From NCBI GenBank assembly GCA_026129095.1, contig JAHCIT010000003.1, positions 1-64,000 on the forward strand: a stretch of DNA of 64,000 nt, given 5' to 3'. Below are positions 1-64,000 of this stretch, piece by piece. Both the position numbers and the translations under genes were made by a program. This stretch comes from Deltaproteobacteria bacterium (lineage in GTDB: Bacteria; JAGRBM01; JAHCIT01). A model generated the notes under the pieces. It was given only the letters and a program-made list of their open reading frames with translations, had not been told where the DNA came from and did not search any database. Position 1 is the first letter of the stretch. Each line of letters starts with the position of its first letter.

Positions 1-350
1 CTGACGGGTCGCGGCCCTCTCCAGGAACTGGAGAGGGCGGGAGCAATCCTCTCCCCCTCTCCGGTTCCCGGAGAGGGGGATTAAGGGGGTGAGGCCATCC
101 TTCCTTCTGCCTCACCCCGCGCCCCTGACGGGTCGCGGCCCTCTCCAGGAACTGGAGAGGGCGGGAACAATCCTCTCCCCCTCTCCGGTTCCCGGAGAGG
201 GGGCAGGGGGAGTGGTTTCCTTCAGGGCGGGAACAATCCTCTCCCCCTCTCCGGTTCCCGGAGAGGGGGATTATAGGGGGTGAGGCCATCCCCTCTCGGG
301 GGATTAAGGGGGTGAGGCATCTGGAAACCTCACCTCACCACGGCTCACCA
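1..350. repeat. Cluster of REP-like palindromic repeats (BIME/REPIN-like), truncated by the window start
   Basis: Hairpin TCCCCCTCTCCGG-TTC-CCGGAGAGGGGG(A) at 52-80, 176-203 and 242-270. Related opposite-orientation hairpin GCCCTCTCCAG-GAA-CTGGAGAGGGC at 14-38 and 138-162. GGGGTGAGG/CCTCACCCC feet. Block 1-79 recurs almost exactly at 125-203. Confidence 0.85.
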
Positions 351-435
351 CGCCTCAGGCCGTACTGTTTTCGTCTTGTCACCGGCCCGCCGGTTGACTT
401 CCCGTGCCGTTCGGCAAATCCTGAAAAAGGCGGTT

Positions 436-468
436 TGCATAGTTACTGGGCAGCCTAAAAAATACGCA
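436..468. promoter_or_regulatory. Two abutting NtrC/Fis-like 17-bp sites upstream of dusB
   Basis: TGCATAGTTACTGGGCA (436-452) and AGCCTAAAAAATACGCA (452-468) both have the GC-N11-GC spacing of NtrC sites (consensus TGCAC-N7-GTGCA) and lie in the AT-rich leader. Confidence 0.35.
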
Positions 469-533
469 AACCGGCAAAAATGCCAGATAAATGCCTTTAA
501 TATCACTTTAAGCCTGTAAACAGGCGCTTTCCG

Positions 534-1652
534 ATGAATATGAATGTGGCAGCGGACAAAACGGGCGAAAAACCGGACGGAACCCCTATAGAGGGTGTGA
601 CGGTCGGCCGGGTCCGGCTGGCGGGCAATCTGGTGCTCGCTCCCATGTGCGGCGTGACGGATCTGGCCACCCGGCGCGTGACCCGCCGCGAGGGCGCGGC
701 CCTCTGCTTTACCGAGATGCTGAGCAGCGTCGCGCTGCTGCACGATTCGAAAAAGACGTTCGATCTCCTGCGTACCGCCGCCGAGGACGCGCCGCTCGCC
801 GTGCAGGTGTTTGGCGGCGACCCGGACGTGCTCGCAAAAGCCTGCACGCTCCTCGAATCGAAGGGCGTCCAGTGGATCGACCTCAACATGGGCTGCCCGG
901 TTCCGAAGGTTGCCAACCACGAGGCGGGCTCCGGCCTCCTCAAGGATCTCGTCCTCATCGGCCGCATCTTCGCCGCCATGCGGAAGGCCATCGGCGGCAC
1001 CTTCACCTGCAAGATACGGGCGGGCTGGGACATGGAATCGCTCGTCTTCACCGAGGTGGTCCGCATCGCCGGGGAAGAGGGGCTCGACGCCATCGCCTTC
1101 CACCCGCGCACCCGCGCCCAGCAGTACACCGGGAAGGCGAACTGGAACTTCCTGAAAGCCGCGAAGGAGATCAGCCGCATCCCCGTGTTCGGGAGCGGCG
1201 ACCTGTTCACGCCGGCCGATGTCATCCGCATGCAGCGGGAGACGGGCGTGGACGGCTGTTATCTCGCCCGCGGGGCCCAGGGGAATCCGTGGATATTCCG
1301 CCGCGCCCTTGCCGGGCTCGCGGGAAAGCCCGACCCCGGCCGCCCGTCCGTCGCCGGACTGCGCGCCGTCATGCTGGAGCACCTCGACGGCAGTTGCAGC
1401 CTCTACGGCGAGAACCGGGGCGTCAGGATGTTCCGGAAACACATCGGCTGGTACACGAAGGGGCTTCGCAACTCGGCGCAACTCCGGGCCCAGGCGTTCG
1501 GCTTCCTTGAGGCCGCGGCGGTGCAGGCCACCCTGAACGCCTATTTCGACACGCTGGAGGCATCGGGCCTGAACCCGTGGGCAGGAGAGCCCGAAGCCTC
1601 GGCCGGAAACCCGCCCGAAACGCCGGAGGACTGCCTCGCCTATGCCGGCTAA
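534..1652 (+). CDS. dusB: tRNA-dihydrouridine synthase B (NifR3 family)
   Basis: Motifs LAPMCGVTD, FTEM, IDLNMGCPVPKV, KIRAGWD, HPRTRAQQYTGKANW, ARGAQGNPWIF, RKHIGWY. Confidence 0.93.
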   Translation: MNMNVAADKTGEKPDGTPIEGVTVGRVRLAGNLVLAPMCGVTDLATRRVTRREGAALCFTEMLSSVALLHDSKKTFDLLRTAAEDAPLAVQVFGGDPDVLAKACTLLESKGVQWIDLNMGCPVPKVANHEAGSGLLKDLVLIGRIFAAMRKAIGGTFTCKIRAGWDMESLVFTEVVRIAGEEGLDAIAFHPRTRAQQYTGKANWNFLKAAKEISRIPVFGSGDLFTPADVIRMQRETGVDGCYLARGAQGNPWIFRRALAGLAGKPDPGRPSVAGLRAVMLEHLDGSCSLYGENRGVRMFRKHIGWYTKGLRNSAQLRAQAFGFLEAAAVQATLNAYFDTLEASGLNPWAGEPEASAGNPPETPEDCLAYAG

Positions 1653-2775
1653 GCCCAGCCAGAAGCCGGTGTCCGGCGCCCTCGACTGGCGGGTGATCTT
1701 CGACAGTTTCGAGGACGGCGTACTGGTGCTCTCGCCGGAGGGCGGGATCGAATACCTGAACGACGCAGCCGAGAAGCTCCTCGGCCTCTCGCGCCAGTCG
1801 GCTGTGGGGCTGCACTACTCGGACGCGCTGAACCAGCCGCATCTGGCCGGAATGATTGCCACGTCGGGCGAGCGCGGCATCAGCCTTGCCGACCGCAGCG
1901 CGTTCCTCGACTTCCCGCCAGGACTGCCCGGACACCCGGAGCGGGTGCCGGTGGCGCTCAAGGTGACGCCGCTCAACGACGACGGCGGCGCCCGCCGGGG
2001 CACGACGGTGACGATCATTGACCGCACCCGGACGGTGGAGATGGAGCGTGACCTCGTCCGCAGCGACCGGCTGGCCTCGATGGGCACCATCGCGGCGGGC
2101 CTCGCCCACGAGATCAAGAACCCCCTTGGCGGCATCGCCGGGGCGGCCGAACTGCTGCTCCGCGAGGGCTCGCTCTCGGACACGGGCCGGGAGGCGGCGC
2201 AGATCGTCCGCCGCGAGGTGGAGCGGGTGAACGGCCTCATCGAACGGCTGCTCCGGTTCGCCAAGCAGGAACAGGTGATGCCCGAGGAACTGAACATCCA
2301 CCAGCTTCTCGACGAGACGGTCGCCCTGGTCCGCCTCGCCCGGCCGGGGCAGGAGTTCGTGCGCGAATACGACCCCAGCCTGCCGCCGGTGGCCGGCGAC
2401 GCCGGGCAGCTCAAGCAGGTGTTCCTGAACCTCGTCCAGAACGCGGTGCAGGCCTCCCCGGAGGGCCGGTCGGTCATCATCGGCACGCGGCTCGTCAACA
2501 CCTTCCGGTTCCGGGAGGTCGAGGAACGGGGCTACCGCCGCCTGATCGAGGTGTCGGTCACCGACCGCGGCCCCGGCATCCGGCCGGAGCATTTCGGACG
2601 CCTGTTCACGCCGTTTTTCACCACCAGGCAGGACGGGACGGGCCTGGGACTGGCCACGGCCCACCAGATCGTCCGCGAGCACGAGGGGTTTCTCACGGTG
2701 AACTCGCAACCGGGCGAGGGGGCGACCTTCGTGGTCCACCTGCCGGAGGCGGCCCGCCAGCGGGCAGGAGCATGA
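1642..2775 (+). CDS. ntrB: Cytoplasmic PAS histidine kinase, NtrB-like
   Basis: N-terminal PAS domain, H-box LAHEIKNPLGGIAGAAELL, EYDPSLP, LFTPFFTTRQDGTGLGL. Overlaps the dusB stop and precedes ntrC. Confidence 0.85.
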   Translation: MPAKPSQKPVSGALDWRVIFDSFEDGVLVLSPEGGIEYLNDAAEKLLGLSRQSAVGLHYSDALNQPHLAGMIATSGERGISLADRSAFLDFPPGLPGHPERVPVALKVTPLNDDGGARRGTTVTIIDRTRTVEMERDLVRSDRLASMGTIAAGLAHEIKNPLGGIAGAAELLLREGSLSDTGREAAQIVRREVERVNGLIERLLRFAKQEQVMPEELNIHQLLDETVALVRLARPGQEFVREYDPSLPPVAGDAGQLKQVFLNLVQNAVQASPEGRSVIIGTRLVNTFRFREVEERGYRRLIEVSVTDRGPGIRPEHFGRLFTPFFTTRQDGTGLGLATAHQIVREHEGFLTVNSQPGEGATFVVHLPEAARQRAGA

Positions 2776-2784
2776 GGTGACGCG

Positions 2785-4236
<1,452 letters not shown>

Positions 4237-4272
4237 GAGGGCCTTCCCGGTGATGCCGGGGCAGAACCCGCC

Positions 4273-4749
4273 TCAGCTCTCCACGATTCGTGGTACGGCC
4301 GTCACGGGAAAATTGACGGAATTGGCGATGAAGCAGTGGGCATGGGCGCGTTCGTGGAGGGCGATGGCCCGTTCGGTATTGGCGCCTTTTCTCACCGTGA
4401 CCCTGGGGTGGAGCACGATGCTGCTGAACTTCACGACGCCGTTCACCTTTTCCATCGTCCCCTCAGGGGCGTCCTCGTAGGCGAGCACTTCGATCCGCGA
4501 TTTCGCGCAGAGGGCGATGTAGGTGAGGAAATGGCATGAAACGACCGCCGCCATCAGGAAATCCTCAGGATTGTGGAGGCCGGCATCCCCCCGGAACGCG
4601 GGGGCGGAACTGCCGCTGAGGGAACCCTTCCCGTCGAAATCGACGCGGTATTCGCGGGAATAGGTTTCATAGGCGAACGGCTGCGCGCCGCCGCCGGTCC
4701 AGACGAGCCGGCATTTGAAACCATGAACGTCGTCTTCGGGATTACCCAT
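4273..4749 (-). CDS. OsmC/Ohr family protein
   Basis: [18 protein letters not shown] and [11 protein letters not shown] two-Cys motifs. Confidence 0.88.
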
Positions 4750-5140
4750 GCTGCCTGCTCCTGTTCTCGATCAGTTCGATCTTGTATCCGTCCGGATCCT
4801 CTATGAAGGCGATCACCGTCGGGCCGTGCTTCATGGGGCCGGGTTCCCGCGTCACCCGGCCGCCTTTGGCCTTTACCTCGTCGCAGATCTGGTAGATGCC
4901 GTCCACGCCGATGGCGATGTGGCCGAAGGCGGTGCCGATGTCGTAGTGGTCCACGCCCCAGTTGTAGGTGAGCTCGATGACAGTGTGGTCGTCCTCGGAA
5001 CCGTAGCCGACGAAGGCCAGCGTGAACTTGCCATCCGGGTAATCCTTCCTGCGGAGCAGTTTCATGCCGAGCACGCGGATATAGAAATCAATGGAACGTT
5101 CGAGGTTCCCGGTGCGGATCATGGTGTGGAGGATTTTCAC
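4742..5140 (-). CDS. gloA: Lactoylglutathione lyase (glyoxalase I); GTG start at 5140
   Basis: (M)[48 protein letters not shown]. The supplied ORF extension to 5434 overlaps gpmI and is spurious. Confidence 0.93.
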
Positions 5141-5148
5141 CGGTGAAC

Positions 5149-6708
5149 CTACTCGTGATGCTCGATCAGGGACTGGCCGGTCATCTCCGGCGGTTCCTTG
5201 ATGCCCATGATGTCGAGGATGGTCGGCGCGATGTCGCTGAGGCGGCCGCCCTGACGGAGTTCCCGCTTCCCGTCTGGCTTCGGCTCCACGAGGATGAAGG
5301 CGACGGGGTTGGTGGTGTGCTGCGTGTAGGGCTTCCCGGCGGCGTCCGCCATCTGCTCGGAGTTGCCGTGGTCGGCCGTGACGAGCACCGTGTAGCCCTT
5401 CTCCTGCGCGGCGGGGACAAGGCGTGCAAGGCACTGGTCCACTGCCTCGTTGGCCTTCACTGCCGCCTCGAAGATGCCTGTGTGCCCAACCTGGTCGGAA
5501 TTGGCGTAGTTGAGGGCGATGAAGTCGTACGTCTTCTTCCCGATGGCCTCGATCACCCTGCCGGTCAGCTCGGCGGCGCTCATCTCCGGCTTGAGGTCAT
5601 AGGTCTTCACATCCTTGGGCGAGGGGACGAGGATGCGGTCCTCGCCCTCGAACACCTTTTCCTGACCGCCGCTGAAGAAGTAGGTCACGTGGGCGTATTT
5701 CTCGGTCTCGGCGGCACGGAGCTGCGTGAGCTTTGCCTTCGAGATTACCTCGCCGAGTGTGTTCTTCGGCTCCTCGTTCGTGAACGCAAAGGGGAGCTTC
5801 AGCGTGGCGTCATATTCGGTGAAGCAGACGTAGCCAGAGAGCTTTGGCACCCTTCCGCGCTCGAACTCCTGGAACTGCGCGTCGGTGAGCGCACGGCTCA
5901 TCTCCCGTGCCCGGTCGGCCCGGAAGTTGAAGAAGATCACGCCGTCACGGTCGTTGATCTGGCCCACGGCGTTCTTGCGCTCGTTGGTGATGATCGTGGG
6001 CTTGACGAACTCGTCCGTCTCGCCGCGGGCGTATGCCGCCTCGACCGCCTCCCGTGCCGAGGTAGCCGTGAACTCGGCCCGGCCGTTCAGCATCGCGTCG
6101 TAGGCCGCCTGGATGCGGTCCCACCGCTTGTCGCGGTCCATGGCGTAGAAACGCCCGGAAACGGTGGCGATTTTCCCCGTTTCGAGGTCGGCCTGCGCCG
6201 CCTCCAGCTGCTGGATGAACTCCGGCGCGCTCTTGGGGGCGGTGTCCCGGCCGTCGAGGAAGGCGTGGACGTAGACTCTCTTGATCTCCTGCTCCTTGGC
6301 CAGCTTGAGCAGCGCGACCAGGTGGTCAATGTGGCTGTGGACGCCGCCGTCGGAAACGAGTCCCATGAGGTGCAGGGCACCGTTGGCGTCACGGACCTTC
6401 TGGCACAGGCCGGTGAGTTCCTTGTTGGTGAAGAACGTCCCTTGCTCGATTTCCCGGTAGATGAGCGACAGGCTCTGGTAGACGATCCGCCCCGCGCCGA
6501 TGTTGAGGTGGCCGACCTCGGAGTTTCCCATCTGTCCCTTGGGGAGGCCCACGTCCTCACCGGAGGTCTTGACCGGAACCCAGGGGTTCCCGGCGAACAG
6601 ATTTTCGATGAATGGCGTGTTGGCGGCCTTCACGGCGTTGGAAGGCTCGTCCTTGCCGAGTCCCCAGCCGTCCACGATCACCAGCAGTACCGGTTTCTTC
6701 CCGCCCAT
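5149..6708 (-). CDS. gpmI: 2,3-bisphosphoglycerate-independent phosphoglycerate mutase
   Basis: [52 protein letters not shown]. Confidence 0.96.
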
Positions 6709-6741
6709 TCCGGCTTTCAGTCCTCCCTCTGGGCCTGCGCC

Positions 6742-7143
6742 CTATTCGAGACCTTCTGCACCGGCCGTCTCGCCGGTGGCGCGGGTTCGTTCGTCTCGCT
6801 CGACGATCTCCTGGCACGCGACGCACCGCTCGCTGTACGGAACCGCCATCAGCCGCTTGAACGGGATTTCGTCGCCGCAGTCGGCGCAAGTGCCGAAGTC
6901 AGGCGTGTTGATCCGCTGGAGCGCGGCGTCCACCCGCTCCAGGATTTTCTGGTCGGCGAGCGACATCCGGCCGATGAACGCCTTGTCGTAGATCGACATG
7001 GCGGCATCGGCGAGATCGGACGCCCCCTGTTCGGCCTCGAGGGCGGCGGTCGATTCCTTCAGGCTCGCCACCTCGCGGAGCAGCGCCGTGCGCATCTCCT
7101 CCAGCTTCGCCTTGCACTGTCCGGTCTGTTCGCGTGTGGGCAT
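6742..7143 (-). CDS. dksA: DksA/TraR family C4 zinc-finger protein
   Basis: Coiled coil with DxxDxA tip (DLADAA) and CADC...CVAC zinc finger. Confidence 0.85.
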   Translation of the reverse strand: MPTREQTGQCKAKLEEMRTALLREVASLKESTAALEAEQGASDLADAAMSIYDKAFIGRMSLADQKILERVDAALQRINTPDFGTCADCGDEIPFKRLMAVPYSERCVACQEIVERDERTRATGETAGAEGLE

Positions 7144-7161
7144 GCGGCCGCCTCGTTTCGG

Positions 7162-7635
7162 TCAGTAATGGTAAGGGACGCCCTTCTTGAGCGTCCAAGC
7201 CCGGTAAAGTTGCTCCAGAAGCAGCACGCGGGCAAGTTCATGGGTGAAGGTGGCCGGCGAGAGCGAAACGAGTTCACGGGCATTCCGCTTGACATCCGCC
7301 GCAAGACCGAACGGGCCGCCGATGGCGAACGATGCCGCCCGGCCGGACAGTTCGATCCGGTCGAGAAGCTGCTTCCATTCCAGCGTCGAGAGGGGCTTCC
7401 CCTCCGGCGTCAGTGCATAGAGAGCCCCTTCGGCCTTCTGGAGGATCCGGGCCCCTTCTTCTCCGCTCGCCCGTCGCCGGTCGGCCTCCGAGGGCGAGCG
7501 GTCGCGGATTTTCGTCTCGGGTACCTCACGCAGTTCCAGCGTACAGAACCGGCCAATCCGTTTGGCATAGTCGGCCGACAGCTCGGCCAGCGGGCCCGGC
7601 TTCAGTTTCCCGGTGCAGATGACGGCCAGTTTCAT
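7162..7635 (-). CDS. rlmH: 23S rRNA pseudouridine(1915)-N3 methyltransferase
   Basis: FAIGGPFGL, SLSPATFTHELARVLLLEQLYRAW, PYH. Confidence 0.93.
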   Translation of the reverse strand: MKLAVICTGKLKPGPLAELSADYAKRIGRFCTLELREVPETKIRDRSPSEADRRRASGEEGARILQKAEGALYALTPEGKPLSTLEWKQLLDRIELSGRAASFAIGGPFGLAADVKRNARELVSLSPATFTHELARVLLLEQLYRAWTLKKGVPYHY

Positions 7636-8189
7636 CTGGCCGGGCGGCCCGCACGGGGCAGGTCCACCACGCGGCCATCCTCGCCGTACAGCCTGCGCTC
7701 CGCATCCGGGAAAAGCCGTTCCAGGTCGTAATAGTGGCGGGAGGCATCATCGAAGATATGCACAACCACGTCGCCCGCGTCGGCGACGATCCACAGGCCG
7801 GTGCCGTATCCCTCGGTCCGGGGCTTGTCGCGTCCGGCCTTCCGTTCCGATTCGCTCACGGCGTCGCTCAGGGTCTGGTTGTGCCGCGCCGACGTGCCGG
7901 TCACGACGAGGAAGTAGTCCGTATAGGCGACCATCGGCCCCACGTAGATACTCGTCACCGCGAGCCCCTTCTTGTCGAGAAGGGCCGCGACAAGCCGGTC
8001 GAGCTGGATCCTGGCTGGATCGGGCCGGGCGGCGGGACTGCGTGGGGGGGCCGCCTTCCGGGGAGGAGGCGGCGGGGTTTTCCGGGTTTTCGGCCTCGCC
8101 GCCGCCGGAGCCTTCCGGGTTTTTGCACGCGGGGGTGCGGGCTTTCGTTTCGGGGCTGTTTTCTTCGCGGGTTTCCGTTTTGCTGGCAT
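7632..8189 (-). CDS. rsfS: Ribosome silencing factor with a basic N-terminal extension
   Basis: DKKG, TDYFLVVTGTSARH, WIVADAGDVVVHIF, RHYYDLERL. The first ~60 aa are K/R/P/A-rich. Confidence 0.9.
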   Translation of the reverse strand: MPAKRKPAKKTAPKRKPAPPRAKTRKAPAAARPKTRKTPPPPPRKAAPPRSPAARPDPARIQLDRLVAALLDKKGLAVTSIYVGPMVAYTDYFLVVTGTSARHNQTLSDAVSESERKAGRDKPRTEGYGTGLWIVADAGDVVVHIFDDASRHYYDLERLFPDAERRLYGEDGRVVDLPRAGRPAR

Positions 8190-8198
8190 AGATGGGGC

Positions 8199-9461
8199 TC
8201 AGGCGCGGACCTGTCCGTCGCCGTAGATGAAGAACTTCTCCGTTGTCAGTTCCTCCACGCCCATCGGACCGTAGGCGTGGAGCTTGGTGGTGGATATGCC
8301 GATCTCGGCGCCAAGCCCCAGTTCGAAGCCGTCCGAGAACCGGGTCGAGGCATTGATGAAGACGCAGGAGGAGTTGACCTCCTTCAGGAACTGCTGCGAG
8401 CGCGCATAGTCGCTGGTGACGATCGTTTCCGTGTGGTTGGAGCCATAGGTCGAGATGTGGTCGATCGCCGCATCAATGGAGGGGACGATCCGTACGGCGA
8501 GAATGAGGTCCAGGTATTCGGCGTACCAGTCGGCCTCGGTGGCTGGCCTGGTGGGGACGCCGCCGGCCAGCTTCGCCGTCCCGGGGCAGACTCGAAGTTC
8601 CACGCCCGCTTCGTGCATCCGCTTCAGGGCGCCGGGCAGGAACGCCGGGGCGGCCTTTTCATGGACGAGCAGGGTTTCGAGCGCGTTGCAGACGCCGGGG
8701 CGCTGGACCTTGCCGTTGAAGGCGATGTCGCTCGCCATCTTCGTGTCGGCACTTTCGTCCACGTAGACGTGGCAGGTTCCCTTGTAGTGCTTGATGACCG
8801 GGATGCGGCTTTTCTCGGCCACGTAGCGGATCAGGGCCTCGCCGCCGCGGGGAATCACGAGGTCGATCTCCTCGTCGAGCTTGAGCAGTTCTTCCATCGC
8901 CGTGCGGTCGGTGGTCTGGAGCACCTGCACCAGGTCGCCTGGCACGCCAGTGCTCTTCAGAGCCCCCCGGATGACCTCGCCGAGCGCGAGATTCGAGTGG
9001 AGTGCCTCCTTGCCGCCGCGCAGGATGACGGCATTGCCGGCCTTCAGGCACAGGGCGGCGGCATCCACGGTCACGTTGGGCCGGGATTCGTAGATGATGA
9101 GGATGACGCCAAGCGGGATCCGCATTTTCCCCACGCGCATGCCGTTGGGCCGGATCCACTGGCGCGATACCGAACCCACCGGGTCGGGCAGGGCGGCGAC
9201 CTCGCGCAGCCCCTTGACCATCTGGTCCATCACCTTGGGCGTGAGCCTGAGCCGGTCCACCATTGCGCTGGCAAGACCGGACTTTTCGGCGGCCTCGACA
9301 TCGAGCCGGTTAGCCGCTTCGAGCTGGCTTTTCGCCGCGACGATGCCGTCGGCGATGGCGAGCAGCGCCTGGTTCTTCACCGTGGTCGAAAGCCGGGCCC
9401 CCCGGATGGCGGCGAGCTTGCCGCCGTGGGCCACCTTCAGCATGTCATCAGCGAGGGACAC
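8199..9461 (-). CDS. proA: Glutamate-5-semialdehyde dehydrogenase
   Basis: IYESRPNVT, LRGGKEA, CNALETLLVH, NASTRFSDG, GAEIGISTTKLHAYGPMG. Confidence 0.97.
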   Translation of the reverse strand: MSLADDMLKVAHGGKLAAIRGARLSTTVKNQALLAIADGIVAAKSQLEAANRLDVEAAEKSGLASAMVDRLRLTPKVMDQMVKGLREVAALPDPVGSVSRQWIRPNGMRVGKMRIPLGVILIIYESRPNVTVDAAALCLKAGNAVILRGGKEALHSNLALGEVIRGALKSTGVPGDLVQVLQTTDRTAMEELLKLDEEIDLVIPRGGEALIRYVAEKSRIPVIKHYKGTCHVYVDESADTKMASDIAFNGKVQRPGVCNALETLLVHEKAAPAFLPGALKRMHEAGVELRVCPGTAKLAGGVPTRPATEADWYAEYLDLILAVRIVPSIDAAIDHISTYGSNHTETIVTSDYARSQQFLKEVNSSCVFINASTRFSDGFELGLGAEIGISTTKLHAYGPMGVEELTTEKFFIYGDGQVRA

Positions 9462-9491
9462 AGAACACTCCTTCCGGCACCCGGATCTACA

Positions 9492-10616
9492 CTAACCGTT
9501 CAGGATTACGAGGTCATCCCGGTGGATGAGCTCGTCCACGTCCCGGTAGCCGAGAAGCTTTTCGATCTCCTCGGTCTTGCGCCCGGCGATCCGGGCCGCG
9601 TCCCGGGAGCCGTAGGCCACGATCCCGCGTGCGAACTCCCGGCCGTCGGGGGCGAGGCACTTCACGCAGTCGCCGGGATCGAACTCCCCGCGGACCTCGC
9701 GCACGCCTGCCGGGAGCAGCGATTTCTTCCCGCCCCGGAGTGCCTGCGTGGCGCCGGCGTCGAGGACCAGCTCCCCTTTTGGCTGGAGCGTGTGGGCGAT
9801 CCAGTGGCGGCGGCGCGACATGCCCTTCTCGTCGGGAGCGAAGAACGTCCCCTCGTCCTCTCCGGCGAAAACCCGGCTGAGGACACCCTCGCGGATGCCG
9901 GAGGCGATGACGACGGCCGCGCCGCCGCGGGTTCCGGTCTCGGCCGCGTCCAGCTTGGTCTTCATCCCGCCGAGGCCAACCTCCGACGAGGTGCCGCCGG
10001 CAAGCCCTTTCAGGCTGTCGGTGATCTGGGAAACCTCGCCGATTCGCCGGGCGTCCGGGTGCTCGTTCGGGTTCTGGTCGTAGAGTCCGTCCACGTCAGT
10101 GAGGATCACCAGAAGCTGCGCCTGCAAAAGGCCCGCGACGATGGCCGAAAGCCTGTCGTTGTCGCCGAACTTGATCTCCTCGACCGATACCGTGTCGTTC
10201 TCGTTGATGACCGGCACGACGCCCAGCTCGAACAGGGTTTCGAGCGTGTTCCGGGCGTTCAGATAAAGCTGCCGGTTGCTGACCACCTGCTGCGTGATGA
10301 GCACCTGCCCGGTGACAAGCCCGTGGCGGCCGAACTCCTGCCCGTAGGAGTGCATGAGGAGACTCTGGCCCACGGCGGCGGTGGCCTGCTTGAGCGGGAT
10401 CGTTTTCGGCTTTTCCTTCAGGCCAAGCCGCGAGCGGCCAGAGGCCACGGCACCGGAGGTCACGACAGCCACTTCAAGCCCCCGCTTGCGGAGCGCGGCG
10501 ATTTCGTCAACGAGGCGGCCAAGGCGTGCGGCGTCGATCCGGTCGCCGCTCACGAGCACCCGCGAGCCCAGCTTGATGACGGCCCGGCGGACCTCGGGAA
10601 TGTCGCTGCGTTTCAC
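9492..10616 (-). CDS. proB: Glutamate 5-kinase with PUA domain
   Basis: VIKLGS, TSGAV, AAVGQ, INENDTV, FGDNDRLSA, GGMKTKL, SLLPAGV, ELIHRDDL. Confidence 0.97.
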   Translation of the reverse strand: MKRSDIPEVRRAVIKLGSRVLVSGDRIDAARLGRLVDEIAALRKRGLEVAVVTSGAVASGRSRLGLKEKPKTIPLKQATAAVGQSLLMHSYGQEFGRHGLVTGQVLITQQVVSNRQLYLNARNTLETLFELGVVPVINENDTVSVEEIKFGDNDRLSAIVAGLLQAQLLVILTDVDGLYDQNPNEHPDARRIGEVSQITDSLKGLAGGTSSEVGLGGMKTKLDAAETGTRGGAAVVIASGIREGVLSRVFAGEDEGTFFAPDEKGMSRRRHWIAHTLQPKGELVLDAGATQALRGGKKSLLPAGVREVRGEFDPGDCVKCLAPDGREFARGIVAYGSRDAARIAGRKTEEIEKLLGYRDVDELIHRDDLVILNG

Positions 10617-11671
10617 CAGTCGTCTCCGGCGGCTTCAGTGGCTTCGGGTTCCACGGCCTCGGCATGGGTGCGTGCCCCCATCTCCTCCAGCAGGTGCCCA
10701 AGCCGGGTCTTCAGTTCCGGTATGTTCTGGCCGGAAACACCGGAAATTGTCCACACCTCGACCTTCTTGCGCTTGAACCGGGCGAGCAGTTTCTTGAGGA
10801 TAGCGGCGTCAGGGTTCGTGTCCATCTTGTTCAGGGCGACGAGCCGGGGCTTGTCGAGCATGGACTTGTCGAAGGCCCGGATCTCCTTGAGAAGGAGGTC
10901 GTACGTCGCCACGGGGTCTTCCGGTGCGGCCACATCGATCACGAACAGCAGCACCCGCGAGCGCCGCGCATGCTTCAGGAACCGGATGCCGAGGCCCGCG
11001 CCATGATGGGCACCTTCGATTATTCCCGGCAGGTCGGCGACGACGTAGGTCTTGAACTCCGCCCACTCGACGACGCCCAGGTTCGGCGCGAGCGTCGTGA
11101 ACGGGTAGTCGGCGATCTTGGGCCGGGCGGAGGATATCCGGCTGATGAGCGTGGACTTGCCGGCATTGGGAAGGCCCACCAGTCCCACGTCGGCCAGCAG
11201 TTGCAGCTCAAGCCGGACGTCCATCTCCTCGCCGGGCTCGCCGGGCTGCGCGTAGCGGGGTGTCTGCCGCCGGGCGGTGGCAAAGTGCATGTTCCCCATG
11301 CCGCCCCTGCCGCCCTTGGCGATGACGATCTCCTGCCCGTCCTCGGTCAGGTCGCAGATGATTTCGTTCGTGTCCGCCCGGTAGGCGCGGGTTCCCACGG
11401 GCACTTCGAGGACGAGGTTCTCCGCGTCCCTCCCGTACATGTCGTTCCCCATCCCCTGCTGGCCGTTTTTCGCTATGGCGCGGGGCTGGTAGCGGAAGTC
11501 GAGAAGGGTGTGCTTGCGGGTGCTGGCCCTCAGGATCACGCTGCCGCCCGCGCCGCCATTGCCGCCCGATGGCCCGCCCTTGGGGCGGAACTTCTCCCGC
11601 CGGAAGGCGACGCAGCCCGGGCCTCCGTGGCCGGAAGCGACGTGAATCGTGACTTCGTCGATGAACCGCAT
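10613..11671 (-). CDS. obgE: GTPase Obg/CgtA
   Basis: MRFIDEV, Gly-rich Obg fold, DVGLVGLPNAGKST, ADYPFTTLAPNLG, DLPGIIEGA, NKMD. Confidence 0.97.
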   Translation of the reverse strand: MRFIDEVTIHVASGHGGPGCVAFRREKFRPKGGPSGGNGGAGGSVILRASTRKHTLLDFRYQPRAIAKNGQQGMGNDMYGRDAENLVLEVPVGTRAYRADTNEIICDLTEDGQEIVIAKGGRGGMGNMHFATARRQTPRYAQPGEPGEEMDVRLELQLLADVGLVGLPNAGKSTLISRISSARPKIADYPFTTLAPNLGVVEWAEFKTYVVADLPGIIEGAHHGAGLGIRFLKHARRSRVLLFVIDVAAPEDPVATYDLLLKEIRAFDKSMLDKPRLVALNKMDTNPDAAILKKLLARFKRKKVEVWTISGVSGQNIPELKTRLGHLLEEMGARTHAEAVEPEATEAAGDDW

Positions 11672-11758
11672 GGGTATCCTGATATGCTGCGCCCCCTTGC
11701 CGGCTGGCGGCGAAGGGGGCGCGGAGTGCCTTGGGGGCCGGAACCGTTGGGAAGACGA

Positions 11759-12019
11759 TCAGCCCTTGGCGGCCGCGGCCTCCTCGAGCGGGATCACATG
11801 GACCCGCTTCCTGGCCTTGCCCCACCGGGTGAACTTCACGGTTCCCTCGGCGGTGGCGAAGATGGTGAAGTCGTTGCCCATGGCCACGTTGCGGCCGGGG
11901 TGAACCCGCGTGCCGACCTGGCGCACGATGATGTTGCCCGGCTGCACGGTCTGTCCGTCGGCGCGCTTGACGCCTCGCCGCTGCCCGTGGGAATCGCGTC
12001 CGTTAACCCGATCTGCCAT
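11759..12019 (-). CDS. rpmA: 50S ribosomal protein bL27 with a shortened N-terminus
   Basis: [32 protein letters not shown]. Lies between rplU and obgE. Confidence 0.92.
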
Positions 12020-12061
12020 GACTCAAAAACCTTCCTGCTGCTGCTGCTGACTGGCGCCGGC

Positions 12062-12376
12062 TCAGGCCGAGATCGCCGTCACTTCCACCCGGGACTGCTC
12101 GGCCCGGAAACCCTGACGCTTGCGGGAGTTCTTCCGCCGCCGGTGCTTCCAGATGAGAATCTTGGGGCCGCGCATCTCCTCGATCACCTTGAGCGTCACC
12201 TTCGCGCCGCTCACGTACGGTTTGCCGACCACCGTCTCGCCGCCGTCCTTTTCCACGACCAGCACCTTGTCGATGGTGACCTCGCTGCCCGGCGCGGCGT
12301 CCACCCGGTCGAGGACGAGCCTGTCGCCTTGGGCGACGCGGTACTGCTTGCCCTGGGTAATGATTACGGCGTGCAT
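12062..12376 (-). CDS. rplU: 50S ribosomal protein bL21; ATG at 12376
   Basis: MHAVIITQGKQYRV, VGKPYVSGAKV, RGPKI, RRRKNSRKRQGFR. Confidence 0.93.
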   Translation of the reverse strand: MHAVIITQGKQYRVAQGDRLVLDRVDAAPGSEVTIDKVLVVEKDGGETVVGKPYVSGAKVTLKVIEEMRGPKILIWKHRRRKNSRKRQGFRAEQSRVEVTAISA

Positions 12377-12462
12377 GCTAACTCTCCGTCTTTGCTCAGG
12401 AAACCGCCCGAAGCGGCCCTGCCGGGACACCCCCGGAAGGCGCCTTTTGTGGCCGAAACGGC

Positions 12463-13506
12463 TCAGGGAGTCAAGGGGCTATCGGAGGCGGGATTTGCCG
12501 ACAGGGTTTCCGTGAACATGGACTCGAACCGTTCCGCGATCCGGCCGTAGGCACCGGCGTTGAAATGAAAATCGTTGAACAGCATGGGGTCTTCGGGGAA
12601 ATCCTTCCGGGTAAAGACGTAATGGGGGATTCCTCGTTTCCGGTGGGCATCCAGAAGCGTTTCGAGTTCGGGAGCCTGCTCGCGGAGCATGGATGTAAAG
12701 TTCGGGATCAAGCCAGTAAGCAAATGTGTCCCATTTGTATCCAGCTCCCTTGCAAACTCCTCCCATAGGATTGTGTATGCAGTTTTCAAGTCATTGTCGT
12801 ATCCAACCGGCCAAAGAATATGCAGGAGGCTTGCTGGTGGGATCGAACTACGTATCCATTCATGCTTCCAAGCCAAATGATAATGAAAACGCAGCGAGCT
12901 TGTTGTGAGTCCTTGAAGTAAAAAGAGGGGAAAGAAGGAGTTGCTTCGGATTGCTTCCGCAGTCATTGGACTGGCGATCTCTAAGAAGTCGTTGAAAAAG
13001 AACATATGGATGACCGCGAATGGGGTAGCCCCCCCCCCCCCTTGTAATACACGATTGAGGTGTCGTCTTTGTTCGGCCAAACCTGTGCCCGGAACTCCGG
13101 CGTTGTATACACAAGCATCGAGGCCCTTTCCTTTAAGACGTCTATCAAGTTGTTCCGGCCAGGATTGTCCGTCAGGCAACAAGTGTCCCTGAGTAAATGA
13201 ATCTCCTAATGCGATGATGGGAACTGAACATCTGAACTCCGTCGGTTCTGGTGCTCGGTGGCCTAAACTATTGTTTGTGCGGATTGATCCCGACCGAAAA
13301 GGGCCTTTCCCTTTATGATCGAAAATGTATCCGGGTTTCTCACTGGCGGAAACCGAGATAAACCAGGTAAACCCGGCGGCCCGCAAGGTGAGTTCGGCCG
13401 CCACCACTCCCGCGCAGGCCAGGGCAAACGAGCCCGCGACGGCCCCCAAACGCATCCAGCCCGGATGCCGCCGGGCCGGTTTGTCCGGCAGCTTCACGCG
13501 CTCCAT
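12463..13506 (-). CDS. Membrane-anchored SGNH/GDSL hydrolase family protein; probable start ATG 13506
   Basis: N-terminal TM followed by AELTLR. Block [12 protein letters not shown], block II YNAGVPG, block III FFNDF, block V DFHFN. Start overlaps the nadA stop. Confidence 0.78.
13029..13041 (-). repeat. G13 homopolymer within the SGNH CDS (in frame)
   Basis: 13 consecutive C on the + strand, encoding LQ-GGGG-A on the - strand. Confidence 0.9.
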
Positions 13507-14450
13507 TCGAGCATGAGCTCCAGCGGCTTGAGGGCCTTCAGCCGGACGGCCTCGTCCATCTCGATCGTGGGCTTCAGATCCCTCATGGCGGCGTAGATTT
13601 TCTCCATCGTGTTGAGCTTCATGTAGGGACACTCGTTGCAGTTGCACGATTCGTCCTCGCCGGGGGCGGGGATGAACTTCTTCCGGGGCGAGTATTTCTC
13701 CATCTGGTGGATGATGCCCGGCTCGGTGGCGACGATGAACTCGCTGGCCTCCGACTGCCGCGTGTATTCGAGGAGCGCCTTCGTCGAGCCGATGTGGTCG
13801 GCAAGGTTCAGCACCGGCGCGGTGCACTCGGGGTGTGCGATCACCTTCGCCTGGGGGTGGCGGACCTTGAGATCAATGAGTTTGCGCTCGCTGAACGTCT
13901 CGTGGACGATGCAGGTGCCGTTCCAGAGCACCATGTCGTCGCGGCCGGTCTGCTTCCTCACCCAGGCGCCGAGGTGCTTGTCCGGGGCGAAGATGACGGG
14001 CCGGTCCTTCGGGATCCGGCTGACGATCTTCACCGCGTTGGACGAGGTGCAGATCACGTCCGAGAGCGCTTTCACTGCCGCCGAGCAGTTGATGTAGCTC
14101 ACGACGAAATGGTCCGGGTGCTGCGCCCTGAACCGGGCGAACTCCGGGGCCGGGCAACCGTCGGCGAGGCTGCACCCGGCGTCCATGTCGGGGATCACGA
14201 CCGTGCGCGAGGGGTTCAGGATCTTGGCCGTCTCGGCCATGAAGTGGACGCCGCAGAAAACGATGACGTCGGCGGCGGTGGATTTGGCCGCCTGCGCGAG
14301 CTGGAGAGAGTCGCCGATGAAATCGGCGATGTCCTGGATGTCATCCTCCTGGTAGTAGTGCGCGAGGATGACGGCGTTGCGCTCCTTCTTTAGGCGCACG
14401 ATCTCGCCAGCGAGGTCCAGGGTGGGGTCGATCTTTTCGGCCAGTTCCAT
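13494..14450 (-). CDS. nadA: Quinolinate synthase A; ATG at 14450
   Basis: [61 protein letters not shown]. Confidence 0.96.
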
Positions 14451-14639
14451 GTTGTCGTCCGTGGCTCCGCCGGGTGTAACCCGGTTGCGGGCATCAGCGC
14501 CGCTGACGCCTTGTGTCAGTGTGGGGTCGGGCGAGGGGGTTTTCAAGGCGGCGCGCTGGTGTCTTGAGTCACTGTTTTTCGCTGGAGCCCCGGTTAGGCT
14601 TCTCCCCGGGCTGGGCCATTTTTCAGGAGGAAAATACAA

Positions 14640-15245
14640 GTGCTGAACATCCGGTTTTCACCCTTGCAGTGTATGGTGTTTCTGGCTGTCCTTTTCAGCG
14701 GGGCATCACCGGTCCGAGCCGACGGCAACTGGGTGCTGGGGGCGCGGGGCGGCATTTCGTGGATCCTGCAGAAGGTGGACGGCAACAAGGACGCCGACGC
14801 GGGCGGGCACCTGAACATTCACGGCGGGTACCGCATCGCCAAGCCGCTGCTGGTGGGCCTGATGCTGGACGCCGAACGCCACGACGTCCGGCAGGGCACC
14901 CTGAAGCTGGGCGACCACTACACCTTTTCCGTTCTCCCCTTCGCCGAGGCCCGCCTCGACCTGCCGGGAATGCCGGTGGTGCCGTTCGCCAATCTGGGCA
15001 TCGGCGTCAACATCAACGATCTAGACGACGATCCGAGCTTCGGGGCGCTGAATGCCCGGAACAAGGAGGCCTACCGCTTCGGTATCGGGGCCGACTGGGT
15101 ATTCGCGGATACGGCCGCCGTGACGATGGAGCTTGCCTACAAGATCAACGACTCCAGCATCCGGAGCGCGGCGGCTAGCGTGACGAGCGGCAGCTACCGG
15201 ATGAACTCGCTCGCGCTCCTGTTCGGCGCCCGGCTGATTTTCTGA
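14640..15245 (+). CDS. Small (probably 8-stranded) outer-membrane beta-barrel protein
   Basis: AGGAGG SD before a GTG start, signal peptide, alternating amphipathic strands, C-terminal ...LLFGARLIF beta-signal. Confidence 0.75.
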
Positions 15246-15393
15246 TTGGCGGCCGGTTCTCAGGAAGCGACTCTGGTTGTGGTGGAGCGAGTTCGCCAAC
15301 TGGAAAAAAAAATGTATATTAGTGTCGCAGCGATTTAGTATAATCCGCATAACTGTGTTATCATGCTTTAGAAAAGCTTGAAGAGGAGGAAGT

Positions 15394-16047
15394 ATGCGAA
15401 CACCTGGATGGGCAACTGTGTACATTTTTTCGATTTTTATAATGACAGGGGTTCTGCTGGCGGGTTCTGCCGCGGCGCAGGAACCGGCTGATGACGGCAT
15501 TGTCTACGGAACGGCGCGGCGGCAGAACTACTGGCTCGGCGGGTTGAGGGCCGGATTGTCGCTGGTTCCGGCAAAGGTTGCCTATGGTGGTGTGAAGGCG
15601 GATCCCGGACCCCATGTGAATGCTTCCTTTGCGAGGGTTATTGACGATATTGTGGCAATCGGGCTGATGTCAGAATGGGAAAGTCATGACTTGAAAGTCG
15701 GTGGCCTGAAGGCGGGGACCGGCCACGTCGTTTCGATTATTCCCTATGCTGAAGCGCGGGCACGGCTGACGGGTTCGAAAGTTGTGTTGACCGGAAGTTT
15801 TGGGCTTGGTGCCAATATCAACTTTTTCGATATGGCTCCCGGTGTCACACCGAAGGTCAAGCCGAATCCCATGGTTGCGTTCAGGCTTGCGGTGGGCGGC
15901 GAGTATGAAGTGAAGGAAAACGCGTTCCTGGGACTTGAGATTGCCTACAAGACGAACAACGCAAAAGCGGAGATTGGTAACCTGGGCAAGGACAATTACC
16001 GCTACAACTCTCTCGCCTTCCTGTTCGGCGGGAAACTGGCCTTCTGA
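15394..16047 (+). CDS. Paralogous small outer-membrane beta-barrel protein
   Basis: GAGGAGG SD, signal peptide, motifs shared with the upstream gene (EIAYKTN vs ELAYKIN; YRYNSLAFLFGGKLAF vs [16 protein letters not shown]), terminal Phe. Confidence 0.75.
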   Translation: MRTPGWATVYIFSIFIMTGVLLAGSAAAQEPADDGIVYGTARRQNYWLGGLRAGLSLVPAKVAYGGVKADPGPHVNASFARVIDDIVAIGLMSEWESHDLKVGGLKAGTGHVVSIIPYAEARARLTGSKVVLTGSFGLGANINFFDMAPGVTPKVKPNPMVAFRLAVGGEYEVKENAFLGLEIAYKTNNAKAEIGNLGKDNYRYNSLAFLFGGKLAF

Positions 16048-16153
16048 CCCGGTAGCCCCGCCCGTTTATTGACACTCCCGCCGGTTTTCGCCAGACGGAT
16101 GAGTCCGGGTTCTGATGCCCGGACTCATTTCTTTTCCGGGGGGATTTTCCGTC

Positions 16154-17458
16154 ATGCCCATCCTCGTCTCCAAGACCTACTGGCTCGGAATGCCGTTCAA
16201 CTTCCGTATCTGGCCGGAGCACGCCCAGTGCGAGCCGGTGACGATGAAGGCGGACGACTTCCGCGAGCTTCGCGGCCTCTACTGGACGGCGAAGGGGAAC
16301 GAAAAGCCCAGGATCGGTGTCGTGGTCATGCACCCCCGTGCGGACTTTACCCACCACTACATCGTCCCGCGCTTCACGAAGGCCGGGTTTGCCGTGCTGG
16401 GTGCCAACACGCGCAACCCCAACAACGACACCAACACGATCCACGAGGAGATCATTCTCGATGCCAACGCCTGCGTGAAATACCTCAAGGACGTGAAGGG
16501 CTGCCAGAAGGTGCTCCTGTTCGGGAACTCCGGCGGCGGCAGCCTGTTCGCCTTCTTCCAGGCCCAGGCCCGGCTCGCGCCGCAGCAGCGGCTGAGCCAT
16601 GACCCGGCCGGCATTCCCGTCGCGCTTAAAGGCGCCAAGATGGTCCCGGCCGATGGCATCATCCTCTGCTCGGCCCACAAGGGCGAGGGGAAGATCATGA
16701 ACGAGTGCATCGACCCGTCGGTCGTGGATGAACGGAACCCGGAACTTACCGACCCCGATCTCGACATGTACGACCCGCGTAACGGCTTCCGGGAGCCGCC
16801 CGACTGGACCGAGTACTCGACGGAGTTCTGCGAACGGTTCCGGGCGGCTCAGATCGCCCGCGTGAAGCGGATCGACGGCATCGCCAGGGGCTACATCGAC
16901 GAGTTCCGCCGGGCGGAACTGCTCCGCGCTGATCCGGAGTTCAAGAAGCTCCCCTACGAGAAACGGATGCGGATACTCCGGCAAGAAGCGTTCGAGCCGG
17001 TGATGGTGATCTACCGGACGATGGCGAACCTGCACTATGTGGACCGGCACCTGGACCCTTCGGACCGTCCCTACGGCTCGCTCATCAGCGAGCGGCCGGA
17101 CCTCATGAACTGGCAGTACCTGGGCTTCGGCCGCATGTGCACACCGCGGGCGTGGCTCTCCACCTGGTCGGGGGTATCGTCGAAGGCCGACCTGCGTGCG
17201 AACCTGAAGCAGATCGAGGAACCGGTGATCGTCGTGAACGCCGGACGCGACAACGAGATTTTCCCCAACACCGACGCCAAACCGATCTACGAGGCCGTGG
17301 TCTCAAAGGACCGCAAGTACGTCAACTTCCCGGAAGCGCTCCACTACTTCGAGCCGCCCTTCGGCCAGAAGGAGACGCCGGACGTGGACAAGCTCATGGA
17401 CCTGCTGGTTCCGTGGGTGGAGGAACGGTTCGCTTCGGCGGCTCCCGCAACTTCCTGA
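16154..17458 (+). CDS. Alpha/beta-hydrolase fold protein (alternative start 16115)
   Basis: Nucleophile elbow LFGNSGGGS, candidate acid in AGRDNEI and His in EALHYF. Confidence 0.75.
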   Translation: MPILVSKTYWLGMPFNFRIWPEHAQCEPVTMKADDFRELRGLYWTAKGNEKPRIGVVVMHPRADFTHHYIVPRFTKAGFAVLGANTRNPNNDTNTIHEEIILDANACVKYLKDVKGCQKVLLFGNSGGGSLFAFFQAQARLAPQQRLSHDPAGIPVALKGAKMVPADGIILCSAHKGEGKIMNECIDPSVVDERNPELTDPDLDMYDPRNGFREPPDWTEYSTEFCERFRAAQIARVKRIDGIARGYIDEFRRAELLRADPEFKKLPYEKRMRILRQEAFEPVMVIYRTMANLHYVDRHLDPSDRPYGSLISERPDLMNWQYLGFGRMCTPRAWLSTWSGVSSKADLRANLKQIEEPVIVVNAGRDNEIFPNTDAKPIYEAVVSKDRKYVNFPEALHYFEPPFGQKETPDVDKLMDLLVPWVEERFASAAPATS

Positions 17459-17565
17459 AAGGATTCCGCGCCCGCCGGGACCAGTTCCCAGCGGGCGCGC
17501 AGTTTTTCCGGGTGGTAGAACGGCTCGTCGTCCAGCAGGAAGACCTGCCGTCCGGCGGCGAGATA

Positions 17566-18729
17566 TCACTCTTCCGGCGGCGGGAGCGTGATTGTCCGGA
17601 ACCGTTCGTTCACACCCTCGGCCACGTACAGGATGTGGGTGCGCCAGTCGACTCTCAGGCCGCGGGGCTGGTTGAACATCGCCTCGGTGGCCGGTCCGCC
17701 GTCGCCGGAAAATCCGGCCTCACCCGTTCCGGCGATGGTGGTGATGACACCGGTCCGGGCGTCCACCCGCCGGATCTGATGTCCCGGCGCGTCGGCGACA
17801 TACAGGTTCCCAAAGGCATCGAAGGCGATGGCATGGGGCGAAAAGACGCTGGCCCCGGTGGCTGGCCCGCCGTCGCCCGAAGCCGCAGCTTCGCCATTAC
17901 CGACAACCGTGGTGATGATGCCCGTCACGGCGTCGATCCGCCGGACCCGGCGGTTGCCTGCGTCGCAGAAGAGGTAGTTCCCGGCCGGATCGAAATCCCC
18001 GTTGGCCGGGAAGCTCACCTGTGCATCCACAGCCGGTCCGTCATCGCCGGAGAATGCAGCAGTACCGTCACCTGCGATGGTGTCGATCTTGCCGGTGGCC
18101 GCATCGATTCGCCGGATCCGGTGGTTGTTGAAATCCGCGATGAAGATGTTGCCCCCGCCGTCGATGGCGATGCCATGAGGGCGGGCAATTTCGGCCTCGA
18201 TGGCCGGTCCGCCGTCGCCCGAGAAGCCTTCGGCTCCGCCGCCCGTGACGGTGCGGATGATTCCGGTATGAGCCTCGATCTTGCGCAAGCGGTTGGAGTT
18301 CAGCTCCACGAAGTGGAGGCTGCCCGCCGCATCGCGGGCCAGTTCGCGGGGCCGGGCGAGCCGGGCGTTCACTGCCGGTCCGCCGTCGCCATCATCCTCG
18401 CTGTCGCCGTTCCCCTCGACACCCGTTCCGGCGATGGTGGTGATGATGCCGGTTTCACCGTCAATCCGCCGGATCCGGTGGTTGCGGACATCCGTCACGT
18501 ACACATTGCTGAGCCCGTCGATCACAATGCCGCCCGGCAGATGGAAACTGGCCTCCAGTGCCGGTCCGCCGTCGCCGCTGAAACCCTGGGTTCCGTTGCC
18601 CGCGAACGTCTGGACGATGCCGTAAACGGGCGGCTCCTCGGTTTCGATCACGGGCGCCGGATCGTTTCCGCAGGCAACAAGTGGCAGGCAAAGCAGTGCG
18701 GTAAATAGCGGGCGGGTTAACAGGTTCAA
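17566..18729 (-). CDS. NHL-repeat beta-propeller lipoprotein; probable TTG start 18729
   Basis: Lipobox-like LLCLPLVA-C. About six repeats of GDGGPAxxA...PxGIxxD..GNxYxAD..NHRIRRID..TGIITTIAGTG. Confidence 0.85.
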   Translation of the reverse strand: MNLLTRPLFTALLCLPLVACGNDPAPVIETEEPPVYGIVQTFAGNGTQGFSGDGGPALEASFHLPGGIVIDGLSNVYVTDVRNHRIRRIDGETGIITTIAGTGVEGNGDSEDDGDGGPAVNARLARPRELARDAAGSLHFVELNSNRLRKIEAHTGIIRTVTGGGAEGFSGDGGPAIEAEIARPHGIAIDGGGNIFIADFNNHRIRRIDAATGKIDTIAGDGTAAFSGDDGPAVDAQVSFPANGDFDPAGNYLFCDAGNRRVRRIDAVTGIITTVVGNGEAAASGDGGPATGASVFSPHAIAFDAFGNLYVADAPGHQIRRVDARTGVITTIAGTGEAGFSGDGGPATEAMFNQPRGLRVDWRTHILYVAEGVNERFRTITLPPPEE

Positions 18730-18796
18730 GCAGGAATCCCCTTCATGGGGGTGCCTTTTGTCATGGAAGTGCCGGGAATGGCAACAGCCTGATCGT

Positions 18797-19447
18797 TCAG
18801 GGGGTTTCCGCATTGCGGCGGGCCTTGGCGGCAACCGATTCGATCCGGGCGGTCGCGGTGCGGACCGACTGTTCCAGCGACAGTTCGGGTTCCACCCAGT
18901 ACCAGTCGTCCCGCCGCCTGAAGCGGGCATACTGTGACCGGACTTTTTCCAGAAACTCCTTTTTCTCGAAGCTGTCGTGTCCTTCCGGGCGGGACGCCCG
19001 GATCCGCTCCAGCGCCGTATCGACGTTGCAGTCGATCCAGACGACGAGGTCGGGCCTGGGAAACTCGGCTTCGCTCAGGTGCAGTATCCGGTCCGGATCA
19101 ACGCCCATGGAGCCCTGGTAGGCGGCACTCGAAAAATAGTAGCGGTCGGTAATGACGATCTGGCGGTTCACGAGGGCGGGGTACAGCTCGCGGCTGGCAT
19201 GCTCGCGCCGGTCCTCGTGGAACAGCCGGAAGATTTCCGCCCCGTCGTCCGCTTTCCCCTCGTTCACCAGCCGTCTAATCTCGCGGCCGTACTGCCCGTC
19301 TGTCGGTTCCCGCGTCCAGCGGACCGGGTAGCCCTTCCGGCGCAGCTCCTCGAAGACGAGCTTGCTCTGGGTGGTCTTGCCGCTTCCGTCGATACCCTCG
19401 TAGGCGATGAGCAGGCCACGGGGAACGGTGAGATTGGGCGGGTTCAT
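18797..19447 (-). CDS. tmk: Thymidylate kinase
   Basis: EGIDGSGKTTQ, TREP, ITDRYYFSSAAYQG, FEKKEFLEKVR. Confidence 0.95.
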   Translation of the reverse strand: MNPPNLTVPRGLLIAYEGIDGSGKTTQSKLVFEELRRKGYPVRWTREPTDGQYGREIRRLVNEGKADDGAEIFRLFHEDRREHASRELYPALVNRQIVITDRYYFSSAAYQGSMGVDPDRILHLSEAEFPRPDLVVWIDCNVDTALERIRASRPEGHDSFEKKEFLEKVRSQYARFRRRDDWYWVEPELSLEQSVRTATARIESVAAKARRNAETP

Positions 19448-19491
19448 GGGCGGAGGCGATCATGCGACGAACCGGGGGAGCCGTGCAAGGG

Positions 19492-20553
19492 ATGATCGAG
19501 ATGCGCCCAGTGATACCGGCTGTCGTCATGGCGGTCCTGCTGCCGCTGGCCGTTCTGGCTGGCGGTGAAGGCGACGCCTACGCGGCCCGTCACAAGGGGC
19601 GGTTTCCCGGCAAATGTCTTGAAGACGCGAAGAAACACCTGTCTGCCCTTGAAAAATCGGACAAATCCGCGCCGGCGGCACGCAAGGGGCTGGAGGCGCT
19701 CGTCGCTGCCGGGTGCGGCGATTCACTGATCGAGGCCCGGCTGGGAACGCTGAGGCTCGATTCCGATCCGGCGGCGGCAAGAAAGCACTTCGAGGCGGCC
19801 ACCTCGCTAGCGGCGGACTATCCGGACCTGAAACCTCTGGCAGCGTCGGTCCTGTTCAATCTCGCCTACCTGCTGGAGAAGGCGGGCGACCTGGACGGGG
19901 CCGAAACGAGATACCGGGGGGTTCTGGACGCGGACCACGGTTATGCCAATGCCCGCACGTCGCTCATTACCCTCTACCAGAAACGGGCCCGCGCCCGCAT
20001 CGCCGCGGGTGATGCGACCGGTGCCATCGCGGATATCGACGCCGCCATTGCCGAGGCGGATATATCCGAGAACCAGTACGGCATGCGCTTCCGGGTTTTT
20101 CGCGAACAACTCGCCATCCAGGCGGTTGAAATCCTCGTGGCGTCGAAGCGGTTCGACGCGGTGGACGAGTATCTGGGCCGTTTCAGGGCGGAAAAGAACA
20201 CGCGGGGGATACTGAAGGCGGCGGCACTGATGAACGCCGCGGGACACCGGGCAGGCGAGGAGAAGGCCTACGAGATGGCTTTCGATACCGACTCCACCCT
20301 GCATGAGCCGGTCATCCTGTGGGCCGAGCTTTATGAAAACGCGGGCGATCTCGCTCGCGCCGAGGCGATCTACCGCCGGGCGCTGGAAAAAAACTCCCGG
20401 CTGTCGCGGGTGCGCTATGCGCTTGGCGTGGTTCTGTACAATCAGGGCAGGATGAAAGAGGGCGTTGCCGAGGTAGAGCAGGCGTCCAGCGAACTGCCCA
20501 CCTCGGCCGAGTTCCGCGAAACCCTGGAAGAGATGAAAGCCGGCATGCGGTGA
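19492..20553 (+). CDS. Secreted tetratricopeptide-repeat protein (start 19492 or 19501)
   Basis: Signal peptide. TPR-like helices (LFNLAYLL..GDLDGAETRY; YALGVVLYNQGRMKEG). Confidence 0.7.
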   Translation: MIEMRPVIPAVVMAVLLPLAVLAGGEGDAYAARHKGRFPGKCLEDAKKHLSALEKSDKSAPAARKGLEALVAAGCGDSLIEARLGTLRLDSDPAAARKHFEAATSLAADYPDLKPLAASVLFNLAYLLEKAGDLDGAETRYRGVLDADHGYANARTSLITLYQKRARARIAAGDATGAIADIDAAIAEADISENQYGMRFRVFREQLAIQAVEILVASKRFDAVDEYLGRFRAEKNTRGILKAAALMNAAGHRAGEEKAYEMAFDTDSTLHEPVILWAELYENAGDLARAEAIYRRALEKNSRLSRVRYALGVVLYNQGRMKEGVAEVEQASSELPTSAEFRETLEEMKAGMR

Positions 20554-20608
20554 AGCGCGGGGTATCCACGGCCGCGGTTCACCAGCTACAGTAAAGCCCG
20601 GCGAAAAC

Positions 20609-21112
20609 ATGACAGAGACTCCCGCCAGAGACACAACCTCCATCTGTCCGGTCAGGCTCCTCCCCGGCGAGGTGCCTGATGGTGCCGGCCTGTGGGCTGT
20701 CGAACTGGCCCGCAGGGGGCCGCGGTTCGATGGCTGGCTGGGACAGATCGACTGGTGGACGGGCGGGGTCTTGAGGACCTGGCGGCCGGAACTGTGCCGG
20801 GACGGCAAGGCAGACCTGTTTGTCGGTCTGGACTGGCTCCTGTCCGAGGGCCTTCTGGTCCTTCCAGGTCCCCCGGACAGATCGGATGCGGCCTGTGTCA
20901 CATGGGCGAAAAGCATCGTCGAGCGTGCACGCGGGCTGGGTGTCAGCGAACTATCCATCGGGCTGAACCGGATCGGCCGGGGAGAGGGAGAGATGGACAG
21001 GATCGTGGATCTTCTCGGCCGTGAACTGGCAACGCCGGGGATTGAGATCCGGGTCTGGACGGGCGGCCTGTTCGATCCGTTGCGGGACGGGTATCCCGCC
21101 GGAAGCGGCTGA
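20609..21112 (+). CDS. Hypothetical protein, possibly a stand-alone M17 peptidase N-terminal (macro-like) domain
   Basis: GWLGQIDWWTGGVL resembles the GxxDWxxxG motif of stand-alone M17-N proteins seen in myxobacteria-like genomes. Fills the gap in an apparent operon. Confidence 0.4.
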   Translation: MTETPARDTTSICPVRLLPGEVPDGAGLWAVELARRGPRFDGWLGQIDWWTGGVLRTWRPELCRDGKADLFVGLDWLLSEGLLVLPGPPDRSDAACVTWAKSIVERARGLGVSELSIGLNRIGRGEGEMDRIVDLLGRELATPGIEIRVWTGGLFDPLRDGYPAGSG

Positions 21113-21123
21113 GCGGGACTGCC

Positions 21124-24009
21124 ATGGGTGAGCAGTTTTTCCTTTCCGTCGAGTTCGAGAACCTCGTTGACCTGTCGGCGCTGGCAGTTTCCATCTTCCT
21201 CTTCCCTCTGGGCTGGAGAGGCGCCCGGAGCATGCAGACGGCCTTTGCTCGGTGGTGCCTGTCCGCCTTCTTTTCCGTAATGGTTTTCCACTTCGGGCTG
21301 CAGGCGCTCCGGAGCGGATACCACCTTGCGTCGAACCTGCCCTTCAGCGCGGGGTACTTCCTGCCGCTTCTGGCGATCACCGAAACGCTCGGTGCGGGAC
21401 TGCTGCTGGCGTTGCTGGTGAGCGGCTGGAGTCTCGTCTGGGCGCGCTGGTCGCTGGGAGTGGTGATTGCCGCCGCACTGGTATCCGGGGCGGCGGCCCA
21501 CCTGACCGGTGCGTCTGGCCTGCCGCTGATCATCCGGGGCCAGTATGCGTTTGCCCAGACCCCGCTGGCCTGGATGGGGTTTCTCCGGGCGTTCCTGCTG
21601 GCTGCTGCGGGGGTAGCGGTGCTGCGTGCGGGCGTCGGTTTTCCGCTGCCGCGGCGGCTGGGGCTCGTCGCGCTGGGGCTGGCTGCCTGGCAGTTTCTCA
21701 ACCTGCCGGTTGTTTTAGGCGCATCAATCCCGGCGGCGGCGGTGAGTTCGTCAGCGGGACAGGTTGCGGGCCTGCTTGCTGTCGTGGGCGGAATCGTCAT
21801 CGTATACGATTTCAACGACGTCAGGTGGCGGTCGTTCGCAATGCGGGTCTTCGTGCTTGCGTTCGTGGTACTGGTGACGTTCATCCTGACGCTCTCCTTT
21901 AACTACCTGCTGCGTGTGCGGTTGCTGGACGAGGCACTGGTCCGCTACCGGGGTGAAGGCCGGAAGATCGCCGCCGATATTACGGAGACACTGGATGAAC
22001 TGGCCGGCTCGCTCTCCCGGCTGACCGAGCCGGCGGTCTTCCAGTTTTTCAGCACCCGCTTCCATTCCTCCAGCGCGGCGGTGAGCGAACTCGGCCTCGA
22101 TCTGGTTCGCGGGTACATTCCACGTGAATTCAACACGGTCAGCTTCACCGATCCGGCCGATCTTCTCCTGCTGGTGTATTCGGCCTATGGCGGTGTGCCC
22201 GGCGCAGCGCCGGCGCTCACCGCCAGCCAGATGAACCAGCTGTGGGCGGCTCCGGGCCGGGTGCTGATTTTTGATCTGGACCAGTCGGCGCGGGGAGGGC
22301 TGATTTCCGATGCTGGTGGAATACGCACCACTCCGGAAGCCATGCCGGAGTCGCAGCCTTCAGTAATGCTGGCGGCAGCGGTCAGTGACCGGTCGGGCCG
22401 TGCGCTCGGATTCGTCAAGGGCGTCATCCCGGTCCAGTCGCTGCTTTCGCATTTCGCGGGATATGACAGCAGCTCGGGGTGGGACTTCATCGCCACCGAG
22501 ACAGGCACCATCCTCGCCCATCCGCGTGCTGACTATGTGGGCTACCAGATCGACCGGCGGGGGAGTGCGTGGGAAGATGCGCTGGGTGCGAAACGGTGGT
22601 TCCAGCTCGACCTGCCGGGAGGGCGGATCTACCTGGCATTGTACCCGGTGGATCACGGCGACTGGGTGCTTGCCCGCGCTGTATCGACCACGACGATCGT
22701 CGAATCCACCCGCAAGCTGCGCGGCGCGACGCTTCTCATGCTGCTGTTCACGATGTTCGTGGCCGTCGTGATCGCGGCTGTCGTGTCGGTGGTGCTCACC
22801 CGGCAGAACGTCGCCATCGAGCGAATGGGGTTCGAGGTGGAGCGCAAGCGTGTGCTGGAAGACCGCAACCGGGTCCTGGACCTCAAGAACCGGGAGCTGG
22901 CGGGCGAGCGCCGGCGTATCGAAACGATCCTTCTTTCCATTGGTGAAGGGGTGGTCGTACTCGACCCGGAGGGCCAGGTGACGTTCATGAACCGCGCCGC
23001 CCGCCGGATACTGAAAGACGTGCCGGCTCCACAGGCGGTGCCTGTCGGTGCCGGACAACTGGGCATACCGGAGCTTGAATACGAGCTGGCCCGGCTTCGC
23101 GAGGCGGGGCAGGAGCCCGGTTCGGTTCGCACGTTCATCTGCAGGGGCGGGGAAGTCGATCTTCGTGTCACGCTGTCGGAAGTTCGTGCCGATGACGGGA
23201 GCCTCGTGGCGACGGTGCTGGCCCTTCAGGATATTACCGAACTGATGAAGGTTGACCGGCTCAAGACCGAGATCGTTTCGATCGTGAGCCATTCGCTGCG
23301 GACTCCCCTGACATCGATCAAGTCATACACGGAAATCCTGCTCAGCCACCCCGGAAAGGCGATCGGCGCCAGGGAACTCCAGCACCTCGGCGTTATTGAC
23401 CGTTCGGCTGACAAACTGACCCGTATTGTCACGAATCTTCTCGATCTCTCCAAGATATCTTCCGGACAGATGCAGTACCGCTTCGAGCCGACCGACATCG
23501 AAAGACTGGCGGCGGAGGCCGTCGAACTGGTTTCAGGCGCCGCCAGAGCCAAGGACATCGGGGTGGATTTCCAGGCCGATGCGGACCTGCCGTCGCTTCC
23601 GATCGACCGGCTCAAGTTCCGGCAGGTGCTCGACAACCTGCTGGGGAACGCAGTCAAGTTCACCCCTTCAGGCGGGAAAATCGGCCTGGAAATCCGGGTC
23701 GTCCCCACGGAGTCGCTCCCGGAAACGGTCCGGGCGGAGAACTGGGGCCCGCCGGGCCACTGTGTCCTCATCCGCGTGCGTGACACCGGCTCCGGTATCC
23801 GCCAGCAGAACCTGGAGCGGATTTTCGACAGGTTTTTCCAGGATGACTACGTGCGCCAGTCGTCCGAAGGCGGAACGGGGCTGGGCCTCGCTATCACTAG
23901 GGAGTTCGTGCAGGCCCACGGCGGGCGCATATGGGCCGAGTCTCCTGCCGGCAGCGGCGCCATTCTCAGCGTGGCGCTTCCCCTCTCGCAGGCCGCGGTT
24001 GCCGCCTGA
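21124..24009 (+). CDS. Multi-TM plus Cache-like plus PAS sensor histidine kinase
   Basis: About 8 N-terminal TMs, periplasmic segment with dCache-like GTILAHP...DWVL, TM, PAS (SIGEGVVVLDPEGQVTFMNRAA), H-box SHSLRTPL, NLLGNAVKFT, DTGSGI, GTGLGL. Confidence 0.88.
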   Translation: MGEQFFLSVEFENLVDLSALAVSIFLFPLGWRGARSMQTAFARWCLSAFFSVMVFHFGLQALRSGYHLASNLPFSAGYFLPLLAITETLGAGLLLALLVSGWSLVWARWSLGVVIAAALVSGAAAHLTGASGLPLIIRGQYAFAQTPLAWMGFLRAFLLAAAGVAVLRAGVGFPLPRRLGLVALGLAAWQFLNLPVVLGASIPAAAVSSSAGQVAGLLAVVGGIVIVYDFNDVRWRSFAMRVFVLAFVVLVTFILTLSFNYLLRVRLLDEALVRYRGEGRKIAADITETLDELAGSLSRLTEPAVFQFFSTRFHSSSAAVSELGLDLVRGYIPREFNTVSFTDPADLLLLVYSAYGGVPGAAPALTASQMNQLWAAPGRVLIFDLDQSARGGLISDAGGIRTTPEAMPESQPSVMLAAAVSDRSGRALGFVKGVIPVQSLLSHFAGYDSSSGWDFIATETGTILAHPRADYVGYQIDRRGSAWEDALGAKRWFQLDLPGGRIYLALYPVDHGDWVLARAVSTTTIVESTRKLRGATLLMLLFTMFVAVVIAAVVSVVLTRQNVAIERMGFEVERKRVLEDRNRVLDLKNRELAGERRRIETILLSIGEGVVVLDPEGQVTFMNRAARRILKDVPAPQAVPVGAGQLGIPELEYELARLREAGQEPGSVRTFICRGGEVDLRVTLSEVRADDGSLVATVLALQDITELMKVDRLKTEIVSIVSHSLRTPLTSIKSYTEILLSHPGKAIGARELQHLGVIDRSADKLTRIVTNLLDLSKISSGQMQYRFEPTDIERLAAEAVELVSGAARAKDIGVDFQADADLPSLPIDRLKFRQVLDNLLGNAVKFTPSGGKIGLEIRVVPTESLPETVRAENWGPPGHCVLIRVRDTGSGIRQQNLERIFDRFFQDDYVRQSSEGGTGLGLAITREFVQAHGGRIWAESPAGSGAILSVALPLSQAAVAA

Positions 24010-24072
24010 CGGAAACATAAGTGATTTGGGCCGTTTGCACCCGCTTTCAGCCCGGTTACACTGTGCCCGCCT

Positions 24073-24768
24073 ATGGAAAAGGTACTGGTGATCGAGGATG
24101 ACGAAAACATCCTCACAGCCGTCAAGATACTCCTCGAAGAAGAGGGATTTGCTGCCCTTACGGCACGCACCCTTGCAGATGGCCGCAACAAGACCGAGGC
24201 TGAAAATCCGGATATCGTCCTGCTGGACCTGATGCTGCCGGACGGCGACGGGCTCGACTACTGCCGCGAATACCGGCAGAAACGTCCGGGCATGCCCGTC
24301 ATCATCGTTTCCGCCAAGGACGAGGAGGTTGACAAGGTGGTGGGCCTCGAAATCGGGGCCGACGACTACCTTACCAAGCCGTTCTCCAAGCGCGAACTGG
24401 TGGCCCGGATCAAGTCGGTCCTTCGCCGCACGGCCAAGGAAAAGGACGCGCCCGCGCTCGACCGGGAGAAGACCCTCACCATCCGGGGCATGAAACTGAA
24501 CCCCAAAAAATACGAACTGTCCTTCAAGGGGACCACGATCCGGCTCCAGCCCAAGGAGTTCGATCTGCTCTACGTACTGGCGACCGCCCCCAACAAGGTG
24601 ATGAACCGCAAGTATCTACTGAAGACGGTCTGGGGGTACGGGCCGGACATCGAAACCCGCACGATCGACGTCCACATCAAGAACCTGCGGGTCAAGCTGA
24701 AGCCGTTCTTCGGCGAGGACAACCTCATCATTACCGTCCCGACCGAAGGCTACAAGCTGATCCGCTAG
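24073..24768 (+). CDS. OmpR/PhoB family response regulator
   Basis: VIEDD, LLDLMLP, GLEIGADDYLTKPF, winged helix RTIDVHIKNLRVKL. Confidence 0.95.
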   Translation: MEKVLVIEDDENILTAVKILLEEEGFAALTARTLADGRNKTEAENPDIVLLDLMLPDGDGLDYCREYRQKRPGMPVIIVSAKDEEVDKVVGLEIGADDYLTKPFSKRELVARIKSVLRRTAKEKDAPALDREKTLTIRGMKLNPKKYELSFKGTTIRLQPKEFDLLYVLATAPNKVMNRKYLLKTVWGYGPDIETRTIDVHIKNLRVKLKPFFGEDNLIITVPTEGYKLIR

Positions 24769-24769
24769 G

Positions 24770-26920
24770 TCAGAATTCCGTCCAGCCGCCGCCTGAGGCT
24801 GGCCGCTTCAGCGATCCATCCTCGTCAAACTCCGCCGGATAACGTTCCGAGACATAGATGGTCCGGTCCCCGTCCGGAGCGGGCTGCCGGTACAGCCTGA
24901 GAACCCGGTGGCCGGCGGGCTCGCCGTCCTGGCCCCGGTTTTCCATGCCGATGGCAATGACCGGGCCGAAATCGGTGCCGGTGTCCACCTTGAGGACCGG
25001 TTCAGCGGCGAGGTTGTTGACGAGAAACACCGTCCGCCGGTCAGGCAGTCTCACAGCCGGATAGATGACCCCCTGCATGGGCAGGTCGAAATACCGTTCG
25101 CGGAGGATCAAACTGGCGGGAGCCGTACGCCGCCGCTCCAGTTCGTTGGCGAACTGTCCGCCAGCCTTCTGCGCGGCAATTGCCGCCAGTTCTGGCTGAC
25201 GGCGAAGGAGTTCATCGAAGGCCGCCCAGCGAAGGACTTCATCCCGGCTATCGTCGGTAACGATGGAGGCAAGGGAGTCATGTTTGCCGGCACAGCCAAG
25301 GCCACGCACACCCGCCTCGGCCAGAAGGATGTCGGTGGAACCCGCCGCCGCTTCCGACAACGGCGCCGTCGCCTCACAGCTGTCACTGGCTAGCGCGAAC
25401 AGGGCGGCTCTCCGCTCCGATACCGGCGCGCTCTCCAGTGCCGCCATGCGTTCGAGTTCCGGCCGGAGTGCCGTCCGAAGCTGGCCGCTCGTTCCGCCTG
25501 CCGCCAGCCCGTTCAGGATGGCCAGTCGCTCGGCATGTCCGCCTGTCTGGAGCCACAGGGCAAGCTGGGGAGCCTGTTCAGGACCTGCAATGCGCCTGCA
25601 CAGGACGGCGAGCCGGGCCCGGAGGGAGCCGGTTGCTTCCTCCGCTCCGGCCCCGCCGCAAACGTGCGGCGCCGTGCCTTTCCAGGCCGCCGCGGGAAGC
25701 AGGAGCAGCAGTTCTTCGGCGGCTCGCTGGAGAGAGTAAGGCGAGGCGGGGCTGACCATCCGGAGAAGGAGCTTCGACCGCCAGAGGGATAGGTTCCGTC
25801 CGGTCTGGCAGTCCGGCGCGGCCGAAAGCGGATCGGTTGCCTGTGGGCAGTGCTTTTCAAAAAGTGCCTGCAAGGCCGCCGTTCCGGTGGCGAGATCATC
25901 GGCACTACCAGTTACCAGGGGCTCGATCCGTCCGAGAACGCCCGAAACCATGTCGGATGAAGATGCCGATGCAGCCCACAGGAAATCCGGCGAATCGAGC
26001 GGATCCTGTACCAGTATCTGCCGGATCACATCCTTGAACGCGGCGGGCTTTCCTTGGGCGAGCAGGATGCGGGCCTGGGCTCCCCGGAGCATCTTTTTTT
26101 CTGCCGGTGTGAGCCACGGACGGCTGAGGGCTTTCAGTGCGGCCGGATGCAGGTCCAGGTTCAGAAGTTCCAGGGCTGCGCCCTCCACGAACTCGGCACG
26201 CGGCTCCCCGGTGCCGAGAATGCGGGCGCAGCCGTCGAATGTGTTCCATCGGCCGAGCAGGGCGCTCACCGCCCGTGTCGCCTGGCACAGGCTGGCGGAC
26301 ATCTGGCGGTCCTTGAGCCGTGCGTCGAAGTAGGCTCCGACCTCTTTCGGGCGGAGGGCAGCGCGGGCCGGGTGGATGACGGCGGGGACCGCCTGTGTCG
26401 CCTCATCAGGAGCCAGGGTCTCGCAGGGCAGGAGAAGCTCGGTTTCGATCTGGGCGGCGTTGTGTGCGGAAAACTCCGAGCGGTTCACGATTTCCGGTGG
26501 AATGCGGCATTTGCCCGATTGCTGGTTGAGTTGCGCGAGGGTGGCGATGGCCCACCCCCTGTCATCCGGGCTCAGGGGGCCGAATGTCTGTTCCGCTTCT
26601 ATCCAGCGGAGCAGGTCGTCGTAACTGTCGGCGGCCCATTTGCGGAAATACCCCCTCAGTTCTCCGGCGAGCTTGAGGTCCGCGGCCGTGGTAGCCCAGT
26701 TTTTTACCGTCAGGATTGCGCCGTGAAGATATGTCCGGTCCCTGGGAGTTCCCCGGGCGGCACGCTCGGAAAGTTTTTCAGGGGGCTTTTCTGCGGCATG
26801 TGCGGGATGGACGGAATGGATACCGGCCGTGACAGCCGTCATCAGTAGGGCGGTCCTGAAGATTCCTGCTGCCCGCGACGTACATTTTGGCCGCAGGACG
26901 ACGGGGGGCTCTGGATTCAT
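24770..26920 (-). CDS. Secreted alpha-helical (TPR/HEAT-like) hypothetical protein; probable ATG 26920
   Basis: GGAGG SD before the ATG, signal-like LLMTAVTAGIHSVHPAHA, Ala/Leu-rich helical repeats. Fills the gap between convergent and divergent genes. Confidence 0.6.
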   Translation of the reverse strand: MNPEPPVVLRPKCTSRAAGIFRTALLMTAVTAGIHSVHPAHAAEKPPEKLSERAARGTPRDRTYLHGAILTVKNWATTAADLKLAGELRGYFRKWAADSYDDLLRWIEAEQTFGPLSPDDRGWAIATLAQLNQQSGKCRIPPEIVNRSEFSAHNAAQIETELLLPCETLAPDEATQAVPAVIHPARAALRPKEVGAYFDARLKDRQMSASLCQATRAVSALLGRWNTFDGCARILGTGEPRAEFVEGAALELLNLDLHPAALKALSRPWLTPAEKKMLRGAQARILLAQGKPAAFKDVIRQILVQDPLDSPDFLWAASASSSDMVSGVLGRIEPLVTGSADDLATGTAALQALFEKHCPQATDPLSAAPDCQTGRNLSLWRSKLLLRMVSPASPYSLQRAAEELLLLLPAAAWKGTAPHVCGGAGAEEATGSLRARLAVLCRRIAGPEQAPQLALWLQTGGHAERLAILNGLAAGGTSGQLRTALRPELERMAALESAPVSERRAALFALASDSCEATAPLSEAAAGSTDILLAEAGVRGLGCAGKHDSLASIVTDDSRDEVLRWAAFDELLRRQPELAAIAAQKAGGQFANELERRRTAPASLILRERYFDLPMQGVIYPAVRLPDRRTVFLVNNLAAEPVLKVDTGTDFGPVIAIGMENRGQDGEPAGHRVLRLYRQPAPDGDRTIYVSERYPAEFDEDGSLKRPASGGGWTEF

Positions 26921-26999
26921 GAAGCTGCCTCCACATACCGGACTGGCTGAACGGACGCTAATATAGCCGGTTACAAACCCATAGAACCTGTGGACACTA

Positions 27000-27029
27000 T
27001 TGACCAATTGGCTCATCCGTCCCTAGACT
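27000..27029 (+). promoter_or_regulatory. Putative sigma70 promoter of the Glt-like cluster
   Basis: TTGACC-N18-TAGACT, with imperfect palindrome TGACCAATTGGCTCA overlapping the -35. Confidence 0.5.
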
Positions 27030-27071
27030 AACTCCCGCTGCAATCAGTGTGAGCAAAGGCATCGAATAACG

Positions 27072-27611
27072 ATGAAACAGGCCCTCCGTCTCATAACCGC
27101 CGTCTGCGGCCTCTCGCTGGTGTTCCTCGGGCTGGCCCCGCTGGGACTTTCGGCGCAGGACGTGCGCAGTGTCGACGATGAAATCAACGACCTCCGTTCC
27201 AAGCTGGTCAAGATCAACGCCGATCTGGACGAGCTGGAAAAGGACCTCCTGCTGCCCCGGATGTCGGCGGTCAAGATATTCCTGACCTCCAGCTCTGGCC
27301 GGGATTTCCAGCTGGAGCAGGTGAAGGTGCTCCTGAACGGCAAGGTCGTGGGCTCCCATGTCTACCGGCAGGAGGAAAACATCGCGCTGGACAACGGCGG
27401 TGCCCAGGAGCTCTATATGGGGCCGATTTCCGAAGGTGAGCACACCATTCAGGCCCAGTTCTCCGGTGTCGATTCACTGAAGACCAAGGTCAACCGTGCC
27501 ATCCAGATCAAGTTTCGCGGCCGGAGCCGGGTGCTTTCCTTCGTCGAACTGAAGGTGAGTTACGACCGCACCAAGCGGGCCCCTGACTTCACATACGATA
27601 TCTGGGAGTAA
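27072..27611 (+). CDS. Secreted protein typical of TPR/TonB-C (Glt-core-like) clusters
   Basis: Signal peptide, short coiled coil ending LEKDLLLP, then beta domain FQLEQVKVLLNGKVVGSHVY...ALDNGGAQELYMGPISEGEH. I recognise this pattern from proteins heading gammaproteobacterial TPR-ExbBD-TonB clusters. Confidence 0.65.
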   Translation: MKQALRLITAVCGLSLVFLGLAPLGLSAQDVRSVDDEINDLRSKLVKINADLDELEKDLLLPRMSAVKIFLTSSSGRDFQLEQVKVLLNGKVVGSHVYRQEENIALDNGGAQELYMGPISEGEHTIQAQFSGVDSLKTKVNRAIQIKFRGRSRVLSFVELKVSYDRTKRAPDFTYDIWE

Positions 27612-27621
27612 ACCGGACCCG

Positions 27622-29778
27622 GTGAAGCGCCGACAGGCCACATACGCACTCGCAGTGGCGGCTGTCCTGCTGACAGCCCGGGGGGCAAGCCTTCGGGCCG
27701 CGCAGGATCCCGTCCATCTCTCGGTGAGCCCCCTGTACTCGTCCTCGGACAAGATCCGCGTCCAGCTCATGAGCGCCGAATACGAGCGGCTCACCGACAA
27801 CTGGATCAACCAGGACCCGTCGGTGGTGAACATGCTGAACCACTCGCGTGCCAATTCCGACGTGCACCCGCTGGTGCAACTCGGTGCGGGCAGCCTGTAC
27901 GAAACCATCGGACTCTTTGTCGAGGCCCAAGAGCAGATACAGGCGATCATCAAGGGCAAGGCCCGGAAGGAGGCCGAACCCGGTGCCTTCTTCACGCTCC
28001 AGAAAGTGTACTACCAGGCGGGTGAATATGCCCGGTCCGCATCGAGCTATTCGTTCGTTGCGAAGCACCCTCAGTTCCGGAAGCTGGACGAGGCGCGGTA
28101 TCTGGCGGGACAGGCCTATTTGCGTCTCAATGCCCCCGACCAGGCCGTCGAGGTGCTGAACCAGGTTGATATCAGCACACGCTGGGGTGCCTATGCCCGC
28201 TATTCGCTGGCCGTTGCCTATACCCAGCTCAACCGGATGGACGAAGCTGTCAGGGCCTACCGGGAGGCTATCGTCCTGGCTGACCGGACGGTCAAGGCCG
28301 GCGGCATCGAGGTGGCGGAGCGTGTCGTGACGGTGCTCCGGGCGCGTGGGCCGGGGTCCGAAAACGCCGAGGAACAGGTGGTCCAGGGCAGCGAGACCAT
28401 CCGGACTACGCTCACGCCGCTGACCGATTCGGAACTGAAGGCGCTGGAGGGTTTGCGGTCACGCGCCCAGATCGGCCTGGGTTATCACTACATCCAGTTC
28501 AAGCAGTACCAGCAGGCTTTCGATGCGCTGTCGGCGGTGCCTGAAACCGACGCCTACTTCATCGAGGCGCTTTACGCGAAGGCATGGGCGCTCATCTACC
28601 AGAAGCGGCTCACCGAAGCGATCGTACTGCTCAACAGCCTGCTGAAACGGTCGCGCACCGGACAGTTCGCTTACGAGGCCTATCTGGTGGTTGGTTCCTG
28701 TTTCATGAATCTCGGCGCCTATGACCGGGCAATCAAGTCCTACCGGTCGGCGCAGGAGCTGTACAAGCGCGAGCGCGAGGTTGTCCGGGCCGTGGCCGAG
28801 GCGGACTTCTTCCGCGACCGCTTCGATCTTATCCGCAGCTACTTCATCCTGGAACGTGAAGGTGCCCGTGATCCGTTCGGTCTTGCCGAGTCGCGGCTCA
28901 CGGATTTCGACCAGCTCGTTTATGCGAATATCGTATCCAATCCGGTGGTGCGCGACAGCTACACGCAGTTCGACGATATCGGCCGCTACCTGGCCGCACT
29001 GAATGACCGCCGTGACAATCTGGTCCGTTACCAGATCATGATTGACGACAAGTTGCGGACAGTCGCACGGGTTGCCGATGTCCTGGACAAGGAATGGACC
29101 CCGCGTTTCAAGGACCTGCTGGAGGATTTCACCCAGCTTGATGACCGCATCAATGCCAAGGGCAGGCGGTTCGATATCTGGGCCATGGCTTCGCCGAAGG
29201 AGACGATGCTGTTGCGTGATCTCCAGACGAAGAAGAACGCCATCCAGGAGATCGAGACGGATCTGAAAGGGGTGCAGGGACAGGTCGGTTCGGTATCCAG
29301 CCGGCTCCAGGCGGACGCGGCGCAGGATATTACCAGCCGTGTGGCGGCATCCGGCGATCGTGTCGAGAAACTGAAGCGGATGCAGCGTCTTCGGGCCGGA
29401 GAGGCGATCTGGAAGATCGTCGCTGTTGACCCGACCCAGCGTGTTTCGCGCGAAGCGGGAATCGAAACCCGGCAGCGGCGGGACGTGGCACGCATCAAGC
29501 AGGACATCGACCGCGTTCAGCGGCGGATCGAACAGCTTCGGGATGATGTTGATCGCGTGCGCAACCGTCACCGGGACATGAAGGTCCGGGCGAACGATCT
29601 CCAGGCCCGGGTGAAACAGGTGCTCGACCGGACCGAGAGGCTGTACGTCAATCTGGTGGACCAGCTCAACCGGGCGGTCGTGGCCGAATACAAGAACCAT
29701 GACGAACGTCTTGAGCGCTTCGATCTTGAGGCCAGTTACGGAATCCTGACAGCACTCGACAAGCAGACGGGAAGGTAA
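27622..29778 (+). CDS. Secreted TPR plus coiled-coil protein, GltC-like
   Basis: Signal peptide, TPRs (ARYSLAVA, AQIGLGY, ALYAKAWA), long C-terminal coiled coil ending EASYGILTALD. Confidence 0.7.
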   Translation: MKRRQATYALAVAAVLLTARGASLRAAQDPVHLSVSPLYSSSDKIRVQLMSAEYERLTDNWINQDPSVVNMLNHSRANSDVHPLVQLGAGSLYETIGLFVEAQEQIQAIIKGKARKEAEPGAFFTLQKVYYQAGEYARSASSYSFVAKHPQFRKLDEARYLAGQAYLRLNAPDQAVEVLNQVDISTRWGAYARYSLAVAYTQLNRMDEAVRAYREAIVLADRTVKAGGIEVAERVVTVLRARGPGSENAEEQVVQGSETIRTTLTPLTDSELKALEGLRSRAQIGLGYHYIQFKQYQQAFDALSAVPETDAYFIEALYAKAWALIYQKRLTEAIVLLNSLLKRSRTGQFAYEAYLVVGSCFMNLGAYDRAIKSYRSAQELYKREREVVRAVAEADFFRDRFDLIRSYFILEREGARDPFGLAESRLTDFDQLVYANIVSNPVVRDSYTQFDDIGRYLAALNDRRDNLVRYQIMIDDKLRTVARVADVLDKEWTPRFKDLLEDFTQLDDRINAKGRRFDIWAMASPKETMLLRDLQTKKNAIQEIETDLKGVQGQVGSVSSRLQADAAQDITSRVAASGDRVEKLKRMQRLRAGEAIWKIVAVDPTQRVSREAGIETRQRRDVARIKQDIDRVQRRIEQLRDDVDRVRNRHRDMKVRANDLQARVKQVLDRTERLYVNLVDQLNRAVVAEYKNHDERLERFDLEASYGILTALDKQTGR

Positions 29779-29782
29779 CCCG

Positions 29783-32700
29783 ATGGGCAGTGACCGGCAT
29801 CAATCAGCATGTCGCGCCGCCGTGTCGGCGTGCATGATATCGCTGCTGGCTGTGGCCGGATGCACAGAGAAGGAAGACATCACCCAGCGCCGGCGGCGTC
29901 CGGGCGCACAATTGCGTGAAGTCGAGAAGGTCGAACGTATCCAGCAGGACCTGGTGATCGAGGATACACCGGCACCGGTGCAGGGCGGCCCCATCGTGGA
30001 TTTCGGTTCAGAGGCGGCCGAGCTGAGCCGCGAGCTGGATGCCGAGCTGAAGGCCCAGACTGCCGCACGAAAGCTGGCCGAGGAGATGGACCGCAAGCGC
30101 GAGGCCGAGCGGATGGATCAGCTCTCCGCGCTGGAGGCCGCCAGCGCCGAAAAGCGCCGGGAACTGGCCGCCGCGACCACCCTGAAGGCAAGCGAAATCT
30201 CCATGAGCGACCAGCAGCTCAAGAAACTGATCGCCGCAAGCGAGGAGTTTGTCGCCAAGGGTGAAGCCCAGAAGAGCCGGGCCAATATCGTCCCGCAGGC
30301 GATCCACCGGCTCGCGGACCTGTATGTCGTCGCCGAAAATGCCCGCTACCAGGAAGCGCTGATGGATTTCGACCTCGCCACCAAGGCGTGTGAGGCGAAC
30401 CCCAGGATCGAATGCCCGGACGATATCCCGCTGAAAGACTATTCCCAGGCGATCGGGTCCTATAACCGCCTGTTGAACGAGTTCCCGGACCGCAAGGATA
30501 ACGACCGCGTCCTCTACATGCTGTCGTTCTGTTATCAGGAAATGGCGATGGTGGCGGCAGCCGAGAAGGTACTGACCGATTTTATTGCCCGCTACCCCAA
30601 GGACCAGCGTACACAGGCGGCTCACTTCCGGCTGGGTGAACTGTATTTCACCAACGCTACCGGGCTGGATCTGTTCGAGGCCCGGCCGTGGCTGGAGAAG
30701 GCCTCGGCGTCGTACAAGAAGGCTACGGAGTTCGATCCGGACAGCGAGTATTTCGACCGTTCCCTTTACAAGCTCGGATGGACGCACTTCCGGATGCAGC
30801 AGTACTCGGTCACTGTGGATTTCATGGCCCGGCTGGTCGAGACCCGGTCGCGGATCGAGATCGAGCAGAAGAAGACCTACAGGAACTTCGACGAACTGTA
30901 TGTCAAGGACACGGGGCTGGTCCGCGAAGCGGTCCAGTACATGTCGATTGCCTTTACGGAAATGGGCGACGGCAAGAGTGGCCCCAGGAATCTCGAGGAA
31001 TACTGGGCGAAGCGGAAGTCGCAGCCCTATGAGCAATACACCTACATTGCGCTGGGTGAGTACCTCAGCAACGAGGAACGCTACGACGAAGCGATAGCGG
31101 TTTACGAGCGGCTGCTGGCGAAATATCCGGCCTATCATCGCGCTCCGAACGTCTACGAACTGATCATCACCACCTATGAGAAGGACAAGAAGTGGGAAAA
31201 GGTGGTTGAGACTCGCAAGCAGATCATCACGGCTCTTGCACCGGGTGGGCTCTGGTGGAACACGAACCAGAAGGATCAGGAGACGGTGGCCCTCGCGGTC
31301 AGCATCCGTTCCAAGGCCATCCTCCAGATGGGTCAGTACCACCATGCCAAGGCCACGCATGCAAAGACGCCCAAGAGCGAGCAGCCGGCGCATTTCGAGG
31401 AGGCTGAAAACTACTACCGGCAGTTCCTGGCGGAGTTCCCCAACACGCCTGAAGCGGGCGACACCCGCTACATGATCGCCGAGGTCTACGTGGCGCGTGG
31501 AAACATGCCGGCAGCGGCGGGGCATTACTACGATGTCGCCTGGGTGCTCCAGCTCGGGGAACGGCAGGAGAGGGCCGGCCTCAAGGCCATCCAGGCCTAC
31601 AACGATTCGCTGGAAGAGGATCTCGACCGCATCGAGAACGACCGCAAGGCCAAGGGACAGGTCTATGCACGCAAGATCGGCCTGCTCCAGAGCCAGTATA
31701 CCGACAAGGTGCTGGATGCGATCCGCAAGTTCTCGGAGAAATACCCGCAACACGAGAAGACCCTCGATATTCTCGTGCTGGAAGGTGCCATCCATTATGA
31801 CGGCGAGAACTGGACGGCATCGCGCAACGTATTCCAGCGGATCGTGAGGGATTATCCGAAAGACCCGCGTTCGCTGCTGCCCAAGCGGTACATCGCGGTC
31901 ACGTACATGGAAGCCGGCATGCTGAAGGAGGCCGAAGAGGCTTATCGCGACGCGGCCAGAGACCCCAGGTGGTCGGCGCAGGACCGCAATGACCTGCTCA
32001 CGCTGCAGACGGCGACCGTATACAAGCGCGCCGAACAGTTCCACGAGCAGCGCGACTACACGCAGGCGGCGGCGACATTCATGCGTGTTCCCAACGAATT
32101 CCCGCAGTCGGATATCGCCGTCAAGGCGTTCTTCCGGGCCGCTACCTCGCACCGGAGCGCCGAGCGGTTCAACGACATGGTGGCGACCTTCAACGACCTC
32201 GCGGCCAGGTACCCGCAGACCGAAGAGGCGGCTGCCGGATATGTGACGATCGGCGAGTACTACCGGGACACGAAGCAGCTCGACAAGGCGGCCGAGCAGT
32301 ATTGCCGGGCCTCGACCCTGTTTGAGCGCCAGAGAAAAATGGCTGACGCCGAGGAGCTCCAGTATGCCTGCGGCAAGACCTATGAGGACCTGAAGGACTG
32401 GAACAACACGCAGGCGGCGTTCCAGAACTATGTCCGCCGGTTCAGGGACAAGAATCTCGCCCGTACGCTGTACGCGACGTTCGTGGACGGCCTGATTTAC
32501 TATGATCGCAAGGACTGGACGAACGCTGACCGTGTATTCAATATGGTGGTCGCCCGTCATCGGGACATGAAGCGCCAGAATCCGGGCCTGACGGATGAAC
32601 TTCCCGCCCGGGCCCGCTTCCTCCAGGCTGACCGCCGGTTCGACGACTACACGGCCATCAAGATCACGCTGCCGCTCAAGCGGTCGTTCCAGCGCAAGCA

Positions 32701-33280
32701 GAAGTCGCTTACCGAACTGCTGGAGCTCTATGCCGGATCGGCGCAGTATCGCGTGCCGGAATATGTAACCGCCTCATCACACCGGATCGGCATGGCACTT
32801 CTGGATTTCCGTACCTCCATCCTTGTGTCGGAGATACCTAAGGAACTGCTGATCGATGAACTGCTGGTTGAGGAGTACAAGCTGCAGCTCGAGGAGCAGT
32901 CCTTCCAGTTCGAAGAAAAGGCAATTGAAACTTTCGAACGTAACCTGAGCTACGGGCAGCAGAACGTCTACCTGAACGAATGGATCAATAAGTCGATTGA
33001 CGAACTGGCCCGCATCGTTCCGGCGAAGTACGCCCGCCCGGAACTGGGAACCGCGCTCTTCTGCGACGAATTCGCATACCGGGTTTACGACGTCCGGCCG
33101 TTCGGCGACCAGGAGGCCCGGGACTCCAAGCGCAAGGCGGACAAGGAGTTCGAGGACCGGCTGAAGCGCGAGGAAGAAGCTGCCGAGATACAGAAGAAGA
33201 AGGCGGAGGCCGAGGCGGCCGAAAAGGCCAGGCAGCAGCCACCACCCGCACCCGCTCCGGCGGCACCAAAGAAACGCTAG
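29783..33280 (+). CDS. Large TPR lipoprotein, GltD/AgmU-like
   Basis: Lipobox LAVAG-C, many TPRs (AHFRLGELYF, SLYKLGWTHF), C-terminal YKLQLEEQSFQFEEKAIETF...NEWINKS...PAKY. Confidence 0.75.
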   Translation: MGSDRHQSACRAAVSACMISLLAVAGCTEKEDITQRRRRPGAQLREVEKVERIQQDLVIEDTPAPVQGGPIVDFGSEAAELSRELDAELKAQTAARKLAEEMDRKREAERMDQLSALEAASAEKRRELAAATTLKASEISMSDQQLKKLIAASEEFVAKGEAQKSRANIVPQAIHRLADLYVVAENARYQEALMDFDLATKACEANPRIECPDDIPLKDYSQAIGSYNRLLNEFPDRKDNDRVLYMLSFCYQEMAMVAAAEKVLTDFIARYPKDQRTQAAHFRLGELYFTNATGLDLFEARPWLEKASASYKKATEFDPDSEYFDRSLYKLGWTHFRMQQYSVTVDFMARLVETRSRIEIEQKKTYRNFDELYVKDTGLVREAVQYMSIAFTEMGDGKSGPRNLEEYWAKRKSQPYEQYTYIALGEYLSNEERYDEAIAVYERLLAKYPAYHRAPNVYELIITTYEKDKKWEKVVETRKQIITALAPGGLWWNTNQKDQETVALAVSIRSKAILQMGQYHHAKATHAKTPKSEQPAHFEEAENYYRQFLAEFPNTPEAGDTRYMIAEVYVARGNMPAAAGHYYDVAWVLQLGERQERAGLKAIQAYNDSLEEDLDRIENDRKAKGQVYARKIGLLQSQYTDKVLDAIRKFSEKYPQHEKTLDILVLEGAIHYDGENWTASRNVFQRIVRDYPKDPRSLLPKRYIAVTYMEAGMLKEAEEAYRDAARDPRWSAQDRNDLLTLQTATVYKRAEQFHEQRDYTQAAATFMRVPNEFPQSDIAVKAFFRAATSHRSAERFNDMVATFNDLAARYPQTEEAAAGYVTIGEYYRDTKQLDKAAEQYCRASTLFERQRKMADAEELQYACGKTYEDLKDWNNTQAAFQNYVRRFRDKNLARTLYATFVDGLIYYDRKDWTNADRVFNMVVARHRDMKRQNPGLTDELPARARFLQADRRFDDYTAIKITLPLKRSFQRKQKSLTELLELYAGSAQYRVPEYVTASSHRIGMALLDFRTSILVSEIPKELLIDELLVEEYKLQLEEQSFQFEEKAIETFERNLSYGQQNVYLNEWINKSIDELARIVPAKYARPELGTALFCDEFAYRVYDVRPFGDQEARDSKRKADKEFEDRLKREEEAAEIQKKKAEAEAAEKARQQPPPAPAPAAPKKR

Positions 33281-33295
33281 GAGAAAGGGGACGTC

Positions 33296-34354
33296 ATGCG
33301 AATGAAATGGAACCAGTATCTGATCGCAACCGGGATCGTGGCGCTTTCGCTGACGTCCGCTACGGGATGCGGGAAGAAGACCGCACCGGCCTATGACAGT
33401 AGCCGGGAAATCGAGGGAGAGGAGTTCCAGATTTCGGATGAAGAGCGTCGCCGCGTCCTGCAGGAACTGGGGGTCGCCGAGGACCAGATTGCCGGCGGGG
33501 ATATTGATCCCACCAAGCGGATGACCGAGGCCGAACGCGAAGCAGCCCGCCAGCGGCAGCGGGAGCGTCAGGCCCAGCGCGGTGAGCCGGCGCCTGATTC
33601 CACGCCAGCCGCTCCGGCCCCCGGCCAGGCCGTGGCGGTCGCGCCAGCCAAACCGGCTGAACCGGCCAAACCGGCAGTGCCGACTGCACCAGCAGCTTCC
33701 GGCCGGGGCATGACCCCCGAAGGGCGGACGGCAAACCGGGCCTGCAAGCAGTGCGAGTTTTACCTGAATGAGAAAGACCTGACGCTGGCGATGCAGCGCG
33801 CTGATGCGCTTGTCCAGCAGTTTCCCCAGATGGCCGAAGGGTACATTGCCCGGGCGATTATTTACCGCCGGCAGGGGAAGCTGGAAGATGCTGAACTGGA
33901 ACTCCGCCGCGCACTTGGTTTCGACAAGGACCATGAATGGGCGACTGTCTATCTGGCCACCCTGTTGAGGGATCAGGGCCGCCTGAAGCCTGCGATCTGG
34001 ATTCTGGAAGAGCACCGGAAGAAGTTCCCGAACTCGCTGCCTGCCCTTTACAGCCTGGGGATTCTGTATGAACTCTATGCCGGAGCATACGCCAAGGCAC
34101 TGGTCACGTATGTCGACTACCTGCGCAAGGGCGGGCCGCGGCAGAAGGAAGTGAATGTCTGGATTGATGCCCTGTCAATCCGCCTCGGCGTCGAACGGCC
34201 GGACACCCCCGGCATGTACGTTGCTCCGCCCCCGAAGCCGGCCGAACCGGCCACTCCGGCGGACGGGGAAGCCAGCCCCGAGGTACCGGCTCCCGCTTCA
34301 CCCGGTCCGGCGCCATCGGCTCCAACTCCGGATCCAGCGCCGCAGGCGTCCTGA
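33296..34354 (+). CDS. TPR lipoprotein, GltE/AglT-like
   Basis: Lipobox SATG-C, Pro/Ala linkers, TPRs ending ALYSLGILYELY...ALVTYVDYL...VNVWIDAL. Confidence 0.7.
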   Translation: MRMKWNQYLIATGIVALSLTSATGCGKKTAPAYDSSREIEGEEFQISDEERRRVLQELGVAEDQIAGGDIDPTKRMTEAEREAARQRQRERQAQRGEPAPDSTPAAPAPGQAVAVAPAKPAEPAKPAVPTAPAASGRGMTPEGRTANRACKQCEFYLNEKDLTLAMQRADALVQQFPQMAEGYIARAIIYRRQGKLEDAELELRRALGFDKDHEWATVYLATLLRDQGRLKPAIWILEEHRKKFPNSLPALYSLGILYELYAGAYAKALVTYVDYLRKGGPRQKEVNVWIDALSIRLGVERPDTPGMYVAPPPKPAEPATPADGEASPEVPAPASPGPAPSAPTPDPAPQAS

Positions 34355-34415
34355 TTGCGGGGGCTGTGGCTCGCCAAGTTGGCTTAGTTCTCATCAGTTC
34401 CAAGTGAATAATTTA

Positions 34416-34431
34416 TGTGAGTTTCCTCACG
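34416..34431. promoter_or_regulatory. CRP/FNR-family-like box in an AT-rich intergenic region
   Basis: TGTGA-GTTTCC-TCACG matches TGTGA-N6-TCACA at 9 of 10 positions, preceded by an AT-rich flank. Confidence 0.4.
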
Positions 34432-34625
34432 TCTTATGTAACCGGCTGGAATGGTTTGATTTCGGCTGGCGCGGCGCGTCAGCAGGCTTGGGACAATGTT
34501 ATGAAAATGTTGGGGATCACACTCATTTTTCTTGAGTTTCGGGTATCCTGAGGATTATGTTCCTTCACATCGGTTTACAGTTCTTTCGGGGAAGGAAACC
34601 ATCCGGCGGAAGGATGCGAGTGGGA

Positions 34626-35096
34626 ATGAGAATTCTTGCCTTCGTTTTATTCACTGTAATCGGCGGGCTCGCCGTGAACGTGAACCTTGTGTTTGCCCAG
34701 TCCGCCGGGAAGGGCAAGGCAGACGCGAAGGCGGGCGCAAAACCGGCGGCCGATACCGGGAAAAAGGAAAAAGAAGTCGTCACGACCCGCTCTCGCTCGG
34801 GTGCTGTACAGTTCGAGGCCCTCCGCATTGAGACCGAAAAGGAAGGTCCAGGCGTCATCTTCATCGACAACTGGACGCCGAGCACGAAGCGCGAGTTTGA
34901 CGACGAAGCCAAGAGCGAACTGGACCGGGTGTTCATGGACATTCGCGGCCTGAACCGCTCATTCGACCGGCGCATCAAGCAGGCCCCCGATGTCACCCAA
35001 ATTCAGCGTGAAAATGCCGCTCGCGATGCCGAGCGGCGGCTCCTTTCCCTTGACCAGGGCCGGGTCAAGACCGACCGGGCAACTGTTCAGCGCTAA
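34626..35096 (+). CDS. Small secreted protein, GltF/CglF-like (alternative starts 34557, 34614)
   Basis: Signal peptide, then FEALRIETEKEGPGVIFI...RSFDRRI, which resembles the CglF motif. Lies between GltE-like and GltG-like genes. Confidence 0.55.
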   Translation: MRILAFVLFTVIGGLAVNVNLVFAQSAGKGKADAKAGAKPAADTGKKEKEVVTTRSRSGAVQFEALRIETEKEGPGVIFIDNWTPSTKREFDDEAKSELDRVFMDIRGLNRSFDRRIKQAPDVTQIQRENAARDAERRLLSLDQGRVKTDRATVQR

Positions 35097-35196
35097 CCCT
35101 TGAAATAGACACACGGTACGCAGTGCTCCGACTGGAGCGGAGCGTTACTTCGTCTTCATTTTGACGGCAAAAACACCGCCGAAGCCAGCGATTTCG

Positions 35197-35225
35197 TTGA
35201 CCCTTCCGGCGTCAGCCGCTAGGCT
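35197..35225 (+). promoter_or_regulatory. Putative sigma70 promoter of the gltG-like gene
   Basis: TTGACC-N17-TAGGCT, 36 nt before the ATG. Confidence 0.55.
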
Positions 35226-35261
35226 TGCCCGGAAGCAGTTCTCTTCGGCACTGGAAGCACG

Positions 35262-36761
35262 ATGTCGGTAACGGGTTCCGAAAAACAGCACGGCCATTCG
35301 GCGGCAGGCGGCCAGCAGCAGGGCCTTTTGCCCTGTGTGATTGAAGGCGGCAGCGGCCGGCGCGGCTACTTTGCCGGCGGCAAACTGGTGATCGGACCTG
35401 GTGGAAATGGCGCTTTTGCGGCCAAGGGGATCGACGCCCCGGTTCAGATTGCCGGCCCGTCCAAGTCGGCAGACCAGTTTTACCTGTTCCTCACCCGGGA
35501 AATGACAGGGCGGATCATCCGGGGGAATGAAACCACCCCCATTGATGATCCGTCGGCGCTGGGGCTCCGCGAGAATAACGGCCGCTACGCGCTGCCAGTA
35601 ACCAAGGAAATGAAAGTTGACCTCAGGATCGGCGAAGCCGTCCTCAGGTTCAGTTGGGAAATGGAAAACACAGAACAGCCATCCGCAAAGAAACCGTCCG
35701 CCGCCCCCTCATCCGCACAGGGCCGTCCGCCTGCGCCACCGCCGGCTTCACCCGGAAAGATGCCCGTGTTCCGCCGGGCCAAGTCCAAAGACAAGGACAA
35801 GGAAAAGAAGCGCGGCCGCATCCGGATGACCACCAAGCCGATCCGCTGGGTGGAGATTCCGGTTACCGATCCGGGCAACAAGCCAATGGTGGGGTCATTC
35901 GGCCTCGTTGCGACGGTCTGTATCGGCGTGCTGGCCACGCTGGCTTACATGCGGCTGCACTACCTGCCTCCCAAGGATATCGCCGCCCCGCCGCCCAAGA
36001 TCGTGACCAAGCTTCTCGTTCCAGAAAAGCCGGAGCTTCCGCCTCCTCCGCCAATCGAGAAACCGCTGGAGATGAAGAAGGAAGAGGTGGTCGAGGAGCC
36101 GAAAGCCGACGCCAAGCCCGACAAGGCACCTAACGCGGAAGCTACCAGGGAGGAGCGCCGCGCCCAGGCCAAGGAGCAGGTGAAGTCCCAGGGACTTCTG
36201 GCCGTGCTGGGTTCCAAGGGCGGTCCCTCGGCCAGCCGGGATATCACGCGGGCAACTTCTGCCCTCCAGAACGTGTTCCAGGGCCTTGGTGCCGTGACCA
36301 CGAGTTCCAAGGGCGACACCGACATAAAGAATCTCGGCGGCTATGGCGAAGCAGGGGGTATCGACGATGCCATCGCCGGGCTGAAAGCCGTCAAGAGCAA
36401 CGTGGGCAAGACGACGGCCGAGAAAGTGGACGATTCGATCGTCTCCGGAGAGGCCGCTGGTGATAACCGGCGCTCGTACGCTGCTATCGCGGCGGTCATG
36501 CGGCGCTACCAGCCGCTGCTGAAGAGCCGTCATACACGGCTCCTGCGTACTGCCCCGGCGGCACAGGGCAAGATCACGGTTGAATTCACCATTGCGGCCG
36601 ACGGTTCGGTCAAGAGCCAGAAGATTACGGATTCCGCCTTCAGCCGCTATCCGGAGTTTGAAAAGGAAATCCTCGACCTGATCGGCAAGATCCGCTTCGA
36701 ACCGATCGAAAAGGGCGAGGTTCGCGTTGCCTTCCCGTTCATCTTCACCGTCAGCGGCTGA
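35262..36761 (+). CDS. AgmX/PglI (GltG-like) TonB C-terminal domain protein
   Basis: FHA-like beta N-terminus, single TM, Pro/Lys/Glu linker, GLLAVLG, C-terminal RSYAAIAAVM...QGKITVEFTIAADGSV...IRF...VAFPFIF. Confidence 0.8.
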   Translation: MSVTGSEKQHGHSAAGGQQQGLLPCVIEGGSGRRGYFAGGKLVIGPGGNGAFAAKGIDAPVQIAGPSKSADQFYLFLTREMTGRIIRGNETTPIDDPSALGLRENNGRYALPVTKEMKVDLRIGEAVLRFSWEMENTEQPSAKKPSAAPSSAQGRPPAPPPASPGKMPVFRRAKSKDKDKEKKRGRIRMTTKPIRWVEIPVTDPGNKPMVGSFGLVATVCIGVLATLAYMRLHYLPPKDIAAPPPKIVTKLLVPEKPELPPPPPIEKPLEMKKEEVVEEPKADAKPDKAPNAEATREERRAQAKEQVKSQGLLAVLGSKGGPSASRDITRATSALQNVFQGLGAVTTSSKGDTDIKNLGGYGEAGGIDDAIAGLKAVKSNVGKTTAEKVDDSIVSGEAAGDNRRSYAAIAAVMRRYQPLLKSRHTRLLRTAPAAQGKITVEFTIAADGSVKSQKITDSAFSRYPEFEKEILDLIGKIRFEPIEKGEVRVAFPFIFTVSG

Positions 36762-36788
36762 AGTCCGGGCTAAAATACGTTCACAAAT

Positions 36789-36827
36789 GGCCGCCGGGAT
36801 GGTCAATCCATCCCGGCGGCCTTATTT
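36789..36827 (+). terminator. Rho-independent terminator
   Basis: Perfect 14-bp stem GGCCGCCGGGATGG-TCAAT-CCATCCCGGCGGCC followed by TTATTT, 27 nt after the stop codon. Confidence 0.85.
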
Positions 36828-37087
36828 ATCCGGTTGTTCGTCCGCTGTGAAATCGGCAGGGCGGTATGGCTCTTGCTGGTTTGGCAGCCCGGCTGGAGGG
36901 CCTCACGAGGAGCTGATACCGTATCAGAAATGTATAAACTCTTAAAATCACTGTATTTCAGGCAGAGATATACGAAAAACGGCTTGCGCCCGGGCCCGGT
37001 TTTTGATATCCAAGTTCGGGCCGCTGCGTCAAAACCGTGGCAATCAGTGAGGGCCGGAGCGCAGCGGCAGGCGGCCAAGTCAAATTC

Positions 37088-38872
37088 ATGGCATCATCAA
37101 AAAAACCAAATAAATCAGCTGGTTCAAGCAAGAAAAAATCGGCAGCAGGGGCTATCCGGCGACCTACTGTCGGCAAAAACAATATGACTGCCAATAAAAT
37201 GACATCACGTTCGGCTGCTAAAGTCGTAAAGAAAACGGCTGCCCCGGCAAAGGGAAAGGCCGTGAAGGCCCCAGCCAAGGGGAACAAGGCCGTACCGGCG
37301 AAGGCCCAGGGCAAGGTGGTCGCGAAGGCGATGACCTACGAGCAGGTTACGAAGCTTCAGGCGGGCGCTGGAGCCGCCGGGGCTGCCGGCAGCAAGAAGG
37401 CGCGTCCGGCGCCATTCTCGTCACCGGATGCGGCCAAGCTTCGCGAACAGAAGCGCAAGCTCGCCCAGATTCTTGGTCCTGAGGAAGAGCAGCAGGATAT
37501 CTACGACGAAGTCGATATCATGAAGACCTACCTGAAAGAGGTAGGCAACATAAAGCTCTTCACGCCGGAAGAAGAAGTGAAGGCGGCCTCGAAAATCGAG
37601 GCCATTACCGAAAAGCTCTACGACACGGTGCTTGTCGTTCCATTCGTCACGCATCTGATCATGTACCGTTCCAGTCTTCTCAAGGAGAAGAAATACAAGG
37701 TCTGGGACATGGTGAAATACGACGAGATGATCGACCGTGGCGCCGATGAGGAGGCCGTATCGGAAAAGGTCATCCGCACGGCCACCGTCCTGAAGGCGCT
37801 CCACCAGAAGCGCCTCCGGATGATGAAGGAACTTTATGACAAGCGGCTGTCGAAGCAGGCCCGCGAGAAACTGGACAGCCGGTATGACAAGCTGCTCCAG
37901 GAACTGCTGGACAACATCAAGAGGCTGAACCTGAACATCGTGTTCGTCGAGGGTATCGTGCGCATGCTGCAGGCGTGGCGGGACGGCAAGCACCGCGACG
38001 CAGGCATGCCCGGTATGCTCGTGATCGAAAACGAGACTGCCGCCGAAATGATCCTGCCCCCGGCGCATCTTGAGGTCGGTTATCCGGAGGAGAACCTGAG
38101 ACGCCTCCTTGTCGAGGTGGAGCGCACCCAGCGGGAGATCAAGTTCGCCAAGGAGGAGTTCGTCAAGGCAAACCTCCGGCTGGTGATCTCTATCGCCAAG
38201 AAATACCGCAATGCCAAGGTGTCGCTCACCGATCTCGTCCAGGAGGGCAACATCGGCCTCATGCGCGCCGTGGACAAATACGAATACAAGCGCGGCCTGA
38301 AGTTCTCCACCTATGCGACCTGGTGGATCAAGCAGGCCATCAACCGGGCCATTTTCGACCAGTCGCGCACGGTGCGTATCCCGGTCTACATGCGCGAGAA
38401 CCTGAACAAGCTGAAGCAGGCGCAGAAGAAGCTCTCCAGCGCGTCCGGAGAGCCGCCCTCCATCCACGACATCGCCAAGGAACTGGGCATGCCCGAGGAC
38501 CGCGTGACCGAGCTGCTCCAGATCGATCTGGAAACGGTCTCGCTGGAAATGTCCGTGGGCAAGGAAGATGACAAGGTGCTCGCCGACCTCATCGAGGACG
38601 ACAAGGTTCCGCTTCCCGAAGAGGAGATGGTGAACATCTCGCTTGCCGAGGAACTGGACAAGGCGCTGAAGACGCTTTCTCCCCGCGAGGAAAAGATCCT
38701 GCGCATGCGGTTCGGAATCGGCGGCACACGGCGTCACACGCTGCTCGAGATTGGCAAGGATTTCGGACTCACCCGCGAGCGCATACGCCAGATCGAGAAA
38801 AAGGGCGTCGAAAAGCTGCGTCTTCCGCTCAAGAACGTCAGTTTGCAGGACTTCCTCGAAGAAGGCCTGTAA
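37088..38872 (+). CDS. RpoD-like sigma70 factor with a basic low-complexity N-terminus; probable ATG 37088
   Basis: Region 1.2 [69 protein letters not shown], region 4 TRERIRQIE. Confidence 0.92.
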
Positions 38873-38923
38873 GACCCGTTCCTCCTTGCCCCGTTTCCCT
38901 GAAACCGGTTACTAAGCGGTCCT

Positions 38924-39793
38924 ATGCCCGCTCCAGCCGTCACGACTGCCAATACGGTACCCTACGACGACCTTCACCGGACGCTGGGCTACCTGGACCT
39001 GCCTATCTGCTACCGGAAGTGGCCGGTTGACGGTGCGAAAGGCGCTGTCGTGATCGTTCACGGCCTTTCCGAGCATTCGGGCCGGTACCGCCACGTGGCC
39101 GAGGCACTGAACGCCCGCAAGCTGTCGGTCTTCGCTCTCGACAACCGTGGCCATGGCCGGACGGGTGGCCAGCGGTGCCATGTGGATGCCTATGACGACT
39201 ATGTGCGCGACCTGGAGCGGTTCTTCTCGACCGTGGTTGAGCCTGAGCTCAAGGGAACTCCCGTGGCCCTGTTCGGCCATTCCAATGGGGGTCTGATCGC
39301 TGCCCGGTTCGTTCTGGCGAATCCGTCGCGTGTCCGGGCGTTGGCGCTTTCCGGGCCCCTTCTGAAGCTCATCAAGGAAGTCCCCCCCTGGAAGCGGATA
39401 CTGGGAAGCCTGTTCGACAGGTACTGGCCCCGGTTCAAGTTCCCCAATGACCTTGCGCCCGAACAGCTCACGCACGATCCGCTGATGATCGAGGCGTGGA
39501 TGCGCGATGGCCTGATCGCCCACGAGGTGACGCCGAGATGGTTCAAGGAGTCAGAGCGGGCCAGTGCCGATGCGCTCGCACGGGCACGGGAAATCCGCGT
39601 TCCGCTGCTTGTCCAGCACGGCGGGGCGGACCCGCTTACGTCGCCGCAAGCGTCGAGGCAGTTCGTGGCGCACGCTTCCAGCGAGACGAAAGAGTGCCGC
39701 ATTTATGACGGCCTCCGGCATGAGATTGTCAATGAGATCGAACGGGACCGGGTGATCGCAGAGCTGGCGGACTGGCTGGCGGCAAGGTTCTGA
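38924..39793 (+). CDS. Lysophospholipase / monoacylglycerol lipase family hydrolase
   Basis: VHGLSEHSGRY, DNRGHGRT, GHSNGG, HGGADPL, YDGLRHEI. Confidence 0.88.
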   Translation: MPAPAVTTANTVPYDDLHRTLGYLDLPICYRKWPVDGAKGAVVIVHGLSEHSGRYRHVAEALNARKLSVFALDNRGHGRTGGQRCHVDAYDDYVRDLERFFSTVVEPELKGTPVALFGHSNGGLIAARFVLANPSRVRALALSGPLLKLIKEVPPWKRILGSLFDRYWPRFKFPNDLAPEQLTHDPLMIEAWMRDGLIAHEVTPRWFKESERASADALARAREIRVPLLVQHGGADPLTSPQASRQFVAHASSETKECRIYDGLRHEIVNEIERDRVIAELADWLAARF

Positions 39794-39850
39794 CGGCTGC
39801 CGGGGCCGTTCGAGGGCGGACAGGGCGGGAATGTCCGGAGGGGGCGGGTC

Positions 39851-41950
39851 ATGCCACGCGGACCGGTACAGGATTTGTCAGGGCAGTGGACGCTGGAGGC
39901 GGGCGGCCGCCGTGGCGTTGCGGAAGTGCCGGGTCACTGGCAGATGTCGCCAGGATTCGAGACCCACACCGGCGTCGCCGTATATAGCCGCCAGATACGG
40001 ATGCCGCCCCGGCGAGAGGGCGAGCGCCGTTTTATCGTGGTTCGTGGCGCGTTCTACTACATCAAAGTGACCTTCGCGGGGGCCGTGCTGGGCACGGCGG
40101 AAGGCTACTTCATGCCCCATGCGTTTGAACTGCCTGATGGGGTAGACGAGGGCGAACTGCGGATCGAACTCAACTGTCCGGTTGAACGGGACAAGAACGC
40201 CAAGCGGATGATCACGGGGGTCTTTTCCCACTGGGATTGTCTGGACCCGGACAAGAATGCTGGCGGCCTGTGGCTTCCGGTGGAAATCCACCGCACCGGA
40301 ATCGTCCGTATCCGGAATGCGACGGTCCTGACTCATTCCATTGATCCGGAGAAGGGCGAAGCAGAGGTCGAGCTGCTCTGGGAACTGGATTCGATCCTGA
40401 TGGGGGCAGGGCGGATCGAGGCAGTATTGACGCCAGAGGGGTTTGCCGGTGATCCGGTCCGGATCGAAGCGGTTGTCGCCCTGCCTGCCGGACGAGACAT
40501 CGGATCGTCAGGACGGGTGAAGGTCACGGGCATTCATCCCTGGTGGACCCGTGAGATCGGCGAGCCCCGCTGCTACCGGGCGGCGGTCACGATCCATTAC
40601 GAGGGGACGGTTTCCGACCGGGTGGAGTTCACCACCGGATTCCGCACGTTCCGGTTCGACAACTTTATCGCATACCTGAACGGACGGAGGTTCTTCGTCC
40701 GGGGTTCCAACTATCCGCCCGGCGATGTGCGCATCAGCCGGATGAACCGGAAACGGTGCGAGCGGGATATCGAACTGGCGCTCCAGTGCAACTTCAACAT
40801 GCTGCGTGTCCATGCGCATGTGGACCACCCGGAGCTGTACGAGGCCGCCGACCGGGCGGGGCTGCTCATCTGGCAGGACATGCCGCTCCAGTGGCTCTAT
40901 GTGCCGGAGGCAGCACCTGAGATCGTTCGCCAGTCGGAGGAGATGGTCCGGCTCCTGGGCTCCCATCCGTCGGTCTCCGTCTGGTGCATGCACAACGAGC
41001 CCATCCATATCGTCGATACCAAGGAAACCCGCTGGACGGAACTGGGCAAGACCGTCTTTTCCCTCATGGTATTTTCGCGCAACCGCGAAGTCACCGCCAG
41101 CCGGAGCCGGCGGCATGTGCGGGAACTGGACCCAACACACCCTGTCGTGCGCAGTTCCGGGGAGATGACGCCGTTTTCTGGCGGCGAGGACGTCCATCTT
41201 TACTGGGGCTGGTATCCGTTTTTCGGCCGGAACATGCGCGGCCTGGAGCGTTTGCTGAACCTCATGCCCCGTTATGCCCGGTTCATCACGGAGTTCGGCG
41301 CGCAGTCCACTCCGGAGCCAGAACATGCCCGCACGTTCATGGGCGATGATATCCGCAAGGTGGACTGGAAACGGATGGAGCGGAACTTCCACCTTCAGGA
41401 CGAATTCCTGCGGTGCTGGCTAAAGCCGGAAGCATTTGAATCGTTCGAGGCGCTCTACGAGGCGAGCTGCGCCTGGCAGTCCTGGGTTCACCGCTATTAC
41501 ATTGACCGCTACCGCCGCCGGAAATATCACCCGGCTGGTGGCATTCTCCAATTCATGTTCCTGGACTCGGAACCCTGCATCCAGTGGACCGTGGTGGATG
41601 ATCGCCGGGTGCCGAAGCTGAGCTACTACAGGCTCGCTGATGCCTTCCGGCCCACCTATTTTTTTGCGCTGGCGGAGCAGGACTACCGGAAGGGGCGGGG
41701 GAGGATCCCGCTTTTCTGGGTGAACGACCGTCCGCAGCCGGTGGAAGGTCAACTCTCGGCCGTGCTGACGGGGCCGTCCGGCGAGGTAAGCCGCATACTG
41801 GACCGGAAACTGACGCTCCCGGCCGATTCCGAATGCGAATGGCTGCTTGATGTTCCGGTGCCGGGTGCCCCCGGCATGCATACGCTGACGCTCACGCTGG
41901 ATGACGGACATGGCCGGCTCGAAAATGTCTACAGCTTCGAGGTCAAATGA
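39851..41950 (+). CDS. Glycoside hydrolase family 2 (beta-mannosidase-like), no signal peptide
   Basis: RGSNY, NMLRVHAHV, YEAADRAGLLIWQD, acid/base WCMHNEP, nucleophile ITEFGAQ. Confidence 0.85.
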   Translation: MPRGPVQDLSGQWTLEAGGRRGVAEVPGHWQMSPGFETHTGVAVYSRQIRMPPRREGERRFIVVRGAFYYIKVTFAGAVLGTAEGYFMPHAFELPDGVDEGELRIELNCPVERDKNAKRMITGVFSHWDCLDPDKNAGGLWLPVEIHRTGIVRIRNATVLTHSIDPEKGEAEVELLWELDSILMGAGRIEAVLTPEGFAGDPVRIEAVVALPAGRDIGSSGRVKVTGIHPWWTREIGEPRCYRAAVTIHYEGTVSDRVEFTTGFRTFRFDNFIAYLNGRRFFVRGSNYPPGDVRISRMNRKRCERDIELALQCNFNMLRVHAHVDHPELYEAADRAGLLIWQDMPLQWLYVPEAAPEIVRQSEEMVRLLGSHPSVSVWCMHNEPIHIVDTKETRWTELGKTVFSLMVFSRNREVTASRSRRHVRELDPTHPVVRSSGEMTPFSGGEDVHLYWGWYPFFGRNMRGLERLLNLMPRYARFITEFGAQSTPEPEHARTFMGDDIRKVDWKRMERNFHLQDEFLRCWLKPEAFESFEALYEASCAWQSWVHRYYIDRYRRRKYHPAGGILQFMFLDSEPCIQWTVVDDRRVPKLSYYRLADAFRPTYFFALAEQDYRKGRGRIPLFWVNDRPQPVEGQLSAVLTGPSGEVSRILDRKLTLPADSECEWLLDVPVPGAPGMHTLTLTLDDGHGRLENVYSFEVK

Positions 41951-43539
41951 GCTCCCGGGTGATTGCGCTGTGCATGCTGGCAGCGGCGTGGATGTCCGTC
42001 GCCTGCACACCCGCCCGTGATCCGCATACGCTGATTGTCAATATCGGCACCGAACCGCCGTCGCTCGATCCGGCGCGGGCGACGGATCATGTATCGTTCA
42101 ATGTCATTGCGAACCTGCTGGCAGGGCTCGTGGAGTATGGTCCAGACTATTCACCCGAACCGGCGATCGCCGAACGGTGGGATATCCTCGACGGCGGCCG
42201 GTTGTACCGCTTTCACCTGAGGGAAGACGTGCGCTGGTCGGACGGCATCCCGCTGACGGCCCATGACTTCGAGTATTCCTGGCGTCGGGTTCTCGATCCG
42301 GATACCGCTTCTGACTATGCCTATCTGCTCTATGACATCGAAAACGCCCGTGAGCTGAACCAGCGGGAAATGGCCGGGATGGAAAAACTGGGAGTCCGGG
42401 CCGTCGATGACCGGACCTTCGAGGTCCGGCTCCGGAACCCCGTGGCCTACTTCCTTGCCATCTGCGCCTTTGAAATTACCTGGCCTGTCCGCCGCGACGT
42501 GGTGGACCGGGGGCCGGGATGGACGGAAGCGGGGCGATGGGTCTCCAGCGGTCCGTACCTGCTGAAGGAGTGGAGGCACGACTCCCATCTGGTGCTGGAG
42601 GCAAACCCCCACTATTTCGCCGGCGAGGCGCCCGTGAAGCGCGTGCGGCTGATCATGGTCAATGATCCGACGGCCGGGCTGGCCCTGTTCGACCGGGGCA
42701 TGCTCGATATCATCGACAACTACTCGCTGGCCGGAATCGACGTGCGGGAGATGTCACGTCATCCGAACTACCGCCGGGTGCCGCAGCTCCGGGGCTACTA
42801 CTACGGGTTCAACACCACGCGTCCACCGGTTGACGATGTGCGTGTCCGCCGGGCCATCGGACATGCCATTGACCGGACTGTATTTGACCGGGTGCTTCTT
42901 TCCGGGGAACGGGGTGCCACAGGCTGGATCCCGCCCGGCATGTTCGCTCATAACCCGGCCGCGGGTCTTCATTATGATCCGGAACGGGCACGGGCACTTC
43001 TCGCCGAGGCCGGATATCCCGGCGGCAAGGGGATGCCGCCCATCGAACTCCATTTCAATAACAGCGACCTCCATCTGCTGGTAGCGCAGGTGGTACAGGC
43101 GGTTCTCAGGCGCGAACTGAACATTCAGGTACAACTCCGGGCCGTCGAATGGAAAGTCTACCTGAACGAACTCCGCGAAGACCCGCCCGCCATGTACCGG
43201 ATGGGGTGGGGCGCGGACTATCCGGATCCCGACAATTTCATGAACCTCTTTACCGCCGCATCCGGCAACAACTTCACCCGTTGGGGTGATGCCGGATTCG
43301 ACCAGCTGATCGCCGAGGCGTCCATGAACCCCGACCCGGAGAGCCGCCGCGCCCATTACGACCGCTTGCAGGAGATACTGCTGGTGGAGGCGGCTGCGAT
43401 TATCCCGCTGTTCGTTACGTCTGAGAACACGGTCTTTGCCGATGGGGTCGAGGGGTTCAGCTACGACGGCTTTGCCCGCCTGAAACTGTTCCCTGTCCGG
43501 TTTGGCCCCGGCCGGAAAGCGGGAGGACGTATCCGGTGA
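41947..43539 (+). CDS. oppA: Oligopeptide-type ABC transporter substrate-binding lipoprotein
   Basis: Lipobox SVA-C, EPPSLDP, YRFHLR...WSDG...TAHDFEYSWRR, GWGADYPDPDNF. Confidence 0.88.
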   Translation: MSSRVIALCMLAAAWMSVACTPARDPHTLIVNIGTEPPSLDPARATDHVSFNVIANLLAGLVEYGPDYSPEPAIAERWDILDGGRLYRFHLREDVRWSDGIPLTAHDFEYSWRRVLDPDTASDYAYLLYDIENARELNQREMAGMEKLGVRAVDDRTFEVRLRNPVAYFLAICAFEITWPVRRDVVDRGPGWTEAGRWVSSGPYLLKEWRHDSHLVLEANPHYFAGEAPVKRVRLIMVNDPTAGLALFDRGMLDIIDNYSLAGIDVREMSRHPNYRRVPQLRGYYYGFNTTRPPVDDVRVRRAIGHAIDRTVFDRVLLSGERGATGWIPPGMFAHNPAAGLHYDPERARALLAEAGYPGGKGMPPIELHFNNSDLHLLVAQVVQAVLRRELNIQVQLRAVEWKVYLNELREDPPAMYRMGWGADYPDPDNFMNLFTAASGNNFTRWGDAGFDQLIAEASMNPDPESRRAHYDRLQEILLVEAAAIIPLFVTSENTVFADGVEGFSYDGFARLKLFPVRFGPGRKAGGRIR

Positions 43540-44483
43540 GACAGGTCGCACTTCGCCGCCTTCTTTTCCTGCCATTGCAGCTGCTCGCGGTGGCGAGCGT
43601 CTGCTTTTTCCTGCTCCGTGCGGCGCCGGGAAACCCCTTTGAAGGAGAACGAAAGCTCCCCGAAGCCGTCCTGAAGAACCTGGAGGAACGCTACCACCTG
43701 TCCGGTCCCTGGTACGAGCAGTGGTGGGCTTTCGTGGGCGGGACGCTCACGTTCGATTTCGGCGTTTCGCTCAAATACCGCGACCGGCCGGTCCGTTCGA
43801 TCATCGCCGAGGCCGCGCCAGTGTCATTTGCCCTGGGTTCCCTCGCCTTCGTGTTCGGGCTTGGGCTGGCGGTTGTGGCCGGGGTTGCCGGGGCGGCGCT
43901 GTCGGCGGACGTGCGCCTGAAGTTCGTGGACCGTCTGGTGATGACCAAGGCGTCGCTGCTCATTGCCGCGCCGAAATTCCTGCTGGGCGGACTTCTGGTT
44001 TATCTCTTTTCATTCAGGCTCCGGTGGCTGCCGCCCGCCCAGTGGGGGGATATTTCCCAGGTGATCCTGCCGGTGCTGACGCTCGCGCTCCCGGTGGCCG
44101 GGAGCCTGACGCTCCTCATCCGCAACTCCATGCTGGAAGTCCTGCAGAGCCGGTATGTCCAAACCGGCAGGGCCAAGGGGCTGGGCCAGTTGCGGCTGGT
44201 TGCCCTGCACGCGCTGCCGAACGCCATGCATGGTGTCCTGTCCTATCTGGGGCCGGTGTTTGCCACGCTGCTGACGGGCAGTTTCGTCGTGGAAAAGATA
44301 TTCGCCGTGCCGGGTATGGGCTGGCAGTTCGTCGCCTCGGTGATGGACCGGGACTACACCACGGTGCTCGGAGCGAGCGTCTTTTTTGCCGCGGTTCTGG
44401 TTCTGGCAAACCTCGTCGCCGACCTCGCAGCCGCCTGGATAGACCCCCGTTCGGGCGAGATTCCGGGGGAGGACGTGGCATGA
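43536..44483 (+). CDS. oppB: ABC transporter permease, OppB-like
   Basis: APGNPF, DFGVS, RAKGL, GSFVVEKIFAVPGMG, DRDY. Confidence 0.88.
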   Translation: MRQVALRRLLFLPLQLLAVASVCFFLLRAAPGNPFEGERKLPEAVLKNLEERYHLSGPWYEQWWAFVGGTLTFDFGVSLKYRDRPVRSIIAEAAPVSFALGSLAFVFGLGLAVVAGVAGAALSADVRLKFVDRLVMTKASLLIAAPKFLLGGLLVYLFSFRLRWLPPAQWGDISQVILPVLTLALPVAGSLTLLIRNSMLEVLQSRYVQTGRAKGLGQLRLVALHALPNAMHGVLSYLGPVFATLLTGSFVVEKIFAVPGMGWQFVASVMDRDYTTVLGASVFFAAVLVLANLVADLAAAWIDPRSGEIPGEDVA

Positions 44484-45289
44484 AAGGCTGGCTCACCGCG
44501 GCAGGGGTCATTTTCGTGGCGGGACTGCTCGCGCCCCTGATCGCGCCGCATCCGCCGTCCGGGCTGTTCGAGGAGCGGGTCCTGCTGAGTCCCGGCCCGG
44601 CGCACTGGATGGGTACCGATGAACTGGGCCGCGACCTCCTGAGCCGTGTCGTCTATGGAGCACGGGTATCGATCGCCGTGGGGCTGATCGGCGCGGCGAC
44701 GACCCTTTTGCTGGGCGGGCTTGCCGGAATCCTGGCGGGACTTGCGGGTCGTGATGCTTCGGAGTGGTCGCTCCGGGGGATTGATCTCTTTATCTCAATC
44801 CCCGAACTTCTCATTGTCGTCCTGCTGGCCCAGATTCTCGGCAGCAGTGTCTGGGGCGTCGGCGCTGCCATCGGCCTTGTTAGCTGGCCCAAGGTGGCGC
44901 GGCTCTTTCATGGAGAAACGCGCAAGCTCCGGCACGAGGCGTTCGTCGAATCTGCGCGGGTGGCGGGTGCCGGCACGGCGCGAGTGGTATTCCGCCACCT
45001 GTTGCCGAATCTGCGCTCGACGGCCATTGTCGTTTTCTCGCTTCTGGTCGCATCCAGCATGCTCACCGAGAGCGTCCTGTCGTTCATCGGGCTTGGCATC
45101 AATGACCCGTTCGACCCTTGGGGAACCAGCTGGGGGACGCTCGCCTCGGCCGGATGGAGGGCCATCCGGGGCTACCCGCACCTGTTCTTTTTCCCCTCGG
45201 CGGCGGTGGCCCTGACAGTCTTTGTGATGAACTCCCTTGGGGAGTCCTTCCGGCGCCACCTGGAGCACCGGGAGCGGCGTGTGGGATAG
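44480..45289 (+). CDS. oppC: ABC transporter permease, OppC-like; ATG overlaps the oppB stop
   Basis: HWMGTDELGRDLLSRVVYGARVS, FVESAR..GA, RHLLPN, ESVLSFIGLG. Confidence 0.88.
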   Translation: MKGWLTAAGVIFVAGLLAPLIAPHPPSGLFEERVLLSPGPAHWMGTDELGRDLLSRVVYGARVSIAVGLIGAATTLLLGGLAGILAGLAGRDASEWSLRGIDLFISIPELLIVVLLAQILGSSVWGVGAAIGLVSWPKVARLFHGETRKLRHEAFVESARVAGAGTARVVFRHLLPNLRSTAIVVFSLLVASSMLTESVLSFIGLGINDPFDPWGTSWGTLASAGWRAIRGYPHLFFFPSAAVALTVFVMNSLGESFRRHLEHRERRVG

Positions 45290-45302
45290 GCCCGGTGTCC
45301 CC

Positions 45303-45330
45303 TTGACTTAGCCCGTCAAAACCCTATCTT
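45303..45330 (+). promoter_or_regulatory. Putative sigma70 promoter of rpoZ-htrA
   Basis: TTGACT-N16-TATCTT. Confidence 0.45.
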
Positions 45331-45385
45331 AGCGGCCCGTCACGGGGTATCTGGCCCTTCGGATGGCGGCAAAGGATAGGATCGT

Positions 45386-45595
45386 ATGGCGCGCGTAACT
45401 GTCGAAGATTGCATCGAAAAAGTCCCTAACCGGTTCGAGCTGGTCAAGCTCGCCTCCCGCCGCACGAAGGATCTCCTCCGGGGCAGCGATTCGGCTGTCG
45501 TGAATGACGACAACAACAAGGAAGTCGTGCTGGCGCTCCGCGAGATCGCCGCTGGCTGCGTAAGCATCAAGCGCGAGGGCCCCGAGGGCCAGTAA
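45386..45595 (+). CDS. rpoZ: RNA polymerase omega subunit
   Basis: [21 protein letters not shown]. Confidence 0.95.
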
Positions 45596-45610
45596 CCATC
45601 TGCGGTTCGC

Positions 45611-46981
45611 GTGAAGTCCCCGGTCATTGCCAAAGGCGCCGCCATTATGGTGGCGCTTTGTGCTTTTTTACTGTCTGTTGCCCGGGCTGATGACGATGCC
45701 CGCCGCCAGTCACGGGAAACATCCGTCGTCAGGGTGTTCCGGCAGGCGTCACCGGCGGTGGTGAACATCCGGGTCCGCGGCGAGCGGATCGAGCGCGACC
45801 CGTTTTTTTCGAGCCCGTTCGGTTCGCTGTTTCCCGAGTTCGGCGGTTTCGGTTTCCGCCGGGAGTTCCAGAGCCTGGGAACCGGGTTCGTGATTGATGG
45901 CCGGGGTCACCTGCTGACCAATGCCCATGTGGTCGAGCGTGCCACCCAGATCGTGGTGAAACTGTCCGATGACCGGGAGTTCCCGGCTGAGCTGGTAGGG
46001 GCCGATTCGGACCGCGATCTTGCCGTTCTCAAGATTGACGCCCCGGTGCAGCTTCCCGCCGTAACGCTGGGCCGGGCCGATGACCTGATGATCGGCGAGA
46101 CAGTCATAGCCATCGGCAATCCTTTCGGCCTCTCGCACACGCTTTCGACGGGTGTCCTGTCGGCCGTGGGCCGGACCATCCAGGCGCGGGACAAGTCTTT
46201 CTACAATTTTCTTCAGACTGACGCACCGATCAATCCGGGCAATTCGGGCGGACCTCTGCTCAACATCCTGGGTGAGGTGATCGGCGTCAACACGGCGGTT
46301 CATGGCGAGGCCCAGGGTATTGGCTTTGCCATACCGATTGATGATGCCCGCCGGGTATTCGATGATCTGATCGCATTCGGCCAGGTGATCGAACCGTGGA
46401 TTGGCCTCCAGATGCAGGAGCTCACGCCTGAACTGGCCGAGGCTCTCGGCCATGACGGACGAGGGGCCATTGTCGTGGACGTGGTGAAGGGTTCCCCGGC
46501 GGAAGCAGCCGGTTTCCGTTCCCGGGATATCCTGGTTTCTCTGGCGGGGAAACCGGTCCGGAATCTCAATGACTACACGGCCATCATGCGTTCGCTGACC
46601 GGTGGGCAGGTGGCGCCCGTCAGGATCGTGCGCGAGGGTAAACCCGCTGATATCCGCCTGAAGCCGGTCGTGATGACCCTCGCGGAAGCGGGACGCGTAT
46701 TTGCCGAGCGCACGGGGCTGGTGGTGGAGGATATTCCGGCGGCTCTCCGCCGCCGGAACCCGAAACTGGCCGGGGTTTCAGTCAGATCCGTCGCACGGGG
46801 GTCTCCGGCCGAGCGCATCGGTTTCCAGCCGGGAGATATTGTTTTCCGCATCAATAACCGCTCCGTTCCTGACCTGAAAGGTCTCCAGGAACTGCTCCGG
46901 GGCTCCTTGAACCGCAGTTCCGTCTACGTCCACGGGGCCCGTGGAAACCAGCTTTTCGGTGTGGTCTTGCCGCTGGGATAA
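45611..46981 (+). CDS. htrA: HtrA/DegP family periplasmic serine protease with two PDZ domains
   Basis: Signal peptide, LTNAHVV, DLAVLKI, QTDAPINPGNSGGPL, two GSPAE PDZ motifs. Confidence 0.92.
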   Translation: MKSPVIAKGAAIMVALCAFLLSVARADDDARRQSRETSVVRVFRQASPAVVNIRVRGERIERDPFFSSPFGSLFPEFGGFGFRREFQSLGTGFVIDGRGHLLTNAHVVERATQIVVKLSDDREFPAELVGADSDRDLAVLKIDAPVQLPAVTLGRADDLMIGETVIAIGNPFGLSHTLSTGVLSAVGRTIQARDKSFYNFLQTDAPINPGNSGGPLLNILGEVIGVNTAVHGEAQGIGFAIPIDDARRVFDDLIAFGQVIEPWIGLQMQELTPELAEALGHDGRGAIVVDVVKGSPAEAAGFRSRDILVSLAGKPVRNLNDYTAIMRSLTGGQVAPVRIVREGKPADIRLKPVVMTLAEAGRVFAERTGLVVEDIPAALRRRNPKLAGVSVRSVARGSPAERIGFQPGDIVFRINNRSVPDLKGLQELLRGSLNRSSVYVHGARGNQLFGVVLPLG

Positions 46982-47083
46982 TCAGCCTTACGTTTCACTT
47001 ACGGATCGTCCCGAAAGGGGAGGGTTGACCAACGTCATCCCGCCAGGGGGCTGATCTGGATAGAAATACGCGAGAGGTTCTCC

Positions 47084-49702
47084 ATGCGCCCGGAAAAGCT
47101 GACCGTAAAGGCCCAGGAAGCCCTGAACGAGGCCGCCAATCAGGCGCGCCGGGCGGGTAATCCCGACCTGCTTCCCGAGCACGTCCTGAAAGTGCTGATC
47201 GAGCAGGCGGACGGTATTGTGCCGCCGCTTCTCGAAAGGATCGGCGTCCGGCCGGGTGCTATCCAGAACGACCTTCAGGCGGTTCTGGGCAGGCTCCCGA
47301 AAGCAGAGGGCGGGGCTTCTCCACACCTGTCGCCAAAGCTGCAGAAAGTGATCGACAAGGCCGAGGACGCGGCCACTGCCGGGAAGGACGAATACGTCTC
47401 GACCGAGCACCTCGTTCTCGGCATGGCTCTTGAAAAGGGGCATGGTGCCTATGACGTGCTGGCTGCCCACGGGGTGACGCCCGACCGGATCCGCGATGCG
47501 ATCAAGTCCCTTCGTGGCAGCAATCGTGTTGTGGACCAGAATCCCGAGGCAACGTTCCAGGCGCTTGCGAAATACGGCCGTGACCTGACCGAGATTGCAC
47601 GCCGTGGGAAACTGGACCCGGTGATCGGCCGGGACGAGGAAATCCGCCGGGTGATCCAGGTGCTGTCGCGCCGGACGAAGAACAACCCGGTGCTGATCGG
47701 CGAGCCGGGTGTCGGCAAGACGGCCATTGTTGAAGGGCTCGCCCAGCGCATCGTGACCGGGGACGTTCCCGAAGGACTCAAGGACAAGAAGCTGATAGCG
47801 CTCGATCTGGGTAGCCTGGTGGCTGGCGCCAAATACCGGGGCGAGTTCGAGGAGCGTCTCAAGGCGGTCCTGAAGGAAATTGCCGACAGCAACGGCGAGA
47901 TCATCTGCTTCATTGACGAAATGCACACCCTCGTTGGGGCCGGATCGGCCGAAGGGTCCATGGATGCCTCGAACATGCTGAAGCCGATGCTCGCCCGCGG
48001 CGAACTGCGCTGCGTGGGCGCGACGACACTGGACGAGTACCGGAAATACATCGAGAAGGACAAGGCACTGGAACGTCGCTTTGCCCCGGTATTCGTCGGC
48101 CAGCCGACGGTGGAGGACACCATCGCCATCCTTCGCGGCCTCAAGGAGAAATACGAGACCCATCACCGGGTCCGGGTGCAGGATTCTGCCATCGTCGCGG
48201 CTGCCCAGCTTTCCAACCGCTACATCACCGACCGCTTTCTGCCGGACAAGGCGATCGACCTGATCGACGAGGCCGCCTCGCGCCTCCGGATCGAGATGGA
48301 TTCGGTGCCCACGGAAATCGACGTGGTGGACCGGAAGCTCATCCAGCTGGAGCTGGAAAAGCAGGCACTCCAGAAGGAAACCGATGAAGCCTCGAAGAAG
48401 CGGCTCGCCGCCCTGGAAAAGGAAATCGGCGAACTGCGCGAGGAAAGCAAGCGCATGCGCGCCCAGTGGGAAAGCGAAAAGTCTGCCATGACGGGCTTTT
48501 CCGAGTTGAAGGAAAAGATCAGCGAACTGGAGATGGAGCTGGAGCGGCGCCAGCGGGCGGGGGACCTTCAGCGGGCTTCCGAGATCAAGTACGGCGAACT
48601 GCCCAAACTGAAACAGCAGCTCGCCGACCGGGACCAGAACATTTCCCAGCAGCAGTCAGCAAAAGGTTCGATGTTCAAGAAGGAAGTGACCGACCAGGAG
48701 GTTGCCGCCGTTGTGGCCCGCTGGACCGGTATTCCTGTGGACAAGATGCTGGAGGGCGAGCGCGACCGCCTTCTCAGGATGGAGGACCGTCTTGGGGAGC
48801 GGGTGATCGGCCAGCGCAAGGCGATCGAGGCGGTATCGAATGCGGTCCGGAGATCCCGTGCGGGGCTCAAGGATCCGAACCGCCCCATCGGATCGTTCAT
48901 TTTCCTGGGTCCGACAGGTGTCGGCAAGACCGAAACGGCGCGGGCTTTGGCGGAGTTCCTGTTCGACACCGAGCAGGCGATGGTCCGGATCGACATGTCG
49001 GAGTACATGGAAAAGTTCTCCGTCCAGCGTCTCATTGGTGCGCCTCCGGGCTATGTGGGCTACGAGGAGGGCGGGCAGCTAACCGAGGCGGTGCGGCGGC
49101 GGCCCTATTCGGTGATCCTGTTCGACGAGATCGAAAAGGCGCACCCTGACGTGTTCAACGTGCTTCTGCAGATTCTGGACGACGGCCGTCTCACCGACGG
49201 TCAGGGCCGGACCGTGGATTTCCGCAACAGCGTGCTCATCATGACCTCCAACGTGGGCTCCAGTTTCATTCTGGAAGCAGCACAGGCCGGTGACATGAAC
49301 TCCGCCGAACAACGCGTCTCGGAGGTGATGAAGGCGACGTTCAAGCCGGAGTTCCTGAACCGGATCGACGAGATCGTCTACTTCAGCGCGCTGGGCCGTG
49401 AGGAAATCGGCCGGATCATCCGGGTGCAGCTCAAATCCCTGGGGGCCCGGCTGGCGGAGCGCGGTGTCACGCTGGAACTGACGGACAAGGCCCGGAATGT
49501 GCTGGCCGAACGCGGCTACGACCCGGCCTATGGTGCCCGGCCGCTGAAGCGCGTCATCCAGCGGGAGATCATTGATCCCCTGGCAGTGAAGATTCTCGCC
49601 GGAGAAATCGGTGAGGGTGCCACCGTGACCGTGGATGCAGGCAGCTCAGGGGAAATGGTTTTCCGGGCCGGGATGGCGGAGCCGAAAGCCAAGGCGGGAT
49701 AA
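47084..49702 (+). CDS. clpB: ATP-dependent disaggregase ClpB
   Basis: Two AAA+ modules ([16 protein letters not shown]), coiled-coil middle domain, [21 protein letters not shown]. Confidence 0.97.
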
Positions 49703-49791
49703 GGGCTATATAAGTCTTCCTCTGCCCCTCCGGGCCATAACGCGGCCGGACTTGACCGGCCCCCAAGGCGGTTCATACGTTGTGCGGACCT

Positions 49792-50496
49792 ATGCCGCCA
49801 GCCAAACCGACCGTCAAAACCAGTCCGAGCACCAGTACCCAGGCTTCCAGGGCCCGTGAGGACCGTTCCAGGTCGGGCAAGGAAGTACGCCGGCAGGCGA
49901 TCATGAACGCGGCCCGGAAGATATTCGCGGCCAAGGGTTTTCATGCGACAAATGTCTCCGACATCGTGAAGGAAGTCGGTATTGCGCAAGGCACCTTTTA
50001 CCTTTACTTCGACGACAAGCGGCACGTCTTTTCGGCGCTGATGGATGAGATGCTGGCCAATTCGGTAAGGCTGCTCACGGTCAAGGAGCCGCAGAGCGAA
50101 TTCCGCACGGTAGAGGACATCGAGCGGGCCATCGAGCGGATGTCCCGCCCGATGGTCAAGTTCTTCGATGAGAACCGCGATCTGGTCAAGATATTCTTCC
50201 GTGAGGCCCACGGATCGGCTCTGGGTTTCGACGAGAAGATTGACCAGTTCTACGACCGGCTGGTGCAGCTCTCGTCGGTCTATTTTGAGGTCGCCCGCAA
50301 GAAGGGGCTCGTTCATGGGGATGTGGACCCCAGTATTGCCGCCATCATGATGATTGGTGGACTGGAAAAACTTCTCTACCGGTGGGCGAACGGCCGGCTG
50401 GAACTGACCTCCGAGGAACTCCTGCATCAGGTATCCATGTTCGGGATGCACGCCCTGTTCCGCACCCGCGCCCTGCCGGCAGGCGGCAAGTCCTGA
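49792..50496 (+). CDS. TetR/AcrR family transcriptional regulator; probable ATG 49792
   Basis: IMNAARKIFAAKGFHATNVSDIVKEVGIAQGTFYLYFDDK helix-turn-helix. Confidence 0.92.
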   Translation: MPPAKPTVKTSPSTSTQASRAREDRSRSGKEVRRQAIMNAARKIFAAKGFHATNVSDIVKEVGIAQGTFYLYFDDKRHVFSALMDEMLANSVRLLTVKEPQSEFRTVEDIERAIERMSRPMVKFFDENRDLVKIFFREAHGSALGFDEKIDQFYDRLVQLSSVYFEVARKKGLVHGDVDPSIAAIMMIGGLEKLLYRWANGRLELTSEELLHQVSMFGMHALFRTRALPAGGKS

Positions 50497-50518
50497 AACA
50501 CCCTGGAATGCTGCTGCC

Positions 50519-52021
50519 ATGAACCAGCCCGATGTTGTGGTCATAGGTTCGGGCTTTGGCGGCTCGATTACCGCCGCCCGGCTCGCCCAAAGGGGGATGC
50601 GCGTTCTCATACTGGAGCGCGGTCCCTGGTGGGGACCGGCAGGTATCGAACGCTCGGAGAGCGAACACCGGCGCGAATTTCCCCGGACGCTCAACGGGCT
50701 CCGCAAGTCCCTCCGGAATATCCGCTGGGCGAGGGGTGGCCGCTCCCGCGAACTCCTGCTGAACCCCGATGGCCTGTACGAATATCATGGCTTCAGGCAC
50801 CTTGATGTCGTGACCGGCAGCGGCGTGGGTGGCGGATCGCTCATCTATACGAGCATCATGGAACAGCCCGAGGACGATTTCTTTGACGCGTTTCCGGCCG
50901 AGATCACTCCGGCCGAGATGCAACCCTATTTCGGAAGGGTGCGGGAGATGCTCCGCCCGCGCCCCATGCCTGACCGGCCGGAGAAGAATGCGGTTTTCGA
51001 GCAGATGGTCCGCAGCAGCGGCGTCGGTGAGGTGAAATATCCGGACGTGGCGATCCAGTGGCGCCAGTCTCCTGATGATGCCGCCTCCACGCATAACGCC
51101 GCCGGGGTCAAGCAGGCTGGCTGTACCCATTGCGGCATGTGCGTTGCGGGGTGCAACGAGCGGGCGAAGACGACAATGGACCTTACCTATCTCCCTGCGG
51201 CACTGGCGGCAGGTGCGGTGATACGCCCGATGTCGGAGGTCATGGCTATCGGCGAGGTGGGACAGGGCTATTTCGTCCGGTATCTGGACCGCATCACCGG
51301 GCAGGAACTGACGGTGAATGCTCATCGTGTTGTGCTTGCGGCCGGTTCCCTGAACACGCTTCGGCTCCTGTTCACCTGCCGGGACCGGCTGGGCACCCTG
51401 CCGCGCCTGCCAGAGTCACTGGGAAGCCATTTCTCGCCCAATACGGACATGGGCGGGCTCGTTTACCGGACGCCGAAAGTGACGAACAGCGCCTATGGTG
51501 CGGCATTCAACTCCTTCGTGCCGGTTCGCAAGAACGGGCGCTACCGGTTTCTGGTAGGCGAAGTGGGTATGCCCACGGCGGAGTTCAAAGTGCCGGGATT
51601 CCTGAAAAAGCGTGTCGAACAGTCGTTGCTGCTTCTCGGTATGGGCCGGGATGCTTCTACCGGAACGGTCCGTTTCGACGGCAAGGGACTGGTTACCGAC
51701 ATGGGCCGTTCGGTGGACCCGGAAATCTTCGCCGAAATGGAGACGGTGATGGGGGAAATCGCCCGCCAGTACGAGCCGGCCCGTTCCGCCGTCAACATTC
51801 CCTCGGGCAGGGGCTCGGAGCGCATATTCACGGTGCACCCGCTGGGCGGGGCATCCATCGCCTCGACACCTGCCGAAGGCGCCACGGACCATCGCGGGCA
51901 GATATTCGGCCATCCAGGCCTTCATGTGGCTGACGGATCGCTGTACCCGAAGGCACCCGGCATTCCGCCATCCTTCACTATCGCAGCCCTCGCCGAACGT
52001 ATCGCCGCACTGATGGACTGA
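50519..52021 (+). CDS. GMC oxidoreductase, cholesterol-oxidase-like
   Basis: VIGSGFGG, ILERG, GSGVGGGSLIY, CTHCGMCVAGC, TVHPLGGA, VADGS, PSFTIAALAER. Confidence 0.85.
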   Translation: MNQPDVVVIGSGFGGSITAARLAQRGMRVLILERGPWWGPAGIERSESEHRREFPRTLNGLRKSLRNIRWARGGRSRELLLNPDGLYEYHGFRHLDVVTGSGVGGGSLIYTSIMEQPEDDFFDAFPAEITPAEMQPYFGRVREMLRPRPMPDRPEKNAVFEQMVRSSGVGEVKYPDVAIQWRQSPDDAASTHNAAGVKQAGCTHCGMCVAGCNERAKTTMDLTYLPAALAAGAVIRPMSEVMAIGEVGQGYFVRYLDRITGQELTVNAHRVVLAAGSLNTLRLLFTCRDRLGTLPRLPESLGSHFSPNTDMGGLVYRTPKVTNSAYGAAFNSFVPVRKNGRYRFLVGEVGMPTAEFKVPGFLKKRVEQSLLLLGMGRDASTGTVRFDGKGLVTDMGRSVDPEIFAEMETVMGEIARQYEPARSAVNIPSGRGSERIFTVHPLGGASIASTPAEGATDHRGQIFGHPGLHVADGSLYPKAPGIPPSFTIAALAERIAALMD

Positions 52022-52024
52022 TAC

Positions 52025-53245
52025 ATGAAGCTCGATCCCATCGCGCTCGCCATCCCGTTTTTCTTCCTGCTGATCGGCATCGAGATTGTGGTCATGCGGC
52101 GCCAGGGCCGGAGGCTGTACCGGTTCGCCGATACCATCGCCTGCCTGAGCTGCGGCATCGGCTCCGAAGTCGTGAGGATATTCCTGGGACTTGCGGGGCT
52201 TCTGGCCTATTCATGGGTCTACGGGAATTTCCGGCTGCTTGACCTCGCGTCCTATCCGGTGGCCGCCTGGGTGATCGGCTTTATCGGGGTGGATTTCTTC
52301 TACTACTGGTTTCACCGCCTGAGCCACGAGATCAATGTGCTTTGGGCCATGCATGTGGTCCATCACCAGAGCCAGGACTACAACCTTGCCGTCGCCCTGC
52401 GGCAGTCCTGGTTCCAGGGGTTTGCCGCGACACCGATCTACTTCCCGCTGGCCCTGATCGGCGTTCCCCCGCTGGTTTTCGCCGGCTGTGCGGCGGCAAG
52501 CCTTTTGTACCAGTTCTGGATCCATACACGGACGATCGGGCGCCTGCCGGGCTGGTACGAAGCGGTAATGAACACCCCTTCGCACCACCGGGTCCATCAC
52601 GGCATCAACCCGGAATACATCGACCGCAACCATGCGGGTGTATTCATCGTCTGGGACAAGCTTTTCGGAACTTTCGAGCCTGAAGGGGCGGAGCCTGTCT
52701 ATGGCACGGTGAAGCCGTACGCGAGCTGGAACCCCGTGTGGGCGAATTTCGACTACTGGCGGGATCTGCGGGACCGGAGCCGGAAGATCAGCCGGCTTGC
52801 CGACCGGCTTCATCTGTGGTTCGCGGACCCGGCCTGGCAACCGGCCGAACTGGGCGGCCCGCAACCGGCCCCGCCGGTCGAGGCGAGCCGGTTTGTGAAA
52901 TGGGATACGCAGTTTCCGCACCGCTACAAGGCCTATATCAACTTCCACTTTGTGAGCGTCGGGCTGGGCCTGACACTGATGCTGCTATTCCGGGAAGTGC
53001 TCGGCTGGGCCGCCGTGTCGGTAATTTCACTTCTCGTCGTCGTGACAACGGCGGTTTGGGGCGGCCTGATGGAAGATAAAAGCTGGGCCCGCCCGGTGGA
53101 GTGGTTCCGGCTCGCAGCAATCGGGGCGGTTGCCACCGGCGCACTGTTCATGGGCTATCCGGCGGCGATGGCCGCCGGACTGGGGCTGGTGGCGCTGGCC
53201 GGGATGATCTGGTTCCCCCGTCTGTCAGCGGCGGGTATCCGGTAA
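52025..53245 (+). CDS. Sterol desaturase / alkylglycerol monooxygenase-like di-iron membrane enzyme
   Basis: His boxes YYWFHRLSHE, HVVHHQS, QFWIHT, TPSHHRVHHG, plus WDKLFGTF. Confidence 0.88.
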   Translation: MKLDPIALAIPFFFLLIGIEIVVMRRQGRRLYRFADTIACLSCGIGSEVVRIFLGLAGLLAYSWVYGNFRLLDLASYPVAAWVIGFIGVDFFYYWFHRLSHEINVLWAMHVVHHQSQDYNLAVALRQSWFQGFAATPIYFPLALIGVPPLVFAGCAAASLLYQFWIHTRTIGRLPGWYEAVMNTPSHHRVHHGINPEYIDRNHAGVFIVWDKLFGTFEPEGAEPVYGTVKPYASWNPVWANFDYWRDLRDRSRKISRLADRLHLWFADPAWQPAELGGPQPAPPVEASRFVKWDTQFPHRYKAYINFHFVSVGLGLTLMLLFREVLGWAAVSVISLLVVVTTAVWGGLMEDKSWARPVEWFRLAAIGAVATGALFMGYPAAMAAGLGLVALAGMIWFPRLSAAGIR

Positions 53246-53267
53246 TCTGTCTGTCTGGACCTGGCAG

Positions 53268-53693
53268 CTAGATATCCATCAGCCCGAACTTCCGGAGCTT
53301 GGTGGAAAGTGTGCTTTGAGGAATCCCAAGCGCCTCTGCCGCATCGCCTTTCTTGCGGTGCAGTGTCAGGGCTCGCTGGATCAGTTCCTTCTCGGTCATT
53401 TCCAGATGTTCGGGAAGCGATAGCCCCTCCTGGACCTGGACCGGTTGCGCCTTCAGGTCACGCAGGGCAAGCTCGGCATGCGCCAGTTCGGTAACCACTG
53501 TGGGCGTCAGCGCCTCGTGCTGCTCAACGAGCCAGTTGACAAACCCCTTGGCAATGGACGGGTCGACCATGCAGGTCGGCGCAATGCGCGAAAGCGTCTG
53601 GAACAGATCCTGGACACGGTTCGCTGGAATACTGAACTTCGATATCGAAACCATCTGGTTAAAGCTGGTTTCAAGCTGGTGATCGGTGATCAT
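53268..53693 (-). CDS. Small protein with a C-terminal Fis-type HTH
   Basis: LPEHLEMTEKELIQRAL...KGDAAEALGIPQSTLSTKLRKFGL. AAGGTG SD before the ATG. Confidence 0.75.
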   Translation of the reverse strand: MITDHQLETSFNQMVSISKFSIPANRVQDLFQTLSRIAPTCMVDPSIAKGFVNWLVEQHEALTPTVVTELAHAELALRDLKAQPVQVQEGLSLPEHLEMTEKELIQRALTLHRKKGDAAEALGIPQSTLSTKLRKFGLMDI

Positions 53694-54016
53694 CTGTACA
53701 CCTTTTCCGGATCAAATATGTCAGGTCCGGCATTATTTCGGATGCCTGGAGGCCGACCGTGCTGGTATCTGGTTCCCCGGCTCGAAATCATTGCCGGACG
53801 GAAAGATAGCAGGACGTAGGGTCTCCGGAAAGCATGAAGCCCCAAAATAGCATGCCATGTGCATTTTTCGGGGAATGGTGGCTTTCTCCTTATCAGAGAA
53901 CGCCTTGTGAGAACATCTTGCCGCATCATTTCGAACCATTGGGTGCACTGTTTTAATGGACGAGATTTATCTTTCTTGGGTCGAGGACGAGATGACGATT
54001 TTGCATGTGTCCCATC

Positions 54017-57000
54017 TCACGTTTCGTCTCCGAGCCACGTCGAAACCTTGACGAACCGGTAGCCGCGGTCGCGCCATTCGTCGATCAGGCGCGGAAGATG
54101 AAGACCGACCGAATCGTCGATCGGCCTGCGTGTACCTAGATGCATCAGGACGATCCCCCCGTTTACCCCTGCTTTCGACTGCCGTTCGAAGTCGAGCAAC
54201 CGGTCGATGATCTTGGCGCCCGGCTGGTAGTTGCGGTCACTCCGGTTGATCACCCAGTCCAGCGAATCGAGCGTCAGGCTTCGCGTGTAGTCGCGGGTCC
54301 ATCCGACATGCCGGTAGCCGAGTTCGTGCGCCCAGCGGAGAATCTGGGCGTTTACTTCGCCGTACGGGGCCCTCCAGATTTTCGCCATCTGCACGCCGGT
54401 GATCTCCTCGAATCTGGCTTCGGGCCGGAGAAGCTCCTCGTTGAACCACTCTCGGGTGACTTCCGGGCGTGTGTCATGGCGGTTGTTCTGTTCGTAGGTG
54501 GTGAGGTGGGGATGTGTCTGGGTGTGGTTGCCCACCTCATGCCCGTCCTGGACCATCTGGCGGACGAGTCCGGGGTTTTCATCCATGAATTTGCCCGTGA
54601 GAAAGATGGTGGTCTGGATCCGTTTCTGCCGGAGCGTATCGAGAATGACCTCGGCCCCCTCGGCGCTGTCACCGTCGAAAGTAAGGCCGATCTCACGCCG
54701 GTCGGTGGGACCGCGTTCGATATTCAACTCCCGGATGGCCGGGCGGGGTGGGGTGAGCCTGGCAGCGGCAGCGGGGGGGTGCCGTATGATCTCGCCGGTT
54801 ACGGGCGGCGAAAACCCCTTGCCAGGGGTAAACGACCACAGTTCGAAACGGTGCGTACCCGTTTCCGCCGGAATCCGGTCGAAGAGAAACTTCCCGCCCC
54901 GGACAGGGACGGCGGCGAAGAATATCCCGTCAAGGTGAATGACGGCGCCTCCGGCCTGTTCGGCACGCCCAGCGATCGATACCGTGTCAGCTTGGGTCTG
55001 GACCGGAATGGGAATGTCGAGGACCGGAGCCGGGAGCGAGGCGGCCACCGCCCCCGGTGTGAACAGGTCGGCCTGGCCGGGAGCGAGCAGGGCGAGCCGC
55101 TCCTCGATACGGGACTGCCGCCAGAGCAGGGCCGTCAGGCCCGCGAGGACCAGGATTGTGATCGCTGCGGCAGCCACCCAGAGCTTCTGGTCGCCTGGAA
55201 CGGGCTGCCGTGGCTGCTGACCGCTGCCTGCGCCGAGTGATTTTTCAATACGATGAAGAACGCCGATCACCTTGGAACTGGCGTCTCCGGCCGGTTCCGC
55301 AGGGACGGACCGGCTCCGGGAAATAGTTTCCACGGCCGCAAGCACGGACTGGATATGCTGTTCCTGCCGCTGGAGCCGCCTTTCGATGTCGTCCTGCAGT
55401 TTTTTCAGATGACCGGTGGAGTCGCTCCGGGCGGCAAGGGCAGCAAGATCAGCCTTGTAATGGGCCTGTCCGGACTGGATTTCCGCCTTGAGGGTATCGA
55501 GCGATTCCCAAAGCCGCCTTTCCCGGTCCTCGCCGTGCTGCGGTGACGGCTGACTGGCCAGCTTTCCCTCGATACGGGTGAGCAGGTTCGCCAGTTCTGC
55601 CGTGCGGCCGCTTTCGGCGAGCACCTTGCGGACGGCGGTGTCGAACGACCGCGAGAGACTCACGGTTTCCGCACGCAGGGCGGCGAGTTCGCTCCGTACA
55701 GCATCGTCGCCGGCAGGAGCCTGGCCATTGGCAGCAGCAGATGATGCCGATGGACCCAGGGCCGCTTCCAGTGACCGGATGCGTGTCCGGTGGCTTTCAA
55801 GAAGCTGCTCGTAACGCCGGACTTCCTCGCTCTGGTTGCCCACCAGTTCCGAGAGGAACTTCTCCCGTTCGCCCAGAAGCTGTTCCAGGCGGGTAATTTC
55901 CTGCGTGCGGTCTTCATGGACCTGGGCTAGCCGCCGGAGCTGCTCCTCGACGGATGCGACTCCGGTTTCGATACGTTCGGAAAGATGCCTGGAAGCCTGT
56001 TCGCGCAGGGCGCTGAGTTCGCTCCGGGCCGCTTCGGCTTCGCCGAGCGCACGGGCCAGTTCACCTTCGCGGCCTTCCAGAAGTGCTGCGAGCCGTTCCC
56101 GCTCGGACAGTAGGTGCGAAGCCTCGGCCCGGAGTGTCGCCGCCATGCTGTCCAGTTCGGCGATCCGGCCCTCCCGGCGTGCCAGTTCGCCTGCGGTTTC
56201 TGCACGATCCTGTTCAACGGCGGTGGAGAGTTCGGCTGCCCTCGCCTCGAAATGCCGGGCCCGCTCCTGCGCCCCCGAAAGGCTTGCCTGCAAGCGGGCA
56301 ATCTCGGCATTCAGTTCGGCCGCCTGCCGGGCAGCGGCATCGAGCGCCGCAATGCGCTCCCGGCGTTCGGACTCCAGTTCCTGTGACAAGGTGGAAATCC
56401 GCTGCTGAAGCCCGTCTGCCTCGGCGGCGGAAGAGGCAAGGCGGGCCTCAAGGGAGGCAAGCCTCTCATGGGCGGTGCGAAGGGCGGCTTCGCCGGAATC
56501 AATCCGGCGGCGGGCCTCCATCCGCTCGGCAGCAGCAGTGCGGGCGAGTCCGGCCAGTGCCCGTTCCCGTTCGGCAAGCTGCGTGCCGGCTGCCGAAAGA
56601 AGGCCGTCGAGACGGCTGACTTCGCGTTCCAGCCGGATCGCGGTCTGCTGGTGGGTTTCGCGGGCGGCGGCCGCCTGTTCCAGTTCACCCGCGAGCCGGG
56701 CCCCGTCTGCACGCTGGAGGGATATCTCCTCCCGGAGGGCTGATATCTGCTGTTCCAGCCGGGTGGCCGCGTCGCGGCTGGCGGCCAGCTCGGCGCCCAG
56801 TTTTTCCCGTGCGCCTGTCAGCGTCGTGATCTCGCGGTGGAACTGCTCTGCCGCCGTCGCTGACTGGGCTGTTGCTTCCCTGAACCGGGCTTCACTGGCG
56901 GCAAGCTGATCTGTGGCAGCGGCCAGTTCCCGGGACTTTTCGTCGCGGGCCGAGATGGCTGCGGCCCGTTCGCCAGCGAGCTGTTCGATCTCCTGGCTAC

Positions 57001-57157
57001 GTCCCGCCAGTTCCGACTGGAGCTGCCCGATCATTGCCAGGGCTTCGGCCCGTTCCCGGGAAGACTCGCGGGCGAGCCGGGCAAGAAGTTCTTCGCGCCC
57101 GGCCAGTAGCCTGGCGAGGCGGTCGATTTCTTCGTGAGTCCGGTCGTTATCGGTCAT
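54017..57157 (-). CDS. Long coiled-coil, TM, Ig-like and polysaccharide deacetylase (CE4/NodB) fusion
   Basis: About 650 aa of heptad-rich E/R/A/L sequence, TM LWVAAAAITILVLAGLTALLW, CE4 motifs LTFDGD, GNHTQTHPHL, WRAPYGE, DSLDW, IVLMH. Confidence 0.85.
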   Translation of the reverse strand: MTDNDRTHEEIDRLARLLAGREELLARLARESSRERAEALAMIGQLQSELAGRSQEIEQLAGERAAAISARDEKSRELAAATDQLAASEARFREATAQSATAAEQFHREITTLTGAREKLGAELAASRDAATRLEQQISALREEISLQRADGARLAGELEQAAAARETHQQTAIRLEREVSRLDGLLSAAGTQLAERERALAGLARTAAAERMEARRRIDSGEAALRTAHERLASLEARLASSAAEADGLQQRISTLSQELESERRERIAALDAAARQAAELNAEIARLQASLSGAQERARHFEARAAELSTAVEQDRAETAGELARREGRIAELDSMAATLRAEASHLLSERERLAALLEGREGELARALGEAEAARSELSALREQASRHLSERIETGVASVEEQLRRLAQVHEDRTQEITRLEQLLGEREKFLSELVGNQSEEVRRYEQLLESHRTRIRSLEAALGPSASSAAANGQAPAGDDAVRSELAALRAETVSLSRSFDTAVRKVLAESGRTAELANLLTRIEGKLASQPSPQHGEDRERRLWESLDTLKAEIQSGQAHYKADLAALAARSDSTGHLKKLQDDIERRLQRQEQHIQSVLAAVETISRSRSVPAEPAGDASSKVIGVLHRIEKSLGAGSGQQPRQPVPGDQKLWVAAAAITILVLAGLTALLWRQSRIEERLALLAPGQADLFTPGAVAASLPAPVLDIPIPVQTQADTVSIAGRAEQAGGAVIHLDGIFFAAVPVRGGKFLFDRIPAETGTHRFELWSFTPGKGFSPPVTGEIIRHPPAAAARLTPPRPAIRELNIERGPTDRREIGLTFDGDSAEGAEVILDTLRQKRIQTTIFLTGKFMDENPGLVRQMVQDGHEVGNHTQTHPHLTTYEQNNRHDTRPEVTREWFNEELLRPEARFEEITGVQMAKIWRAPYGEVNAQILRWAHELGYRHVGWTRDYTRSLTLDSLDWVINRSDRNYQPGAKIIDRLLDFERQSKAGVNGGIVLMHLGTRRPIDDSVGLHLPRLIDEWRDRGYRFVKVSTWLGDET

Positions 57158-57593
57158 GGATGGATGTGGGCCTGGTATGGCCCCTGATTTCCTTAACTAT
57201 CCAAATCTGCAAAAACAGTATGATTCCTCGGTAAGGTGGCCGCAATTAGACACCATCGCCTCTGACTCACCGCGTTGGCCGTTTGTCTTGGAAAAGTGAT
57301 TTAAATCCTTTAAATGCTTGAACAATTCGCGTGTAATCATTCGTAACGGTGTTACCTGCTTTGGTTATGGGGGACCATAATAGTGACCATGGGTAACTTT
57401 CCGAAGGTGCGAAGCGGCACAGGTTCCTGGCAGAACTTCGCACGGTAGACGCCGGAATGCGTCCGGAACGGTAAATGGGGCTCAAAGGCCGGTCAGGATT
57501 TTCCGGCCGGGTCTTTGCAGGCTGCTGGTATTCAGGCGTGAAACCAGAACAGTTGAGCAGGAAATCAGGTTTCTTTTTCAGGGAGAGTGTCCG

Positions 57594-60500
57594 ATGTCAG
57601 TAATCAGTATTCAATGCAGGCATGCAACGCCGGTTGCGGTGCTGGCGAACCTGTTGAGGCGGTTCGGGCTGGCCGCAACCGCCGCAGTCTGGGTACTCGC
57701 CGGCTGCGGCGGCGGAGGCGGGACAACCACCCAAACGGTAACCAGGACAGTGACGCGTGACGTACCGCGCAATGTGGTTTTTGGACTCACCACGACGCCC
57801 GCAGTTCACACCTGCACCGGGCCGACCAGCACCTGCATAGCCAATGGCCTCGACCAGTACCAGATATCTGTGACCGTTTCGGTTGATGGCGACGCCCCCG
57901 GAACGCAGGCGCCAGTGGCGCTGATCGTGACAGCACCCGAAGGAGCCCGCATCCACACGGATTCGGCGGCGGGCGCTCCCGGCTACCAGCAGACGACGGT
58001 CGCCGTCATTCCGGATGGACCGGCGACGATCGTTTATGTCCGCGCCACGTCGAATGGAACCTATACGGTCGAGTTCTCCCACCCCGATGCGGACAACCCC
58101 AATCTGGGCACGCTGGTCCGGATGGTTCCCGATCTCGCCTTCATTGCCGATCCCAATGTCCCGGTCGAGGTGGAGTTCTTCGAGGCGCTTGGTTTCGTGC
58201 CGGCCTTCGGCGGCACCACCACGGTCAAGGCGCGTCTCAAGAACGGCGAGGGCGACGTGATTACCGGCGCTGCGGCAGGACTGTTCCAGATCGCATTCAC
58301 GTCAGTCACCGATCCGCTTGGATATTTCGATCCAGCTAATGGGATAGCCGTTCCATCCACGGCAGACGGAGTTGCAGAAGTCCAGTTTGGTACACTCGCA
58401 ACCTATCCCGACGGCGGAACCATCACGTTGCGAGCCTCGCTGGTGGGGACGGCCCTGCACAATGACCGGCAGGTGACGATATTCGAGAACCTCGGTGCGC
58501 CGATCTATGCTGAATATGGCGTGATCTCGCGGGTAGCTGGTTCGCTTAACCCTCCGGCTCCGGCCCCTCCGGCCCTCCTTCCCCCTTCTCTCTCCTATCT
58601 GGCCAATGCTCCCGGCGGACTGGATGGATTTACCGGCAAGGATCTGAACCGCGCCGATACGTTCAGGCTGCAGGTCCGGGTTGTGACGGCGGACGAGTTC
58701 GCCCAGGGCGTGTCGTGCAACGCCCTCACGCCGGGCGAAGGAAATGTCGTCTGCATGCCTGGCAATGTTAACATGCAGATCGACTGCCTCGCCAACGACG
58801 AACTGGTCGCCGCTGCGGCCTGCCAGTTCTCCGCCAATCCCGACGGACCATGGCAAGCCAGTCTAACCATCAACTGTGGCGATGGAGATCCGAATACTAC
58901 TGATACCTGTATCGGGGAGGTGTATCTCAAGATCGTATCCAATTCGGTCAAGGCCCGTTCTGCCAGCGGGTTTACCAAGATATTCCCGAGCCTGCGCGTC
59001 CAAACCATCGGTTCCATCTCGACAATCCCGACCCTGAACCGCCGGTACGATGACCAGGCGGCTGTGACGCCTACAAACCCGACATGGAATTCGAGGACAT
59101 TCGCTGGTGTCAGCGTGGCGGGCGAGGAAAATCGTCTCCGGCTTCGCCCGGATATCTTGCTGCCGTTCATGGTGAAATGGGTCGAGCCGGTGACAGCCAG
59201 TGCGCCCACGGGCGGCTGCCAGATCATCCAGGGCGGCACGGGCAACCAGCGGATCGTCAAATGCACGGAAGATCCGTCCAAATATGCGTCGGTCTGCTTC
59301 GGCGAAGGGGCGGCGAACTTCAATCAGGGAACCTGTTCCTTTGAAATCCTGAACAACCGCTGCTCGCCGACTGAAGTGTTCCGGAGCGGCGTATGCACGG
59401 GCGGGGCCGGTGACGTGCCCCGCATTCCGCTCCGGCTGGAACTGCTGCCCTCCACCTGCCGTTCGGTGGCGGATCTGACGGACAATCCGGGTGACTGCTA
59501 CCGGCAGGTACTGACCGAGGGCGGACTGCCGTCGAAGGTCAAGCTCGATTTCACCTATCTGGGACTGCAGGCGCAGCCGCCCTATGTCGTCCGTTCGGCG
59601 GGGCTGTTCCACAACTCCTCGGTTGCCGTGGGCGGCCAGGACAACATCAACATTGCTGAAGATATCGCGGCGGGATGGTTCCCGCTGGACAACGACATCG
59701 CGGAGTCCGGTTCGACGTTCCTGCTCCCGCCGCTGGTCAGCTCGACACCTGCGAATCCCTACCGTGTCCGGCTGGAGGTGGAGCCGGTTTCCTCCGGCAC
59801 GACGGGGCTGAACAAGGAAGAGCAGAACGTGATCGTCAACCCCGGCTGCTTCGCGCCGGCATCTGTGACCTGCACCCGGACCACGACGGCCGGAGGCCCT
59901 GCCTGCCTTCAGCCACCGGCTAACCGGATTCAGGCGAACAACAACGCGGACAATGCCAGTTGCGCCCGCTTCTCATGTGAAGTCAAAACCTTCGGCCAGC
60001 TTTTTCCCGATACGGCGGTGGATAGCCAGGTGATGTGCCCCGCGGCGAGCGGGCCGTATGTCCTTCCGGATGACGCCAACTACCAGATACGTTTTATTGA
60101 CGTGGGCCGGACGGTGGCCGGTGACGAGCCGGTGGGTGATCCCGATGGGCAGGAGATAGACGCTGATGGAGGCGCCGGGGAATCGAATGGTGTCGAGGTC
60201 CAGTTCTCGGAGTCGGGATCATTCCCGGCATCCAACAACTTCACAGCCCAGAACCAGACGGTCAATGTCGTTGGCGGGTTTGCCCATGTCTATGCCCGCG
60301 TCCGGAGCACCAGCCGGGCCAATGACCAGACAGCGAACATGATCGCCCGGCTGCGTTACACGGGTGGCAGCATCCAGCCAGCCACGCTGCTGCAGCAGCA
60401 GTTCAGCATGATCGTGAATCCGGACGGGACGCTGCCCGGCCAGGTGACGATCACGTTCCACCGGCCGAGCGAAGTCGTCGCGGGAACAGTCAACACGGAC

Positions 60501-61424
60501 CCGATCCGCTCGCGCCACGCGGCGCTCGATTCAAGTTTCGCCGCCGCGTTTGGGATTACGACTGACGGAACGGTCAATGACTACCGTAACCAGACGCTGT
60601 TCTCGAAGGTCGCCCGCGTCCGGGTCCAGCGGCTGAACGGGTCCGACTACAACGGCACCGCTGTCGGGATCACTTTCGCGCTGTCCGGTTCTTCCGGTTC
60701 CCTGTTCCGTAACGACGGAGCCAACAACAACTGCCAGACGACCGCACCCGCATCTCCAGTCACGACATCGCTGGTCAGTTCCGCCCAGACGGCCTACGCC
60801 TGTGTCGTGTCGGATGGCAACGTGACCCTGGCGCCGAATGTGAACGCCACGACGACTGTCACTGCCACGCTCGCCAACTGCCCTGTCGCCAAGCAGCCGC
60901 TTTGCCAGACGACCGGCAACGTGAACGTCCGCAGCGTCCGGCGGCAGGTGACTTACCGTTTCCCGATGACGCGGACGAGCGGCACCGGTGCGGTTGATTT
61001 CGCCGGATTTACACTGAAAGCGTTCTTCAACGACCAGAACATCGCCTACGTGGCGGGAACGGCCACCGGCCAGGATATCCTGTCGTCGCTCGGGACGATC
61101 CAGAGCAACGTGTTCGGCACGAACGAACTGCGCGTCCTCAAGTCGGCCGGTGACAACGACTATCTGTTCCCGTCGGGCAGTCCCGGCAGCCGGGACGTGA
61201 TCCAGACGATCTTCCGGATCAGGGAACAGTGTGCGTCCGCTGCCTGTGCCTTGCTTGCCGATCGAGTCGCGTATGATCCGGCGGCGGGGGAAATCACGTC
61301 GGTTCCCATTGGCACCGGCAACTCGGAGATATTCAGATACAACGCACTGGGTGAACCTGTCGCGGCAACGCTCAGGTTTGATCCTCCGTCTGGTGTCCAT
61401 GCGGCACTGAACTACGGGCAATGA
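57594..61424 (+). CDS. Large Cys-rich surface lipoprotein with Ig-like domains and a C-terminal cohesin-like domain
   Basis: Lipobox VLAG-C then GGGGG, beta-rich T/V/G/P composition, Big_1-like VKARLKNGEGDVI...STADGVAEVQF, about 30 Cys, C-terminal DFAGFTLKAFFNDQNIAYV...VIQTIFRIR. Confidence 0.75.
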   Translation: MSVISIQCRHATPVAVLANLLRRFGLAATAAVWVLAGCGGGGGTTTQTVTRTVTRDVPRNVVFGLTTTPAVHTCTGPTSTCIANGLDQYQISVTVSVDGDAPGTQAPVALIVTAPEGARIHTDSAAGAPGYQQTTVAVIPDGPATIVYVRATSNGTYTVEFSHPDADNPNLGTLVRMVPDLAFIADPNVPVEVEFFEALGFVPAFGGTTTVKARLKNGEGDVITGAAAGLFQIAFTSVTDPLGYFDPANGIAVPSTADGVAEVQFGTLATYPDGGTITLRASLVGTALHNDRQVTIFENLGAPIYAEYGVISRVAGSLNPPAPAPPALLPPSLSYLANAPGGLDGFTGKDLNRADTFRLQVRVVTADEFAQGVSCNALTPGEGNVVCMPGNVNMQIDCLANDELVAAAACQFSANPDGPWQASLTINCGDGDPNTTDTCIGEVYLKIVSNSVKARSASGFTKIFPSLRVQTIGSISTIPTLNRRYDDQAAVTPTNPTWNSRTFAGVSVAGEENRLRLRPDILLPFMVKWVEPVTASAPTGGCQIIQGGTGNQRIVKCTEDPSKYASVCFGEGAANFNQGTCSFEILNNRCSPTEVFRSGVCTGGAGDVPRIPLRLELLPSTCRSVADLTDNPGDCYRQVLTEGGLPSKVKLDFTYLGLQAQPPYVVRSAGLFHNSSVAVGGQDNINIAEDIAAGWFPLDNDIAESGSTFLLPPLVSSTPANPYRVRLEVEPVSSGTTGLNKEEQNVIVNPGCFAPASVTCTRTTTAGGPACLQPPANRIQANNNADNASCARFSCEVKTFGQLFPDTAVDSQVMCPAASGPYVLPDDANYQIRFIDVGRTVAGDEPVGDPDGQEIDADGGAGESNGVEVQFSESGSFPASNNFTAQNQTVNVVGGFAHVYARVRSTSRANDQTANMIARLRYTGGSIQPATLLQQQFSMIVNPDGTLPGQVTITFHRPSEVVAGTVNTDPIRSRHAALDSSFAAAFGITTDGTVNDYRNQTLFSKVARVRVQRLNGSDYNGTAVGITFALSGSSGSLFRNDGANNNCQTTAPASPVTTSLVSSAQTAYACVVSDGNVTLAPNVNATTTVTATLANCPVAKQPLCQTTGNVNVRSVRRQVTYRFPMTRTSGTGAVDFAGFTLKAFFNDQNIAYVAGTATGQDILSSLGTIQSNVFGTNELRVLKSAGDNDYLFPSGSPGSRDVIQTIFRIREQCASAACALLADRVAYDPAAGEITSVPIGTGNSEIFRYNALGEPVAATLRFDPPSGVHAALNYGQ

Positions 61425-61450
61425 TGAGGAAACCGGAGAGGTAACGGCAC

Positions 61451-64000
61451 ATGAAGATGCTCCTCGCGGTCCTCAGGAAATGGCGGCCGCCCCATTTGAA
61501 ATCCAGAACAAGACTGGCGCTCCTGCTGGTCCTGCTCGCCGCGCCCCTCCGGGCGGAGGCCGCCGGCCTGTTCGGCGACGTCTATCCGCGTGGCGCGCCG
61601 GACGGCATCGTCAGCCTGGGCGACCTGCTGCTGATCCGTGCATTTGCACTTGGCGTAACGGTCCCGACCGAGGCCGAACTCAACGCCGCTAATGTCTTCC
61701 CGCTGTCGCTTTGCATCACCTGCCTTCCGAATGAGGTCAGGTTCCCCGATTTCGCAACCCGGTTCATCGGGGGCAATGACACGAATGCTAACGATCCGGG
61801 CGACATTACCATCGCCGACGTGCTCGTGATCGAGAAGGTCATCTTGGGCCAGATCATCCTGGGTTCGGGCCTTGCCCTGAACACGGTCGGGGCCATCAAC
61901 CCGTCGAGCGGCGACACTTTCGGCGGAACGGTGGTGTCGATCAGCGGTAATGGATTTGCCGTGGAGCCTGGGCAGAAGCTCAGGATCAGTTTCGTGTTTC
62001 ACAACGACGGAGGCCCGGCTGACCGGGTCGAATGCGTGATTCCGCAAGGCGTCTCGCCAGCCACCGTTGACTGCGGGCTTCCCTTTTCGGTTATCTCAAT
62101 CACCAACAACACCATACAGGTGACGACCCCGGACGCATCCGGCCTGATCGAAGCGGGCGCGTTCGAGATCAGCGCCGCCATCCAGGTGGCGGTTCTGGAC
62201 GCGGATGACATCGTCATCCAGGCGACGACTGACGCACTCACTGCGGGCAATTCGTTCACCTTCGCCCGAGGCGCGCTCCAGATCATCGCCATCGGTGGCG
62301 AGGACCAGGCAGGCTTCCCGCTGATCGAGCTTGGCGTGCCGCTGGAAACGTTCGTCTACGATTTCGTTCTGCAGTCGCCGGCCACTTCAAATACGCCCGA
62401 TCCGCTGGCAGCGCCATACGTGACTTTCGTGGTGGATATTGTCGATCACTGCCCGGCGCTGCTGAATGACTCCGATTTCGAGATGATATTACCCATTAAC
62501 GATCTGGGCCGGACACAGATAAGGGTGACGCCGCTGGCCGACTGTCCGTCGCACCAGGTTCGCGTTACGGCGACCGTTACCAACCTGTTCTCGTTCCCGA
62601 TCATACCGGTCACACAGACCACCTTCGTGATCCCGGTCGCCGAGGCGGACCAGGGCGTTCTTCAGGTCGTGTCCGGGGCGGGGCAGATTTGTCCGTACGA
62701 CACGACCTGCTCGCTGGACCTGACCGCGGATACTCCGGTGCCGGAGCCGATGGTCGTCAGCATCATCGACCGGTTCGGGCAGCCGTTCATCGGCACGATC
62801 AATGTGAACTTTGCCGACCAGCCGTTTGGTTTCGGCGGCCGGACCGGAAACCTGACCGATCCGGTCATGGCGCAGGGGACCAGTACGGCCTGCACCGGCA
62901 CTGACATCAACAAGGATTGTTCGGCTGTTACCAATGTTCGCGTGAACTTTACCACGGGCGGATCAACGGACCCTGCGCTGAACAGTGCCGAATACGTCGT
63001 CCTGGCAACGGCCATAGGCAACCCGTCGCCGGGAACGTTCACCAATGCGACACCGATCATACCGGCCGGCGGAGTGACCTTCCGGATCCGGGCCGAACGC
63101 CCGGTGGGGACCACGATCGAATACGCTGACCCGGCGCTGGCCGACCGCGAGGCGGACCTGGTCAACGATATGGGGCCATTCGCGATGGGCGTGAAGGTCC
63201 GCGACCAGTGGGGGCGGCTCGCCACCAGCCAGGTCAACGTGCCGAACTGCGTGACCTATACAGCGCAGATGCCGGGCTTCACGTCGCCCCCCACGATTTC
63301 GATGACCGGCGGCAGCACGGTGAACTGCCCGGGTGACCAGCAGGTACCGCCGAACAAGCTTTCGGTCGAGGCGCCTGCCGGGACCGTTACGGAGAGCCTT
63401 GAGTTCGTGAGTGGTTCCCAGGGCGGGGTTATCACGGTGAGGGCGGCTATTACGTCACGGCCCGGTGCACTGGTGGACTTCCGGTTCGCCCTCGGCCTCT
63501 CGAACCGTCCGCCGCCACCAGTGAACCTCTCCCGGGTCATGGCCAGCCACCAGATACAGAACAGCCTCCCGGCGGCCCCGGACGGGACGACAGTCGGCAG
63601 CTTCCTCGTGCGTGGAGCGTTGGGGGCAGTCCGCAAATCGGAGGACGACACGGCGCCGTTTGGCAGCGGCACTCCGCCGACATTCACCCGCTATTCGGTC
63701 AGCGTGACCGACGGCGGGGCGATCACCGGCTGCGGGAATGTCAGTAATGGCATTACCGGCGGAGTAGGGCTGGATGGTACCGGCGACGTTGACCAGGGCC
63801 GTTTCGAGGTCGTGCTGACACCGCCGCCCACTACCGGCCAGCTTGCCATCAGTGTGTGGGATAACCTGAACTGCTCCGGCGAGCAGTCAGTCCCGAAGCT
63901 TATCGGATACACGAGCCGGTTCGATACCGGATACGTCTCCAACCGCTCCCGGTCGCAGCTCGACAAGCTGAGTCTGGATTTCTCCACGCCGGCACCCACG
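61451..64000 (+). CDS. Large secreted protein (partial, at least 850 aa) with N-terminal dockerin-like domain, IPT/TIG and Big_1-like Ig domains; not in the supplied ORF track
   Basis: Translated by hand: GGAGAGG SD, ATG 61451, signal peptide ...LALLLVLLAAPLRAEA, GDVYPRGAPDGIVSLGDLLLI...GDITIADVLVIEKVILG, INPSSGDTFGGTVVSISGNGF, LQVVSGAGQ...PMVVSIIDRFGQP. No in-frame stop up to base 64000. Confidence 0.85.
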   Translation, partial: MKMLLAVLRKWRPPHLKSRTRLALLLVLLAAPLRAEAAGLFGDVYPRGAPDGIVSLGDLLLIRAFALGVTVPTEAELNAANVFPLSLCITCLPNEVRFPDFATRFIGGNDTNANDPGDITIADVLVIEKVILGQIILGSGLALNTVGAINPSSGDTFGGTVVSISGNGFAVEPGQKLRISFVFHNDGGPADRVECVIPQGVSPATVDCGLPFSVISITNNTIQVTTPDASGLIEAGAFEISAAIQVAVLDADDIVIQATTDALTAGNSFTFARGALQIIAIGGEDQAGFPLIELGVPLETFVYDFVLQSPATSNTPDPLAAPYVTFVVDIVDHCPALLNDSDFEMILPINDLGRTQIRVTPLADCPSHQVRVTATVTNLFSFPIIPVTQTTFVIPVAEADQGVLQVVSGAGQICPYDTTCSLDLTADTPVPEPMVVSIIDRFGQPFIGTINVNFADQPFGFGGRTGNLTDPVMAQGTSTACTGTDINKDCSAVTNVRVNFTTGGSTDPALNSAEYVVLATAIGNPSPGTFTNATPIIPAGGVTFRIRAERPVGTTIEYADPALADREADLVNDMGPFAMGVKVRDQWGRLATSQVNVPNCVTYTAQMPGFTSPPTISMTGGSTVNCPGDQQVPPNKLSVEAPAGTVTESLEFVSGSQGGVITVRAAITSRPGALVDFRFALGLSNRPPPPVNLSRVMASHQIQNSLPAAPDGTTVGSFLVRGALGAVRKSEDDTAPFGSGTPPTFTRYSVSVTDGGAITGCGNVSNGITGGVGLDGTGDVDQGRFEVVLTPPPTTGQLAISVWDNLNCSGEQSVPKLIGYTSRFDTGYVSNRSRSQLDKLSLDFSTPAPT

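Follow-up and report, generated by a model that had tools for sequence, protein, structure and literature searches.

Introduction

Non-cellulosomal cohesin-dockerin pairs, including pairs encoded by adjacent genes and pairs in diderm hosts, are already on record. The products of ORF2375 and ORF2376 of Archaeoglobus fulgidus form such a pair and bind each other strongly and specifically (PMC9705933). Cohesin and dockerin domains also occur among adhesin candidates of HotSeep-1, Seep-SRB1g, Seep-SRB2 and ANME archaea, and cell attachment has been proposed as the role of an adhesin that combines Ig domains with neighbouring cohesin/dockerin domains (PMC10553843, PMC9012536). In the planctosome of Nemodlikiaceae, an anchoring protein of 2,210 aa bears a single cohesin (PMC6461901). 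Finally, some ruminococcal cohesins that are invisible to HMMs have been recognised through AF2 only, and extra helices or hairpins have been documented in this group (PMC12484212, PMC13463774).

Here, we describe two adjacent genes, A and B, at the end of a 64,000-nucleotide stretch of bacterial DNA (the window; Table 1). A preliminary description had seen in their products a candidate surface scaffold. The reading that we favour, with moderate confidence, is a two-gene, non-cellulosomal cohesin-dockerin tether that holds an adhesin-like B on an outer-membrane lipoprotein, A. The label 'scaffold' is too strong for it, because the searches gave a single cohesin-like module and a single dockerin-like one.

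Table 1. Coordinates of features at the A-B locus, in window positions
Feature	Position	Strand	Basis or remark
Divergent neighbour, NodB-type polysaccharide deacetylase	54017..57157	-	Pfam Polysacc_deac_1, E 7e-29
Conserved non-coding block upstream of A	57296..57381	+	aligned in 4/4 loci
ORF A	57594..61424	+	1276-aa Cys-rich predicted lipoprotein
Lipobox LAG-C (Cys38), A residues 35-38	57696..57707	+	+2 residue Gly
Stalk of A, ~residues 50-1113 (~1060 residues)	57741..60932	+	beta-rich
Cohesin-like domain of A, residues 1114-1276	60933..61421	+	AF2 model, wide fold search
Putative ribosome-binding site of B, GGAGAGGT	61435..61442	+	inside the 26-nt gap
ORF B, first 850 aa, open at window end	61451..64000	+	secreted protein, ~2280 aa in full
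Signal peptide of B, predicted Sec	61451..61561	+	basic start, hydrophobic core, A-x-A, by eye
Dockerin-like module, B residues 41-136, mature N-terminus	61571..61858	+	loop-helix, short helix, loop-helix
Insert of ~28-30 residues with CxxC, in second putative calcium loop	61706..61789	+	repeat register
IPT/TIG (Ig-like) domain of B, after dockerin-like module	61892..62155	+	Pfam TIG
Beta-rich stalk of B, ~residues 273-815	62267..63895	+	composition, conserved Cys pairs
Start of probable beta-propeller half of B, first blade motif GYVSN	63929..64000	+	lead only; continues past window

Organisation and conservation of the locus

The gene layout given in the preliminary description was accurate. 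The product of ORF A carries both the lipobox and the C-terminal motifs quoted there, of which TYRFPM begins at residue 1120 (nt 60951); its stop codon ends at 61424, and a second ORF starts at 61451, after a gap of 26 nt. The window holds only the first part of this ORF, and plain gene callers leave out frames that are open at the 3' end. A 2279-aa protein, P0012, is 98% identical to B across all 850 window residues, and the remaining relatives of B measure 2289-2332 aa. A and B have intact homologues at 41-62% identity, and the family was found in four lineages; the literature searched, with subscription journals outside its scope, yielded no paper on it. GC3 is 0.74 in ORF A and 0.79 in ORF B; together with the intact homologues, these values speak against chance reading frames. 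BLASTP detected neither internal repeats nor similarity between A and B, and Rfam gave one chance-level match over 53200-64000, inside A.

Failure of homologous genes to lie side by side had been named as an argument against pairing. A is followed by B at all three related genome loci (L001-L003), and thus at four of four with the window; the gaps in L001-L003 are 24, 14 and 14 nt (14-26 nt overall) and contain similar purine runs. This adjacency is inherited rather than independent, because the four loci represent one small clade with shared flanks.

The block upstream of A contains a GATTTAAATC palindrome, an invariant TGTAATCATTCGTAA (a GTAA direct repeat with a 10-nt period) and CATAAT. 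Its 15-mer at 57332-57346 is unique in the window (0.02 expected) and is found exactly in all three related loci. The block is a probable promoter with a regulator site; a sigma-70 scan did not call it. A separate promoter-like site, that of pyrG, lies behind B in two of two loci. The deacetylase, which comprises a long coiled coil, one membrane span and an Ig-like part, occupies the same position in L001 (46% identity) and L002, and its N-terminal part does so in L003. The host had been described as diderm. An AgmX/PglI C-terminal domain above its cut-off and outer-membrane barrels support a diderm, Myxococcota-like host.

Anchor and stalk of A

Across the four lineages the lipobox reads LAG-C, GAG-C, VTG-C and AAG-C, in agreement with the bacterial-lipoprotein signal, and G-C-G-G is invariant there in all four aligned homologues and also in L002. 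In the window's A, LAG-C is followed directly by GGGG, at the start of a Gly-rich linker. The protein is thus predicted to be lipidated at Cys38. Besides this cysteine, 28 others (29 in total) are invariant in the four homologues, and the stalk probably consists of Ig-like domains with disulfides. Its first segment matches Big_1 weakly, at E 0.021 and below the Pfam cut-off, and a single acidic loop, DGxExDADG at residue 851, is invariant in four of four. Neither Pfam nor NCBIfam holds a family that covers the whole of A. Run on complete A and B and on the two modules of the window, these libraries detected no cohesin or dockerin.

A probable degenerate dockerin at the N-terminus of B

The dockerin-like stretch reported at 61574-61849 was found as quoted, and the duplicated loop-helix pattern on which the dockerin call was based holds in all four full-length B proteins. 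In each of them, the 19-residue stretch that aligns best, without gaps, to the first loop-helix within the same protein is the second loop-helix, with BLOSUM scores of 29, 38, 38 and 31 vs 22, 24, 27 and 16 for the next-best. The repeats are also the better conserved parts: mean pairwise identity is 84% and 79% for the two repeats, 61% for B overall and 55% for the insert, and repeat 1 is among the 0.5% most conserved windows of its length. Residues D7, D15, G16 and D22, and in a second group N45, N78, D79, G81, D82, T84 and D87, in the separate numbering of the segment alignment, are invariant. The Asp residues that close the two loops are D58 and D123 of B. Domain libraries gave the call partial backing. 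Dockerin_1 is the only family matched by the segments of L001-L003, at 15.5, 17.5 and 15.0 bits, but these scores stay below the gathering cut-off of 22.9, and the window's own segment, whole or as two halves, had zero Pfam matches. The HMMER check proposed for both modules therefore found neither Cohesin nor Dockerin_1 at the Pfam cut-off.

Models of both domains are poor (pLDDT 58 for A, 39.5 for B), because the alignments contain four sequences. The low-confidence model of the B module places helices at 56-66, 74-79 and 121-136, in the order expected of a dockerin; Foldseek ranked dockerin chains first and second of five (E 1.5 and 2.7), and a wide fold search returned 37 rows, all with Z < 3 and none a dockerin.

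Both putative calcium loops of the module deviate from the textbook pattern: against the canonical spacing, loop 1 is ~4 residues longer and loop 2 ~30 longer. On our reading of the repeat register, with ANVFPL aligned to GDVYPR, the insert sits inside the second loop. It has equal length in the four proteins, and its invariant C88 and C91 may form a disulfide clamp.

An alternative view of the helices as membrane spans (hydropathy up to 1.96) was dropped, because each helix holds invariant charged residues. Among 8000 longer candidate proteins of 192-2000 aa, the dockerin profile matched two. P0006 was discarded as an apparent fusion of a permease with part of B. In P0007, a comparable doubled motif lies at the C-terminal end (59% identity over 27 columns), but this protein provides no validated anchor because Pfam finds no dockerin in it. 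Taken together, these data argue with modest strength for a degenerate dockerin.

A probable cohesin-like fold at the C-terminus of A

A cohesin is a jelly-roll sandwich of nine strands and ~140-160 residues. The AF2 model of the A domain, at pLDDT 58, has nine strands and one short helix, which follows the putative sixth strand in a region of low confidence. When this model was compared with 48,161 chains, cohesins supplied eight of the best nine rows, 14 of the best 20 and 16 of the best 50, with 103-115 residues aligned. Their Z scores are 3.2-4.6 overall and 3.6-4.6 among the top rows, on a scale where the tool calls Z 7-8 common; the best is 6kgc_A (Z 4.6, rmsd 4.1, 113 aligned). CBM2-like and CBM3 chains reach Z 2.9-4.1, within 1 Z unit of the cohesins and hence a tie, and the N-terminal CBM-like domain of a GH20 protein reaches Z 4.1. 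In a second look at the top 1000, the 50 rows listed included CBM-like domains and other sandwiches, with zero cohesins. Foldseek found no match for the model, Atlas nothing usable, and a PDB sequence search with the domain profile gave 0 matches.

Sequence families were equally silent: the Pfam Cohesin HMM matched none of four C-terminal A segments at E up to 10 (HMMER filters apply), and CBM HMMs had no match in these segments. Against 1.84 billion representatives, the domain profile recovered three family members and P0009, a Ser/Pro/Glu-rich repeat protein that is a spurious relative (hhalign probability 7.9%). The first 39 residues of the domain rank in the top 1.6% of windows by conservation. 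CBM2 domains are expected to carry an aromatic face that includes Trp; the last 165 residues of A contain no Trp in any of the four proteins. The cohesin call thus stands in its fold-search lead and falls short in the HMM result and the tie, and the model points with modest strength to a cohesin-like fold.

Do A and B bind each other?

The cohesin and dockerin calls were reached independently. Together they correspond to both partners of a known pair, located at the ends by which the two neighbouring genes face each other. Co-folding of the two domains, a check suggested in the preliminary description, gave a score of 0.32 vs 0.05 for the best of three controls; at least 96% of contacts recur between runs, with partner pLDDT of at least 85. 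The mark used is reached by 116 of 157 solved pairs and by 2 of 215 mismatched pairs. The pass is a weak one, because scores of 0.60 or lower took in 18 of the 157 solved pairs and both mismatches, and resemblance to cohesin-dockerin complexes of solved structure may account for it.

It is nevertheless unlikely that the A domain is a CBM or another sandwich of the cohesin/CBM2/CBM3 group, with the dockerin of B pairing with a cohesin from another part of the genome or with no partner at all. Such a reading draws on the tie in the fold search, the CBM-like lead in the second look, the silent Cohesin HMM and a conserved divergent neighbour that is a polysaccharide deacetylase. Set against these are the predominance of cohesins over CBM-like chains among the top nine, the lack of Trp, and a co-fold that, if weakly, beats the control in which A was replaced.

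Stalk and head of B

Beyond the dockerin-like module, Pfam TIG scores 23.4 bits in the window's segment (cut-off 20.9), 28.3 in L002 and 19 in L001. The following stalk is probably made of further Ig-like domains, judged by its composition and paired cysteines; Pfam gives nothing in three window segments of it. For the matching part of the L001 protein, Atlas offers leads to a Myxococcota lipoprotein (0.85) and to YncE/lactonase propellers (0.83), with low recognition, and 12 blade-like motifs were picked by hand in this half. Queried against PDB sequences, neither individual sequences of A and B nor four profiles gave a significant match; the best for B was a Kelch propeller at E 0.5. The term 'Ig-repeat protein' therefore suits the first ~815 residues of B, but the rest is probably beta-propellers with calcium-type loops. 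Searches of B revealed no hydrophobic anchor at its C-terminus, and neither a haem motif nor a barrel match.

These features bear on whether A and B are the anchor and initial client within something larger, such as an S-layer-like coat or multi-client display, or whether the propeller half is an unrecognised hydrolase of a planctosome- or amylosome-like system. Published non-cellulosomal diderm systems are read as degradative (PMC6461901, PMC8542988), and the resemblance to lactonase/YncE clusters is there at lead level. We regard both versions as quite unlikely, since narrow profiles find one cohesin-like and one dockerin-like copy in the window and the three loci, with no cohesin-like domain in B; as claimed earlier, no glycoside hydrolase, nor any other catalytic family, was detected in A or B segments; and the window's GH2 enzyme has no dockerin match. 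The hallmarks of a cellulosome, a multi-cohesin scaffoldin and dockerin-bearing glycoside hydrolases, were not detected at the locus.

A proposed model for a possible A-B tether

Judging from their signal sequences, A and B would be exported through Sec, and lipidated A would pass to the outer membrane. A type II secretion system might serve as the further route for both proteins. Its disulfide-rich stalk would end in the one domain that modelling makes cohesin-like. B would be secreted and would itself have no membrane anchor, with its dockerin-like module at the mature N-terminus, and this module might bind the cohesin of A one-to-one and in a calcium-dependent manner, as the weak co-fold pass suggests. 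Because the disulfide-clamped insert would split the second calcium loop, binding would probably occur in a single orientation. The long rod would then hold the propeller half of B, with its calcium-type loops, off the cell, and this head would most likely serve adhesion or binding, not catalysis. We infer a surface location and an adhesive function for the pair. A periplasmic or inner-face outer-membrane strut, perhaps acting with the deacetylase on peptidoglycan, is very improbable. In its favour, a lipobox by itself says nothing of surface exposure, neither an export signal nor a transporter gene turned up next to A and B, and at four of four loci the intergenic region is common to A and the deacetylase. 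Against it, ~3500 residues of Ig-like and propeller structure with calcium-type loops, typical of surface proteins, are probably too large for the periplasm, and domain searches of A and B detected no peptidoglycan-binding domain.

A bolder version of the tether, which we hold to be doubtful, is an HMM-invisible cohesin-dockerin family of a Myxococcota-like lineage with gliding-type genes, in which a 2280-residue double-propeller head snapped onto a lipid-anchored stalk forms a two-piece surface fibre that grips prey or surfaces, the insert serving as a one-way, force-bearing or releasable lock. If this were true, cohesin-dockerin coupling would be a hidden general route for displaying giant secreted proteins in diderms.

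Should the binding of A and B be real, they would constitute a cohesin-dockerin pair that is very divergent, probably orthogonal, and marked by an uncommon insertion in a calcium loop. The pair would be of possible use in designer scaffolds and would provide a clean one-to-one case for the role of non-cellulosomal cohesins and dockerins. The tether would also suggest how a diderm can retain a giant secreted protein that has neither an autotransporter nor a C-terminal anchor. Its reach is limited because the family is tiny, with four lineages found, and uncultured. More generally, such modules outside Firmicutes escape Pfam.

Comparison with known systems

As in A-B, the cohesin and dockerin of the A. 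fulgidus pair lie on separate proteins without a cellulase, and its ORF numbers are consecutive (PMC9705933). The A. fulgidus cohesin, 2xdh, matches the A model at Z 3.6 over 104 residues (rmsd 4.8). That pair is archaeal and much smaller, with the dockerin at 432-506 and the cohesin at 29-162 (PMC9705933). Its binding has been demonstrated, whereas A-B is known from sequence and models, and the A-B modules, unlike those of A. fulgidus, score too low for HMM cut-offs and are carried on long stalks.

The syntrophic sulfate reducers HotSeep-1, Seep-SRB1g and Seep-SRB2 resemble the present host in being diderm deltaproteobacteria-type cells. Unlike A-B, the candidates from these organisms and ANME archaea were found by standard domain libraries (PMC10553843, PMC9012536), and a layout of lipoprotein stalk plus giant propeller protein is not known to have been described for them. 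Our searches found no sequence link between these candidates and A or B.

The planctosome (PMC6461901) and the Ca. Stygibacter complex (PMC8542988) are, like A-B, hypothetical outer-surface cohesin-dockerin assemblies in diderms. Their descriptions include adaptor scaffoldins, or scaffoldins with several cohesins, together with peptidases or hydrolases that bear dockerins (PMC6461901, PMC8542988), whereas A-B has one cohesin-like module, one dockerin-like module, a predicted lipid anchor and no detected enzyme.

Cellulosome anchoring differs in its multi-cohesin scaffoldin, CBM3 and glycoside hydrolases, all lacking in A-B with its diderm host, and in an SLH or sortase anchor where A would be a lipoprotein. 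The short helix in the low-confidence region of the A model lies where type II cohesins have one. Moreover, A-B shares the logic of anchor and client with cellulosome anchoring, in which a single-cohesin surface anchor binds a dockerin-bearing scaffoldin (PMC12484212).

Gene order and relatives

The gene for a predicted cysteine-rich lipoprotein (ORF A) is followed directly by that for a secreted giant (ORF B), and every motif quoted in the preliminary description was found where it had been placed. ORF B is preceded by a GGAGAGGT site, and GC3 is of coding type in both frames. With the last 377 residues of ORF A as query, three relatives were recovered at 95, 52 and 41% from 8000 scored candidates. 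A genome scan yielded three related loci (L001-L003), and the adjacency previously described recurs in all three (gaps of 24, 14 and 14 nt). A divergent coiled-coil/polysaccharide-deacetylase gene precedes ORF A in all three and in the window. ORF B measures 2289 and 2332 aa in the two loci that extend far enough, where pyrG and rpoN, identified by translation, lie downstream. Full-length B retrieved four proteins of 2279-2329 aa; the shortest, P0012, shares 98% identity with the 850 B residues read in the window and served as proxy for B's absent part. A profile of ORF A's last domain, searched against 1.84 billion representatives, matched three family members and a repeat protein, dismissed as spurious. 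Given so few relatives across searches, the family comprises about four lineages, and their adjacency is inherited.

Coordinates of the features described (window positions unless a locus is named)
Feature	Position	Strand	Remarks
ORF A	57594..61424		1276 aa; LAG-C at residues 35-38
ORF B	from 61451		26 nt past ORF A; 850 aa read, then window end
Conserved box upstream of A	57296-57381		4/4 loci; invariant 15-mer with GTAA direct repeat
15-mer, L001	9641-9655		
15-mer, L002	9695-9709		
15-mer, L003	1589-1603		
NodB-type deacetylase	54017-57157	-	fused C-terminally to some 650 residues of coiled coil and one membrane span
Fis-type HTH protein	53268-53693	-	141 aa; C-terminal HTH; downstream of deacetylase
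GH2-family glycoside hydrolase and oligopeptide-type ABC transporter	39851-44483	+	hydrolase immediately 5' of transporter
Gliding-like cluster	27072-36761	+	three TPR proteins, two small exported proteins, GltG-like TonB protein
748-aa ORF	24770-27016	-	divergent from gliding-like cluster
NHL/teneurin-type beta-propeller protein	17566-18930	-	lipobox-like LVAC past internal start

Upstream region and host

Within the divergent promoter region, a GATTTAAATC palindrome adjoins the invariant 15-mer, whose repeat period of 10 nt resembles that of winged-helix response-regulator boxes. The box may govern A-B, the deacetylase or both. With this box ahead of A, and a separate promoter-like site for pyrG in two of two loci, A and B probably form a two-gene unit. 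The host seems to be a diderm of Myxococcota-like type, judging from outer-membrane barrels, a TonB-like protein whose AgmX/PglI C-terminal domain scores above cut-off, and the presence of Pal in L001.

The window's deacetylase, of unusual layout, is 46% identical to the L001 copy and may edit the cell wall as a polar or cytoskeleton-linked enzyme. A reading similar to the Fis-type protein seems, by eye, to occur in L002 near 4769-5434. The gliding-like cluster is similar to gene clusters for gliding motility in myxobacteria and Bdellovibrio, and the AgmX/PglI C-terminal domain of its GltG-like protein scores above cut-off; the neighbouring 748-aa ORF has no Pfam or NCBIfam match at E 0.01. 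The GH2 hydrolase shows no dockerin match.

The dockerin-like module of ORF B

The N-terminal module of B is very probably a dockerin, as the preliminary description had held. The window's segment has no Pfam match; Dockerin_1 is the sole family in each of the L001-L003 segments, scoring 15-17.5 bits where the cut-off is 22.9. In all four full-length B proteins the first loop-helix repeat finds its best self-match in the second, and conservation (repeat 1, 84%; middle helix, 83%; repeat 2, 79%) exceeds the 61% of whole B. The AF2 model, though poor (pLDDT 39.5), has three helices in dockerin order. Foldseek placed dockerin chains, assigned by title and length, in the first two of five rows, not significantly, and a wide fold search listed no dockerin among its matches.

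An insert of about 30 residues holds an invariant CxxC. Because ANVFPL pairs with GDVYPR by repeat register, in our reading, the insert would interrupt the second calcium loop. In canonical dockerins the two EF-hand-like motifs are symmetric, making dual binding possible (PMC12484212); the insert makes B's loops asymmetric, which suggests binding in one orientation.

Outside the window, P0007, a secreted Lcl_C-domain protein, ends in a doubled dockerin-like motif missed by Pfam, which hints at a wider unrecognised subtype with proline-containing loops.

The cohesin-like domain of ORF A

Neither HMMs nor PDB sequence searches support the cohesin call made for A's C-terminal domain, whereas fold ranking supports it modestly. 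The best AF2 model is a nine-strand sandwich (pLDDT 58, pTM 0.55; the other four, 35-46). Among 48,161 representative chains, cohesins, assigned by length within complexes, took eight of the top nine rows, 14 of the top 20 and 16 of the best 50. The best was 6kgc_A (Z 4.6, rmsd 4.1, 113 aligned); Archaeoglobus 2xdh also matched, and 3kcp we take to be a cohesin structure. The Z values are low; a CBM-like GH20 domain, at 4.1, ties with the cohesins. On its own, Foldseek found nothing, and its second look listed only CBM-like and other sandwiches among its matches. Tryptophan is absent from the domain in all four proteins. We regard a CBM-like domain as unlikely and a cohesin as the likely identity, less securely than the dockerin, the order of confidence originally given. 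HMM-invisible cohesins bearing extra helices are documented in ruminococci, in the accessible part of PMC13463774.

Predicted binding and mechanism

The genes, their order and the motifs are established, and modelling supports cohesin-like and dockerin-like folds. The co-folding proposed earlier, applied to both alignments with calcium present, gave 0.32 against 0.05 for the best of three controls, with at least 96% contact agreement between runs and partner pLDDT of at least 85. It was a weak pass on a rough calibration: 116 of 157 solved pairs reached the mark, as did 2 of 215 mismatched ones, yet passes scoring 0.60 or less include just 18 of the 157 and both mismatches. The result lends weak support to binding, and may stem from resemblance to solved cohesin-dockerin complexes.

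Invariant cysteines are many (28 plus the lipobox cysteine in A, 30 in B), fitting oxidised, exported proteins. A's stalk has one weak Big_1 match only; one DADG loop occurs in all four A proteins and two DxxGD-type acidic loops in all four B proteins. In B, a TIG domain directly follows the dockerin, and blade-like motifs begin at residue ~820. Against stalk windows, ten of 12 blade motifs scored within the top 5% (leave-one-out, biased by hand picking). Atlas leads for the distal half were YncE/lactonase propellers (0.83, with the family label on 41% and 17% of members and low recognition) and, at 0.85, a cluster of Myxococcota lipoproteins. We read the distal part as two putative propellers.

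On balance we favour, with some reserve, a non-cellulosomal cohesin-dockerin tether of B to A. A would be lipidated at its predicted lipobox, and the complex, exported by a presumed route, would be displayed on the outer-membrane surface, B's distal half perhaps acting adhesively. Participation in a wider or enzymatic assembly is about as unlikely as a CBM-like domain in A. Searches of A and B turned up neither a catalytic family nor a haem motif nor a C-terminal anchor, in agreement with the reported lack of a glycoside hydrolase module; no further cohesin or dockerin emerged when narrow profiles were run over six frames of the window and three loci, nor was either among the Pfam families listed for 41 other window ORFs (best five for 13). 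A periplasmic strut is very improbable.

Comparison with known systems

Neither module reaches the cut-off of its family HMM, cohesin or dockerin. The available portions of the literature describe non-cellulosomal cohesins and dockerins as occurring across bacteria and archaea (PMC9012536), with diderm cases in Saccharophagus, planctomycetes (PMC6461901), Cloacimonadota (PMC8542988) and Omnitrophota giants, and an Ig adhesin adjoining cohesin/dockerin domains in syntrophic sulfate reducers, also diderm (PMC10553843). An Archaeoglobus pair is likewise encoded by consecutive ORFs, but there, as the part of PMC9705933 at hand reports, binding is proven. Relative to these portions, the sequence family, the split calcium loop and the layout of lipoprotein stalk and giant head appear new, though layouts nearer to this one may be tabulated in the supplements of PMC10553843 and PMC9012536. 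Although not itself a cellulosome, A-B resembles in its working the anchoring step of one.
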